Shown here: one piece after another, positions 1-64,000 of the stretch
Layout of the letters: every line of letters begins with the position of its first letter
Numbering within the stretch: position 1 is the first letter of the stretch
Assembly: GCA_001938485.1 (NCBI GenBank)
Contig: MQRK01235125.1
Location: 1-64,000, forward strand
Length of the DNA stretch: 64,000 bases
Direction of reading: 5' to 3'
DNA from: Girardia tigrina
Lineage: Eukaryota
The notes under the pieces: model-generated
The model's input: only the letters and a program-made list of their open reading frames with translations
What the model was told of the DNA's origin: nothing
Database searches by the model: none
Program-made: the position numbers and the translations under genes

Positions 1-77
1 GTAACCGCGACCGTTGCTATGGTAATCGGGACCGTTGCCATGGTAACCACGATAACCCATACCGTTGCCATGGTTAC
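1..77. repeat. GC-rich ~21-bp tandem repeat containing three RFX X-box-like palindromes (cut off by the window start)
   Basis: Units GTAACCGCGACCGTTGCTATG / GTAATCGGGACCGTTGCCATG / ...ACCGTTGCCATGGTTAC. GTTGCTATGGTAAT at 13-26, GTTGCCATGGTAAC at 34-47, GTTGCCATGGTTAC at 64-77. Confidence 0.7.
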
Positions 78-1529
78 GGCTAGGGGGGGTGTAGGCAGAA
101 TGCCCATTTTTACCCTACTAGAGGTACTGTAGATAGAAAACCAGGGCAACTCAGAAGCCGCAAGAATCCATTGAAGCAACGACATAACATGTAACTAAAT
201 GGGTAAACTTTATTGATATAAAGTAACAAATAAAAAATAACAATGGCTAAATTAAAATGTTTGTTAAGGCAGCCGACTGATTCGTTTACTGAATCAATAA
301 ACTCACTTATTGTGAATATCAATATAACAATATAAATATAAATATGAAAGAGACAAGGCAAACCATTGTTATGCATTAAAAAAAATTGCCAAAAGTTCTT
401 GATGTTGATTGCAGATCTAACAGCAGATTAGGCTAGAATTTGAATATTGTCTTTCATGTTGATGAAACTTTGGACTTTGAGTTTCACTGAAGGCATTATA
501 CAGGAAGTGAGGAGTTGCTTCTTACTTTGAGTTTAGAGATCTTCAAGACTTTAATTCCTTGGATATTCATAGTTGATATTCTTGACACTATCTATATTTT
601 ATCAGTGTTTATGCTTATAGTTATGTACAGTTTACAAACAAATTATCTGACCACCCTAATTTTTAGTTTGCTTTTACATTACCTTATGACTAAAATTAAA
701 CGGAAAAGTTCAGTTCATCGTCTAATGAACAAAGAAGAAGTATGGGTAAAAATCAATTGTAATTGTTAAAATATATTCATAAAATATTTTCTAATTCAAA
801 TTTAATTATTTTAATCCGCTATCAATGTATAAGATTTATTAAATATAAATAAATAAATGTTAAATATTATAAAATAATTCGTTCAATTAAAATTCACTAA
901 ATAATAAATATAAGAATATAAATAATACGGAATATAAATAAAAGTTTCATTTAATTTAAATACGTCATTAAATTCAGTTTTATTTAAATGCAGAAATTTA
1001 TTTTTGAAACAATCGTAGACAATATTTTTTTAATAAATTATTTGTTTAATTGCCAAATTATTTTATTTTTATAAAAAAAGTGTATTTTCTTTCAAAATTT
1101 TTTTTTGGTCAGATGAAATTTCCAAAAAATGATATTGATATTTTAGTTATAAACAAGAAATGCGAATTTTAATAAATAAAATTACACAAAATAAATAATT
1201 ATATAATAAATAAATTATTATAATTGACAAAAACCAAAAATAATTCGCTGAAAAATAATGACTAGAAATGTTTTGTATTTAATTTAATTGAAAATGTATT
1301 CAAAAAGATTTAAAAATTATTCTTTCAATTACCAAAAACAGTGCATTGAGTTGGAGATGCTCATAATATGTGTGAGGAATGTTTGGTATGATGTGCCGTA
1401 TGTTGTAAAGTATCTTGTCTCTCCCAAAAATAATTGCCGAATTTATAATATAACATGTATTTGGTTTAAAGAATTTAATTAAATTCAAATGGTTGTTTAA
1501 ATAAATGAATTCGACTGTTATTTTAATAA

Positions 1530-2291
1530 GGGCTCGTACGTAAAATAATTACGCGAAAATATGGATTTTTAGACCCTCTCCCTCCTTGTCACAAAGTGTC
1601 ACACTTTCATAAGACCCCTCCGGGGTGTCACGTCACAAATCACAAAAACAAAAAATATACAAACTACAATATTTTGTTTATTTCTCATCAATTTTTTCCC
1701 AAATTTGAGCTAAATGCTCTTTAATTGTAAAAATTGGCATAGTTTCCTGTCATTCATATTCTTTGGGCATTGACAAATTCATAATTTGTTCGTTAAAAAG
1801 ATCTTTGATACATTCAACGCATTCAGCTCCAGTATTATATTTAATTATTGCAAGTGCTTGATTTTCCTCTTTTCGTATTATCTTTTTTAGTTTGAGGACC
1901 TCGAATCTTTCGATGTCGTATAAAAATTTAAGTCAAACTATTGAATGAATATGCATAAAATTTATTCCCATTGCAGATACTTGTTACAGATTAAAGATTT
2001 AAAATTTTTAAAATTTCAAATTTTTGAAAACTTTTACAGTTTTAAATTTGAAGGGAATTATAGTGATTTTAAAAGTAATACATCGTGTATTAAAATTTAC
2101 ATAATTCATTTAATTTTAGTGCTAAGTCAAGCATTATTTTATTTATTGTTTTTTGAAAAAAGATTACAATAATAATCTTTTTTTGTGACGTAACAATTTT
2201 TTAGACCCCTACTCCCTTCTTATCACAAAGTGTCACACTTTCACAGACTCCCCCTCCCCCTCTATGCGTTATGTATTTTACGAACGAGCCC
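1530..2291. mobile_element. Non-autonomous TIR element, PIF/Harbinger-like MITE
   Basis: TIR GGGCTCGTACGTAAAATA ... TATTTTACGAACGAGCCC. Flanks TAA / AAA. Subterminal direct repeat TAGACCC...TCACAAAGTGTCACACTTTCA near both ends. Confidence 0.75.
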
Positions 2292-2982
2292 AAAGATTAT
2301 TTAGAAGATTGAAACATTTCATTGCAAAAGAAGATTACGAACTTTTATGTCATAAATAAATGTTTACCACGTGAAATTTTGACTTCTTCAAACAGTAAGA
2401 AAGGTCATAACTTATCTTTTCTTTCAAAGAAAAATTTAATTAAAATTTAAATTAAATAATTCATTATTGAAATTATCAATAATTAAACAACATTTGTTTA
2501 AATCGTTTGATTTAATAATAAATAAACTTTTTGAAATTCGACTTCATGTTTTCTTGTTTTTTACGAATGGATTTTAAGAATGGGTTATTTCAATAATTAA
2601 CAATTTTAAAAAAACAATTACAATATATTAAAATAAATTTTAAGGAATTTACCAGAGAAAAATCAAAATGATAAACGAATATACAAATAAATGTTATAGT
2701 AAAATTTTTTTAATTTTATCAAATAAAAAGAAGTATAAATTTATTAGCGAAATGTAACTTTATATTTGTTATAATTCTAAAATATATTTCTAGTAATTAA
2801 TAATGACAGGAATGCGATTAATTGTAAGATTTTCCTGATCTATTTCCGCTTTTCGTTAATAGAATATTCTGGAAAAGAAAGTTAATTTTAAAAATACACA
2901 AGAAAGTTAATGATTGATAAAAATTGCAATTTATTTGTTAAAATACTTTTATGTTTTATAAAGGATATCACATAAATATTAT

Positions 2983-3615
2983 TACGATTAGGAATATTGA
3001 AAATTGAATATGAATGTGATGTGTTTATTTGAATGTGTTGAAATTGGAATTATGATTCTTCCTCCCAGTTGGAAAATTTGTGTCCTATTGTATTTGCAAT
3101 AGCTGATCATTCGAACAGGATTTACGTTTTGAAAATTAATGAAAACTTAATAATCCGATAAAATTTACATTGAAAAAGTCATAAGTTAGAGGAAATTTTA
3201 AATAAAAGAAATATTTTTTTAAATATTTAAATGAAAATATTTAAATTTTTAAGTAAAGACATTTTAGAGGTCACTGCAATTTAATTTTACAATTAATTTT
3301 AATTTTTTTTATAATTTCATTAAATATTTTTCAAATAAATGAAAACATAAATTACGTAATTTTTTTGAAATGTAATTGTATTTAAAAATATTTTTAAATA
3401 GTGAATTTTAAATGAAATTTAAATAAAATAATTTTCAAGAGTAAAACTACTAAATTGATTAATTTCATAACGAATATCTAAATTTGTAAAAAATTAAATA
3501 AATAATAAATATTATTGAAAGATGAAGAAATTTGTTCGAATAATCATTATTAAAAAATTCAGAAATAACACTAATTAGAATGATGACAAATGGTGAAGGA
3601 TCTTTCCGAGTGTCG
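2983..3615 (+). mobile_element. Degenerate solo LTR (same family as 56860-57493)
   Basis: Shares GTG.TGAAATTGGAATT.TGATTCT, TATTGTATTTG..ATA.CTGATC.TTCGAA and AAATTTGTTCGAATAAT...CACTAATTAGAAT.ATGACAAATGGTGAA with the 57-kb copy. Ends approximate. Confidence 0.55.
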
Positions 3616-3731
3616 TTAAGGAGATTGTATTTATTGCATTTGCGATTATTATTATTATTATTTTTATTATTATTATTTTTATTATTAATGTTAATATTAA
3701 TATTTGTTATATCTCAGAGGGAGTCTTTTTG

Positions 3732-4130
3732 TTAGTTGGCTCTCGTTTTGCAAGTCGGAGACTCGTCGTCGGATTGGCAATCATTGCCAATTCTTGCGGC
3801 ATTGCTCGCAAAATATGTATTATTTTTCGACGCATTAAACAGCGCTTTCATTTTATCTTTGGAGGCAAAATCTAACGCCTGCGTCGGGAAATACCGGATG
3901 CAATTTGCCAGATTTCCTCTCTAAAATGGAACTAAACCTTCATTTCGAAATGTGACAATCGTACAATCGATCGTCCAGTTGTATGGTCGGTCAATGAGAC
4001 CTTGTCTCAACATTTCTTCTTGGTTTTAAACCAACAATTTAACACGTTCTATCGGAACTTCTGCTGTTTTCGAGATCACAGCAGCAAAGTCGCTCAACGC
4101 AAAATTTTCAATAAAACTCAATTCCTTCAT
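3732..4130 (-). pseudogene. 5' fragment of a mitochondrial ADP/ATP carrier (ANT/AAC, SLC25 family) pseudogene
   Basis: Manual translation: MKELSFIENFALSDFAAVISKTAEVPIERVKLLV*NQEEMLRQGLIDRPY...[31 protein letters not shown]. Contains the PIERVKLL and RYFPTQAL carrier motifs and two in-frame stops. Homology fades near 3810. Confidence 0.9.
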
Positions 4131-4172
4131 AATGATGATAATAATTAAATAAGAAAAGAAATCAATAATTTT

Positions 4173-4234
4173 TGTTTGATATCAATTTTTTCTGCCAACT
4201 TTTATTCGTTAAAACAAACTCAACTCATTAATTA

Positions 4235-4272
<38 letters not shown>

Positions 4273-4441
4273 TATCGGTAATAAATTTACTTTTCTGATC
4301 CATATACATACATATATATACATATATATATATAACTATATATACACAATTTTAATTAAAACATTTTTTACTTAAATATATATTTTTTTTCATTTTTAGT
4401 AAAAAATTCTTTCTGAAATTCTTTTAATTCATTCTGAAACA
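4173..4441 (-). repeat. 3' LTR of the BEL/Pao element
   Basis: On the minus strand it starts TGTTTCAG right after the PPT and ends ...ATCAAACA, with AATAAA ~30 nt before the end. The distal end is inferred. Confidence 0.6.
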
Positions 4442-5531
4442 TCCTCCCCTTGATTCGACGCAGGAGAATCAGAACAGTAACGTAGCTCGAGAGGAAAAAT
4501 CTGAGTTATGTTCTTTATCATTCTTTTCCCATTAGCGAGTGCTTCTACTACTATCACCCTTTGGTCAGCTCCTTCAAAGACCTTTGTCACTCGAGCTAGC
4601 CTCCACTTTCCCAGATCATACTTACTATCCAATAGCCATACCATTTCTCCTTTTTCTAACGACTTCGATTCCTTTTCCACTTTGATCTTTTCCTACACGT
4701 AACAGCAAGTTCTCATCTCCAACGCTTCCAGAAAGGATGTGTCAGTTCTTGCACTCTTCTCCATCTTAACCTAAGGGAAGCTGTATCCGCTGGCTCTAGA
4801 TCTTGTTCTCCGGTTTCTAGCCCACCTCTTAAATAACAATTTGGTGTCAGAGTATTATCATCCTTCGGATCTTGGCTAATCCGGCTAGTCCAAAATCTGC
4901 AATTGATTCCTGATAGACAATAAGCCACACCAACAAAATGTCCATCTCGTTTATGTTGCTCTCATATCAATAACAACGTTATCCAGCTATCTTATTGAAG
5001 AATCCTGGAAAACGAGTCTCCCAATCTAAAAATGCAGGTTCGTTAACTTAGAATTCGCCCTCGTTAATCCATTCTAATCGATCTTTGGATTCATCTCCAT
5101 CAGAGGGCTATTACCTGGAACCTTACCCACTTTAGTCATTCCTTCCATCTTCTTGTGATAAACTTATCTTTATCTTCGCGAAAGATCCTCACATTCCTCT
5201 AACTCATCTTTTGATAGATTACGTTTTTCTGTTTGAACTTTTTCCTTGCGGCAATTGGTTATAAATCTGATTACCCAGGTTCGTACCTTCAACAACCTTG
5301 ACCAAGTCGAGAATGACCCTGTTTATAACTGTCATAATTGAATTTCGGATTTACTTCTTCCTGTACTTCATTTACCGCCATGAACAACCGGTTCGGTTTC
5401 TCTTCCATTGGCATACAATTCAAATCAGTATTCTTACAAGACTGCCATGTCTCTTCTGATTTATATACGATAGGAGACCAAGTTAACCAGTTCTCCCAAT
5501 TTCTGAGCTCATCTGTTTTAGTCCTCTAGAC

Positions 5532-5950
5532 CAGTGGTTCCTAACCTGGAGGTAATTACCCCAGGGGTAAAAAGGGTAATTCTTTAGGGGTAAAAAGGCA
5601 TCCACTAAATGTTAGTGATGCCATCTTTGTTACTAAAAAATACAGTACAGTAACGCATTTGGTTCATATGACATATACTCTTTATTACTATCGAAACTGC
5701 GTGTATAAACCAGTTTGATATGAGAGAGGTTGAGCATGTATTCCGGCGCATTATCGCGTTTGAGCTCCACAATGCACACACGTGATGCGCTGTGACTCAG
5801 TACCCAGTCTATCGGGCCGTATTGGTAGTTTGAGATTTAAACAAGTCATATATAAAGTCATATTTAAACAAGTCAAGTTCAATTGTCTCTCATTACGTAT
5901 AACTACCAGTTTTGAAATAATTAAAATATTATTTACTTTTTTGACTATAA
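5532..5950 (+). mobile_element. Truncated hAT (Charlie-like) element inserted in BEL pol
   Basis: Starts with hAT-type terminus CAGTGGTTCCTAACC followed by GGGGTAA subterminal repeats. Only one end is present. The BEL RT region is missing next to it. Confidence 0.55.
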
Positions 5951-7084
5951 GTAATCTTCGTTCCAAAGCATTGATTCTAGACTTTTCTGCCAACCTCTTT
6001 ATCATTCGGAAGCCGTTCCTCTTTCTGTCACGGTTCTTCAAGCTGCCAAAATCGCCTCACTTCCCCTTCCAGATTTCTGATGCAGTAGGTCCAATACGCT
6101 TCCTGGTAGTTAGAAGGGACCATCCCGATACACGTCCACCCCATTGTTGTCAATCTAGCGACCGGTTCTCCTTCCTTTCCTTTAATTTCTCTTAATGAAG
6201 AATGTAGTTCCGGGTAATATGCTCCTATAAGCATATCAACTGATCCTTTTGAACCAATATGAGAAAAATAAACATTTTTCGAATGGTTTCATTGAGAAGC
6301 CAATCTTCTCCAGTTGGTCACCTTCATATTCTCCACTAGGGTCTTGACTGCGAATGCATGAATTCTTTTGTTTACTTTTCCATCCAAACTTCATATTTCA
6401 ACTCCAATTTCCTTTACGTCCAACGACGTTTCAATCCTCCAATCACTCCGACCGAAATATTTTTATGTTGCTCATTCAGTTTAAACTCGTTATCAACCGC
6501 TTCACTTATATAGGTCAAAGAACTAGCATTGTCAAGAAGAGCGTTTATAAATAAGGACTTTGTATTCAGCTTTATTATCATCGGGACTGTTCTCAGAGCT
6601 ACGTAACGATTCTCGTCCTTTTTTCTGTATTTCTGGTTGCTACAGTCTGTCCGCATTTATGTGTTGATTCAGTAATCTCTTTTCCCTCATAGTGAATTAG
6701 AGAGTGGTGCTTTTTCTCGTATTGTTTGCATTTTTGGCGTATCCAACAATCTTCAATTTATGCTTTCCTTTTAAACAATTGAAACATAATCGCTCTTATT
6801 TTACAAATTTATATTTTTCCATGACTGACATTTTCTTGAATCGACCACAATCTTCTAATAGATGATTTTTTTCTTGTCAAGACCAGCATTTTTTATCGTC
6901 TTAAATGCATTTGGTTCTTGTCACTCTAAACTAGTAAAAATGTGTTTTTTGAATTTTACTCTTTTGGGATCCGGTTCCAAATAATCTGTCCTGAGTGCTT
7001 CTTCTGAGTACAGATTCCTTAGAAATCCATTCATGTAATTTCTTTATCCTTGACTCTTCGGAATGAATATAAAAAAATGAATAT

Positions 7085-7170
7085 AAAAAATATAAATCTC
7101 TATCCACCTTTTGTACTATAATAATATAAAAAATATAAATCTCTATCCACCTTTTGTACTATAATAATAT
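7085..7170. repeat. 43-bp tandem duplication disrupting BEL gag
   Basis: AAAAAATATAAATCTCTATCCACCTTTTGTACTATAATAATAT occurs twice in tandem. Confidence 0.85.
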
Positions 7171-7958
7171 ATCCATTGGAAGTTTTTTCAAGAGACATTG
7201 AAGCACCATTCCGTCACGCAACTCAGATTCTTTTTCCATTTCTCTTAATCGTACAATGATATTTTCAGTCATTTCCGTAAACTTTTCCATTTCTTCCACT
7301 TCCCCGGATCTGATTGGGCGAAATTTCTCAAATTCCTTTAGAATTGAAAGATACAAGCGTTTCTTTCCACCATATCTTGAATCCAGGCGCTGCAAAGCCA
7401 AATCAAAGGCCTGAACCCTATAACCGAGACTTTCAGTTAATCGAAGAGCAGGACCACTCAAATAATTGCAAAGGTGGAGTAACTTTTCTTCATTGGGAGC
7501 TTCCGCTTGTTCAATACAGTGTCGGAAGGATACTCTCCAGCTTTTATACTCCTTTACATTCCCGTTGAAAGTTGAGATTAAACGTTTTTAAATTGCTTAA
7601 GGTCCTTCTTTCTGTGGTTGCTGAACCATAGCTTCGAGTGGTCGTTGTCGCTCTTGCTTCTCCTTTGATCAGCAATAGGTTTTCCAATTCTTCGTACTTT
7701 CTTACAATACATTTCAGATCTTCCTCAATTTCAAAAGTTTCATCCTGTTTTCCCAGTTTGATACCGATTTCTTTCAAAGTTTCCAGATTCTCCAGTACTT
7801 TAAGATATTTTCTTCATACTGGTCTCTGGCTTTCATTTGTTCTCCTTCACGAAGAGTAGGATCGCAAACTTTATTACTGAAATGAGTAAGTAACCCTTTT
7901 TCTATTTTTATCTGTTAAGCCCATCGGATAATTTCTTTTTCATTTCTTCTGATTCCAT

Positions 7959-8184
7959 TCCACCTCTAATTCGTAATACAAGATTGATTGTCGCTTCATC
8001 TGGTATGCTTTGATTAAGTAGACTTACTCCGTTTTTTAACAATCTTCCTGCACTCACCAGACACTGGTGGGCATTCGGAATACCCTATTTATCCTGAATT
8101 TTGGCATTAATAATCTGTCGTGTCGCTCGCATCGACATCCAAGGTAATAGTTTTCCCTGTCAATGTCTTAACGATCAGTTGGAT
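7959..8184 (-). pseudogene. Complete ubiquitin-like domain fused to BEL Gag (one frameshift, one stop)
   Basis: IQLIVKTLTGKTITLDVDASDTTD / INAKIQDK*GIPNAHQCLVSAGRLLKNGVSLLNQSIPDEATINLVLRIRGG. 226 nt equals 76 codons minus 2 nt. Followed immediately by ATG at 7958. Confidence 0.92.
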
Positions 8185-9561
8185 CGGCTTTATCTCAGAG
8201 TGTCTGATTGTTACGCTACTTATTAAATGACACCCAATCGGGTTGTTCTGGATACTTTTAAAATTATTATCTTGGGATTGATCCATCAAAATGTCGATAT
8301 GAGCGTCCTCAACTCCTGAAAAACTCTTATTTAATTTCACCATGGAGAGATCCTTGACCCCCTAGGTAACTTGTACCTCAAAATTTTAACCTGGGCGATC
8401 ACATTTGATTCTCGATCGATTATCTTTTTACAGATCTCGTCTTCAAGCGGTCTCTTTTACAGAAGATCAATTCGCTTTTTCTAGGAAATGACGGGACTCA
8501 GAAACCGAATACTAATGAAGTTTATCATGTGGAGCAACATTTCAGCCACCGGCAACCACTTTCTCATAATAAACTTCAGCAGACCCTTTGGTTTAAGCAT
8601 GCATTCATCCCTATACAATTTCAAATGAACCGCACACCAGTGAATCTAAAAAAACTACACTGGTTCCACCAACCGTACTCGGGATCCCGTCAGAATACAC
8701 GACACCCATAGTTGCTCCCCCCACGACATAATAAAAAAGGAAGGATGTCCCATAATTTGTATTGATTTTAAGTTTATTATATAAATTATTATTTAAATTA
8801 ATATAAATAATTATATTACAAGAAACATTAATATTAACAAAAATAACACAGAGATCGTAAACAAATGTCACCTGAATTGACGGCGGATGACGACAACCAC
8901 GCTTTGCTACCATTGTTACTGTCTATTTTAATTTTCTTGACCCTCTGATGGTCATTTCTCGCTCTTTGAAAGCAAACTCGTAACATCTATTTGAAAACTT
9001 GCTTTTCAATGAATAACGTTGCCTATAACAATTTAAAACCATTTAGAGTCAATCTGGAAAAAGGAAAAAAACGATTAATGAGTTCCTCATGAACTGAACG
9101 ACGATCCTTCACTTCCATTACTCAAGAAGAATAACCGCTTAAAAGCTTATTATCATTTATTAGTTAAGGTGTTGTTTCGGCATCATAGGGTAAAAGGATT
9201 TATTCTTTTATTTATTATACTATTATATTTTTTATTAATAGCCGACGTTCGTTATCCAAGGGAAGAAAAAATTGGGCTTTTAAATTTTAAAATTTGTGGT
9301 ACAAATTTAATATTCAAATTTAATGTTACAGAAATTTGTTAAAATGTTCTAAATTCTTTAAATATTTAAAATGGTCATTTTACTATTTTGTAATTTCAAA
9401 TAAAACAGATTAGGGAATAAGATCGATGGCTTATCTGACTAATAATTCAATTGAACCAATATCGTGTAATACAATAAAAAATCGAAATTAAAAAAGGTAA
9501 GTAAAATAAAATAATAAGAATAAAAGACAATTTGGAAAAGATAAACGACAATTAATCTCTT

Positions 9562-10263
9562 TTATTTTCTGTGATCATTTGTTTGGGAAAGAAATAATTT
9601 CAATCTTTCAGTTGTTTTTTTAATTAGTTTTAAATTTCCTCCTCGTAAATAATCTTTAGAAATATTATTCGGTAAATCTTCTAGAGGAAACCATTTGGTA
9701 TATTCTATTTCTCTGTATACATTCGGATACATGTATATATCCATATCTATATCCTCAACAATATAGTACCGAAAGTACATTCCGTATTCACACAAATCGA
9801 AATAACGGTCGGCTTTAATAAGATTAGTTACGTTTACTCCGATTTCTTCATACGTTTCTCTTATCGCACAATCCATGAGACTCGAGTCCGTCGATTCGAC
9901 CTTACCTCCCGGAAATGTTAAATATTCGTTTGATACACCTTTTGTGAGAACAACGTGCTTCTTTTCTTTATCAAGCAAAATTATATTAACACGAGGAAGA
10001 TCAATTCGACTTTTGCACCATTTGTCGTACTCAACGCCGACATCGAGGTATTCAGGGAGAATAAAATTCAAATAATGTTTAATATTATTAATAAATATTC
10101 TCATATTATTTTTTGAGGGTATTTCAGTCACTTTATAAGAATCTATATAATACCAATACATTTTTTCAAGTTGGGTAAAGAAAATTTGTAAGTCTTTAGT
10201 AAAAGTTCTCACTTCTGTAAAGAATCTTACAAATAATTCGTTAATGATGTCTGATGTTATCAT
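9562..10263 (-). CDS. DCP2: Dcp2-like mRNA decapping enzyme (Box A + Nudix), intronless, 233 aa
   Basis: N-terminal Box A-like IINELFVRF...FFTQLEKMYWYYID (W and D retained). Nudix box FPGGKVESTDSSLMDCAIRETYEEIG. C-terminal EIEYTKWFPLEDLP. Open ORF in AT-rich flanks. Orthology versus paralogy is not resolved. Confidence 0.8.
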   Translation of the reverse strand: MITSDIINELFVRFFTEVRTFTKDLQIFFTQLEKMYWYYIDSYKVTEIPSKNNMRIFINNIKHYLNFILPEYLDVGVEYDKWCKSRIDLPRVNIILLDKEKKHVVLTKGVSNEYLTFPGGKVESTDSSLMDCAIRETYEEIGVNVTNLIKADRYFDLCEYGMYFRYYIVEDIDMDIYMYPNVYREIEYTKWFPLEDLPNNISKDYLRGGNLKLIKKTTERLKLFLSQTNDHRK

Positions 10264-13200
10264 TATTAGTTAATAAATTAATATTGGTTAATTATGTTAA
10301 TAAAAATAAGTAAATGGAATTCGAAAAATTAAATTATGTATTTCAATCAAAATGTATTGGTCAAAAATATATTATAATTTTCTATCAAATTTTTAAAAAT
10401 ATTATTTCAAAAATTATATTTTTTTATAACAATTCTTTAATTTTAAAAATTGAAATGTATATATAAAAGAAGAAAAAAAATTTATAATTCAAATTATTCT
10501 TTCAAGAAAGGACTTTTTTATTTATTCTAAAGTTAAATAAAATTTTAATTTAAATTTTAAAATTTTAAGCAAAATATATTCAAAATAAACAAATTAATTA
10601 CTTTTCATTAAATTTTGATATTTTTAAAATTTTTAAAAAATAATTTTAAATTTCAATTTTAAATATTTTTTGACATTTTATGAAAAAAATACAAAAAATA
10701 AAACATTTAATAAAATATAAAAATATTTATTTGAATATTTAATTAAAACTTTTAAATTTTATTTAATTTATGTATATTTAGATATTTATTAATATATATC
10801 TTTAATAATTATTACCACAAATATAATATGATATTTTCGATTGATTTCATATAATTATGAAATTACTCAAAATTTTATTTATTAGTGAATTTATATCAAA
10901 CATATTCATGAGAATAATCTTGTTGTTTTTCATCTATTATATTCTTTAAAAAATTAATTTTTCAAAATATTTACAATATCTCTTGCTTGTGCACATTTGA
11001 TTGTGAAAATACAATCTTAAAAATGAAAATAAATTTAAACTTTAAAAATTTGAATTAAAAATAGCTTTAAATTAAAAATATAAATATTTAAATGAACATT
11101 AAAGTTAAAATCTAATATTTGACATTTAAAAATAAATTATCACAATAAAATTACTTTATTATATTTAAATAAATAAAGTCTTCGGGTATTTGTTCCATTG
11201 AGAGAACACAGAGTATCAACAAAACTGTTAGTGGTTACTGTATATTGAATGACAGAAATTAAGAAACTACAAATTTAAAATTATATTATTTTTTTTTATT
11301 GGATAAAGAGTGTGATAAGAATAAGAAGATAAAAAATTATGGTTTTGAGGATGAATGTATTCGGAGTTTTTCACAAAATTTATCATCAGTTGAGTAATTG
11401 CTTTGAGGATTGTATATAATTTTTAAGGGACAGAAGCGATTATCTTTAGAATAAGATGCACAATTTGATATGATTTCTAAGTCTTATTATTCACGATTCA
11501 GTTTGTCTGGATATTTGTTCGGAATGTGTGATGAAGGTGATTCACATAACCCAAGATTATTCTGATGTCTTCCAATTTAATCGTAATTGAAGTTATATGT
11601 TTATGGAAGGAATAAATGAATAAGCGAAAATTGTCCGATATAAGTTCGATTATTTTGCGTAGTCTGAGTAGTAAAAACAAATTCTGACTAACGGATTCAA
11701 ATTTATAATTTATTTAATTTATATTTTAAATTTAAATATTTTATATTTAATTTATATTTTTTGATATATAGATACTTAAATTAGTTCACTATAAAATTGT
11801 GTTTGTCTCATCAACGACAAAATGATTTTTTTCGTGTGAACAAAAAATTTATTTACGTTTATGAGCTAATTTTGTATTTAAAATTTTGTGACACGGATGT
11901 CTAATTAATACACTGGAGAGACATAGTGCCATTATCGACTGGTCTTACTGAGCCCATACATCTCAGTCAAAAGAGTAATGTTTTAGAAACATTAGTCAGT
12001 CAAATTAAAAGATGAATTATAGATTTTGATTTTGAGTTTTTGTTGATCCGTGTAATGATCAACAATTTAATGTAATTTAATTACATATTTATACTATTTA
12101 AATATCATTATTATTTATATCATTTTAGTACTGATTATTAATTACTTAATTTATTATAATTTATATATTAATTAATTTATTATAATTTGTATTATTTTTA
12201 TATTATTTATATTATTTAACATTATTTATATTATACTCTTAACAACATTAAGTCGTTAAGCGATTTTGAAAAATTAAAATTTTAAATTGGTCGATCAATA
12301 ATAATTATTAATCATAAAAAACTAAATAATTAAAAATTATATTTGGGTTTCACTGTTTTTTTTCAAGACAACTGACTTTATATATCTCACCGAAATTTGT
12401 ATTGTTGGAGATGATTTAAATATCTGTCGAAGAATATATCTATCCGTGTGATTCGTTGTTAATAATTACTGTCTAATCTTCATGCCAGTCAATTTAAGTG
12501 TCAAATATAATTAATTAATTATATATTATTATATATTAATTAATTATATATTATAATTATTATATTTTTATTCTTCATTTCCGTAATAATAAAGTGTTAG
12601 AGGATTTGTCCAAAAACCGATCAGATCCAATAACAAATTTTATCAGACACAAAATCCCTTGGAGAAATATTCAAGCAAAAGTAGCAAAGCTGGAACAATC
12701 TTAAGTATTTTTTAATGGATGACATTTAATTTTTGGGTATTTTTATTTTTACTGTAAATTTTTAATCGTTAAGTTTAATATATTACCACATATTTTTGAA
12801 AAAAATAATAAAATTTAAGTTTTAATTATAGCTTTGTTTTGTTTTATTTTATTAAAAACTATGATTCTTTTTGATAATAAATAATGAAAATTATTTATTC
12901 TTAATAAATAATATGGTATAGTTTTTAAAAGTGATTTTTCTAAAATATTTTGGAATTATTTCTGAGATTTTAGAAAATAATAATGATGTAATTTTTATTT
13001 CATAAACCAATTCAATTTATATTTAATATTTTTATTTCTGACAAATATTTATTTGTATAATTTTATGCAATTTAATACAGCGTAAAAATTTAAAGTGTTT
13101 GTTTAAACTCTGCGCTCTGATAATTGATCAAACATCTGAATACGTTCTGTTTAAAACTATACGAGTTGTAGATCAAATTATTTGGCGTGTGAGAAAAGTA

Positions 13201-13393
13201 ATGAGACTACCCTTACCCCACTTACAAGACAGAAAGTTTCCACCAATGTTATTGGGTTCGTGATTAAAATCCAAAGTCATTATTCGCAAACTTTATTTAT
13301 AATACAACTTTCATTACTCAAACAAATTTATGAGGAACAATATTTCAGTTACATAAACCAGATTTCGTATTCTAAATATAAATAATAATATCA

Positions 13394-13440
<47 letters not shown>

Positions 13441-14079
13441 ATTTTATTCAAATCATATTTTGTTTTTGTTTTATTAATTTTTACAATGTTTATTAATTTG
13501 GAATATAAATTTAGATCTTTAAAATTATTTTAATGGACATGTTCTGTAAAAATTCAATAAAACATAATAATTTTTATTTTAGAACTTGATTTTAAAATAT
13601 TCAATAAATTATTCTTTTAAATAAAACTTTCCGTTGACAAATAAATTTAATAAACATTATGATTTTTATTTAAAAAGTGTTATGAGATATATCAAAATTT
13701 CTTTATAATATTCTTTTACTCTGAAACTGTTACTTTAATTGTGATTTTTTAAACCTAATTTTTTTATAAAAGTTCTTTCGATTTAATAATTAAAATATTA
13801 TCAATACACTATACATTTTATAAAACTTATTTCATTTTAATTAGTAAAAATATTATCTATAAACTTAAATTTTTTATATATAATTTCTTTCAAAAGTTCT
13901 CTCAATTTAATTAGTAAAATAATATTTTTTTAATTTATCTCAAATATAATTATGATTTTTAATTTAAAAATATCAAAAATTTTCAGTTCACCAAAAAGAA
14001 CCCCTAACAAATGTAATTTAGTTTCATATAACATAGTCCCTCTTAACTTAAATGAGATTTTTAAAATGGGTATACAATC

Positions 14080-14640
14080 ATTCCAGCTCATGTTGGAAGT
14101 GTTCACGCTAATGCGTGGGAGCAGTAACAACGACTCCTTCTGAACCTTTTTTTTGGTGAAAGTCCCTCTTTTTGAGGCCTTTTTTCAGGTGCTTGAACAA
14201 CCAGCAATCTTATTTATTTGAATCTGAACTGCAAGCTGATTGACGGATTCGCTTGACCTGCCTTTGTTCAAAGAATTCCCTGGTTTTTACAGCTGCATGA
14301 GGACGCGCATTGTCATGTTACCTCCAGAGCTGGTTAAGTCGTGGTGGAGAAAACCACAGAGTCTTCCATTTTTCACATGTATCATGGACAAACTCAGTGT
14401 ATCGTTGATAAATCACTGTTTCATCAGATGGTTCAGTATGAATAATGTACTTGCCATCTCTAGCGAATGCAAGAAGAAGCATTGCTTATGATTTGTCAAC
14501 TTTGAGAGGACAACCCAAAGTTTAGGAAGATGAAGAGGAAACGACACACGATTTTCCTATTTTGTCTGTATCCCTTTGAAGTCTTTCGAGCAACTGCTAA
14601 ATATCTTAATGAGTGTTTTGGATTCTCATATACCAGTTGC
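14080..14640 (-). mobile_element. Degenerate mariner-type transposase fragment
   Basis: Minus-strand HDNARPHAAVKTREFF...SSD...DCWLFKHLKKGL, with stops. Confidence 0.7.
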
Positions 14641-16499
14641 TTAACGTAAGCAATAGATTATTATATATTATATGCGTTTACAAATATTAGAATTAAAAAA
14701 ATAATAAGATAAAAAATTTAAATTTACTTTAAAAAAGATTTGTTTAAAAAGTTAAATTTTATATATTATTAAAATGTTTTATTTGTTTTAGTTGATAAAA
14801 GTAGTAACTAGAGATTGAATGAATAAAGATTTTCTTAAGTTAATTTTGTTCTAGTGAGATTCGTGATAATTCGAATTTGAAAAATCAGAAATTGTTTTTT
14901 CACTTTTATTTAATAACAACAAAATAACATATTTTTAATAAATATCTGAGGAACACTTCATTTTTTCGCTCACAAATCATTTATACATACAAATGATAAA
15001 TTTTAATAATAGATAAATAATATAATATTTCATTTGATTTTAAAATATGTTATTACTTCAAATTTAATTAAAAATATTTTACTTCAAACCTTATTAAAAT
15101 TGTTATCATAAATTATTTATTTCAAATTAAAAATTTATTTTTTTATATCAAAACATTAATTAAGTCTTACATTTTTAAATTTGCAATTTGATATTCAAAT
15201 TTTTTACACATATTTTATTTCAAACTTATTAAGTTTATTTTGATTTACAAGTCTTTTAGTAAAAATTAATTACAATTTTTAATTTAAATTATTTTGTAAT
15301 AAATTTACATTTTTTATTATTTTATTTTGTAAAATTCCCTTATTTTAATTTACATTTTAAAATGTTTTTGCAATTTCTTTTTCTTGATTTAATTAATAGT
15401 TTTATACGAGTTTCCCAAAATCCTCACAGTTTTGAAAGATATTTTATGTCGAATTAGAAACATAATCGTGATTCCTGATTACTGAATTGCTAGAGCAAGG
15501 GAGAAATCGCAAATTGCAGATGTAAAATCCCAAAAAGCCACAGAGGAATTCAGTAACAACTATAAAATAAAGATAGTCAATCAAAAGATAGAAGAAACAA
15601 TACGATATTGTGTGAAAGAATCCCCCGAGAACGAGAAATGGTCCTCCTTAGGGTTATAATTTATTATTATAATTTATTATTATTATTATTATAAGAATTC
15701 TTGATGAGTCGTACTTGATCAATTAGCCCAAGCTCAAAGATCTATAAATATAATTATAAAATACATTAGAAAAAGTTAACAAAATATTTATAAAGACAAT
15801 TTTCGTTTCTATTATTTAATAATTTAAATATACAAAAAGCTTTTTTTAATATTAATTATTATTCATTTTAGTTTTAATTTGATTTTCTTTCTTTTATTTG
15901 AGAGAATTGGCAAATTATTTCTATTGCACTGAATTTGTAATTTGATTTATAATTAATTTTTAAATAAATATTTGTTTTTTAAAATATCATCATCAATTTT
16001 TTGAAAATAATTTCTTTCTCTCGAAAAAGAATACAGAAATTCATTTGTTTCGTTAAATCATCTCAAAAAAAGTACTTTTCAGTTGATAAAATTAATTGAA
16101 TATTTATCTTTGTGAAAGTATGATAGAGTTAGTAAATTATAGTATTAGTTCAATCGAGTAATTACCCCCTGGAATTTCAAATTTAAACATAGAACATTGA
16201 AACATAGGAATTTGGCAAAGAAAACTAAAATCTTATTTGCTTCCAACGTTTCATTGTTAAATTATAACTTTGGAACTTATTATTTTAGAGATATTATTTT
16301 GTTTAAAGATATTATAAGAAAATACACAGAGATTTCATACCAAACGTTTACTCTTAATTAAGTAAAAGCTCACAATTACGCTACACTGTTCTATGCTACA
16401 CATTATGGAGCTATAACGTCTCACTTAAATTTAAAGTTAATCTATGAATTTTATGGTAAATATTTTTATGCTATTTCTGATTTATACGATAACAGCATT

Positions 16500-16896
16500 A
16501 GAGTATTAGACCATTTGAAGAAGTTAATCAATGCTGATCCGCATAAAAATTGACAGGAAGTCGTTCAAAAACTCAACGTTCACTAATCAACAGTTGTTTG
16601 CAATCTGAAAAAAATCAGAAAAGTGAAAAAGCTGGACAAGTGGGTGTAGCACGAATTAAACTAAAATCAAAAAATCGTCGTGTTAACGTGTGTTCTTCTC
16701 TGCTTTTGTGTTATCAAAGCGACCCGTTTCTGGATCGAATTGTAACGCGCGATGAAAAATGGATCATATACGACAACCCGCGACGTTCAGTTCAGTGGTT
16801 GGATTTCAATGAGGCTCTAAAGCTTTTCTTGAACCCAAAATTACACCAAAAAAGTTGACGGTTAAAAAACGACATTTCTTTAGCATCAACCTAATA
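16500..16896 (+). mobile_element. Internally deleted mariner
   Basis: DPFLDRIVTRDEKWIIYDN...PKLHQK, followed by a mariner-type right TIR ...CTTTAGCATCAACCTAATA. Confidence 0.75.
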
Positions 16897-17699
16897 TTAT
16901 AACATTTTCCTGGTCAATATGTTGTAAAAATAATTAAGTATACGTGTCTACTTGCAGACTGCAAGTAGAAGTATGCATTAATCAAACAATGCAATTGTAA
17001 ATGTTGCCAAAATGACATCATAAATCTATTTTTTAGTTTTTTTCTAAGAATTCAAAGAATTGTCTTTATCATGGACTTGACTGCTATACAGCATGCACAG
17101 ATAGTGACTTTGGCTACCCACACATACAAAACACGTATTTCATGTCTTTTTTTCTCATTATGTCATTAAAACCGCCCCCATTGTATTAAAAAATAATTGT
17201 TCGAGAATAAAATTGAGTTTTTGTCTGACTCCGCTTCTCGTGTATAACCTCATTTTTATTAAATAATTATTATATAATTTATAAATTATAATATAATGTT
17301 ATAATATAAAAACCCAATGTTTTTGTCGAACAAGTTTTGTAATAACAATTAATATTTATTTTAAATAATTAAAGCTTCGCCGTTTTATATTTAATGCATT
17401 TTAAAACTAATATAAAAATTGAATATCTTTTTAATATAATTTTTACTAGTAAATTTATTATTCAATATTAAAATAAAAATTTAATTTTCAATATTATTTT
17501 AATTGTCAAGTTGTAATTATTTAACGGTATTTATTTTACTAATACTAAAAACAATTTTACATTTTTTAAATAAATATAAATATTTTTTGTAAATTAATTC
17601 CATAAAGTTGTAATAATATTTCTTTCTTTTCAAATTATATTTAACCAATCAAAAATTTATATTATTAAAATTTATTTTCATTTTCAATATTTTACAAAA

Positions 17700-18728
17700 A
17701 TGATTTATAGCAACAACAGCTTGATGAATATAACGTTCCATGTAAAAGGAATAACTGCATGGTTTTTCTTAAGTATTTCTATTTGTATCTTTGGATCATT
17801 GACCAATTTATGGTGTGGCTTGTTGATATTTGTATCGAAAGGTTTATGGAAAAGACCAATCTATCGAGTAATTCTTGGCATCATTATACCTGATTTTATA
17901 GCCAATTCTATTTGCGTTCCTTATGAAGCCACACAAACTTTTTATAGAATATATTTTAATGAAATAAATGGTAATGATACCGGATGCATGATTGAGGCCA
18001 CAATCTTCATCATGGTACTCTCCATATCAAACATCAACCAAATGATAGCAGCTTGTTACCGATTATGTGGGGTTATCTCTCCCGTTAAATTTCGAATTAT
18101 TTCAACTATTAAAGTAGTAAATATACTCATTTTATCGATATCCTTTGCTCCAGTATTTCTATTCTTCATTTGTGGTATAAACACCTTAATCTGGTATCGT
18201 ATTCATCCAACTATCGGAGACTGCAGTGAAATATCCCCAAGTATGTCAATTGATTACCTCCGCAATTCCCTATTTCAATTTATACCAACTTTAATATGTG
18301 TTTTGGCATATTTGGGAATAGTCATTAGAATAGTTTTTGTTGGTTCAGATAAGGATTTGAGGAAAACACTGATTAAAAGAGCGAAAGGAAGTCTCGCGTT
18401 AGGAGCCAGTATGGCTGTTTATAGTACATGTGTCATCTTATACTGGACGGATTATAATTCTACCGATTACGGATCGAACATAAATATGAATGTATGGAAA
18501 AAATTTACGGCCAGAGCTTCTTATGGTATTGCACCGGTGATTTATTTAACATAGATTATATATGATTATTAAAACTAATTTTAGGTGTTTTATCTGACAT
18601 TAGATAAAAATATTCAAGAGAGTTCAAGAAACATTATAAAGAAAGCCAAAGACAAAAAGAAGAGTGTGTTCTCCATAATAATAGGATCAGACAAAAATAC
18701 ATTTCATTCGCATTCGGGGATTAATTAA
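17700..18728 (+). CDS. Orphan rhodopsin-like (class A) GPCR, ~326 aa; exons 17700-18536 and 18585-18728
   Basis: Seven hydrophobic segments. TM1 GSLTN, TM2 D, Cys at top of TM3, YRL in place of DRY, ECL2 Cys. A 48-nt GT..CTAAT..TTTAG intron restores APVFY (NPxxY-like) and helix 8 (LDKNIQESS). Confidence 0.85.
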
Positions 18729-19447
18729 ATATTATTCATCATTTAATAATATTTGAATCTTTATAACATTTTATTGTAATAAATATTCAAATTTTATTTT
18801 TGTTCTATTTACTTGAATAAAACTTTAATAAAAAATGCAAAATTATAATTTTTGACTTTCAAGATTTATTTTTTTAAGATCCGAAAATTATTGGCAAACT
18901 CCTGCTTAAAGATTTTAATAAAATTTAATAGTAAAATTAAAAAAATGGTTTTTATTAATTTTTTTTCAATTGTACATATACAAAATAAAATTGGTTATGG
19001 TAATATTTATCGATTATTCAGATAATTAAAGAGTCATGGGATATTATTTTTGAAAATAAAATGATGCCCGTTCGAGAATCAAATTCCGTCGCAACCAAAC
19101 CGTTTTGTCTTTTTGTAACATGTTATTAAAAATTTAATTGAATCATAACAACAATTTGATATCGTCGTTCAAAAACTTGTAATTCTTTCTGTCATGAGCC
19201 TCCGATGTTTTTTTATGTTGAAATGTTTTGAATTTGGATAATTTGGAATTAATTTGTTAAATTTGTCGAAAGAAAAAGAAAAAAAACTGTTATTATTATT
19301 TTTGTTAAAATTATGTAAAAAATGGTAAATTATACATTAGCTTTAATGCATCAATTGGTAAAAAAAAGTTTGATATCAAATAAAAAAAATTATTACTAAC
19401 GATATCGATTTCTTTTCATTAAAGAAAAATATTCATTAACTGAAATA

Positions 19448-19551
19448 GAATGTCTAATTTAACACGTTGACGGACAGTTGCGTCTATAGCCGTCAATGTG
19501 AATGATATAAATGATTTAATGATTTCTACTGTCCGTCAACGTTAGACATTC
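19448..19551. repeat. ~100-bp inverted repeat / tiny piggyBac-like MITE
   Basis: ACGTTGACGGACAGT (19464-19478) and ACTGTCCGTCAACGT (19528-19542). Outer arms GAATGTCTAA / TTAGACATTC. Left end reads TTAA-CACGTT. Confidence 0.6.
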
Positions 19552-19684
19552 AAAGAACATCTCAAAGAACAGATAACTTTGCCGTTTGACTATATTTTTA
19601 ATGTGGATTATTTTTATAAAGACATTTGAAGATAATCATGTAAGAATTCCCAATCAGAGATTGCATATCAAAGAAACTGACAAA

Positions 19685-19762
19685 ATTTCAGCACCTACTA
19701 AAATTTGTGAAGACATTCATGATCAATGGTGTGAATTAATGAGAATATTTTAAAGTTGTGGA
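19685..19762 (+). pseudogene. Short PP1/PPP-family Ser/Thr phosphatase fragment
   Basis: ISAPTKICEDIHDQWCELMRIF*SCG resembles the PPP motif APLKICGDIHGQY.DLLRLF..G. Only ~26 codons. Confidence 0.6.
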
Positions 19763-20035
19763 AACAGTATTGGAACGAATTTTTGGAAAATAATCACCAA
19801 CGAACACGATGTCAAACCGATCACTGGTGTTTACGAAGGTAATAGTGATTTGCAATTACAGAGAATTTATGTTTACTTTACTTCTGGAATTCATGGAAAG
19901 TGTGTGCCGATCAGTGTCATGGTTAAATTGAATAGTACCACTCTCGATTACGTACTGAATTTGAATCTTGGGGAATTTTTTTCAACCAGATTATTTCATC
20001 GGTGGTTCCTACAATTGACGATTGGGAGCTATACG
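19757..20035 (+). pseudogene. N-terminal beta-tubulin pseudogene fragment
   Basis: CGNSIGTNFWKIITNEHDVKPITGVYEGNSDLQLQRIYVYF...GKCVPISVMVKL...LGEFF/QPDYFI aligns with beta-tubulin CGNQIGAKFWE...SDLQLERINVYY...GKYVPRA...FRPDNF. Confidence 0.9.
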
Positions 20036-20338
20036 GTTAGCGGCGATATAATTTGTCTCCGAGCGAATTCCGTAACTCCAAAGATGAAGCGCGGCAGCCT
20101 CGCTAAGCAGATCGTTGAACGATCAATGCCATTTCACAAAAATAAATGATTTCCATTGACAATAAATTTTGACGATATAATCTTCATTGTCAGGTCATAA
20201 AGAAATTATGAATTTTAAATCTGATTATATAGGAAAGCAGTGATTATGTATTCAAAGAATGACTGTTTCACCTAAATGCTCTGAATGAGGTTTGTCGAGA
20301 GACCGGTTTGCATATTAATCTTATGATCTAAAGATATA

Positions 20339-20799
20339 TGTGAGGAATATTTGGTGTGTGGATGTTTTTGTGTAGTGTTTGCATGTTTAAATGTTGTGTG
20401 TTGATTTGGGATTGTGCCTCTCTTAAGCAGATGGATTATCAATATTTAATTTCTTATAATCTGAAACTAATTTATTTAAATTTAGATTTAATATTCAAAT
20501 TTTTAATTTTTATTATTGCAAATTTTAAATAATTTTATTGATTTTATTTTTGTAAATTTTTAAATAATTAAAATCAAATTAATGTTTAAAAATGACTATA
20601 AAAATATTTTCTTTCAGCCAATAAAATTTAAATTAAATATTTTTAAATAAAATAATCTTCTCAAGTATAGTTCAGATTATAATGAGAGATATTGAAAATT
20701 GATTGATGGATCTAAGTGAAAGCAATACTATTGATCATAAAGATGATAAGAAATGTGAATGTAATACATTTTCTGTCAAATGTGTGAGTTCTCTTAACA
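20339..20799 (+). mobile_element. Solo LTR (TGTGAGGAAT...TTAACA) flanked by a 22-bp direct repeat
   Basis: Same TGTGAGGAAT start as the Gypsy LTRs, and similar to the reverse copy at ~55080-55449. AATCTTATGATCTAAAGATATA at 20317-20338 and 20800-20821. Confidence 0.75.
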
Positions 20800-23796
20800 A
20801 ATCTTATGATCTAAAGATATATATCTAAAGACATAAATATAAAGACATATATCTAAAGGTATAAAATAATTATTAAACTGAATACACACCTTTTTAAAAT
20901 CATTTATGTGAATATTTTCATTTGAATTGGAAACTTTTGTGTTATTCAATATTACTTCCACCAACATTACGACCACGTTCTAGGACTTGTATGCAGAGAT
21001 GACGTGACGTCTCTCCAATATATGTGACATTGTACCCATTACACGTAAATTGATATACGAGATCTAAACACAAATCAAATGGGATTGGAGATTTACTAAA
21101 AATACATTTTTAATTTTAAGTGTTTTTGCAAATATTATTTTTAAATTAAAAGTATTATTCACACAATTAAACATTTGAATTTACCAAATCCTTCAGAATA
21201 TGGAATATTCAAAACGTATTTTTAATTCGTTTGGTGCTTTATTATCATTTTTAATATCGATTCAATATTTGATTGAATTTAAAATTTATTTAACTAATAC
21301 CTTAATTATTCATTAATTTATTAATAATGCTAATTTACTTTTATGTATTTTATCATTTTTATGTCATTATTGTACAACCATTTTATGATATTTAAAATTT
21401 TATTTTCATAAATTTCAATCATTTATTTCTTAATTTGTAAATTTGTAAAATTTATGTCGAAATAAAATGAACAAATAAAATATAGTATAAAAAGTAAAAA
21501 AAAGAAAACAAAATTTAAAGAACAGGCAGCTCACTTTGTACACAAGACACTTGCTAAAGAATAAAGAAAATATTTCTGTTGAAATGTTTTCGGTATTTCA
21601 TGATTCATTGAAGCAAACTTCATTTTTGACAACGAATGTCTCTTTCCTTTTTTAATTATTTTTTTTAAAATTATAACTTTTAGAGGTAGAAATATAAAAA
21701 TGTATATTGTTCTAACACAATTATTAGGTAATTTTTTAAATAGTTTCAGAACATTTCAGAGGTACTTTCTAAAAAACTTGCACTTAAAATTTAAAATTCG
21801 AAAACATTTTTATGTAAGTTAAAAATTTCAAAACTTTTAATAGCTTCATTACTGTTAAGAATTGTATTTTATAGTTAATCCATAATCTTATAAAATATTT
21901 TTTTTGATTTACTATCTATAGCAATAAATTTTATTTGTTAGGTGAGGCATTTTTTAAAGACATATACAATTACTTTAAAATTATTTTAAAAGTAAAAATT
22001 TTTTTTGTGAGAGGATTCCAGTCTGGTTTCTAGTGCGATCCATATTCAACAAAAGATGTACGAAAAACAAGTTATTTAAAATTCGTACGTGACAGAAAAA
22101 TGTATTTAACATATCAACTTATTAACATAATAACTTTAAAATAATAATTTTCAAATTGATTTTTATCAAATTTTATTTTGAGCCTCCTGTTACAATGAGG
22201 GACATATAAATGCTAAATAAATTAATCTGAAAAAATGTAAGAAACGGGATATTCAATTCCAAGGGGCAATATTAAATAAATTAAATTTAAATTAAATTAA
22301 AATCTGATGATGAATTAGGGGGCACGGCTATATTTAAAAGATACGAATAAATAATATATCTTTTATCTCCTTTGTCCTTTTTAAACTTTTTCAATGGACT
22401 TTGGGCTAAGACATTTCGTAACATATACAGTGTACAATATACACAGTTTTAAAACTTCTGATGGTGTAATTAATAAATGATTTGAAATATTACTATAAAA
22501 TCCTTCATTCCTAATCCATTCTAATGAGGAAGGCATTGGGTAATGTACTGAAATTAATTAAAAACATAGATTTTAGAAAATAGTACCCAGAAATTTTTAA
22601 TAATAACTGGTTATTTTCTTTTACATTTTAAACTAAAAAATATTTTAACAAATCCGATTTGAATTTGTCTCATTACAACTATTTATTATTAAAAAAAACA
22701 TTTAATATGTGTATAAATTAGAAAATTAAAAAAAATCTATAATTGCTTGCAAGAAAACAAAAATCATTACTTATTAATTAGAATTAGACTTCAACCAACT
22801 TTCTGTAGACTTTTACGCATGATTTATTTCCGGGATGTATCTCTTATTTCCATTAAATTATCACTAATGTATCGTAAGATTTCAACAGATCCAACGGAAA
22901 AGTTCATAATTACAATAATTTTAATATATTAATGATACAATGAATCCATGGATAAAGTAACTTAAAAAATATTATATTTCACCCGGAGAGTATATGTTTT
23001 AATAATATGTTTTAGATATGTTTTTAATAGTATCTTGTTTATATATTGTAAAACAAGATTTGTATTGATCAAAGTAAATTGGAATGGGACATTTAAAATT
23101 ACATACTTTGATTTTTCTCATGACTATGTGGAGTAACTTCATACCTAACTCATCTAGAATGCAAAGAACTATTTCTCCTGTATTTTCTTTTGAGTGGGAA
23201 AAACCCTGGCCGCAACCGAGACGTTGAAAAAACACAAAATATTTAATTCTTAATGATTTAATTCCTTTTTATTAGTTTTTCATTGTATGTTCACGAAATT
23301 CACCATAATATAGTATTCATATATCATTTAAAGACACTTTCGAAATTTAAGTTGACAATTCAAATTTTTTTTAACTTACTTAGTTTTTTTAACTTAATGT
23401 TTTTAACTAAATGTTTTTTTCGATTATAATGATTGATTAGAAAGTTTCGAAAAGTTTCAAAAGAAATGAAACTTTAAAGTTCAAGTTCGTTAATAATGGA
23501 TATATTATATAATATAAAATCCCTTAGGGGTATTTGACATTATTTAATTCCGAATTTATTTGCATCCAGCTCCTCTAGAATGAAAATACGAAAACCTTTT
23601 GGATTTAAGCACAGACCAACTCTAGAGAATTCGATTCCTCAATAATCGATCGGTTGCTATATACTGGAGACTTCCTCGTGTACTTACTATTACAATTTTC
23701 TTATCAAACTTTTCAATTGCTTTAAACTCTAATTGTTTGTCTTCTTCCGCATCTTTGGTAGTCTTTGGAGAGGGCGAGAAAACTTTCAGGGGGCGC

Positions 23797-24240
23797 TGTC
23801 ACAAGTGTGAATCCTTGTACATTGGAGAAACAAATCGCCATATCCGCACTAGAATAGCTGAACATACCCAATTGAGTAGGAATAGCTCGATTCTAGATCA
23901 CATTAAAAAAATGCAGAAATAGAGATAAAGTTAACTATGAAACTGAATTTACAGTTTTGAAGAAAAATTTTGACACATATTATGAGAGGATAGTCACTGA
24001 GGCATTATTAATAAAGTATTTAAAACCATGCTTAAATGTTCAAAGTGAATTATCCAATCATATTAAAATTTTTTAATATTAATTAAAAAAAAGAAAAAAA
24101 AAGATTAATTGCGTAAAAGTCAATGTGCCATATAAATGACTTGTAATTTGAAATTTACTTCACAACTGATGATGCCGTAATGACGAAACATGTTTTGACA
24201 AATAAAAAACTTTTTAAATGGCGTTTTTATTCATATTTTT
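23797..24240 (+). mobile_element. 3' fragment of a Penelope-like element (GIY-YIG endonuclease + pseudo-LTR)
   Basis: CHKCESLYIGETNRHIRTRIAEH...ERIVTEALLIKYLKPCLNVQ, followed by a hammerhead motif and AATAAA. Confidence 0.88.
24161..24198 (+). ncRNA. Minimal type I hammerhead ribozyme (Penelope-associated, partly degenerate)
   Basis: CAA-CTGATGA-T-GCCGTAATGAC-GAAA-CATG-TT-TTG. Palindromic stem III ACATGT. One stem II mismatch. Confidence 0.7.
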
Positions 24241-24380
24241 ACAAATAAATTGCCATTAAATCTTAATATATATTACAAACGATGACGTAAATTCGCAATA
24301 AGATCTAACTCGCCAATGTGTGGGGTTAATTTTGATTACACTACATTTCTGTGCGTAATCGCTGAATCTTGCTACGCAAT

Positions 24381-24550
24381 TGCTTCATCGAAATTCAACA
24401 CCGGGTTTGGAATGTTCCTCCGGTGATCGGGAAATGATTTTCCCTCCAGAATTTCTCGATTTCGTGAGAGCTTCTAACCAGCAGAGAATTTTTGTAGAAG
24501 TTTTTCTTGTATTTCCTCGGATGAATATCACTCAAGTCCACTTCTTTTAA
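24381..24550 (-). pseudogene. N-terminal DDX5/DDX17/Dbp2-type DEAD-box helicase fragment
   Basis: LKEVDLSDIHPRKYKKNFYKNSLLVRSSHEIEKFWRENHFPITG/NIPNPVLNFDEA resembles p68 KFEKNFY...EVETYR...ITVRG.NCPKPVLNFYEA. One frameshift. Confidence 0.7.
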
Positions 24551-24869
24551 TTTAATTTCTATTGCGGCTTTATTATTTTTGAACTCGTGATAACGAAGAC
24601 GATGAAGAAAAGTAACTCATCAACTTATATGAACTCAAAAATTTGAATAAGAACATTTTTATATTTATTAGCAAAATACAATAAAAGAAATTGTATTTAT
24701 CACAATTATTATTAGCATCGTAATAAGGACATGAGCCATATAAAGTTTATACATATATAGTATTGAGTCTTAGGAACTCTTTTTTGATATTTTTATGGAT
24801 TTAAATTATATCAGATCCAGTAATAACAGTGACATTATTTCTTTTGTCGTGCAGTGAAAAGTCAGTGGA

Positions 24870-25276
24870 AAGTGCAGGTAACTAAATACCTATGTTGGAA
24901 GAAGTAATTTCATGCAAGGAAGCCCATCGTGCTTCAAACACCATACATGCAGGAAATATACAATTTCATTGCGAGCAGTCAACTATTTGTTTAACGAGAA
25001 GTCAAAATTGCATGTTATTGCAATCAGATACACCAATGTCCTGCTTGTATAGCTTGTAAGCTCAGATACACTTGTATAGTTTGATACTTAAAAAAGCTGC
25101 GCAGATTGCTCTGAAGCTCAGAGTTGATTTCACACGAACACACAGTTGACTGAAGCAACTGAAGGCTAGAGAGGGCATCACTTTTCACCGTATACACGGT
25201 GAAAAGACTGCAGCTGATACATTGGGTTCTGAGAACTGGATTGAAAATATTGTTGGAGTATTGGGTAGATATTTCA

Positions 25277-25308
<32 letters not shown>

Positions 25309-26660
25309 NNNNNNNNNNNNNNNNNNNNNNNNNNNNNNNNNNNNNNNNNNNNNNNNNNNNNATAAAATATATTAGATCTTTATGACAATTACAAAATACG
25401 AAACCTTAAAAACTTATTTAAATTTATTGTAGGCGGTGGGATAATATATCCTCACGACACCTTCTTATTTAAATTACGATATTAAACAACTTTATAACAA
25501 ATCAATTGATAGTTTTGAATGGATTATCTTTCGGTCAATAACTTTTGCATATTGACTAATAATTTCGATGTATATTTATACTAAATTCGATTTCATGCAC
25601 AGTTCAGGGTCCAAACCATGATCGTCCAAAGTACAGTTACTAAAAATAAATCAACTAGGTCGAAGTGCAAAACCAATTAAGGTTTATTAACTTTTAATTA
25701 ACTTTTATTGTACTTTTTTATTCTTTTCTTTCCTTTTTACTTCTCTAACATTTTTAATTAATTTATTTATAATTTGATGTTTAATGTTTTTATTCTTTAT
25801 GTAAATATTCTATTTTTCTAATCATTTTTATTCTTATTATTTATTTGTTTCTATTATTGATTTTATAGTAAAAAGTAAATAATTTTCTTATTTTACCGAT
25901 TTAAACAAAATTTAAATTTTAAAACTTTATTAATATTTTTATACTCAACAATATTCTTCTTGGAATACTGGAGAAGTACAGTTCAATCGCCCAGTACAAT
26001 TTGTATGGAACTGGTCTGCTTTATCGAGCAACACCATTGGGTACACTGGCGGACAATGGAAGTAATCCAACTGATGGTAACACGATAAAAGAACGGCTTA
26101 CGTTAGTCATTTTCACCAATATCAGTGGATCTGACAAGTGTATCTTTGTCATAGGAAAATCGGTCAGACCATGGTGTTTTAAAGAATTAAAAAATGTACC
26201 ACTGCCATATTTTACAAATTCGAATTCGTGGACGACAGCCTACCTATTATCCCATATTTGCGAAACATTCGATGCCGACATGCGAAAAAAACATACAATT
26301 AATTCTTATTGTTGATGATGCATCATGTCATAAATGCACGTCACTCACAAATGTAAAACTGTTGTTTCTCCCTTCAAACACAACATCTCTTATTCACCCG
26401 CTTGATCAGGGCATTATTCGTGCATTCAAATATCATTACAGCACAGCAGCGATGAGATACATTCTCTGCGTTATGGATGCCTCGGGCAAAGATGTAATTG
26501 ATGTAGCTCGAGGAGTGGATGTGTTGCAATGGATGCATTGGATAAAAACTGCCTTTCAACTTGTATCTACCACCACTATCAATAATTGATTCAGGAAAGC
26601 TGGTTTTATCGCTCAAGGTGAGCTTCAAGACGATTGTCTGGAAATTGAGTACATTGCAGA
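24870..26660 (+). mobile_element. Decayed Tigger/pogo (CENP-B HTH + DDE_1) transposon, interrupted by a solo LTR
   Basis: LKAREGITFHRIHGE, TGLLYRATP, KERLTLVIFTNISGSDK, VIGKSVRPWCFK, LIVDDASCH, FLPSNTTSLIHPLDQGIIRAFK. Boundaries approximate. Confidence 0.88.
25251..25950. mobile_element. Solo LTR (TGTTGGAGTA...TACTCAACA) with 4-bp ATAT target-site duplication
   Basis: Terminal inverted repeats and ATAT on both sides. Removing it restores the Tigger frame WIENILLGILEKY. Confidence 0.8.
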
Positions 26661-26664
26661 TGTA

Positions 26665-26898
26665 CTTAGAGGAATTAATAGCGTTTAGCTAAATGAAATG
26701 GAGCAATAACAGGTCTGTGATGCCCTTAGATGTCCGGGGCCGCACGCGCGCTACAATGGCAGTAACAGCGAGTTTTATTCCTAGNNNNNNNNNNNNNNNN
26801 NNNNNNNNNNNNNNNNNNNNNNTCAGGAATAGTGGATTGAAATTATCCCACTTGAACGAGGAATTCCTAGTAAGTACAAGTCACTAACTTGTGCTGAT

Positions 26899-26942
<44 letters not shown>
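26665..26942 (+). rRNA. Isolated 18S rRNA 3'-region fragment (orphan, non-functional)
   Basis: GCAATAACAGGTCTGTGATGCCCTTAGATGT, GCACGCGCGCTACA, AACGAGGAATTCCTAGTAAG, GATTACGTCCCTGCCCTTTGTACACACCGCCCGTCGCTACTACCGAT. No rDNA flanks. Confidence 0.93.
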
Positions 26943-27203
26943 CAATCGGTAGAAATTGTGTAGAAAATTGTAGTAATTGTGTAGAAAAACGTTCAGGAGT
27001 CAATATTGTCTAATAAGATCCAGACTAAATTGAACGAGTTCTTCATGAGACAGTCGATACCCCAAGTAATAATACTGAGCATACGAAAGAAACAAGAAAA
27101 TCAAATTGGAATAAAATAATTCGTTTACTTTTCTTTTCTGAAATATGTATCGTAACTTTTGTTTGTATTTCTCTTATATTTATAAAATACAATTAATACA
27201 CAT

Positions 27204-27698
27204 AGGGACCATCCATATATTATGTACGCACTGAAAGGGGATGGGTGGTGTTTAAATTTAAAAGATTTTGCGTATGGGTGCGTATGATAATGGGGTTTGG
27301 TAATTATTAAATATGTAAACATACAATGCTTTTCTTAAAAACATCTTTTTATTTTTCTGCTCTGTGAACACACCATCATTCTATCAACAAAGGTGGAATA
27401 TAAAATCTAATAAAGAATTAAATGCTGGTATAAAAATATAGAGTTGGAATTGTAAGATTCTCGGACGCATATTGTTGTTGTTCTGTTCCTTTTTGCTTTA
27501 CTCTAATAATATAGGGGATTTTGCATACAATACACGCAGCCAGCATTTGTTATGATACAGTGTTTGTTGGAAAAAATTTAGAACATTGTATAAAAATGTT
27601 GGTTAGAGATTCAATTTGTATGTGCTTATGGTAGTTCAAAATGTACAGGGTGCAATGGGGGGTTAAAATATTAACTTATTTAATAAATAGATGGCCCT
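27204..27698. mobile_element. Degenerate Harbinger-like MITE
   Basis: Imperfect TIR AGGGACCATCCATATATTA ... TAATAAATAGATGGCCCT. Confidence 0.5.
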
Positions 27699-29849
27699 AT
27701 ATTTATTATTATTCAACATTAATGTATCGAATACTATTGGACGAAATTAGAGGCTAATGAGAATTCAAAAGTGATATCCAATCAGCCGGAACCAAACATG
27801 CTCTGTTAATTGTACATTATACAGCTTTCAGTATCGTCCAGGGAATGTAACATCAATCCCGAGAACATCGCACTAACCAGCATCGACAGTATAATATTTT
27901 TGATGCTTTATTATTTCCCTGTTGCAATACATTCCGCATCGATTTATGCGCCAATCGACCAACTGAATCTCACATTGTGACATAATATTAATAATCGTCA
28001 CTTAAAAATTTAATCTTTGCATTTTTCTATCAGATATTCGACCATTTCAGTTATCGCCGAAATGAGCGACTGTGTCCAACTGTTTTGAAGCAACATAAAT
28101 CAATAAATTAAATAACAATTGTAAATCAATAGAAACAAAATCAATTTTTATTGAAAAAAAACTCCCTAAAATATTTATTCATCAAATAAAATCTCAAATG
28201 GAATCAATGGCGTTCGGATATCGATCTAAAAACGATTAATGGTTAATGAGAAAAGCAATAGGAAAATTAAAATATATGATCGAATCGATAACGAAATCAG
28301 AGAACCAAATCATCACGATCAGATGACACGCGTATCACTCATCACGATCGATCAGCGAGTTGATTAGAAATTATTAAAAAAATACCGTTTTGTTAAAAAA
28401 AATCTGAGATGGTATAAATATTATTGATCGATTTCAACAAAGCATTATTCTCATTAGATGAAAATGGCGGTATTAATGCGATTATTAAAACAAACTGAAT
28501 TATTTAAAAACGAATTTTGTGTTTGATTGAAATTATTAAAAAATATTCCGGTTTATAGAAGTTAGAAAAAATATTTTTAAACACGAATCTTTTAAGGAAA
28601 TTTAGAATTGTTTTTTATACATCTATACGTTTAATTAATTATTTTACTATCCAAATGTATAATATCGTAATATTAGTAATTAGTGCTTTGTTTCTCATCT
28701 GAAATTATTATATTATTAAAATTAAAGTTTTGATAAATCGTAATTTTAAGTATTATTTAAAATGTATTTATTTTACCTATAAATTGTAGTATTTACTTTC
28801 ATTATGCAAAAATTATGTGAATTTCAGATGTTGCTCATTATTAGGAAAATGAGTAAAGAAACTAGTGTTTTAACAATTATTTTGTCATTTATTTCTTGTT
28901 TTTCCATTCTTTTTGTTAGCTTACTTTATATATATATTACTGCGTATTCATAGAATTTATAAACCTATTTTTGAAGGCTTTTTAGTCAATCAATTTTATT
29001 CAATCTTTGCACACTTACTAATTTTCGATGACAATAAATGATAATCTGAAAATCTTATCGAAAAAAACTTTTTAAGGTCCCAAAATTCTAAAAAAACATG
29101 GAAAATTCGGGGTGTTGCGGTTGCGCATGGGTTGGTCCCCCTACGAGGCATTATTGAGGGAGAATGGTTTTATTTATTTTAAGGAATTCATTAAAAGAGA
29201 AATATAAATATATAATAAAATTCTCCAATTCGTCAGCTTTTGGATGTGACATCTTCTTCCATCGTTTGTATATCACCCTGTGGATCTCCTTCAGGAAGAA
29301 TCGAACATCAAACACCAATCGAGTTATTTTGTGATCTTTTTCTATGATTCTTTATCCGTATTACCTGGATATCACTCGCTGTAATTTTGCTTTTCTGTAT
29401 TTCATAATTTGCCTTCATTCTGCGCCTCTTAACAATCAATCTCAGAACTTTTAATAACAGGTTTACTACGTTGTCCAGTTGTCCATTGATTGATGGTTTG
29501 TCGAGCTCCGCGAAATGTTTCTTCGATTGTAGCATTCTAAATATTCAATAATTAAATATTCAATATTTTGACGAATTTTGAGTCACATTACCTTCAGGGT
29601 GAAATATAATAGTTCAATGTACATAAAAACTCACATAAAAAATCACATACAGTCGTTGGCGCGCTTAAAGTCTGGATCATGGCTTAGCCCCCAAAAATCG
29701 TTTATCGTTGACATTTTGGAGTTTCAAACCCTTTGGCAAGATTCTGAGCGCCCAGGTTATATGTGACCGCCCTCGGTAAATCTTGTTAAGTGCGGTACTT
29801 GACACAATTCTTTATATGACATCTACGAATAGTGCCAGACTTTGAGTTA

Positions 29850-30210
29850 CCTTCGGGTTCAATCTGACACGATTAGTCCCCGGTCAGAGACAACAGGGTC
29901 CAAGGAGCATAATTTTATTTATAGCCTATTTACATGGGAGAACTCATTCATGTTCACGCTCAGGAAAAAGGAATGTTATGTCGTATTGATACACCATGCA
30001 TTATCCTCGAGACATACGATACGGTTATAGCATTTATGTTACTTATACACACAATTGTAGTTGATGACGTATACCAACTATGTTGTTAATCTCGGACCAA
30101 TCTCATAAATATATTCAACTCTACTTCTAACCATACGATCATTAAACACTCTCAGAGAAGGAAAGGACAATATGGTAACAGCTGACTGCCTTCAATGATG
30201 TCTTCGTCAA
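29850..30210 (+). mobile_element. Highly degenerate Ty3/Gypsy RNase H remnant
   Basis: KKECYVV and GKDNMVTADCL resemble EKECLAV and GKDNxVADxLSR. Confidence 0.45.
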
Positions 30211-31849
30211 GTCTATTTCTCTTTATCGAATCAATTTAAAAGTTATTATTTGTAAGACCCGTTAAGTTGTAGACTCTTATTTAATTGTCTACGGAAAATC
30301 GCATATATTATTATTTCGAACAGTATTATTATTACTTATATGTTTATATTACTATTAAACGTTATTCATATTCACAAAACTATAACAATATTATTTTGCC
30401 ATTTTATGCATTATTCTTTCGCACGTTATTACAATTATTTAAACGTTATTATCATATTATTAAACATTATTAGTATTTACAAAACTGTAGCAATATTATT
30501 TTACTAATCAAATCACTTAGACAAAATAAAATATAAGTAGAAGGAGTTTCCTGACATTATTAATTCGTTAAATAAAACCAGACTTAAATTAGGTAAAATG
30601 AAGTGGCATTATCCACTCAATCGTACATCATAATCTCGACGATCCTCAACCACTCACGCTAAACTCTCGATTGGGAAACCAGACATAAATTTGAGTCGAA
30701 AATCTTTTATTCATAGACCTGAGCTCTCCCATACAACGATATGGATGAGATTCACAAACTAAGATGTAATCCATAGAATATGTACAGTACATGATATTAT
30801 AATGATGCGATTTTACAAGACACGATAAAATTAATGGTAATTTTAAAATTAAAGAACACGATAATATAAAAACCTTAATTTCACAAGACACGGTTATACT
30901 GAAACAGATTATAATTAGTCTAAGAAATAACTTAATATAAATTAAAAAAATATTTCAAGTTTTTACCAACGGTACAACTCAACGTGCACTAGAACCTACA
31001 AAGTAATATGATAATCTGACCTAAGACGAAACCTAGAACGGAACTTAAATCATTATAATAAATAAAAAAGTTTTATATTTTATCAATAACCAATATTTTA
31101 GATTCTGTTTATACATTTAATAACCGGATAATTAACGAACAACAAAAAAAATCAGCATTTTATTTAATATGTACTAGACTAATAAAATAAGAGAGTGCAT
31201 TGAAATAAAAAATTTTATTCCGAATCATCAAAAATCACATACTTTAAGGCTCGTAAAAAATAATGGTTCACGGTCCAAAATAAAATAAATACTGGATTAA
31301 TGAAAGAAGACATTAAACTTTTAAAATAAAATTTTATTCAGAATCATTAAAATCATAGCAGTTCACAGTCATTCAAAAGATAATTAAAATAAATTAAATT
31401 CTCAGAAGATTGTGTAAGTTTTATTTGATTTTCTGACATCTGCCTTTAACTTATTATTTTTACTTAAAGGTTGATGAAGGGTGGTCGACCTATCCGAAAC
31501 AATTGACCGAAATGTTCGGGCTGAGAAATTGCGATGTGCGCTATTGGGTATGATTCAGATTTGGAACAATTTTAATTCATTATTTTGTTCTGATAGGTCT
31601 ATCACCAGCGTCGGGAGTCACTCCAAAAGGTTCATCACCCCACGACATCATGGATTTATTCTCACACATATCGGGGATTTTATTTTAATAATTTTTTCCT
31701 TTATTTTTCTTTTGAAATTTTGTTTTATGTTATAAAGTTTTTATGATTTCAATAGTTCATTTCAAATTTTCGGTTTCATTGCATTTTGTGAGTTGTGGAT
31801 ATTTATGATTATTAGTAGTATTATACAAATTAATTTGATAATAGGTACG

Positions 31850-32284
31850 GATCGGGTCGCAACACTCTTCCAACACGATATGGCACCAATCCAAACATCG
31901 CACCTCATTAAGGATTTCTTCGAAACAAGTGGCATAAATGTAATACAAAGCCCCGATTTGAACCAATTCGAATTCCTTTAGGATGAAGTAGACCAACGCG
32001 TTCGTAAAAGGCATGTGCTTCTATGGAATGCCACTGAATTGAAACTTCAGCTGCGGAAGAATGGGTGAATATTCCTCTTCAGCTTCTGAAAATATTTGTC
32101 GATTCTCTGCCAAACCATGTAGGAGCAGTCATAAGAGCAAAATGAAACTGTACTAAATACTAATTTTCCCATTTCCTCACCTGTTTTCTGCATTATATTT
32201 GTGTTTTAATGTTATAGAATTCATTGCGACCAGTTAAAAGTATTAAAAAGCTACTGACCGAAGACTTTTGGTAGGACAAGGTAT
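31850..32284 (+). mobile_element. 3' fragment of a Tc1 element
   Basis: FQHDMAPIQTS...QSPDLNQFEFL...EWVNIP...VDSLP...AVIRAK...TKY*, followed by a TIR-like end. Confidence 0.75.
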
Positions 32285-32287
32285 ATA

Positions 32288-34820
32288 CAGGGGTGGCCAT
32301 AAGTCGCTTTACCCAGTTTTAATAATAATAAACACAAAATTCTAAATGATACAACTTTTATTTAATCAGCGTACAATAATAATTTCAAAACAAAAACTTG
32401 AAAACAATTAAATCTTATCTTCAAAGTGTTGTCCTTCAGATTTAATATACAACTGGATTCTTCTCTGAACAGAGTGACAGATTCGTCGGCACAAGTCTTT
32501 ATCGTTGTTCAAGGCTGTAAATTCTGTAGTAATTCTTTCCTTAAACTCGGATGTGGTTAGAATATTTTGTGAGTAAACGCGTTCCTTCAGAATACTCCAC
32601 ATTGAATAATCACAAGGTTTCAGGTCCGGTGATTGTGGAGGCCATTCAGTGGTTCCTCTCCTACCGATCCACATCTCAAAAGTGTTAAGGCACTGAGTAA
32701 GGGATAACTTACTTTCCTTTACTCGGCTATTGTGCTTAACAAAGGAAGATCGAAAATCTTCAATTATTTTATTAAAATCTTTTACTAAGTTCGCTTAAGG
32801 TGTTACTCACAGAAATTTAATTTTTAATTTAAAACTTTTGTGATAACAAATGATCCATAATTATTTGCAAAACAAGAAAACAATTATTAAATATCAATAA
32901 TGCAAAACAAGAATTCTTTTTATAAAATTTTATTGATAAATATATAATAATAATTTACAAAACTCAGATTTAAAAGAATAAAATAGTTACAAATATCCTT
33001 TGTATGGTGCGGTAATTAGATCGCTTCGAAATCACCGTTTCGAAACTCTATCAATTTAGTAATATAAGATTATTATTTTAATATAATATAAATTAAATTT
33101 TATGGATTTTAAATATTTTATTTTAAGGAAAGTGTAATTAAATTATAGAAATCACCAGAAAAAAATTTAGCTTCAAGGCAACTGAACGCTGTCTTCTTCA
33201 GAAATTCAATTCACGGACTTCGTCGGGAAATTCAATCAACACAATAATCGTAAAAATTCGCTTTTCGTCGGAAAGTTCAATTCACGGAAAACGTGACTGG
33301 AAGCTTGGAATAAGAAAAATTTTAATTTTAAAATTTAAACATGAAAACAAAAATATTACCTAAGAAAAATTTTAATTTTAATCAACTATATTGCCGAGTA
33401 CTTTCTTAATATACAAAATCTGTTGCGTGGCCACATAATACAATTGTGGTAAAACGCGTGCTAAGAACGTCAAAAGAAAACGCATGGTTCGCGTAACTTA
33501 TTATGAGAAGAAAAAAAATAAAACGCGTGGCTCGCACAAAGAAAAAAGAATAGTGCATGCGGCCACCGCGAATATGGACGCACTATGCGTGACAGCAACG
33601 AATAGTGCGTAACGAAAGGTCTCACAAGCTCTAAACAAATAAATATAATAAAATAAATTTTAAATTTAAATATAAATAATACATATAAATTTTAAATTTA
33701 TTTTAATTAAAATTATAAATAATAAATAAAAACAATAAATAATATCTTCGTACTATTTAATGCGAAGAATACAAGAAAAAATAAATAAAACAATTAAATA
33801 AACAAAATAAACAAGGCACGTAAATAAATAACTAATGTCAAAAATAAATTGTTTTTATTTATATTTATTTTACATTCCACAACAAAAGTGTTATCCAAAA
33901 AGTCGCGTACATTTCTACCATTATGAGGGGGAGCACCGTCTTGCATCCAAACGTCGTTATCTGAGTCAAGCTGAGGTACGGCAAAATCACGCAGCATATC
34001 AAGATATAGCTGAGAATTGACCGTTCCATCAAAGAAGTATGGACCCAGCACACCAGTTGAACGTATTCCTCTCACACACAAATTCCTGGAGAAAGATTGT
34101 TGGTCTCCAATACCAGATGAGGATTATCATTGGAGTAGTTCACGGAATTATGCAAATTAACGTGACCATTCAACTTAAATGAAGCTTCGTCAGTCCAAAT
34201 AATTCTGTCCCTGATGTCAATGTTCTCATGGAGTTGTTGCTGTAACCATTCGCAAAATTCTATGTGCCTGTCATAATCGTCATCATTCATTTGATGGAGC
34301 AAACGAGGTCGCCAAACTTTCAACTCAATGTCCTTCATTATTCTACATAAACTTATGCGTGGTATATGCAACTGCAAACTTGCACGAACTGCAGATGTTG
34401 ATGGCGCAACTTTATAACTTTCTGATAGAAAGTTATAACATTTTCTTTATTTTCATCGGTATTCATATTGTTAGGGCGCCCACTTCTTTTCTTGTCGGTT
34501 ACAGAGCCGGTCTCGTGAAACTTTTTAGCCAAAACATGCATTGATTGTCGTGATGCATTGATTGTCGTGCAAATGCTGCAGCTACAGCTCTTGAATTTCT
34601 ATCATGCTTTATCCATTGCTTTACTATAAAAATTCGTTGCTGAAGTGTTAATTGTCGTGCAAATATTTCCAACAAAAATGAACAAAATGAAATAATTTTA
34701 AAAATTTTAAATAAGTAATTATTAAAACAAAAAATTTTATCTGGTTTTTGTTTATAAATCATTTAGAACATTGTGTTTATTATTATTAAAACTGGGTAAA
34801 GCTACTTATGGCCACCCCTG
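32288..34820 (-). mobile_element. Tc1/mariner superfamily element of the DD41D (rosa/Visitor) group, here DD40D, with a nested solo LTR
   Basis: ~50-bp TIRs CAGGGGTGGCCATAAGT...ACCCAGTTTTAATAATAATAAACACAA with TA TSDs. Motifs KRSGRP, WTDEASF, WMQDGAPPH, WIGRRG, WPPQSPDLKPCDY. Frameshifted. Confidence 0.92.
32683..33884. mobile_element. 1.2-kb solo LTR (TGTT...AACA) with AAAG target-site duplication
   Basis: AAAG at 32679-32682 and 33885-33888. Excision restores RDFLDNTFEMWIG in the transposase. Confidence 0.82.
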
Positions 34821-37412
34821 TATATCAATAAATAAAATTAGGTAAATTTTTTTTAACATGTATATTTTCATTAGATATATCTCGTATCAAATGATCAATC
34901 AAAATAAAAGAAACATTAAAGTCTCTTAGTGGTTAACTTTCTCACTAATTTGATAACTCAAGGCTTCTTAGCGATATGTGAAATTGGATGACATTCTTCG
35001 TTTCTTCTCTGTCTAGTGGTTGTCAGCATTGTATCTAATTTTCTTTGTAGATGACATATGATTTGTACAACATTTTTAGTCTTTTCTTATTGTTGTTATT
35101 CTAATTTTGAACATTTTTATAAGCCATTCTCAACTATAATACATCTCAGTTTTGCTCATTCATGTCTATGCTAATTTCCTCTATCGTAAAAACTTTGGCG
35201 GTGCCTATAGAAATAGAAACAGTCTATAGTCAATTCTTCTAGATCAGCGGAAAACCGATACTAACAAACTATCCCCTATTATTCGTTGTCTAATCTTTAT
35301 TCAACATAACGAGCTTATAAACTTCTTTCTATTGCTCTTCTTTTTAAAACTTTGTATTTTAGGTCAGCATTACCCTCTTTCTAAGGAGATCTAAGGAGAT
35401 TAACTTGAATTTGAGTCCTCGCTATCTACAGAATGTTTTGAAATGAGATCACTCATATTCATCGATTTTTCAATAATCCTTTATTGATTTTACCTGACAG
35501 TGACTTTGATTACAATTAACTCAAACCTTTACCGGTCATATAATTTTGAAACTTGACATTGAATTATTCGTTTGTAATTCACAAAAAACATTAAACAAAT
35601 GTTCGTTTCTTTTATTTAACTAATGCAAAGATGAGGTCGGTCAAGCAAGGGAATCATACTAAAATGTTTAGAAACGAATAAAATCATCAATTATTATCAA
35701 TCATACAATTCATACCTAGACTTTTTGCAATAAAAGTTTCTTTTCAAATTTTCAAATTTTAATTTAAAAATTTTAATTTTAATTTATTTTTCTTTAAATT
35801 TTGTATAATGAAAGAGAAACTTCTTCAATTTTAACATCATTATATTTTGTGTCAGTAATATTTTATCTATTACCTTATTTGATTTATTCATTTGTTTAAT
35901 TTAATTTATCTTACATTATGACTCCGAGACTTAAAAAGAAAAAAGTAAAATCGCAGCAAAGTTTAATGAATAAATTTTATGTCATTTAAAAAACTTTCAT
36001 TTAATTTTATTATCATTAATTTTGAGATTTTATTTTGTAAAATCATTCTTAAATATTTTCATTAGTTTCGGCAATTTGTTTAACTGATAAAATTATTTAG
36101 CTGAATATTTTAGTAACAGGCTTAAGTTTTATGTTAACCGGAAATTGAAAAATAATTTTAATCCTCCCTTAACATGTATTTTTAAAGATAGAGGCACTTT
36201 AAAATAAAATAAGTGTATTTGTAAACTGCTAGTTGCGCCATCACTAGTAGTCATAAGTAGCACAATTAATAATTTATATTATACACAAATTTAAACAAAT
36301 GTTCGTTTCTTTTCTTTAACTAATAATCATTTCGCCGATTTATATTATTTAAAAAATCTTTCTATTATCTTAAAATATTCTAATAATTTTACAAGAAAAT
36401 ATTTTGTTTCAATCATTATTTTCATTTATGAAAGTTTTAAATTTTAAAATTTAATTAACTTAAAATACAATTTTTTCAAAATTATAATTAATTTTACATA
36501 CTTATTTTCAAATTATTCAAATCTCAATCAGCAAAATGAAAAGTAACTAAATCCTCATATAAACGAATGACAAGTTAAAAAATTGTGTCCCTAATATTTG
36601 ACACTTTTTAAGCTATGGTTTATAATTTATTTAATTTTTATATTTTTTATATGAAGAATATAATTCCTTAAAATAGGTAAACACATTATTACAATTTACA
36701 TCTATAAAAATTTATTTGCTATTTATATTTATCATAACATCATTAATTTAGACAAAGGAATTCATACAGTTTCTGTCCAGAACATGAACCTGATTTACAG
36801 TAAACTCCGGCCTATGATATCCATTTTCATTATTAAAATTTTACTCTAGTTTTTTTAATTTAATCTTAGTTTTTGAATTAAATTTTAATTGAGGGTTCTA
36901 TACACTTATCAGTTCCCACAATAGTTACATGAAAACATCCCCCAATAAAAAGATAACATGTAGTGCTTTAATGGACTTTGAAACGAAAATTATCAGTATT
37001 TAAAGATCGGAAACAGTCTAAAAATAATCAGATTGAAAGTCTTAGAAGAAGAGTCTTTTTTTTTAAAATTACTTTGCAAGTAATTTAAAAAATAACTAGA
37101 TTTTATCAAATACAAATTCTCTAAAATTACGTTTTTATTTAACAAAAATTGGAAATTAACATCTTCCAGTTCTTATGAAACACAATTTTATACTTAGAAC
37201 TCTTATTAATCTATATTAAAACATTAAAAAAATATTAAATCATAATTAATTATTATATTTCTTAAATTAAAATAATTCGTTTTGTAGGGATTTTTTATTT
37301 TAATAATAGATAATTATTTCAAAAATAAGTCGACTTTAGATATAAATTAGAGAAAATTCTGTTGGATAAATACCGAAATCAAAAAACAAATGCTCTTATA
37401 GATATCACAGAA

Positions 37413-37607
37413 TTACGAGTCTTCAATTTTGGAATCATAATCATCTTCATTTGAGTCGACTTCTGCGATTGTTTGAGTCGTACATATCTTCATACAGAAA
37501 AATTTCCTATTTTCAGCAAGTGCATCTAAAATATTTTGAGCGTCCGGGTGGACCAATTCACACCATGACTCCCATAAAGGATGGACGATGTAGTCGATGA
37601 ACCCGAT
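37413..37607 (-). CDS. PDE4: cAMP-specific phosphodiesterase PDE4/dunce-like, last coding exon
   Basis: TTCTTAG| [34 protein letters not shown]...EDS*. Confidence 0.93.
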
Positions 37608-40329
37608 CTAAGAATGAATATTGTTGGTAATTACCATAATAGTTATAATAATAGTTAATATAATAATCAGATTAAATTCGTTAAGTATATGTATTTATTT
37701 TTATAAAATGATAAAGTTCCGAAATAATCGGTTAGCTAATAAATTCTGGCAGTAAGTGGAAGCAAGGCTACAAATAGAGATGTGGCGAAGGCTTGTGCAT
37801 AACTGGGTGCACCCACAGCCCAACGGCTAAGGTCAAAAAGAAAGAAATGGAAGTTGAATTAGACAATGATTTATCCTGAGGCGCAATTCGGACTTGATAA
37901 AAGCTTTGACACTGAATTTATATAATCGATAGTAGGTCAACATATGGTGTTCTGTATATTGACGATATTTATTCGTGTAATTTCTTCGTTTGGCTTTTAA
38001 TAAGCTAATCTTGGCAAATAGTTTAACAGTTTTGATATGGCGATACATGAATAATCATTATATAACTTTAAAATTTTATTTGTGATTGATTTAATTATTT
38101 AAATTATTTCTAGGTAATTTTATTGATTTTTTACTTTTATTAATAATTCATTTGACATACTTAATATTAATGGAGGAAGAGGAGCCATAAAACAAAATGG
38201 TTTCTTTGCATACGGACGTGGTCTAACAAATTTTTGCCGAACCTTCTTTTTGACTAAGATGTTTATACTTAATGAATTCTTTTTATTTGATTTTTTTCTT
38301 TTGCTTCAAATATTGACTTCATTGTCTTCTGGTTCATTGATCTGCCTTTCACAAATTATCTTTTCTGCTTATTTATCTTCTCTCAATTGATGTATTTATT
38401 TGTACATTGGTTTGTCATGGATCGGCCGTTTCAATGTGATATAGTGTAAAAATCAATCAAAAAGGAAATAGAAAAAATAATCACAACAGGTGTGAAACCC
38501 ATGTTTCAAGTCATAATACATATTTCTCTCATCTTCCAAATAATTTAAGAAAGAAAGATAATAAATAGTATAACAAAGAGAAAGATTGAACAGATGGTCA
38601 AATCGTTATATTACCACATTTGTTAAATTTTGGAGTTTTGCATAAATGTTTATACTTCAAATTGTCTAATTTTTGACGGTGCTTTTGCAACATTTATATT
38701 GAATGCAAAACTGTTAAATCCATTATATAGAAACGAATTTGGTTGAAATATTATTAAATCATTTTATTCAAAAATAAATTAGAAATTAAATACTTTTAAC
38801 TAGTAGAGCTACCCATCGTGCATTTAGAAAATATGATAGAACTTCTTTAACATAACAGCAAATGATCTCAAAGTAGAACTAAGTAGATCGGATGTGCAAT
38901 TAATAGTCATAACAGCTCAGACGGCCTCAAATTATAAAATAGTAATACTTAATTCTCAAATTTTGAATTCTCAAATTATAAAATAGTAAAACGATTAAAA
39001 ATTATTTTTGAAAAATATAAATATTTTTTGTATGAGTAATATCAAATAAATTAATTAACTTAATATAATGTTGTCTTTAATCATTTTTTTATATTTCATT
39101 AAAAAAATAATAAAAAATAAACAATTATTTTTATATTTATATTCTTTATTTTAGATATTAAAAAAATTTAGAATTATTTTTATACTCAATTTTACGTATA
39201 TATTTTTATGATTTTTTTAAAATAAATTCATTTATTCTTAAAAATTTTTTTATGTAAAATAAATTAATATTAAAAACAAAAAGAAATTGAAACACATTAT
39301 GTTGTAATTTTGATATTTCAGTCTTTATTATTAAGTTTATTTTATCTTTGTTGGGTTCTTGATTATGATTAGAATTCATTAACACAACATTTAATTTCTA
39401 TAAAAATAATAATTATTTAAACATTTTTGAGGAACTTTTCTTTAGTTTTCTTTTGACCGGAATCATTATACATGAAAATACTGGATTATAAATATTGACA
39501 AGTTATTTATCAAAACATTATTTTAAAAATTGGATTTATTATTTTTTTGATTTCGTTAATTTATAGATTAACATTTTAATATTTTATAGAAATTTTCTAA
39601 AATACATTATAAAATCTACATAATTTACTGTTTTATTTTACATCATTTTAAAAACGTATTTTAGTTAAATTACAACGATTCCAATTAATTTAAAATTATT
39701 TTGATGTTGTTATTTCCATATTATTTTTTTAAAAACCATTTAACTTAAATGTAAGTTTAGATCTTTAAAATATTTGAATGGCATATTTACTATTAAAATT
39801 AAATTCCTAAATATTTTTTTAGTCTTCTTTAATTTTTAAAACATTTAATTATAATTATTTTTTAATACAAATTTTGGTTAATAATTAATTTTAATAAAAC
39901 ATTATTATTTTTTATTTTACAACTTAATTTTATTTAAAATGTTTGTTACTCCGAACTATTTATTTACAAAAAAAGTCTTGTCCAATAAATTAAAAATTTA
40001 ATTACAATTTTTGGTAATCCGAAATAGTTATTTAAAAAAAACTTATATAAATAAATTATGTGAACATATTTAATAAAATAAATATGATATTACAAATTAA
40101 TTATTCACCAATTTAAAAATCACCAAAAAACCCCTAACAATATTAAAAATGCTAAGAAATTTGATTAAATAATAAGAGAAATACAAGTTTCTTCTTGAGA
40201 ACTTATTTATGGTATTATAATATTTTGTGCTTGAAATGTGAGTTGAAATTTCTTTAATTTATTTACTAATTTCCTTTTCAGTGTTACAGTTGGTAAAATT
40301 ATTTTTAATATGTTTATACTTAAATTTAC

Positions 40330-40512
40330 CTGTGTTCGCTCTATGGCGGCATTCTCTCTGTCACACATCGCACTTAGATCTAATCCTCTTTCCTTCTCTT
40401 TATCTCCTTGAAGGAAAAATTCTTCCATTATTCGATTAACCCATTCTTCGTAAATGACGATTGGCTTTGTCGGATTACTCAAGTCAGCACAATGAACCAT
40501 ATTTTGAATAAT
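40330..40512 (-). CDS. PDE4: PDE4-like exon (183 nt)
   Basis: AG|[17 protein letters not shown]...[20 protein letters not shown]...[13 protein letters not shown]|GTAAAT. Confidence 0.95.
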
Positions 40513-40949
40513 CTATAACAAATTAATAAAATAATTTCACAATTTACAATATTAAACGATGTAACATTACAATAAAAAAAGATCTCTCAATCGGAAATAG
40601 CTTTTATAAGTATGATCTTGTCATGAACTATTTTGAAAAATTTTAATAGACAAATTTGAAGATCATTGTCGATGGGTATAACCCTCAATGGAAGTTGTAA
40701 CGGTTCCTACTGATCCAGACAAGTACGAGGATCACAATAATTTATACAATTAATTTCATTCAGTATTAATGATTCATCTGTAGGGTAGAAATCATAGACG
40801 GTGAGGTGTTAAAGACCAACAGATCACATTGAACAAAATGTTTATAAAAACATGGGTTAATAAAAGATTAAAAGAAGAAAACATTAAAGAGTGAAAACCA
40901 TTCATTAAAATAATATTTAGAATGATTTAAATTATTTAAGAAGAGTTTT

Positions 40950-41150
40950 TGAAAGAGTGAAAGTAGTATCAAAGTGCTTTCAATCACAAACCTAGTTCCA
41001 AGCTCACTCTCAAGTAAATATAAAAGACTTGTGCATTGAAAGATAATCTGATGATTTTTTAAAATTTAATTGTCACGGTTATAATAACTCGTACAACGGA
41101 GAGACAAATCGTCATCGCAAAAACCTGATTAGTGAGTGTTGGGAACGTTC
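40950..41150 (+). mobile_element. Very degenerate Penelope GIY-YIG remnant
   Basis: FNCHGYNNSYNGETNRHRKNLISE resembles the YIGETNRH motif of the other two copies. Confidence 0.5.
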
Positions 41151-41409
41151 ATAGAATATAAAATTTTTGTATTTTATCAATTTATTAAACAAACAATTAA
41201 ATTCCGTAAAATATTGTTATAGATATGATAAAATAAGATTTCAGAAATTTAATGTANNNNNNNNNNNNNNNNNNNNNNNNNNNNNNNNNNNNNNNNNNNN
41301 NNNNNNNNNNNNNNNNNNNNNNNNNNNNNNNNNNNNNNNNNNNNNNNNNNNNNNNNNNNNNNNNNNNNNNNNNNTTTAAATCAAAATAAATTTAAAATGT
41401 GGTTATAAA

Positions 41410-41520
41410 TTTTTGTAAAATGTAATTATAATTTATTTTGTAAAATGTAATTATAATTTATTTTGTAAAATGTAGTTATAATTTTTTTTGAAAATTTAAT
41501 TATAATTTTTTATTGTAAAT
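41410..41520. repeat. ~26-bp AT-rich minisatellite, about 4 copies
   Basis: TTTTGTAAAATGTAATTATAATTTAT repeated. Confidence 0.75.
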
Positions 41521-42738
41521 TAAAAAATTGGAATTAAAAGTAATTGAAAACTCTTAAATTGACTTAAATAAAAAATGAGATTTTATTTTTTTTGGAAATG
41601 TAATTAAAAAAAATAGTTAAATTTAAATGTACTATAAAATTGAAAAATTAATAAGAGACGCAATAAAATTTTTGTGACAAAATTTTAATTTACTATAATT
41701 TTTATTAAAGAAAATATAAATTTTTAANNNNNNNNNNNNNNNNNNNNNNNNNNNNNNNNNNNNNNNNNNNNNNNNNNNNNNNNNNNNNNNNNNNNNNTAT
41801 ACAAATCATATTTTTATTTATACATATTTCTATTTATATTGGTTGTGTAAAAAAAGAAAATACAAAAGTTCCTCAAAAAATATTTGTTTAAAAAATTCTA
41901 ATTGTTATAGAAATAATTTTTGGTGTTCGTTATAATGTCTTGTGAGCAAGAATCCAATAGTGAGCATTCACAATCAAGTCGATCATTGGTTACTTTGTAA
42001 AAATAGAATGAGTTTTCTGTTCGGCAGAAGAGATGTAATTCTCATTACGAGCAGCACATCGATTGATTATTATTAAAAAACACAAACCAAAAATTAGCAT
42101 TCAAACTGGCAAAATAATGCGGTTTCAATTCTTAAAATCTTTAATTAAATCATTAAAAATTGCTATTAATATCTAAAAAAATATTTCTTAAAATAAACAT
42201 TTTATTTCTCTATTTATCATTTTATCTGTTTTAATTAATATACGAATTAAAATTCAAACATATATTAATGTATGTATAATTATGTCAATTTTAATAATAT
42301 GAATATAGAAATAACTGTGGATCTCTAATAATAATATTATATTATGAATTTATATCAATTTTAATTTTATTATATTTATTTCTTAATTTTAATGGGAAAA
42401 AGTTATTTAGTTCCAGTAGCAGTTGAAATTTTAAAATGTAAATTTTTATTTTAACGATTTAGTTAAAACAGACAAAATATAACAAAATTACAGACAGATT
42501 TCAGATTGAAAGTAGCAATTTTTTTGGAGCATAAAACATAAATATATATATCTTTACAAATACAAATCTTTTTTTCAAAAATGTTTTTTCCAATATTTCT
42601 TGACATTATTTTATTGTTAATAAATTTGAAAAATAATGGCAACTTTTTTATAAAACAATTTGAACACCATTAAAAAATATATTTAATGATATATTTCAGC
42701 AGTTTTAGCGTCATCACTGATTATAAGCTTTTTTACTG

Positions 42739-42778
<40 letters not shown>

Positions 42779-42859
42779 CTAGAACTGATAATGGCATTTT
42801 TAATAATAATGAAATGAAAGGCCATTTTTTAATATTAAATTTATTCCCAATACAAACGC

Positions 42860-43430
42860 NNNNNNNNNNNNNNNNNNNNNNNNNNNNNNNNNNNNNNNNN
42901 NNNNNNNNNACAAACGCGTTTCACCATTTCGGCATCTTCAGTGCAATGAAATAAAGTGATTAATTGCTATTTATATAGTTGAAAAACTATTGCATCATAC
43001 GTCTCAAAAACATGCTTTTTTTTCTTTTTTTTTAAAAAAAAAGAAAAGTATTTTTCATGATATTTTAAAAAACTTTAATATGATTAGATGAATCACCTTG
43101 CACGTTTAAGCATGGTTTATGATGCTTTATTAACAATGCTTCGGCAATAATCCTTTCATAATTTGTGTCAAAATTNNNNNNNNNNNNNNNNNNNNNNNNN
43201 NNNNNNNNNNNNNNNNNNNNNNNNNNNNNNNNNNNNNNNNNNNNNNNNNNNNNNNNNNNNNNNNNNNNNNNNNNNNNNNNNNNNNNNNNNNNNNNNNNNN
43301 NNNNNNNNNNNNNNNGTCTCTCCAATGTACAAGGCTTCGCACTTGTGACATTTGAATTGATAAACTAGATTTGCCTTAATACACAAAGGAGTTTTTGATT
43401 TGTTGGAGAAATAGTTCCGGCATTTATTAG
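42860..43430 (-). mobile_element. 3' fragment of a Penelope-like element
   Basis: FSNKSKTPLCIKANLVYQFKCHKCEALYIGE...ERIIAEALLIKHHKPCLNVQ. Close relative of 23797-24240. Confidence 0.88.
42909..42946 (-). ncRNA. Minimal type I hammerhead ribozyme (Penelope-associated)
   Basis: Minus strand TGCA-CTGAAGA-T-GCCGAAATGGT-GAAA-CGCG-TT-TGT. Palindromic stem III ACGCGT. Confidence 0.78.
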
Positions 43431-43721
43431 TTAATATATATATATATATATATATAAATCGATGATTGTGTAATCTATTACTTAACATTAATCCAAAACA
43501 CTTAAAAAATTGGTTGAGTGCTGTTTGAACATTGATTTTAGGATCACGAGATCGTATTGGCAATGCTTCATTCTATTGAAATAAATAAATAAATTTTTTA
43601 AAAATAAATTTTTTTATTATCATTGAATATATTTTAACATTACGTTCATATTTTTTCATAATTTTATTCTAATATTTGTAATTTTCAAAAGTTATTATCA
43701 ATCTTTTAATATTTTTTTATA

Positions 43722-43759
<38 letters not shown>

Positions 43760-44290
43760 TAATTAAAAAGAAAAAAAAGTTTTATTAAACCACAACAAAA
43801 TAAAAAATGGATAATATTTTTTTCAAAAATTATGAATATAAAATAATAATAAATTTTTTTATTTGCAAATAATAAAATATTCTACTTACAAACTGTTATT
43901 GGATAAATATTGACTTTCATGAGTTTTTAATGATTTGTTTTACTTATGCTCAGTAAAACAAAGATTTTATTTGCGTTTGAGAGTATTTACGATGTTGGTA
44001 AGAAAAATAAAATAATTATTATGAATATAAAGATGGTGTTTATTTAAACAATAATTAATTCTATTTGTTTAAAAGATTGTTTTCTTTTCTCGAATTCGAA
44101 TTTTTCGCTTTTATGAAAATTTAAAACAGTTTAAACAAATAAATTTGGATGAAGAAAAAATATTTTGATAATTGTGAAGTTTTGACTTTAATCGTATTGT
44201 AAAAATAGATAATGTCAGTTTTAAAGTTTAATTTTAACTAAAATAATGTAAATAGTTATCTGAGATTTATGCAAAATAATTTTAATATAA

Positions 44291-44292
<2 letters not shown>

Positions 44293-44332
<40 letters not shown>

Positions 44333-44382
44333 NNNNNNNNNNNNNNNNNNNNNNNNNNNNNNNNNNNNNNNNNNNNNNNNNN

Positions 44383-44452
<70 letters not shown>
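44293..44452. repeat. Compound (CA)n/(TA)n microsatellite spanning a gap
   Basis: Direct reading. Other (TA)n tracts lie near 4240, 13400, 25280, 42745, 43725 and 45640. Confidence 0.9.
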
Positions 44453-44454
<2 letters not shown>

Positions 44455-44455
<1 letters not shown>

Positions 44456-45560
44456 GAAGTTACTAAATCACCAGAAAAGAACTGCTGATAGTATATTATT
44501 TCAGTGACCATTTCAAACATTATTTACACGAGAAAAGATTCGTAATTGAAAGGAACAGTGAAAGAACAATATATACTCCAAAAGTAGGAGAATCAAGTTT
44601 ATAAACCATGTACAACAGTTACTGTGTCTCGGATCTAAGAAGATGTATAAATATATTAAGAACAATAACGATATGACAATCCCTATAGCAAAGGAAACGT
44701 TATATAAAAATGAGTTTTGTGTCTGAAAACGAAAACTTTGAAAACTAACACAAAAAAGACAATAATGAAAATCATTACGGATAGACCTATTGAGAAAATT
44801 TACGTTTATATTTGCGGACCCTGGAAAGAAACACAACAGAGAGAGATACATAATTTCGATCGTCCACCATTTCAGCAAGTATATCGTACTGACACCGACC
44901 GCAAAACAGAAGGATATCACAATTACAGACACAACAAAGAATTACTAGATATTAAGATTTGTAACCATCTATGGAAATTCTTTCTGATTAGGGAAAAAGC
45001 TTTTATCATGGAAAGTTACAAATCTCGTAAAAGATGAAGGAGCTGAGTTAAAATTGTCTACCACATATCAACACAATACAAATAGCATTTTCGAAAGGCA
45101 GTTCCGGAAAATAAGAGAATATATTAATACGAGATTAAAATATAGGAATAATACAAATTGGGAAAGGTTACTATCGAATATAGAATTCCCCCTTAATGCA
45201 TCATTACAAAACTCGATAGGAGTATGTCACATAGAAGTAGTGTTTGATGGACATTTAAACATAACAGCATGGTTCGAACTAAACAAAACTTATAAAGTAA
45301 AGATAATAAAATAAATAAGATATATAAGAAGATAATTGAAATGTCACAAAGCGTATGTTCAAGATAGGAGTTTGAAGTGTGGATTACAAAAGAAATAAAG
45401 ATAATTAGAAAACAAGACCAGTATAAACATGAAGGCTCTTTAAAAATTGTCACTAAGATTCATGATAGATCGAATAGATTGAGGAATGGAGACGGCAAAG
45501 AATTGATTCGTAATGTTGAAAAATTAGAGATCTTTAAAAAATGGGGTTGGAATGAATATT
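44455..45560 (+). mobile_element. Degenerate Ty3/Gypsy integrase + PPT (relative of the 48-54 kb element)
   Basis: CLKTKT...PIEKIYVYICGP, HNTNSIFERQFRKIREYI, WERLLSNIEF, LIRNVEKL, then a purine-rich tract. Confidence 0.8.
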
Positions 45561-45632
45561 AAGTTATTTTAAGATATTTTAATTTAGATTAGTATAAAAA
45601 AAGTTAAATATACATTAAAAGAATGATTGTTT

Positions 45633-45685
<53 letters not shown>

Positions 45686-46055
45686 AAATCTATAAATATA
45701 ATACGTTTAAAATTAGAAATTGTTCAAAGAGTTTCTAAAAAGAACTTTGTATAACTATTTGAAAAATAAATAAATACGTGATTAGTTTAAACAAATTAAT
45801 TTTTGTCGTATGTGACTTGCAATTGTCGTCAGTTTTGTAATAATTTAAAATAAATCTTATGTATTCAAATATTGCAGAAATTTGAGGTGCAAACAGTTTT
45901 TTTCACAATGAAGATTGAAGAGTTTGTTGAAAAAGGTTCATGTGTTACATAATCTTAGAAGGATAAAAGATGGAGAACTTTCAAACGATAAATCAGTAAT
46001 TCTTATTCAATAAAACCTTCGGGTTTCTCATCTTTGGAGGTACAAACATTGGACT

Positions 46056-46579
46056 TATTAAAAACACAAATATGTGATTTCAGACATTTATTTTCATCAC
46101 AATTTGAATTGTCTTTAGGACAATCCTCATCCAAGCTCTCATAATTTGACATCTCACTAAATTGATAAATTTTTATTAAGGTCTTGTTAATAAACAAATC
46201 GAAAAAATTCTCATTTTAAATAAATTTCAAATTTTATTTTAAAAATTCTACTTTCATAATTTCGTTAATAATTTTATCTAAAAACTAATTTAACTTTAAA
46301 AATGATTTTCTTTAAAGGAAAAAATTTATTTAATTAATTTAAAAATAATTTAAAAATTATTTACTTTATTAAAATTTTTAATGTTCCAATTTTAAACGAT
46401 TTATATTTTAAAAGTTTTTTAATATAGTATATTGTAATTTAAAATGCAAATTATACTCGAATAATTATTCATCGCGAACATCCAAAATACAAATTTTCCA
46501 TTTGGGTGGAAGAAACACAATTCCAAATACCAAACTCAACATACAAAATTCAACATACCAAATTACAATATTCCTCACA
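46056..46579 (-). mobile_element. Solo Gypsy LTR with perfect 5-bp GGACT target-site duplication
   Basis: Reverse complement TGTGAGGAAT...TTTTTAATA, homologous to the 48084 and 53405 LTRs. GGACT at 46051-46055 and 46580-46584. Confidence 0.88.
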
Positions 46580-46808
46580 GGACTATTATTTGGTGAAGGG
46601 GTCATCGTTTTAAAGAGGTTTTTGTTACTCAAATATTAAGGTTCTTTTTTAATCAATTGATTTGGTTAAATATATAGCGTATATAGAACACCAGTCTCTC
46701 ATTTTGCAGAAATATCATTTAGTCTTTTCAAAGAGATAATTATTAGTTTGACGTTTTTCAATAAAAAATCAAATAATAAAAAAGTGTTTAAAACAATATT
46801 TATAAATA

Positions 46809-48067
46809 TTAGGTTGTTCAGAAAGTCATTTCGTTTTTTTGTATTAAAGTAAAAGACAATTTTTTATGACGAATAAATATTTTATTGAAATACATATTGA
46901 CCATTGTGGTCCAATATCTTCTTCCATCTTCCATGCAGTGACATGATTCTACGTTCATAAAATATTTGTTCTTTGCTGCTAAAAAACTTTTCTAGGTGAT
47001 TTTTTAACATCTTCATTTGATCCAAAAGTGTTACGATCTAAATAATTTTGTAGAGACCGGAACAAATGATAATCAGAAGGTTCGAGGTCTGGAGAATATG
47101 ATGGGTGAGGCATGATGTTCTATCCTAGCTGTAAAAGCTTTTGGCGACTTACCAAACTTGTATGAGGTCTGGCATTATCTTGGTGAAACACTACCCCTTT
47201 TCTATTGATCAATTCTGGTCTTTTGTGTTTAAGGGATTCATTTAATTTGTCCAGTTGATGACAGTAGACGTCAGAATTGATCGTAGTTTTGTCCGGAAGA
47301 AGCTCATAAAATACGATTCCTTTGAAATCCCACCAAACAGATAACATCACTTTTTTGATGAATGTCAGCTTTCGAAGTGCTTTGAGCAGGTTGACCTTTT
47401 TTACTCCAAGATCTCTTGCGTTTTACTTTATTGTAGACTACCCATTTCTCATCTCCACTGTCGATGCGCTTCAAAAATGGATCATTTTCTTGACGTTTGA
47501 GAAATGCATATCGCAGATGTCTAAACGACAGCATAAATTTCGTTCGGTAAGATTATGAGGAATCCATGTGTCGAGTTTTGATGTAAAACCTAGGTGTTTC
47601 AAATGATCATGGACGGTCGAATTAGATAAATGTAATGTCTGGGCAATTTTGCGAGTTGTTATTCGCCGGTTTGAATCAATTAATGCCTTTATTATGTCTT
47701 CGTCGGCCTCAATGGGCTTTCGGAACGTGTAGAATCTTCAATATCAAAATTTCCGGATCTAAAATTTTTAACAAGTTTTGACATAAGCGTTCTGTCAACA
47801 CATCTTCTCCATACACTTCGCATAATTTTCTTCTTGCTTGTACAGGATTTTTACCTTTTCGGAAGTAAAAAAGTAATACATGCCGTAATGCTGATTTTTG
47901 CTTTCCATCTTTGATAGGTCAAAAATCAAATATAAATGTTTTTAATTATTTCAAAATTTTCCAAATCTAACCTTGATTACCAACTGCTAAAATAAATAAT
48001 ATAGTCAATGATTATTAATGATTATTAATATAAAAATACATTTAAAATGACTTTCCGAAAAACCCAA
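46809..48067 (-). mobile_element. Full-length defective mariner (DD34D)
   Basis: TIRs TTAGGTTGTTCAGAAAGTCATTT / AAATGACTTTCCGAAAAACCCAA with TA flanks. ATG at 47908. Motifs WIPHNL, GDEKW, HQDNARPH, YSPDLEPSDY. Frameshifts. Confidence 0.93.
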
Positions 48068-48083
48068 TAAACCTTATAAATAG

Positions 48084-48600
48084 TGTGAGGAATATTTTAA
48101 ATTTGGTATATTGAAATTGGTTTGTTGAATTTTGTATGTTGAGTTTAGTATTTGGAAATGTGTTTCTCCCACCCAGATGGAAAATTGATATTTTTAAATA
48201 ATTATTCGAACATAATTTGCATTTTAAAGTACAACATAAGATATTTAAAAACATTAAAAATATTAAATCGTTTCAAATTTTCATATTAAAATTTAAATAA
48301 AATAAATAGTTTTAACTAAGTTTTGAATTAATTAAATATTCTTTCTTTCAATAAAATATTTTTTAAATAAAATTAATATGTAAATAAAATTGATACTAAA
48401 ATTACCAAATTTGAACTGTAAAAATAAAATCTGAAAATAATGAAAAATTTGTTCGAATAATTGTATATTAACAAACATTAATAAAAATTATAAATTTAGA
48501 ACGATGTCGAATGACTAGAGTTTTGCTGAGAGTTGTCCAAAAGACAATTCTGACTGTATTGAAAATAAAAGTTTGAAAACCCATGTTGGTGTTCTTAATA
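48084..48600 (+). repeat. 5' LTR of the Gypsy element
   Basis: TGTGAGGAAT...GTTCTTAATA followed directly by the PBS. Highly similar to 53405-53930. Confidence 0.9.
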
Positions 48601-48945
48601 TGGCGACACACGACCACGTGATTCCGAACATCAGANNNNNNNNNNNNNNNNNNNNNNNNNNNNNNNNNNNNNNNNNNNNNNNNNNNNNNNNNNNNNNNNN
48701 NNNNNNNNNNNNNNNNNNNNNNNNNNNNNNNNNNNNNNNNNNNNNNNNNNNNNNNNNNNNNNNNNNNNNNNNNNNNNNNNNNNNNNNNNNNNNNNNNNNN
48801 NNNNNNNNNNNNNNNNNNNNNNNNNNNNNNNNNATCTATCCTGGATCTAATGAAGGAACTGGTAGAAATGAGAATTGGATCTAGCGACCCAACAATAATA
48901 TTTTGAAAGGCTGATGGAATCATTGAAAAGTTAATTGAGAAAAAG

Positions 48946-49782
48946 TTGGGTAAAAAGGAACTATCAAATTTGGTTTACGCTAATTTGATAGATGACGAGA
49001 ACTTACAGAAAGAAATAGCTATTAGAGGTGTCAAGAAATCTGAAGAGATTGAAGATATTCAAACGAGAATGTTCGAATATGATAAAAAGAAAAGAAATGC
49101 TCCTGTAGCGGCATATAACACAAAAAGAGAAAATGAATGGNNNNNNNNNNNNNNNNNNNNNNNNNNNNNNNNNNNNNNNNNNNNNNNNNNAAGAAATGCT
49201 CCTGTAGCGGCATATAACACGAAAAGAGAAAATGAATGGAGAACAGTGGAAAATAAAAAAAGAACACCAAGGCCACAGAACGAGAAATTCATAGAACAAG
49301 AAACAAGAATAAATTTAAAAGTTCGAAAAATTACCTGTTGGGCATGCCACGAAGAAGGACATGTTAGAAGAGAGTGCCCTAACGTGAAGTGTAGTCATTG
49401 TAATAGAAAAGGGCATTTAAGAACACAGTGTTATGAAAACCCTAATAGATTTAGGGAGCGTGATCAATGGAAAAGGGATAATGTAAATAATCGATGGAAT
49501 AACAGGCAAAATTACTCAAATCAACGGCATAGAGAACGGCCAACATACACGAATAGGAAATATCCAGTAGCAGAAGTTGACGAACTAGATGATGAATTGT
49601 ACATAAGAGAAGACTCTAGAAAAGGGGACTATTCTGAAGGAACGTATAGAAGAGAAGATGGCAAAAGACTGGAATATCTCGTGTGTAACAGAAAATTCAG
49701 AAATGATCAGGGAAACGAGGACGCACGATCACAGGGAGAAGTGATCAGTGTGCTACAATATGAACTCAATGTAGGTGTATGA
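48946..49782 (+). pseudogene. gag: Gypsy Gag (C-terminal part, nucleocapsid zinc knuckles)
   Basis: CWACHEEGHVRREC and CSHCNRKGHLRTQC. Confidence 0.88.
49710..49753 (+). promoter_or_regulatory. Putative -1 ribosomal frameshift signal (gag-pol)
   Basis: In-frame slippery heptamer G GGA AAC, 6-nt spacer, hairpin GCAC-GATCAC/GTGATC-AGT-GTGC. Duplicated near 50269. Confidence 0.7.
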
Positions 49783-50506
49783 TTGATTGTATGTATGAAT
49801 GCGTTTGTGATTGTATGTTTGATGATGTGTTTGAAAATATTCCTCTGGAGATGTGTAGATTAATAATGAACCTGAAGAAGACGATGAAATATGTGCTAAT
49901 ATGGATATAGAAAATGAGAAAAAAATTAAAATGAATGCTGAAGATGTATTGATATTACCGAAGTTTAACATAAATTATAAAGAATTGAAAGGTAGACCAN
50001 NNNNNNNNNNNNNNNNNNNNNNNNNNNNNNNNNNNNNNNNNNNNNNNNNCGATGGAATAACAGGCAAAATTACTCAAATCAACGGTATAAAGAACGGCCA
50101 ACATACACGAATAGGAAATATCCAGTAGCAGAAGTGGACGAACTAGATGATGAATTGTACATAAGAGATGACTCTAGAAAAGGGGACTATTCTGAAGGAA
50201 CGTATAGAAGAGAAGATAGCAAAAGACTGGAATATCCCATGGGTAACAGAAAATTCAGAAATGATCAGGGAAACGAGGACGAACGATCACAGGGTGAAGT
50301 GATCAGTGTGCTACAATAGGAACTCAATGTAGGTGTATGATTGATTGTATGTATGAATGTGTTTGTGATTGTATGTTTGATGATGTGTTTGAAAATATTC
50401 CTCTGGAGATGTGTAAATTAGATAATGAACCTGAAGAACAGGATGAAATATGTGCTAATATGGATATAGAAAATGAAAAAAAATTAAAAAGAATGCTGAA
50501 GATGTA

Positions 50507-53393
50507 TTGATATTACCGAAGCTTAACATAAATTATAATGAATTGAAAGGTATACCAAGTATAGAGTTCCGAATAAAGAATAAAAATGTCGATTGCATGT
50601 TAGATACAGGAGCTCGAGTCAACGTTATTAAAGCAGAGATAATTAAAGATATGAAAGATGTCAAGATCAAAGAAACTAAAAGACGAATACATTGTGCGAA
50701 TGATTCAGAANNNNNNNNNNNNNNNNNNNNNNNNNNNNNNNNNNNNNNNNNNNNNNNNNNNNNNNNNNNNNNNNNNNNNNNNNNNNNNNNNNNNNNNNNN
50801 NNNNNNNNNNNNNNNNNNNNNNNNNNNNNNNNNNNNNNNNNNNNNNNNNNNNNNNNNNNNNNNNNNNNNNNNNNNNNNNNNNNNNNNNNNNNNNNNNNNN
50901 NNNNNNNNNNNNNNNNNNNNNNNNNNNNCTGTTTGAAAACAAAATTGACAACCAACTAATGGAACTTTTAACAGAATTTAAATCAATATTTATGGCTGAC
51001 AAATGGGATATTGGAAGGACGTCACTGACCAAACACAAGATCGAAACACATGGAAAACCAGTTTTAGTGAAACCTTATCGACAACCAAAACATTTTGAGG
51101 AAAAACTGGACGATATTATTCGAAATTATGAAGAAAACGATATTATAGAAAAATGCAGTTCACCGTGGAATTTCCCTCTAGTTTGTGTTTGGAAAAAGGA
51201 GAAACAGGACATTCGAGTATGTGTAGATTTTCGGCAATNNNNNNNNNNNNNNNNNNNNNNNGCATTCCCAATGCCGAATGTTGAGGAAATGTTGAATACA
51301 CTAAATGGAGCAAAGTATTTTAGCACAATCAATTTAGGAAACGCATACCATCAAGTGGAACTTGAAGATGGATCAAAAGTCAAAACAGCATTTTCAACAA
51401 AGGATGGCCAATACTGTTTCAGGAGAATGCCATTTGGAATTGCAGCGGCACCAGCAACGTTTCAAGAACTGATGGTAAGAGTTTTGGGTGAATTAAATTG
51501 GAAAGAGGCAGTTGCGTATATAGACGATATTTTAATTTTCGCAAAAGACAAGGAAGAACACCTCAAACGAATTTAACACGTATTTAGTAAAATAAAGCAA
51601 TGGGGTCTGAGAATTAATCCAGATAAATGTCATTTTGTGGTGAAAAAGACAAAGTTTTTGGGATATGTGATCAGCAGAGATGGCATAGAAACAGATCAGA
51701 CAAAGATTGATGCGATTAGCAAGTTTCAGAATCCTTCATGTGTAAAACATTTGAGAAGCTTTTTAGGTTTAACGAACTATTACAGAAAATTCTTAAAAGA
51801 TTACGCAAAGTATTCAAAAGTATTGGAAGGACTATGCGGAAAAAATAAAGAAAAAAAGCTAATATGGACGGAAGAATGAAACGAAGCGTTTCAAAAATTA
51901 AAGGAAAAGATGATCAATACATAAAAACTAGAATACCCAGATTTCGGAAAAGAATTCATATTGGACACGGACGCTAGTTTTGACACCATTGGTGCGGTGC
52001 TATCTCAGAAAGATATATATGGAAGAGAAAGAGTGATTGCATATGGATCCCACAAAATGAACAAACATGAATTGGGACACTGTATTACGAGAAAAGAACT
52101 GCTGGAAATCTACTATTTTACACAACACTTCAAGCACTATCTGTACGGCAAGAAATTTCTATTAAGAACGGATCATAAAGCCATTACCTTTATGATGNNN
52201 NNNNNNNNNNNNNNNNNNNNNNNNNNNNNNNNNNNNNNNNNNNNNNNNNNNNNNNNNNNNNNNNNNNNNNNNNNNNNNNNNNNNNNNNNNNNNNNNNNNN
52301 NNNNNNNNNNNNNNNNNNNNNNNNNNNNNNNNNNNNNNNNNNNNNNNNNNNNNNNNNNNNNNNNNNNNNNNNNNNNNNNNNNNNNNNNNNNNNNNNNNNN
52401 NNNNNNNNNNNNNNNNNNNNNNNNNNNNNNNNNNNNNNNNNNNNNNNNNNNNNNNNGATAACAAATACTGGATTCCGAAAGGTAAAAGGACTGAATTCGT
52501 GGAAGAAATACACAAGATGTTGTGTCACGCTGGTAGCAAGAAAGTTTATAATTATTTGAAAGATGATTTTGATATGGAAGATATGAGAAAAACGGTAAAG
52601 GAAATTGTGCAAAGTTGTATGAATTGTCAGAAAAGAAAGACCTTAACAACAAAAACAAAAGAGAAACATATTAAGCAATCTGCTGATGAACCATTCCAAA
52701 AAATATATATGGATTTCTTTTAAAAGAAATATTAATGGATGTCAATACATACTAGCGATAATCGATCAATTTAGCAGATAAATCAGTTTGAACGCAGTAG
52801 CTCATCAAGACGAGAGAACCGTGCGAAAGGTCTTACTAGACAAATGGATTTGGAAATACGGACCACCAAAAGAAATCCATGTCGATAGAGGAAAAACATT
52901 CGAATCAGCCCTTTTTAAAGAACCAGCAAATAAATTTAAAGCTGAGATAGTATATTCCAGTTCTTACCACCACAATACCAATTGGATTGTTGAGAGATAA
53001 TTCAGAACAATTAGGGATGCCATGAATATACGGATGAAAGACGAGGTCCACAAAGATTGGACGGAAACCCTGCCAGAAATAGAGTTTATGCTAAATAGAA
53101 CAATTCAGGCAACAACAGGGATATCACCAGCAGAAATAATTTTTGGTAGAAAACTAAGACATTGGTGGAAAAACACCGATGGAAAAAGACCTGTCGAGAA
53201 GGAAATGAATAAAAGCACGACACAGACGAAACGAGTATTCCAAATAGGAGTTAAAGTGCTTATAAAGAAAGAAAACGTAACGAAGGATGAGGATCGATAT
53301 ATGGGCCCAGCCACAATAAAGAACCGACGACATGAAAGAAGTTACGAGATACAAATAGATGATGGCAGAATATTGATCAGAAATGTCATTTAA
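50507..53393 (+). pseudogene. pol: Gypsy Pol (protease-RT-RNase H-integrase), with multiple stops and frameshifts
   Basis: LDTGARVNVI, SSPWNFP, RVCVDFR, KTAF, MPFG, YIDD, LRSFLGL.NYYRKF, DTDAS, and integrase core, in Ty3 domain order. Confidence 0.93.
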
Positions 53394-53404
53394 ATCGAGG
53401 GGGA

Positions 53405-53930
53405 TGTGAGGAATATTTTAAATTTGGTATGTTGAAATTGGTTTGTTGAATTTTGAATGTTGAGTTTAGTATTTGGAAATGTGTTTCTCCCACCCAGATG
53501 GAAAATTGATATTTTAGATGTTCACGATAAATAATTATTCGAATATAATTTATATTTTAAGTACAGCATAAGATATGTAAAAACATTAAAAATATTAAAT
53601 CTTTTCAAATCTTCATATTAAAATTTAAATAAAATAAATAGTTTTAACTAAGTTTTGAATTGCATAAATGTTCTTTCTTTCCATAAAATATTTTTTAAAT
53701 AAAATTAATATGTAAATAAAATTATTACTAAAATTACAAAATTGAACTGTAAAAATAAAATCTGAAAATAATGAAAAATTTGTTCCAATAATTGTTTATT
53801 AACAAACATTAACTAAAATTATCAATTTAGAACGATGTCGAATGACGAGAGTTTTGCTGAGAGTTGTCCAAAAGACAATTCTGATTGTAATGAAAATAAA
53901 AGTTTGAAAACCCATGTGGTGTTCTTAATA
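53405..53930 (+). repeat. 3' LTR of the Gypsy element
   Basis: Follows the PPT and matches the 5' LTR. Confidence 0.9.
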
Positions 53931-54079
53931 AATATCATCAGTTTTCCTGTAAGATTTGATAATAAATTATCAGTACCTTTTAATGAAGAGGTAAGCTCGA
54001 AAAGTTACATCTTTTAATTATGATAAAAATGGTTAATAAAAATACCTGAATTTTTGTTTTAAGGTTTTGTTAATAATTT

Positions 54080-54420
54080 AAAGAAATGTTTTGAATTAAT
54101 TGACAAACTTCAGGGAAACAACTTAGTTGAACATGGAATTTATGCTCATGTTAAGTCATTTTAGACAGAACTCTGTTTTTCAGACATGTAGATGAACACA
54201 GAAATAGATAATTATTTCTAATGAAATGACTGCAAAGTACAAGGTTCAATGTCTTAGTTGTGGAATTTAAATGATTTTTGAGACTTCAAGAGCTTGGAAC
54301 CATTCTTCAATATCGAAATTCATCAGAAGTCACAACGCACACTAATTTCTCGAACACTTAGGAACTTATATATAAAAGACAGTATTCATTGTTCATCATT
54401 TTTAGAGAAATTCAAGATGC
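54080..54420 (+). mobile_element. Degenerate hAT transposase remnant
   Basis: LQGNNL...IYAHVKSF and LVVEFK..F resemble the SPIN/Charlie LQG....Y..VKAF and EF..RF.DF motifs. Confidence 0.4.
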
Positions 54421-54435
54421 ACAAAACCAAGAATG

Positions 54436-54610
54436 TCAAAATAAAGTAGCATCAACTTTGCAGTCTTTTGAAAATTTACTGAAACGTTTATTCCAAAAAA
54501 TCTGTTTTCTTGAATAAGTCATCCTTATCAACAGCCTTAAATATTTTCTGAATTTACTATGAGTTTTATTAATTTTCACTAAAAATCTTATGTTGATTCG
54601 TTGCTCCATC
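54436..54610 (-). mobile_element. Mariner transposase N-terminal remnant
   Basis: MEQRINIRFLVKINKT...SRKQIFWNKRF. Confidence 0.55.
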
Positions 54611-55079
54611 TTTTCAACAATTTCTATCGACCTCAAGAGAAAAACAACAGAGTTAGAAAGATAATCGCTACTTTAGCAAAGAAATATTTTAGATAAAATT
54701 TAAAGTAATGAAATTTGTTAATTAAATAAATTTAAAAAATGAATTAAATTTATGATTTTATGAATATAGTTAAACATAATTAAAAAAAACTTTTTATAAA
54801 GTAAATACAATATGAAGAACAATTCATATCATAATAAATATTAAAAATAAATGAAGATTAATACATGTTCATTCAAAAGAAAACTCAATTTTTAAAAAAA
54901 CAATCAAATTAAATACAAAAGTAATATATAAAATATTTGAAAATAGTTTATTTTATAATTTAAATAGTTTTAAATTAAAAAAACTGTTTTATAAAATAAA
55001 TACAATACAACATTTCGGAAATAATAAATTTACACATATTTATTATTAAAAACATCAATATGAGTATTACAACATTTAT

Positions 55080-55449
55080 TAATATTACAAGCGCATTCAC
55101 TATTTGACATTTTTCTATTTCTGAGTTCAAACTAATTATTTTCAATAAATTAAAATGTTTTAATAAAAATTATTAATTATAAAGAATCTAATTGGTTAAA
55201 ATTAAATCTAAACATTTTTCTAAAAAAAGTACATATTAAATTAATATATTAAAATTTTAAATTACATTACAAATTAAATAATACATTCAAAAATTATTTT
55301 AAATCGTTTTACTTTAAAATTAAATTAAATTATTTTTAATTAATAAGAATCAAAGAAAATATCAATCATCCATCTGTGCAGGTGAGGCACAATCCGAATC
55401 AACATTCTACATGCACAATATCAATACACAATTCAAAACATTCCTCACA
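55080..55449 (-). mobile_element. Solo LTR related to 20339-20799
   Basis: Reverse complement starts TGTGAGGAATG and shares GATTGTGCCTC...CAGATGGAT. Possible TTTAT TSD. Distal end uncertain. Confidence 0.6.
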
Positions 55450-55793
55450 TTTATATTTACAATTATTTTGATATTATCGGTTTGTGCAAGAAAAATGAAA
55501 AATCGTTCATCAGAAATTTACTTTGGCACAACTTGTTTAAATAATATTTACAATGTTGTTATAAAATAAAAGTTTGAAAAAATGTCTTTATCTGAATTCT
55601 CTTCAGAATATACTAACGACCTCACATATATATTATTTTCATTAATAAATATTTGTGTTGAATATGAGTTGTGACCTTGCTGATAATGAAAAGGACATAA
55701 ACCTGGCTTATAAAAATAAACTCCCAAAATATAGTCTTTAAAAATTCAGTCAAATTCAATATAAATTTGGCTTTTAAAAGCAAAACTGATTAC

Positions 55794-55916
55794 CGTTGCT
55801 CTATCATTATACTTGTCCATGTCCAATAATCCGGATCCAGAAACTTTTTTTGTTTCGACCATCGTTTTCAAGTCTGCCAACAAATTCATATGATGAGACA
55901 TATCCGTGGCCAACAC
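55794..55916 (-). CDS. PDE4: PDE4-like exon (123 nt)
   Basis: CAG|[41 protein letters not shown]|GTAATC. Confidence 0.95.
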
Positions 55917-55958
55917 CTGCATCATATCAGTAATATTTAATTAATTTTATATAATTAC

Positions 55959-56113
55959 CATATCAATCACAAGTTTTCGAAATGTTGATTTTTCCTGTTT
56001 GCTGAGATTAATAAGGATATCGTATTTCTTTTCTTTTAAAATGGAAAATGAGGTTGCTAAGTGATGGTTTTCCAAAACTGATTGATCATTGTAAAGTGTT
56101 GCTAATGGGTCAC
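55959..56113 (-). CDS. PDE4: PDE4-like exon (155 nt)
   Basis: TAG|(S)DPLATLYNDQSVLENHHLATSF...FRKLVIDM|GTAATT. Confidence 0.95.
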
Positions 56114-56182
56114 CTATATAGTTAATTAATCATTTATTTGTTAAATCAAGATAAGGTTTGATAAAAAAGTCAAGATGCTAAC

Positions 56183-56282
56183 TGGTGTTGATTAGGTATT
56201 GATTGGTGAGTCCTGGATGATCCACATCGTGAATAACACAAGCAAAAAGAACGGAAAATATTTCAAGATCAGTAAAGACATT
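56183..56282 (-). CDS. PDE4: PDE4-like exon (100 nt) with the HD metal-binding signature; upstream exons not found in the window
   Basis: TTTAG|[33 protein letters not shown]|GTTAGC. Confidence 0.95.
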
Positions 56283-56859
56283 CTAAACATGAAAGTACAA
56301 ATTATTGTTATTAATAATAAATCTTTTAGTAATAATAATAATATTCATCATAATCATAAAATTAACAATAATAATAATAAAATTAATACAATTATAAATA
56401 CAATAAATATAAAAATAAATTATGTGTATAAAAATGATTTTTAAAACCATGCTTTTTGGACTAAAAACATTAAAATAAAAATATATAACTACAATAAGTA
56501 TAATTAAAATAAATAATATTTAAAAAGGATTGTTAAAAAAATAGGTTTTTATTTGGACTAAAAATATCAAAATTTTCTCCTATACAAGAAACCACTAGAA
56601 ATACATTTGTCATAACTAAAAACAAGTTACGAATTTAACATTTTTAATTATTGTGATATCCTTATAATGATCGTTTGGCGCAATAAGCCACTCCAGTGCT
56701 TATCACTTGAACGTAGAAACATGTTGATTCAAGTTTTCATTCACCACAAATTGAACAACAACAAAGAGTGAAGCATGGTCTCTAAATCAATATTGACCAT
56801 ATCAACCATATTTGAAACGTGCTCAAAGTTTACAGTTATAGTGTATGGACGCAGTGTGT

Positions 56860-57493
56860 TTTTGTTGAGTGTGCTGAAATTGGAATTGTGATTCTCACAT
56901 TCAGTTTGACAATTTATGTTTTATTGTATTTGTGATAACTGATCCTTCGAAAAGAATATGCATTTTTGAAATTAATGAAAATTTAATAACCTGATATATA
57001 TTTATTCGATGAATTCTAATTAACAGTAATCTTTTTCAAAAATTAAAATACGTATTTCAGTGGTGGCCAAACTGGGTGTCGCGACACCCTAGGGTGATTT
57101 TTAAAAAGATTTTTACGCGTAAGTAATTGTTTTATCATACTACTAACGCCTTGTTACAATTCACCAAAAATTTAATGCAAAGGCATATGGGTGTCGCGAA
57201 ATTTTTCCGTTTACAAAAAGGTTTCGCGGCGCAAAAAAGGTTGGCCACCACTGACGTATTTTATAGGTTTGAATAATTTTAAAATTATTTTACTTATTTT
57301 TTAAAATTTTATGAAATATTCTAAAGTTAAATTAATAATAAATGTTAGGAAATTTGTTCGAATAATGATTATTAAATATTTAGAAACCACACTAATTAGA
57401 ATTATGACAAATGGTGAAAGAACTTCCGAGAGTTATGATGAGTGTCAATGTGATAGTAATATATGTGTGCTCAAATATTCAATTCCTAATGAC
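56860..57493 (+). mobile_element. Solo LTR (5'-truncated) interrupted by a hAT MITE
   Basis: Homologous to 2983-3615. Ends ATTCCTAATGACA. Confidence 0.55.
57058..57253. mobile_element. 196-bp hAT MITE with perfect 8-bp TSD
   Basis: TIR CAGTGGTGGCCAA / TTGGCCACCACTG. ACGTATTT at 57050-57057 and 57254-57261. Confidence 0.95.
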
Positions 57494-57598
57494 AAACATG
57501 TAACCAAATAAAATATAATTAATAAGGACTACACAAAATGTATTTATGACTACAAGATAAAGTTATGCAAAATATAAAGAAATATAAATTTGAACTTA

Positions 57599-58880
57599 TT
57601 GGGTTGACCAAAAAGTCATTGCGTTTTTGAGTATGTCCTAATAAAAAAGCTTGAAAATATAAAACGATGTGATAAAATTTAAATTCAATTATATATTCTG
57701 AAACCTTAATTTTCAGACTGTTTATACAAAATATTAATTGATTTTGTTTCAATTTATTACTTTACCGTCAATTCGAAATGGAAAATCAAAATGAGCATAT
57801 TCCTCATGTTTTGTTGCATTATTTTCGCAAAGGGAAAACCGCTGTGCAAGCTCAGAAGAAGATATAGGTATATGGTAGTGACTCCTTAAAACTTCGACAG
57901 TGTCAATACTGGTTTTCTAAATTTCGTTCTGAAAAATTTCATCTGAAAGATGCACCACGCTCCGGTCGACCATTTGAAGTTGATGGCGACAAAATAACAG
58001 CACTGATCAAATCTAATCCACATATGATGACGACAAGAGAAGTTGCAGAGACTCTGAAAATATCAAAATCAAGTGTTGGAAGTCATTTAAAGAAACATGG
58101 ATTCGTCAGTAAATTCGATATGTGGTTACCACATGAACTGAAGGAAATTCATTTGGTGAAACGAATAGACATTTGCGATTCCCTTTTGAAGCGAGAACAA
58201 AGTGATCCATTTTTGAAGCGCTTGATTATGGGTGACGAAAAATGGATTGTTTACAACAATGTGGAATGTCGACGATCATGGAAAAAAAAGTGGTGAGCCT
58301 GCCAAAACTATCCCAAAAGCATAAATTCACCAAAAGAAGGTTATGCTTTCCGTCTGGTGGGACTTTAAAGAAATTGTGTTCTTTGAACTCCTTCCGAGGA
58401 ATGAAACCATCAATTCAGACAGATATTGTGGTCAGCTGAAGAAATTGACTCACTCAATTCAACAGGAACGTCCTGAATTGGCAAATCGAAAAGGAGTTGT
58501 AATTCAGCATGATAACGCAAGACCGCATACAAGTTTGACCACTCGCCAGAAACTCTTATAACTGGGTTGGGAGATTTTGCCGTACCCACTGTATTCTCCA
58601 GACTCGGCCCCATCGGATATTCATTTATTTAGATTAGTGCAGAATTCCTTAACCAGAAAAACCTTCGCCAGTGATGATGACATCAAATCGTTCCTAGACG
58701 GCTTTTTTGGTGACAAAGGCAAAGGTTTTACGAATCAAGAATAATGAAGCTACCGGAAAGGTGGAAGAAAGTGATTGAAAATAATTGACAGTATATCGTG
58801 TAAAAATAATTGTGCATCCATGTCATTTTTTGATAATAAATATTTTAGTAAAAAATGCAATTACTTTTTGGCCAACCCAA
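57599..58880 (+). mobile_element. Full-length defective mariner (DD34D)
   Basis: TIRs TTGGGTTGACCAAAAAGTCATTGC / GCAATTACTTTTTGGCCAACCCAA with TA flanks. ATG at 57778. Motifs WLPHEL, GDEKW, HDNARPH, YSPDSAPSD. Confidence 0.93.
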
Positions 58881-59819
58881 TAATTGTTTTGTATTTAATT
58901 TATAAATAGGAATAATTAGGGGTTAATAACAAATTATTTGTACAAAAATGACTAATTAATCATTCTGAAAGTTAATTTGTTAACTGTTTATGTATTGTCA
59001 TAGAGTTTACAAAACTTTGGTTACATTGTCAGCTCAATCGGATCATGAGGAGTAGGTGAAAAATAGATTGAAAAAGTGCGGCAAAATCACAGACGAAAGG
59101 GAGTTAATTGAGACATATTAATAGAAAAACATTCACAAATTAATAATATAAATTAAATAAATATATTAAAAGAGGTTCTTCTTTTCAAAAATTGTGAATA
59201 TATATTTTGTGAAGTAATTTTTAGAATATTTTAAAATCATTTTATATGTAAATTAATACTTTCCGGTGGAATTTGGCATTCAAATATTATGAAACATAAT
59301 TTTTTACTTAGAATGATTTTCTATCTTTTTTTTATTCACTTTTGTTATGAAATTTCTAATACAAATCTTGTCCTTACATTAACACGGGGATAATGTTAAA
59401 TGGAAAATTTACATGAATTAAGTTATAAGTAAAATACAAATGTCACATATAAAACCAACCAGATTCACGACAAAATGTATTATAAAAATAATAAAATAAA
59501 ATGTATTGGTCATCAACAATAATTATTAAAACAGTCAACAAACCACCAGTCTGGCTCGTCAACTTTCGAGTTTATTGTTTCAACACGAATTCGAAGACAA
59601 ACAAAAACTTTTTATTATTTCTCACTGAAATTTATGAATGCTAATTAAATAAATAAATTGATAGGAAAGTTTTATAGCTTTAAAATATAGTTTTAACTTT
59701 TGATTTTTCATCAGATTACTTTTAATCTTTATGGTTAATGATCAGATTTTTATGATTCAAGGTTTTTTTAGAAAAGATTTTTAACCCTAAAAGACCTTTA
59801 TATGCTTCAACATTAAATA

Positions 59820-60769
59820 CAGGGTGCGGCAGCTATTTGAGAACACGTAATATAGACACCATATCTTTTTGTGTGTTATAATTACATAATTTTATTTTTG
59901 CTGGTAGACATGGCAGAAGCTACTCTTACNNNNNNNNNNNNNNNNNNNNNNNNNNNNNNNNNNNNNNNNNNNNNNNNNNNNNNNNNNNNNNNNNNNNNNN
60001 NNNNNNNNNNNNNNNNNNNNNNNNNNNNNNNNNNNNNNNNNNNNNNNNNNNNNNNNNNNNNNNNNNNNNNNNNNNNNNNNNNNNNNNNNNNNNNNNNNNN
60101 NNNNNNNNNNNNNNNNNNNNNNNNNNNNNNNNNNNNNNNNNNNNNNNNNNNNNNNNNNNNNNNNNNNNNNNNNNNNNNNNNNNNNNNNNNNNNNNNNNNN
60201 NNNNNNNNNNNNNNNNNNNNNNNNNNNNNNNNNNNNNNNNNNNNNNNNNNNNNNNNNNNNNNNNNNNNNNNNNNNNNNNNNNNNNNNNNNNNNNNNNNNN
60301 NNNNNNNNNNNNNNNNNNNNNNNNNNNNNNNNNNNNNNNNNNNNNNNNNNNNNNNNNNNNNNNNNNNNNNNNNNNNNNNNNNNNNNNNNNNNNNNNNNNN
60401 NNNNNNNNNNNNNNNNNNNNNNNNNNNNNNNNNNNNNNNNNNNNNNNNNNNNNNNNNNNNNNNNNNNNNNNNNNNNNNNNNNNNNNNNNNNNNNNNNNNN
60501 NNNNNNNNNNNNNNNNNNNNNNNNNNNNNNNNNNNNNNNNNNNNNNNNNNNNNNNNNNNNNNNNNNNNNNNNNNNNNNNNNNNNNNNNNNNNNNNNNNNN
60601 NNNNNNNNNNNNNNNNNNNNNNNNNNNNNNNNNNNNNNNNNNNNNNNNNNNNNNNNNNGTACGTGTTAATATATGTAAAATTTTAAATTGTAATAAATGT
60701 TATTTTTCTGTTGTATATTCATTTTTTGAACTTTATGTCATTTTGTTCTCAAATAGCTGCCGCACCCTG
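59820..60769. mobile_element. Tc1/mariner-type TIR element, interior mostly an assembly gap
   Basis: Perfect 26-bp TIR CAGGGTGCGGCAGCTATTTGAGAACA with TA TSDs. Confidence 0.88.
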
Positions 60770-61100
60770 TATTTACTATAAATAAATCTTATAATATTAT
60801 ATTTATGGACTGGAAGCGAAGATATTCTTATTTCTGTAATAGTTGATTATCACTTTTTCTTTAGAATTTTTGGATAAAAGTTTGGGACCCAAATGGGCTC
60901 GCATGGAGGCGCCCACCTTTGAGAAAATAAGTACCATTTTGCGAGGCTTTCTATCTCTGCTCTTTCATTGGCAACGGGTAAATTGAATTAAAAATTTTGC
61001 TTAAATGAAATCGTGACACTTTATGCTTGACTTCCTCAAAATGCGTCTGTTAGAACAATTGAAAACAATCGCCTATTTCATATGTTGCATTTGAAACAAT

Positions 61101-61582
61101 GGTAGCATCCGAAACCGCGAAAAAGAAAACAGCGAAAGACAAAATAGTTTTGATGGAAAGGTATAAATCGGATCCGGAATATGCACTAAAAATTCGACAA
61201 ATTCCGCCATTAGCTTATGCATCTATCATGCATTAGTGTTAATCGATATATTTCTCATGATAATCCACCCACTGCAAGAAAGCTCTATAGAGATACTGCA
61301 ATACAAATCGAAACAATTGCGAGCAATTATACTAATCTGGATATATTAGATTATCTCCAAGGACTCTCGCATAATTTTGATCTGAACATCTGATTAACTT
61401 AAAATATTTATTGATTAAAATTTGTATGTAATCCAATTCTTTGGTTATATTTATTTTTTTGTTTATATGCTATTTCTGGTGATTATTATTCGCGGTTTAA
61501 TCTTTCGCTGTTCTTTTCAAGGTTTTAACTTGACCAGTTTTGTTCTTCTCTGTTTTGTCTTTCGCGGTGTTGACGTGTAACC
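61101..61582 (+). mobile_element. Internally deleted Mutator-like (MULE) element
   Basis: Inverted subterminal repeats (ACCGCGAAA / CAGCGAAAGACAAAA). Peptide remnants YKSDPEYALKIRQIPPLAY and DILDYLQGLSHNF. Confidence 0.55.
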
Positions 61583-61740
61583 GACTAAATCGATAATTTT
61601 GAAAATCAACAATCAAATTTGTCTCTTTTTTATTCGGATAAGACAAGATTCTCTATCTTATCAAAGAATTTCATGAGAATTTTATTGCGATTGTAGGAAA
61701 CAGTAATTTTCCCACGGAAAGAGGTGTTAGTCTGAAATGT

Positions 61741-63380
61741 GTGATGGGACCTAGTTTGTTCAACTTGGTCTTCGATGAAGTGATCAAAATGGCTATAGTG
61801 AAAGTATTCAGGGTAGGTGTCAGCCTGATCGATGAGCAAGGCATTGAATTTCAAATGAACAGATTTGCATATGCAGATGACCTCTGTATCATCGACTCTG
61901 ATATTGATCGAGCCTGTAAAAACCTGGATATACTAAAGAGCTTTTTACTGAAGTTTGGACTGACAATAAGACAAAAGTCATATGCTTTACTGACGAATCA
62001 GGCTTTGGAATATCGAAAGTCAAATGTGGTGAGAAGGTCATAGAATGGGTGAAAGAATTCTGTTATCTCAGAAGTATATTGACCACTAGTGGTAGCTGCA
62101 ACCGCGATATTAGTCAACGAATATGAAATGGAATGCGGAAGCTTAAAGAATTGCAAACTGCAATTCAGAGTAACCGCTTCCAAATAGTATTGAAGAGAAA
62201 ACTTATTGAGACCAGTATTTTTCCTGTGGTCTATTATGGTAGTGAGTGCTGGGCAACACCTGAGAAGAACGTTGTACGGTTTTTAGCCTCCCATAATAAC
62301 CACACGAGGACAGCTCTCAAGAAGACCAAACTCGACAAGATCCCGAATAAGGACATGACGATTGGACTAACTGGGACAAGAGTGATTCTAGCATAAAGAT
62401 GCATAGTATTCTATGAATACCATTCACGAAAGTGTGTAACTGAGGTTCGAAGAGTTCTAAACTCTGAGATCGCCTCAGAAAATCTCAGAATCAGCGACCG
62501 TAAAAAGTAACTGATGAGAGAGCGCATTGCTTTCTATGTGCTTTGGAAATTTAATGATCTGGCTGCTTTGGCAGAATACAGGGAAAGTCTAAACAAAAGA
62601 GGGCTTCTCGATAATGATGAGGTATTTAAACACCTGATCAAAGGAACCATATCTGAGCGATTGAAAAAAGTAGTCGAGCACGAGAAAGAATATCCAAAAA
62701 TGCTTCAGCCACGCATCAAAATATTAGTCTGCACATTTCCTTCTTGCTTTAAAGAATTTGCTGAGCAGAAGGAACTCCAAGACACATTAGAAATGTGTAT
62801 CTGGCCACAGCGCCGGGGGCACAGAGAGATGGTGGTTCATTCATATGTCCCATGGAGAACTGTCACAAAACTTATAAAACTAATGAATGGCTACAACGGC
62901 ATTTATTAATTGATCATAGAATCAAAGGCAACGGTACTACGAACATCAAAGTAGTACAAAGAGGAAAAACAGAAAGACGTACTGGACCTTTGAACTTGAA
63001 CGCGGAACATAATATACCAGTGTCTGTCTGTGTAACTGATGAGGACTGTGAAATAGTAATCCCTAGTTTGGTACTGAATTTTCGGCTGGATAATATAACG
63101 CATAAGGGAATGTTTTGCATTGTCTCTTTCCCCGTTGCACGAAGTAACATGAATGATAATTTCTCAGAGGGAAGCCAAAGCATGCAGGGGCATTAAAAGC
63201 TCGCACTTTTGCATCTGAAGCCGTGGGAGAGGATCAGAAAACTTTGTGTTTGTCAAATTGTTTCTACACTATACAGAGTCTATGATTAACTACCCTGTGC
63301 GCCAATGCTGAGTATTATTTGTAATACACAGTTATCCATAACAGTCGGGGGAGGCTAAACTAGTAATAAAAGTTTAATTC
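61741..63380 (+). mobile_element. 5'-truncated non-LTR retrotransposon (RTE-like RT) with C-terminal C2H2 zinc fingers
   Basis: GPSLFNLVFDEV, FAYADDL, FGLTI, EFCYL, IFPVVYYGSECW. Zinc fingers CTFPSC...H, CPMENC...HLLIDH, CLFPRC. AATAAA at ~63365. Confidence 0.85.
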
Positions 63381-64000
63381 ATAGGTATCTCAATCATCTC
63401 GTTAATTTTTTTTGTTAATCATCATCAGAATCGATCAATGAACCAGATTCACTTCACCAAGTCAAATCAACTTTGAGTTTTTGATTTTACATTTTTATAA
63501 GCTTTAGTTGATTGCAATATTTAGTTGAAAATTCGTAATATTTTGTATCAAAAACCAAAAAAATCCAATCTTTAAAAATGATTTATTTTAATACTCACAA
63601 TAATTGAAATTACTGACTTTCTTTTTTTAGCAGCACCACAATCAACGTTGCTCAGTAACGATTTAGATAAACAAAAACTTCAGAATTTTCTAGATCACAA
63701 GTTAAAACTTTTTTACTCAAATTCTCAGTAAAAATATTATTATAAAATTTTTCTTTAATAATAATAAAATTTTCCCTTTTGTAATAAAAATTACTTATTA
63801 TTTAATTTGGAACATCTCTAGAATTATTTTTCTAAAACTAACTGTGAAGGACAGGCTCACTCTAAAAATTTTTGAAACAACTAATTTTTATAAAGAATTT
63901 TCTAAAATATGGGAATATTTAAAATTAAAAGTTTTCTAAGCAATTATAATGTAAATATATATCTTAATTAATTTTAAAAAGTCATTTTCGGAAATAATCG

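Follow-up and report, generated by a model that had tools for sequence, protein, structure and literature searches.

Organization of the window element

The window, that is, the whole 64,000-nucleotide stretch of the Girardia tigrina genome that was analysed (contig MQRK01235125.1), carries on its minus strand a broken copy of a BEL/Pao retrotransposon in which a 76-residue ubiquitin ending in Gly-Gly adjoins Gag. The copy is old and partly deleted. Its features are listed below in the order in which they occur along the element.

8914..8971, minus strand: last 58 nt of the 5' LTR, ending ...ACA; its remainder is absent from the window
8900..8912, minus strand: motif like a primer-binding site (PBS), starting TGG, inside the reading frame (L/M-V-A-E/K-R-G); alike in 38 distinct junctions
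8185..8899, minus strand: leader from PBS to ubiquitin, with frameshifts and stops; last 53 codons in the ubiquitin frame
8430..8594 (approximate), minus strand: decayed host elongation factor 2 (eEF2) piece in the leader; limits transferred from copy L012
7959..8184, minus strand: ubiquitin domain ending RIRGG; frame change at about 8112-8113, stop at 8087-8085; intact elsewhere
7585..7958, minus strand: N-terminal helical region of Gag, ATG directly after GG; stops and frame changes
7162..7584, minus strand: Gag DUF1759 (Pfam, E 3.8e-15)
6690..6890 (approximate), minus strand: three decayed Cys/His zinc-knuckle motifs, by eye; clearer in copy L016
4700..6660, minus strand: protease and pol remnants with internal deletions; domain order taken from sister copies
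4432..4689, minus strand: DUF5641, end of the polyprotein (Pfam, E 2.6e-8)
4442..4451, minus strand: polypurine tract (PPT)
3791..4441, minus strand: 3' LTR, beginning TG; 83-89% to L189-L191; matches down to 3791, end missing
3813..4130, minus strand: captured N-terminal piece of an ADP/ATP carrier in the LTR, beginning ATG (Pfam Mito_carr)

Residues 1-24 of the ubiquitin are encoded at 8184-8113 and the remainder at 8111-7959 in a different frame, with a single stop at 8087-8085 and the C-terminal end VLRIRGG. The codon after GG is ATG (7958-7956), from which the frame goes on as MESEEMKKK before more stops follow, and 53 codons upstream of the domain lie in the same frame (8343-8185). All of these pieces are present as the initial annotation had described them. 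In Pfam scans covering 13 pieces of the window, ubiquitin was matched by the C-terminal portion of the domain (stop replaced by X) with an E value of 3e-7 and by the N-terminal portion alone with 0.056; the pol fragments gave no match. No LTR pair emerged from a repeat search of the window, since its two LTR remnants cover different parts that do not overlap; the 5' remnant matches the ends of ADP/ATP-carrier-type LTRs (L189-L192, n = 4) at 79-91%. Positions 5532-5953 have no correspondence to other copies. A Dcp2/Nudix gene at 9562-10269 is not a cassette of the element: it is part of another repeat, which ends at 9506. Contigs from the leaf-litter RNA library X2 span the GG junction (7716-8073, 25 differences) and are silent on transcription, strand and start; the sequencing runs matching the window were two small-share holders (0.05).

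The element is BEL/Pao by domain content, domain order, LTRs, PBS and PPT. A DUF1759-type Gag is found in the window and in L012, and three Cys/His knuckles can be read by eye in L016. The JGI protein P0036 (1709 residues), which is 54% identical to L012 over 335 residues, contains in one frame an Hsp90 piece, ubiquitin, DUF1759, protease, reverse transcriptase, Peptidase_A17 and integrase, and stops inside the integrase. The BEL/Pao domain order was also read in L082, L085, L087 and L094. In contig C237635, the LTR ends are 99% alike over 118 nt, the PBS and PPT are in place, and the ubiquitin sits about 720 nt within the element. The BEL/Pao identity given in the initial annotation is thus borne out, by DUF1759 and DUF5641 in the window and by the LTRs, PBS and PPT of C237635. 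The PBS-like motif may match initiator tRNA-Met. At one solo LTR (L192), the putative 5-bp target-site duplication is alike at 4 of 5 positions; no element had both outer ends readable.

The ubiquitin-Gag fusion across families

A DNA search of the same genome, in which 40 of 127 candidates were scored, gave 49 matches, the window included, so that the reading is not due to chance. Several copies encode ubiquitin, GG and Gag without a stop, and L012 is open over 525 codons without N. The L012 protein matched Pfam ubiquitin (E 2.2e-19) as well as DUF1759, and its ubiquitin aligned with PDB ubiquitin without gaps over 76/76 residues (E ~1e-26). An AlphaFold model of this natural copy (128 residues, 11-row alignment, mean pLDDT 84.9) predicts a beta-grasp pattern followed by a loop with the GG and a long Gag helix.

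When the genome was searched at the protein level, with 150 of 2818 candidates scored, about 100 rows had 43-54% identity across ubiquitin and the start of Gag. Ubiquitin adjoined Gag in 40/40 fetched loci, a count that gives no frequency since the query held both. Ten further short loci, taken from the best-scoring end of a Pfam ubiquitin scan (3445 candidates), comprised a host polyubiquitin gene and, in the nine others, a near-canonical ubiquitin with Gag-like sequence after it. Overall, 92 distinct junctions were collected, 80 of which could be placed in seven families via 40 in-frame Gag residues; among the 12 left unassigned are three ubiquitin-ubiquitin junctions as well as copies in which the frame changes shortly downstream. 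GG was retained in 69 of the 80 assigned junctions and in 29 of the 33 from the window family (family b). The fusion is hence found in at least seven families of the Girardia tigrina genome, the window family among them. The two findings that would have refuted the initial annotation were absent: other copies do hold the ubiquitin, in frame with Gag at 33 window-family junctions, and C237635 places it inside an LTR-bounded element. The fusion is a family-wide trait.

An open frame from the LTR through the PBS

In families a-d the first residue of the ubiquitin is Ile or Val, so that translation would begin further upstream. The Gag frame is open from the LTR to Gag: L081, L083 and L088 are stop-free from the LTR through the PBS and ubiquitin into Gag, and the leader is open over overlapping stretches in the natural copies L156, L009 and L012. 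At the PBS of 38 distinct junctions, the upstream open run had a median of 62 codons in the Gag frame against 5 and 4 in the other two. The Gag-frame run was the longest at 32/38, junctions that are non-independent through shared LTR ends. In 28 decayed copies, the offset from PBS to ubiquitin was spread evenly over the three frames (10/10/8) and by itself gives no support.

Host-derived pieces in LTRs and leaders

By eye, the LTRs have in common an AT-rich start, a hairpin and AATAAA, and the sequence behind AATAAA differs between them. The 56 LTR ends fell into 33 clusters, some of which are possibly truncated LTRs or flank. After eight N-rich or truncated clusters had been left out and the shared last 75 nt excluded, 25 distinct cassettes of 75 codons each were compared. 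This variable zone contained 52 stops in the PBS frame and 107, 99, 92, 85 and 111 in the others. At most one stop was present in the PBS frame in 12/25 cassettes, compared with 1-5 cassettes in the other frames.

A six-frame Pfam scan of 137 stop-free stretches gave matches in 8/25 clusters, and all host-gene matches (7/7) were in sense orientation. Four of the seven, namely histone H2B, LRR, tubulin and ADP/ATP carrier, lie wholly in frame; the CCT and SBDS cassettes are split between the PBS frame and another frame, and the Tudor cassette (L107) is out of frame. An antisense GIY-YIG match in one cluster probably belongs to a neighbouring element. A cyclophilin piece was in frame when read through with X (E 0.0024). 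Atlas searches with two unknown cassettes returned one weak unrecognised match and one BTB-like lead.

The carrier piece of the window matched Mito_carr with an E value of 3.2e-17 (X at stops) and is 72% identical to the host-like carrier gene L205. It is the sole piece compared with host exons and falls within one L205 exon; in L189-L191 it is in the PBS frame. The pN/pS ratio is near 0.5 among the copies, and the comparison with the one host gene used is saturated; these cassettes are therefore old and not inert, and may be under a constraint of their own. C224304 was considered as an intron-split host carrier gene and rejected, being an LTR with an insertion.

The leaders contain sense-strand Hsp90 or eEF2 pieces, with eEF2 in the window family. 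Residues 59-113 of the L012 leader matched eEF2 with an E value of 2.6e-5, and the leader of its sister L079 with 8e-31; the window eEF2 piece itself had no Pfam match. For the Hsp90 leader shared by families a and d, pS was 0.12-0.22, versus 0.65-0.79 for the ubiquitin and 0.95-1.12 for Gag (12 pairs). A young leader is thus shared on an old ubiquitin and Gag, and it must therefore have moved between the old families a and d. Families b and c have cassettes in common. LTR cassettes and leaders are exchanged between copies and between families. These exchangeable host-gene pieces were absent from the initial annotation.

Selection on the ubiquitin and its C-terminal end

Comparison of families a-d gave pS values of 0.64-0.86 and pN values of 0.15-0.43 for the ubiquitin, which is under purifying selection between families. 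Within the window family, pN was close to pS (0.08 vs 0.09), as expected from decay after insertion. Selection on the domain is accordingly found between families and not among the window-family copies. Identity to host ubiquitin is 0.45 in family c, 0.59 in b, 0.72 in a, 0.82 in d and 0.96 in e and f, the last two having been selected for high ubiquitin scores. The initial description of the domain as far more diverged than host ubiquitin fits b and c, but not the others.

The positions of K48 and K63 had been reported as Arg and Asp in the window, and Arg is found at position 48 in 18/19 and Asp at position 63 in 19/19 copies of its family. R48/D63 is specific to b; family c has T48/H63, and K48 and K63 are both present in a, d, e and f, so that the argument built on the loss of these chain sites stands for b and c only. 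K29 is retained in six of seven families. The I44 patch drifts, with Met prevailing at position 44 in a and b, L8 replaced by Phe or Ile in a and c, and H68 varied, whereas L71, R72, G75 and G76 stay, R72 and G76 as invariant columns. Families a, d and e have Gln, Asn or Cys at residue 74, and most window-family copies have Cys at residue 42; these variants may slow host enzymes.

Four copies, representing about two independent lineages, have a partial extra ubiquitin, in which the upstream junction reads RGS or RGN and the Gag junction RGG. The family e ubiquitin is separated from one of the three host repeats by a pS of 0.30, less than the 0.62-0.70 found among these repeats themselves, which suggests recapture by family e. 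GG is absent in P0064. The residue following GG was Met, Ser, Gly, Thr, Arg or Ile and never Pro in the tallied junctions, and the commonest residue per family was Met or Ser (Gly in P0063). Met follows GG in families a-d. Ser or Gly takes its place in families e and f and in P0063, P0068, P0075 and P0096, and Gag therefore cannot start at that position there. Met, Ser and Gly are all stabilising first residues under the N-end rule.

Relatives outside the assembly

P0036 is about 90% identical to family a and therefore does not represent an independent lineage. With a Gag-only query against 1.84 billion representatives, six of the best 150 matches had an N-terminal ubiquitin or part of one; these six included ranks 1, 2, 3 and 6, had Gag identities of 29-35%, and the next best protein for ubiquitin had an E value of 0.42. 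Pfam found ubiquitin in 5 of the 58 proteins scanned from these best 150 Gag matches, and P0096 additionally has an Hsp90 piece. Among 1956 candidates from a word-index search, none was a ubiquitin-Gag protein of 181-578 residues, a blank that reflects the sensitivity limit of that search because the exhaustive one did find such proteins.

A quick Gag tree was built from 150 rows (139 of the 150 Gag matches, P0036 and 10 loci). A branch of 126 unlabelled rows (SH-aLRT 93) contained none of the 18 ubiquitin-labelled rows. Among the labelled rows stand five unlabelled ones that begin inside Gag and so tell nothing about ubiquitin, and one long-branch row lies at the root. The ubiquitin label required 6 changes on this tree, compared with 17.2 when shuffled. 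A single origin of the ubiquitin-Gag fusion is allowed by these results.

Proposed mechanism and alternative explanations

Elements of this layout keep an open frame from LTR to Gag, exchange their front ends and maintain the ubiquitin and its GG under selection. Judging from these sequence features, we consider it fairly probable that translation starts in the cassette and that a host deubiquitinase cuts after GG, freeing Gag with a fixed end. The product would be a single polyprotein made up of the captured host piece in the LTR, the PBS, the leader, ubiquitin-GG and Gag-Pol. The cassettes would occupy U5, behind AATAAA, and would enter by template switching of the reverse transcriptase during copying of the 5' end, with co-packaged abundant mRNAs or the RNA of other elements as templates. 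An out-of-frame capture would lose Gag translation, and in-frame products alone would spread. Initiation would take place at an ATG within the cassette. Cleavage after GG by host deubiquitinases would give Gag an unvarying, stabilising N-terminal residue (Met, Ser or Gly); the leader-ubiquitin piece would be discarded, and the ubiquitin would insulate Gag from the changeable front end. Linear fusions and ubiquitin-like domains are indeed cut at diGly by host enzymes (PMC9703124, PMC8013793). The initial annotation had read the ubiquitin as a cleavable leader, and cleavage is kept here as its likeliest role, but the domain is an internal linker in a frame that begins far upstream in the LTR. 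A broader proposal, for which we would give slightly less than even chances, is that the front end acts as a plug-in: the LTR would swap pieces of abundant host mRNAs and of other elements as translation starts, and a domesticated, occasionally recaptured ubiquitin would let host deubiquitinases remove them. The promoter-proximal part could then turn over freely, for expression or for escape from small-RNA silencing, with Gag untouched.

The main alternative use of the domain is that it stays on Gag, either as a handle for ESCRT or other ubiquitin-binding proteins or as a stability or solubility tag. The variation at residue 74 and the loss of K48 and K63 in families b and c would suit such a role, and release of HIV-1 Gag has been restored by a cleavage-resistant ubiquitin (PMC9703124). 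However, the surface through which a handle would bind (I44, L8, H68) is the part that drifts and G75-G76 the part that stays, K29 is kept in six of seven families while an uncleaved internal ubiquitin leads to degradation (PMC9703124), and P0036 has no envelope domain up to the point inside the integrase where its record stops. We regard retention on Gag as unlikely, and the ESCRT handle raised in the initial annotation finds little support. It is rather less credible that Gag starts at its own ATG after GG, by leaky scanning, an internal start or splicing, with the upstream open frame and ubiquitin merely enhancing translation or avoiding upstream stops. The Met after GG in families a-d agrees with an own start, and the frame offset in decayed copies (10/10/8) is uninformative; nevertheless, Met is absent after GG in e, f and four outside proteins, the ubiquitin is conserved at the protein level between families, and the frame stays open hundreds of bases upstream.

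Cleavage after GG by the aspartic protease of the element, with the ubiquitin as a folded spacer, appears highly improbable, even though the element does encode this protease and residue 74 varies, as a Gly-Gly site is atypical for proteases of the retroviral type. In addition, the conserved L-R-x-x-G-G end together with the whole fold is what host enzymes read (PMC9703124). The ubiquitin might also be one more passenger from an abundant mRNA, retained merely for its absence of stop codons. Many other host pieces do occur in these elements, the family e ubiquitin is near a host repeat (pS 0.30) and was probably recaptured, and pN is about equal to pS within the window family. Against this, it is always ubiquitin and always one that ends at the Gag start, even across Gags of 29-35% identity; it stays while leaders change, its pN is far below pS between families, and GG is lost at the upstream ubiquitin repeat but kept at Gag. 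The passenger explanation is largely refuted and we hold it very improbable. A one-off pseudogene insertion in the window copy would be compatible with the broken state of that copy and with the neutral-looking decay of its family, but it is refuted by the 33 window-family junctions in frame with Gag and by six more families that are alike.

Significance and comparison with known systems

If the proposed cleavage of a cassette-started polyprotein is correct, these elements would represent a natural and long-lived form of the ubiquitin-fusion trick in a mobile element, and Gag maturation would depend on a host enzyme. Gene capture usually leads autonomous LTR elements nowhere, and the model would explain why it can persist and spread in these ones. 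It would also predict that LTRs contain many host-gene fragments, for which 244 first-look carrier candidates and 3445 ubiquitin candidates are at hand. Such fragments can mislead annotation and may give rise to small RNAs directed at housekeeping genes.

Yeast Ty1 likewise has a coding PBS and a Gag frame that starts within the 5' LTR; unlike the present elements, Ty1 is copia-type, has a constant LTR and is not known to carry a ubiquitin. With BEL/Pao (Belpaoviridae), the elements have in common the DUF1759 Gag, knuckles, protease, reverse transcriptase, Peptidase_A17, integrase, DUF5641 and a length of about 6.5 kb, and they differ from known members by the ubiquitin before Gag and by exchangeable LTR cassettes in which the Gag frame begins. 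No description of a ubiquitin-Gag BEL/Pao element was found in the portion of the literature covered, and a prior entry in Repbase, GyDB or Dfam is possible. The main text of a BEL/Pao survey, which cites planarian BEL entries in Repbase, contains the word ubiquitin 0 times (PMC3118150).

The planarian LTR element Burro (GYPSM1) also encodes a polyprotein with host-like domains, including a Ubi2/SUMO-like motif (PMC6431247). However, Burro is gypsy-type and longer than 30 kb, its Gag is N-terminal, the ubiquitin-like motif lies inside an accessory region, and the passages on Burro describe no cleavable junction before Gag (PMC6431247). None of its features (gypsy Gag, MATH, BIR, BCL2, env) was found in the present elements, which have BEL markers and a length of ~6.5 kb. 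Capture of host genes by maize Bs1 and replacement of the LTR of BARE-2 by a template switch are known (PMC13317346). As in these cases, host pieces are joined to the frame of an element and foreign sequence would reach the LTR via template switching, but here many pieces share one LTR slot in the Gag frame, Gag-Pol is kept, and a ubiquitin lies between.

Cleavage of a ubiquitin fold ending in diGly by host enzymes, with release of the downstream protein, is described for the FAU, SDE2 and TUG precursors (PMC8013793), and in LIBRON a ubiquitin placed between an upstream domain and a protein serves as the cleavage tag (PMC9703124). These are single host genes or laboratory constructs, which are not mobile and have no changing upstream part. 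A viral likeness is that of cytopathic bovine viral diarrhoea virus, in which host ubiquitin acquired via RNA recombination is set at the N-terminus of a polyprotein product, NS3 (PMC2850149). The ubiquitin variants of pestiviruses arise repeatedly and are short-lived forms of an RNA virus (PMC2850149), whereas the present arrangement is fixed in an old retrotransposon lineage, before Gag and under selection.

Irregularities within Gag and pol of the window element
Two segments of the decayed BEL/Pao element are peculiar to the window copy. In pol, the segment at 5532–5953 has no counterpart among the other copies of the element, and a frame overlapping it gave a weak match to CENP-W in Pfam (E = 0.013). 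A local duplication of about 72 nt lies in Gag at 7065–7138, and it was found neither in the other copies nor in the contigs of the two sequencing runs compared with the element.

LTR cassettes and Hsp90 leaders in other copies
Common LTR cassettes with long open frames are present at L170:767–1240 (−) and L029:708–1031 (+). A Pfam scan gave no match for either cassette; the Atlas search returned a BTB-like lead for the L170 cassette (0.91) and no trustworthy lead for the L029 cassette. The LTR cassette of a further locus, L107:8208–8573 (−), holds a piece of a Tudor domain (Pfam E = 3.7e-6); Tudor proteins act in piRNA pathways.

Pieces of Hsp90 precede ubiquitin in the external protein P0096, in the four family e loci (L194–L197) and in families a and d, and these pieces overlap. 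The Gags of the lineages with Hsp90 leaders are about 30% identical, one lineage (P0096) being from outside the assembly. The overlapping pieces reflect either an old leader or a capture hotspot that was used repeatedly. In family e, residue 74 of ubiquitin is Cys in all four copies and the remainder is close to host ubiquitin.

Tandem or circular arrangement
At L006 (contig C178290), the PPT, a single LTR of 608 nt and the PBS follow one another consecutively, as either two tandem elements with one common LTR or a circle junction.

Other elements and genes in the window
The following features were also located.
17598–18551 (+), open frame of 318 codons (read by eye)
19564–20010 (+), second LTR fragment of the ubiquitin-Gag clade with a tubulin-type cassette (Pfam Tubulin, E = 5.9e-5)
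48084–53917, 57868–58293, 32283–34825 and 61642–63193, mobile-element remnants (read by eye)

The 318-codon frame looks like a single-exon seven-transmembrane receptor. The remnants include a gypsy-like Gag and integrase with direct repeats 5.3 kb apart, pieces of mariner/Tc1-like transposase, one pair of which bears 68-nt inverted repeats, and one non-LTR RT.

An intact, intronless gene with Dcp2 box A and Nudix domains is located at 9562–10269 (−), in a repeat (about 9506–10400+) separate from the BEL/Pao element. Contig C220738 carries two copies of this repeat (95–96%) that face each other with 28 kb between them, and many further copies were found at 67–88%. The repeat may belong to a large DNA element, whether as cargo or as one of its terminal repeats.
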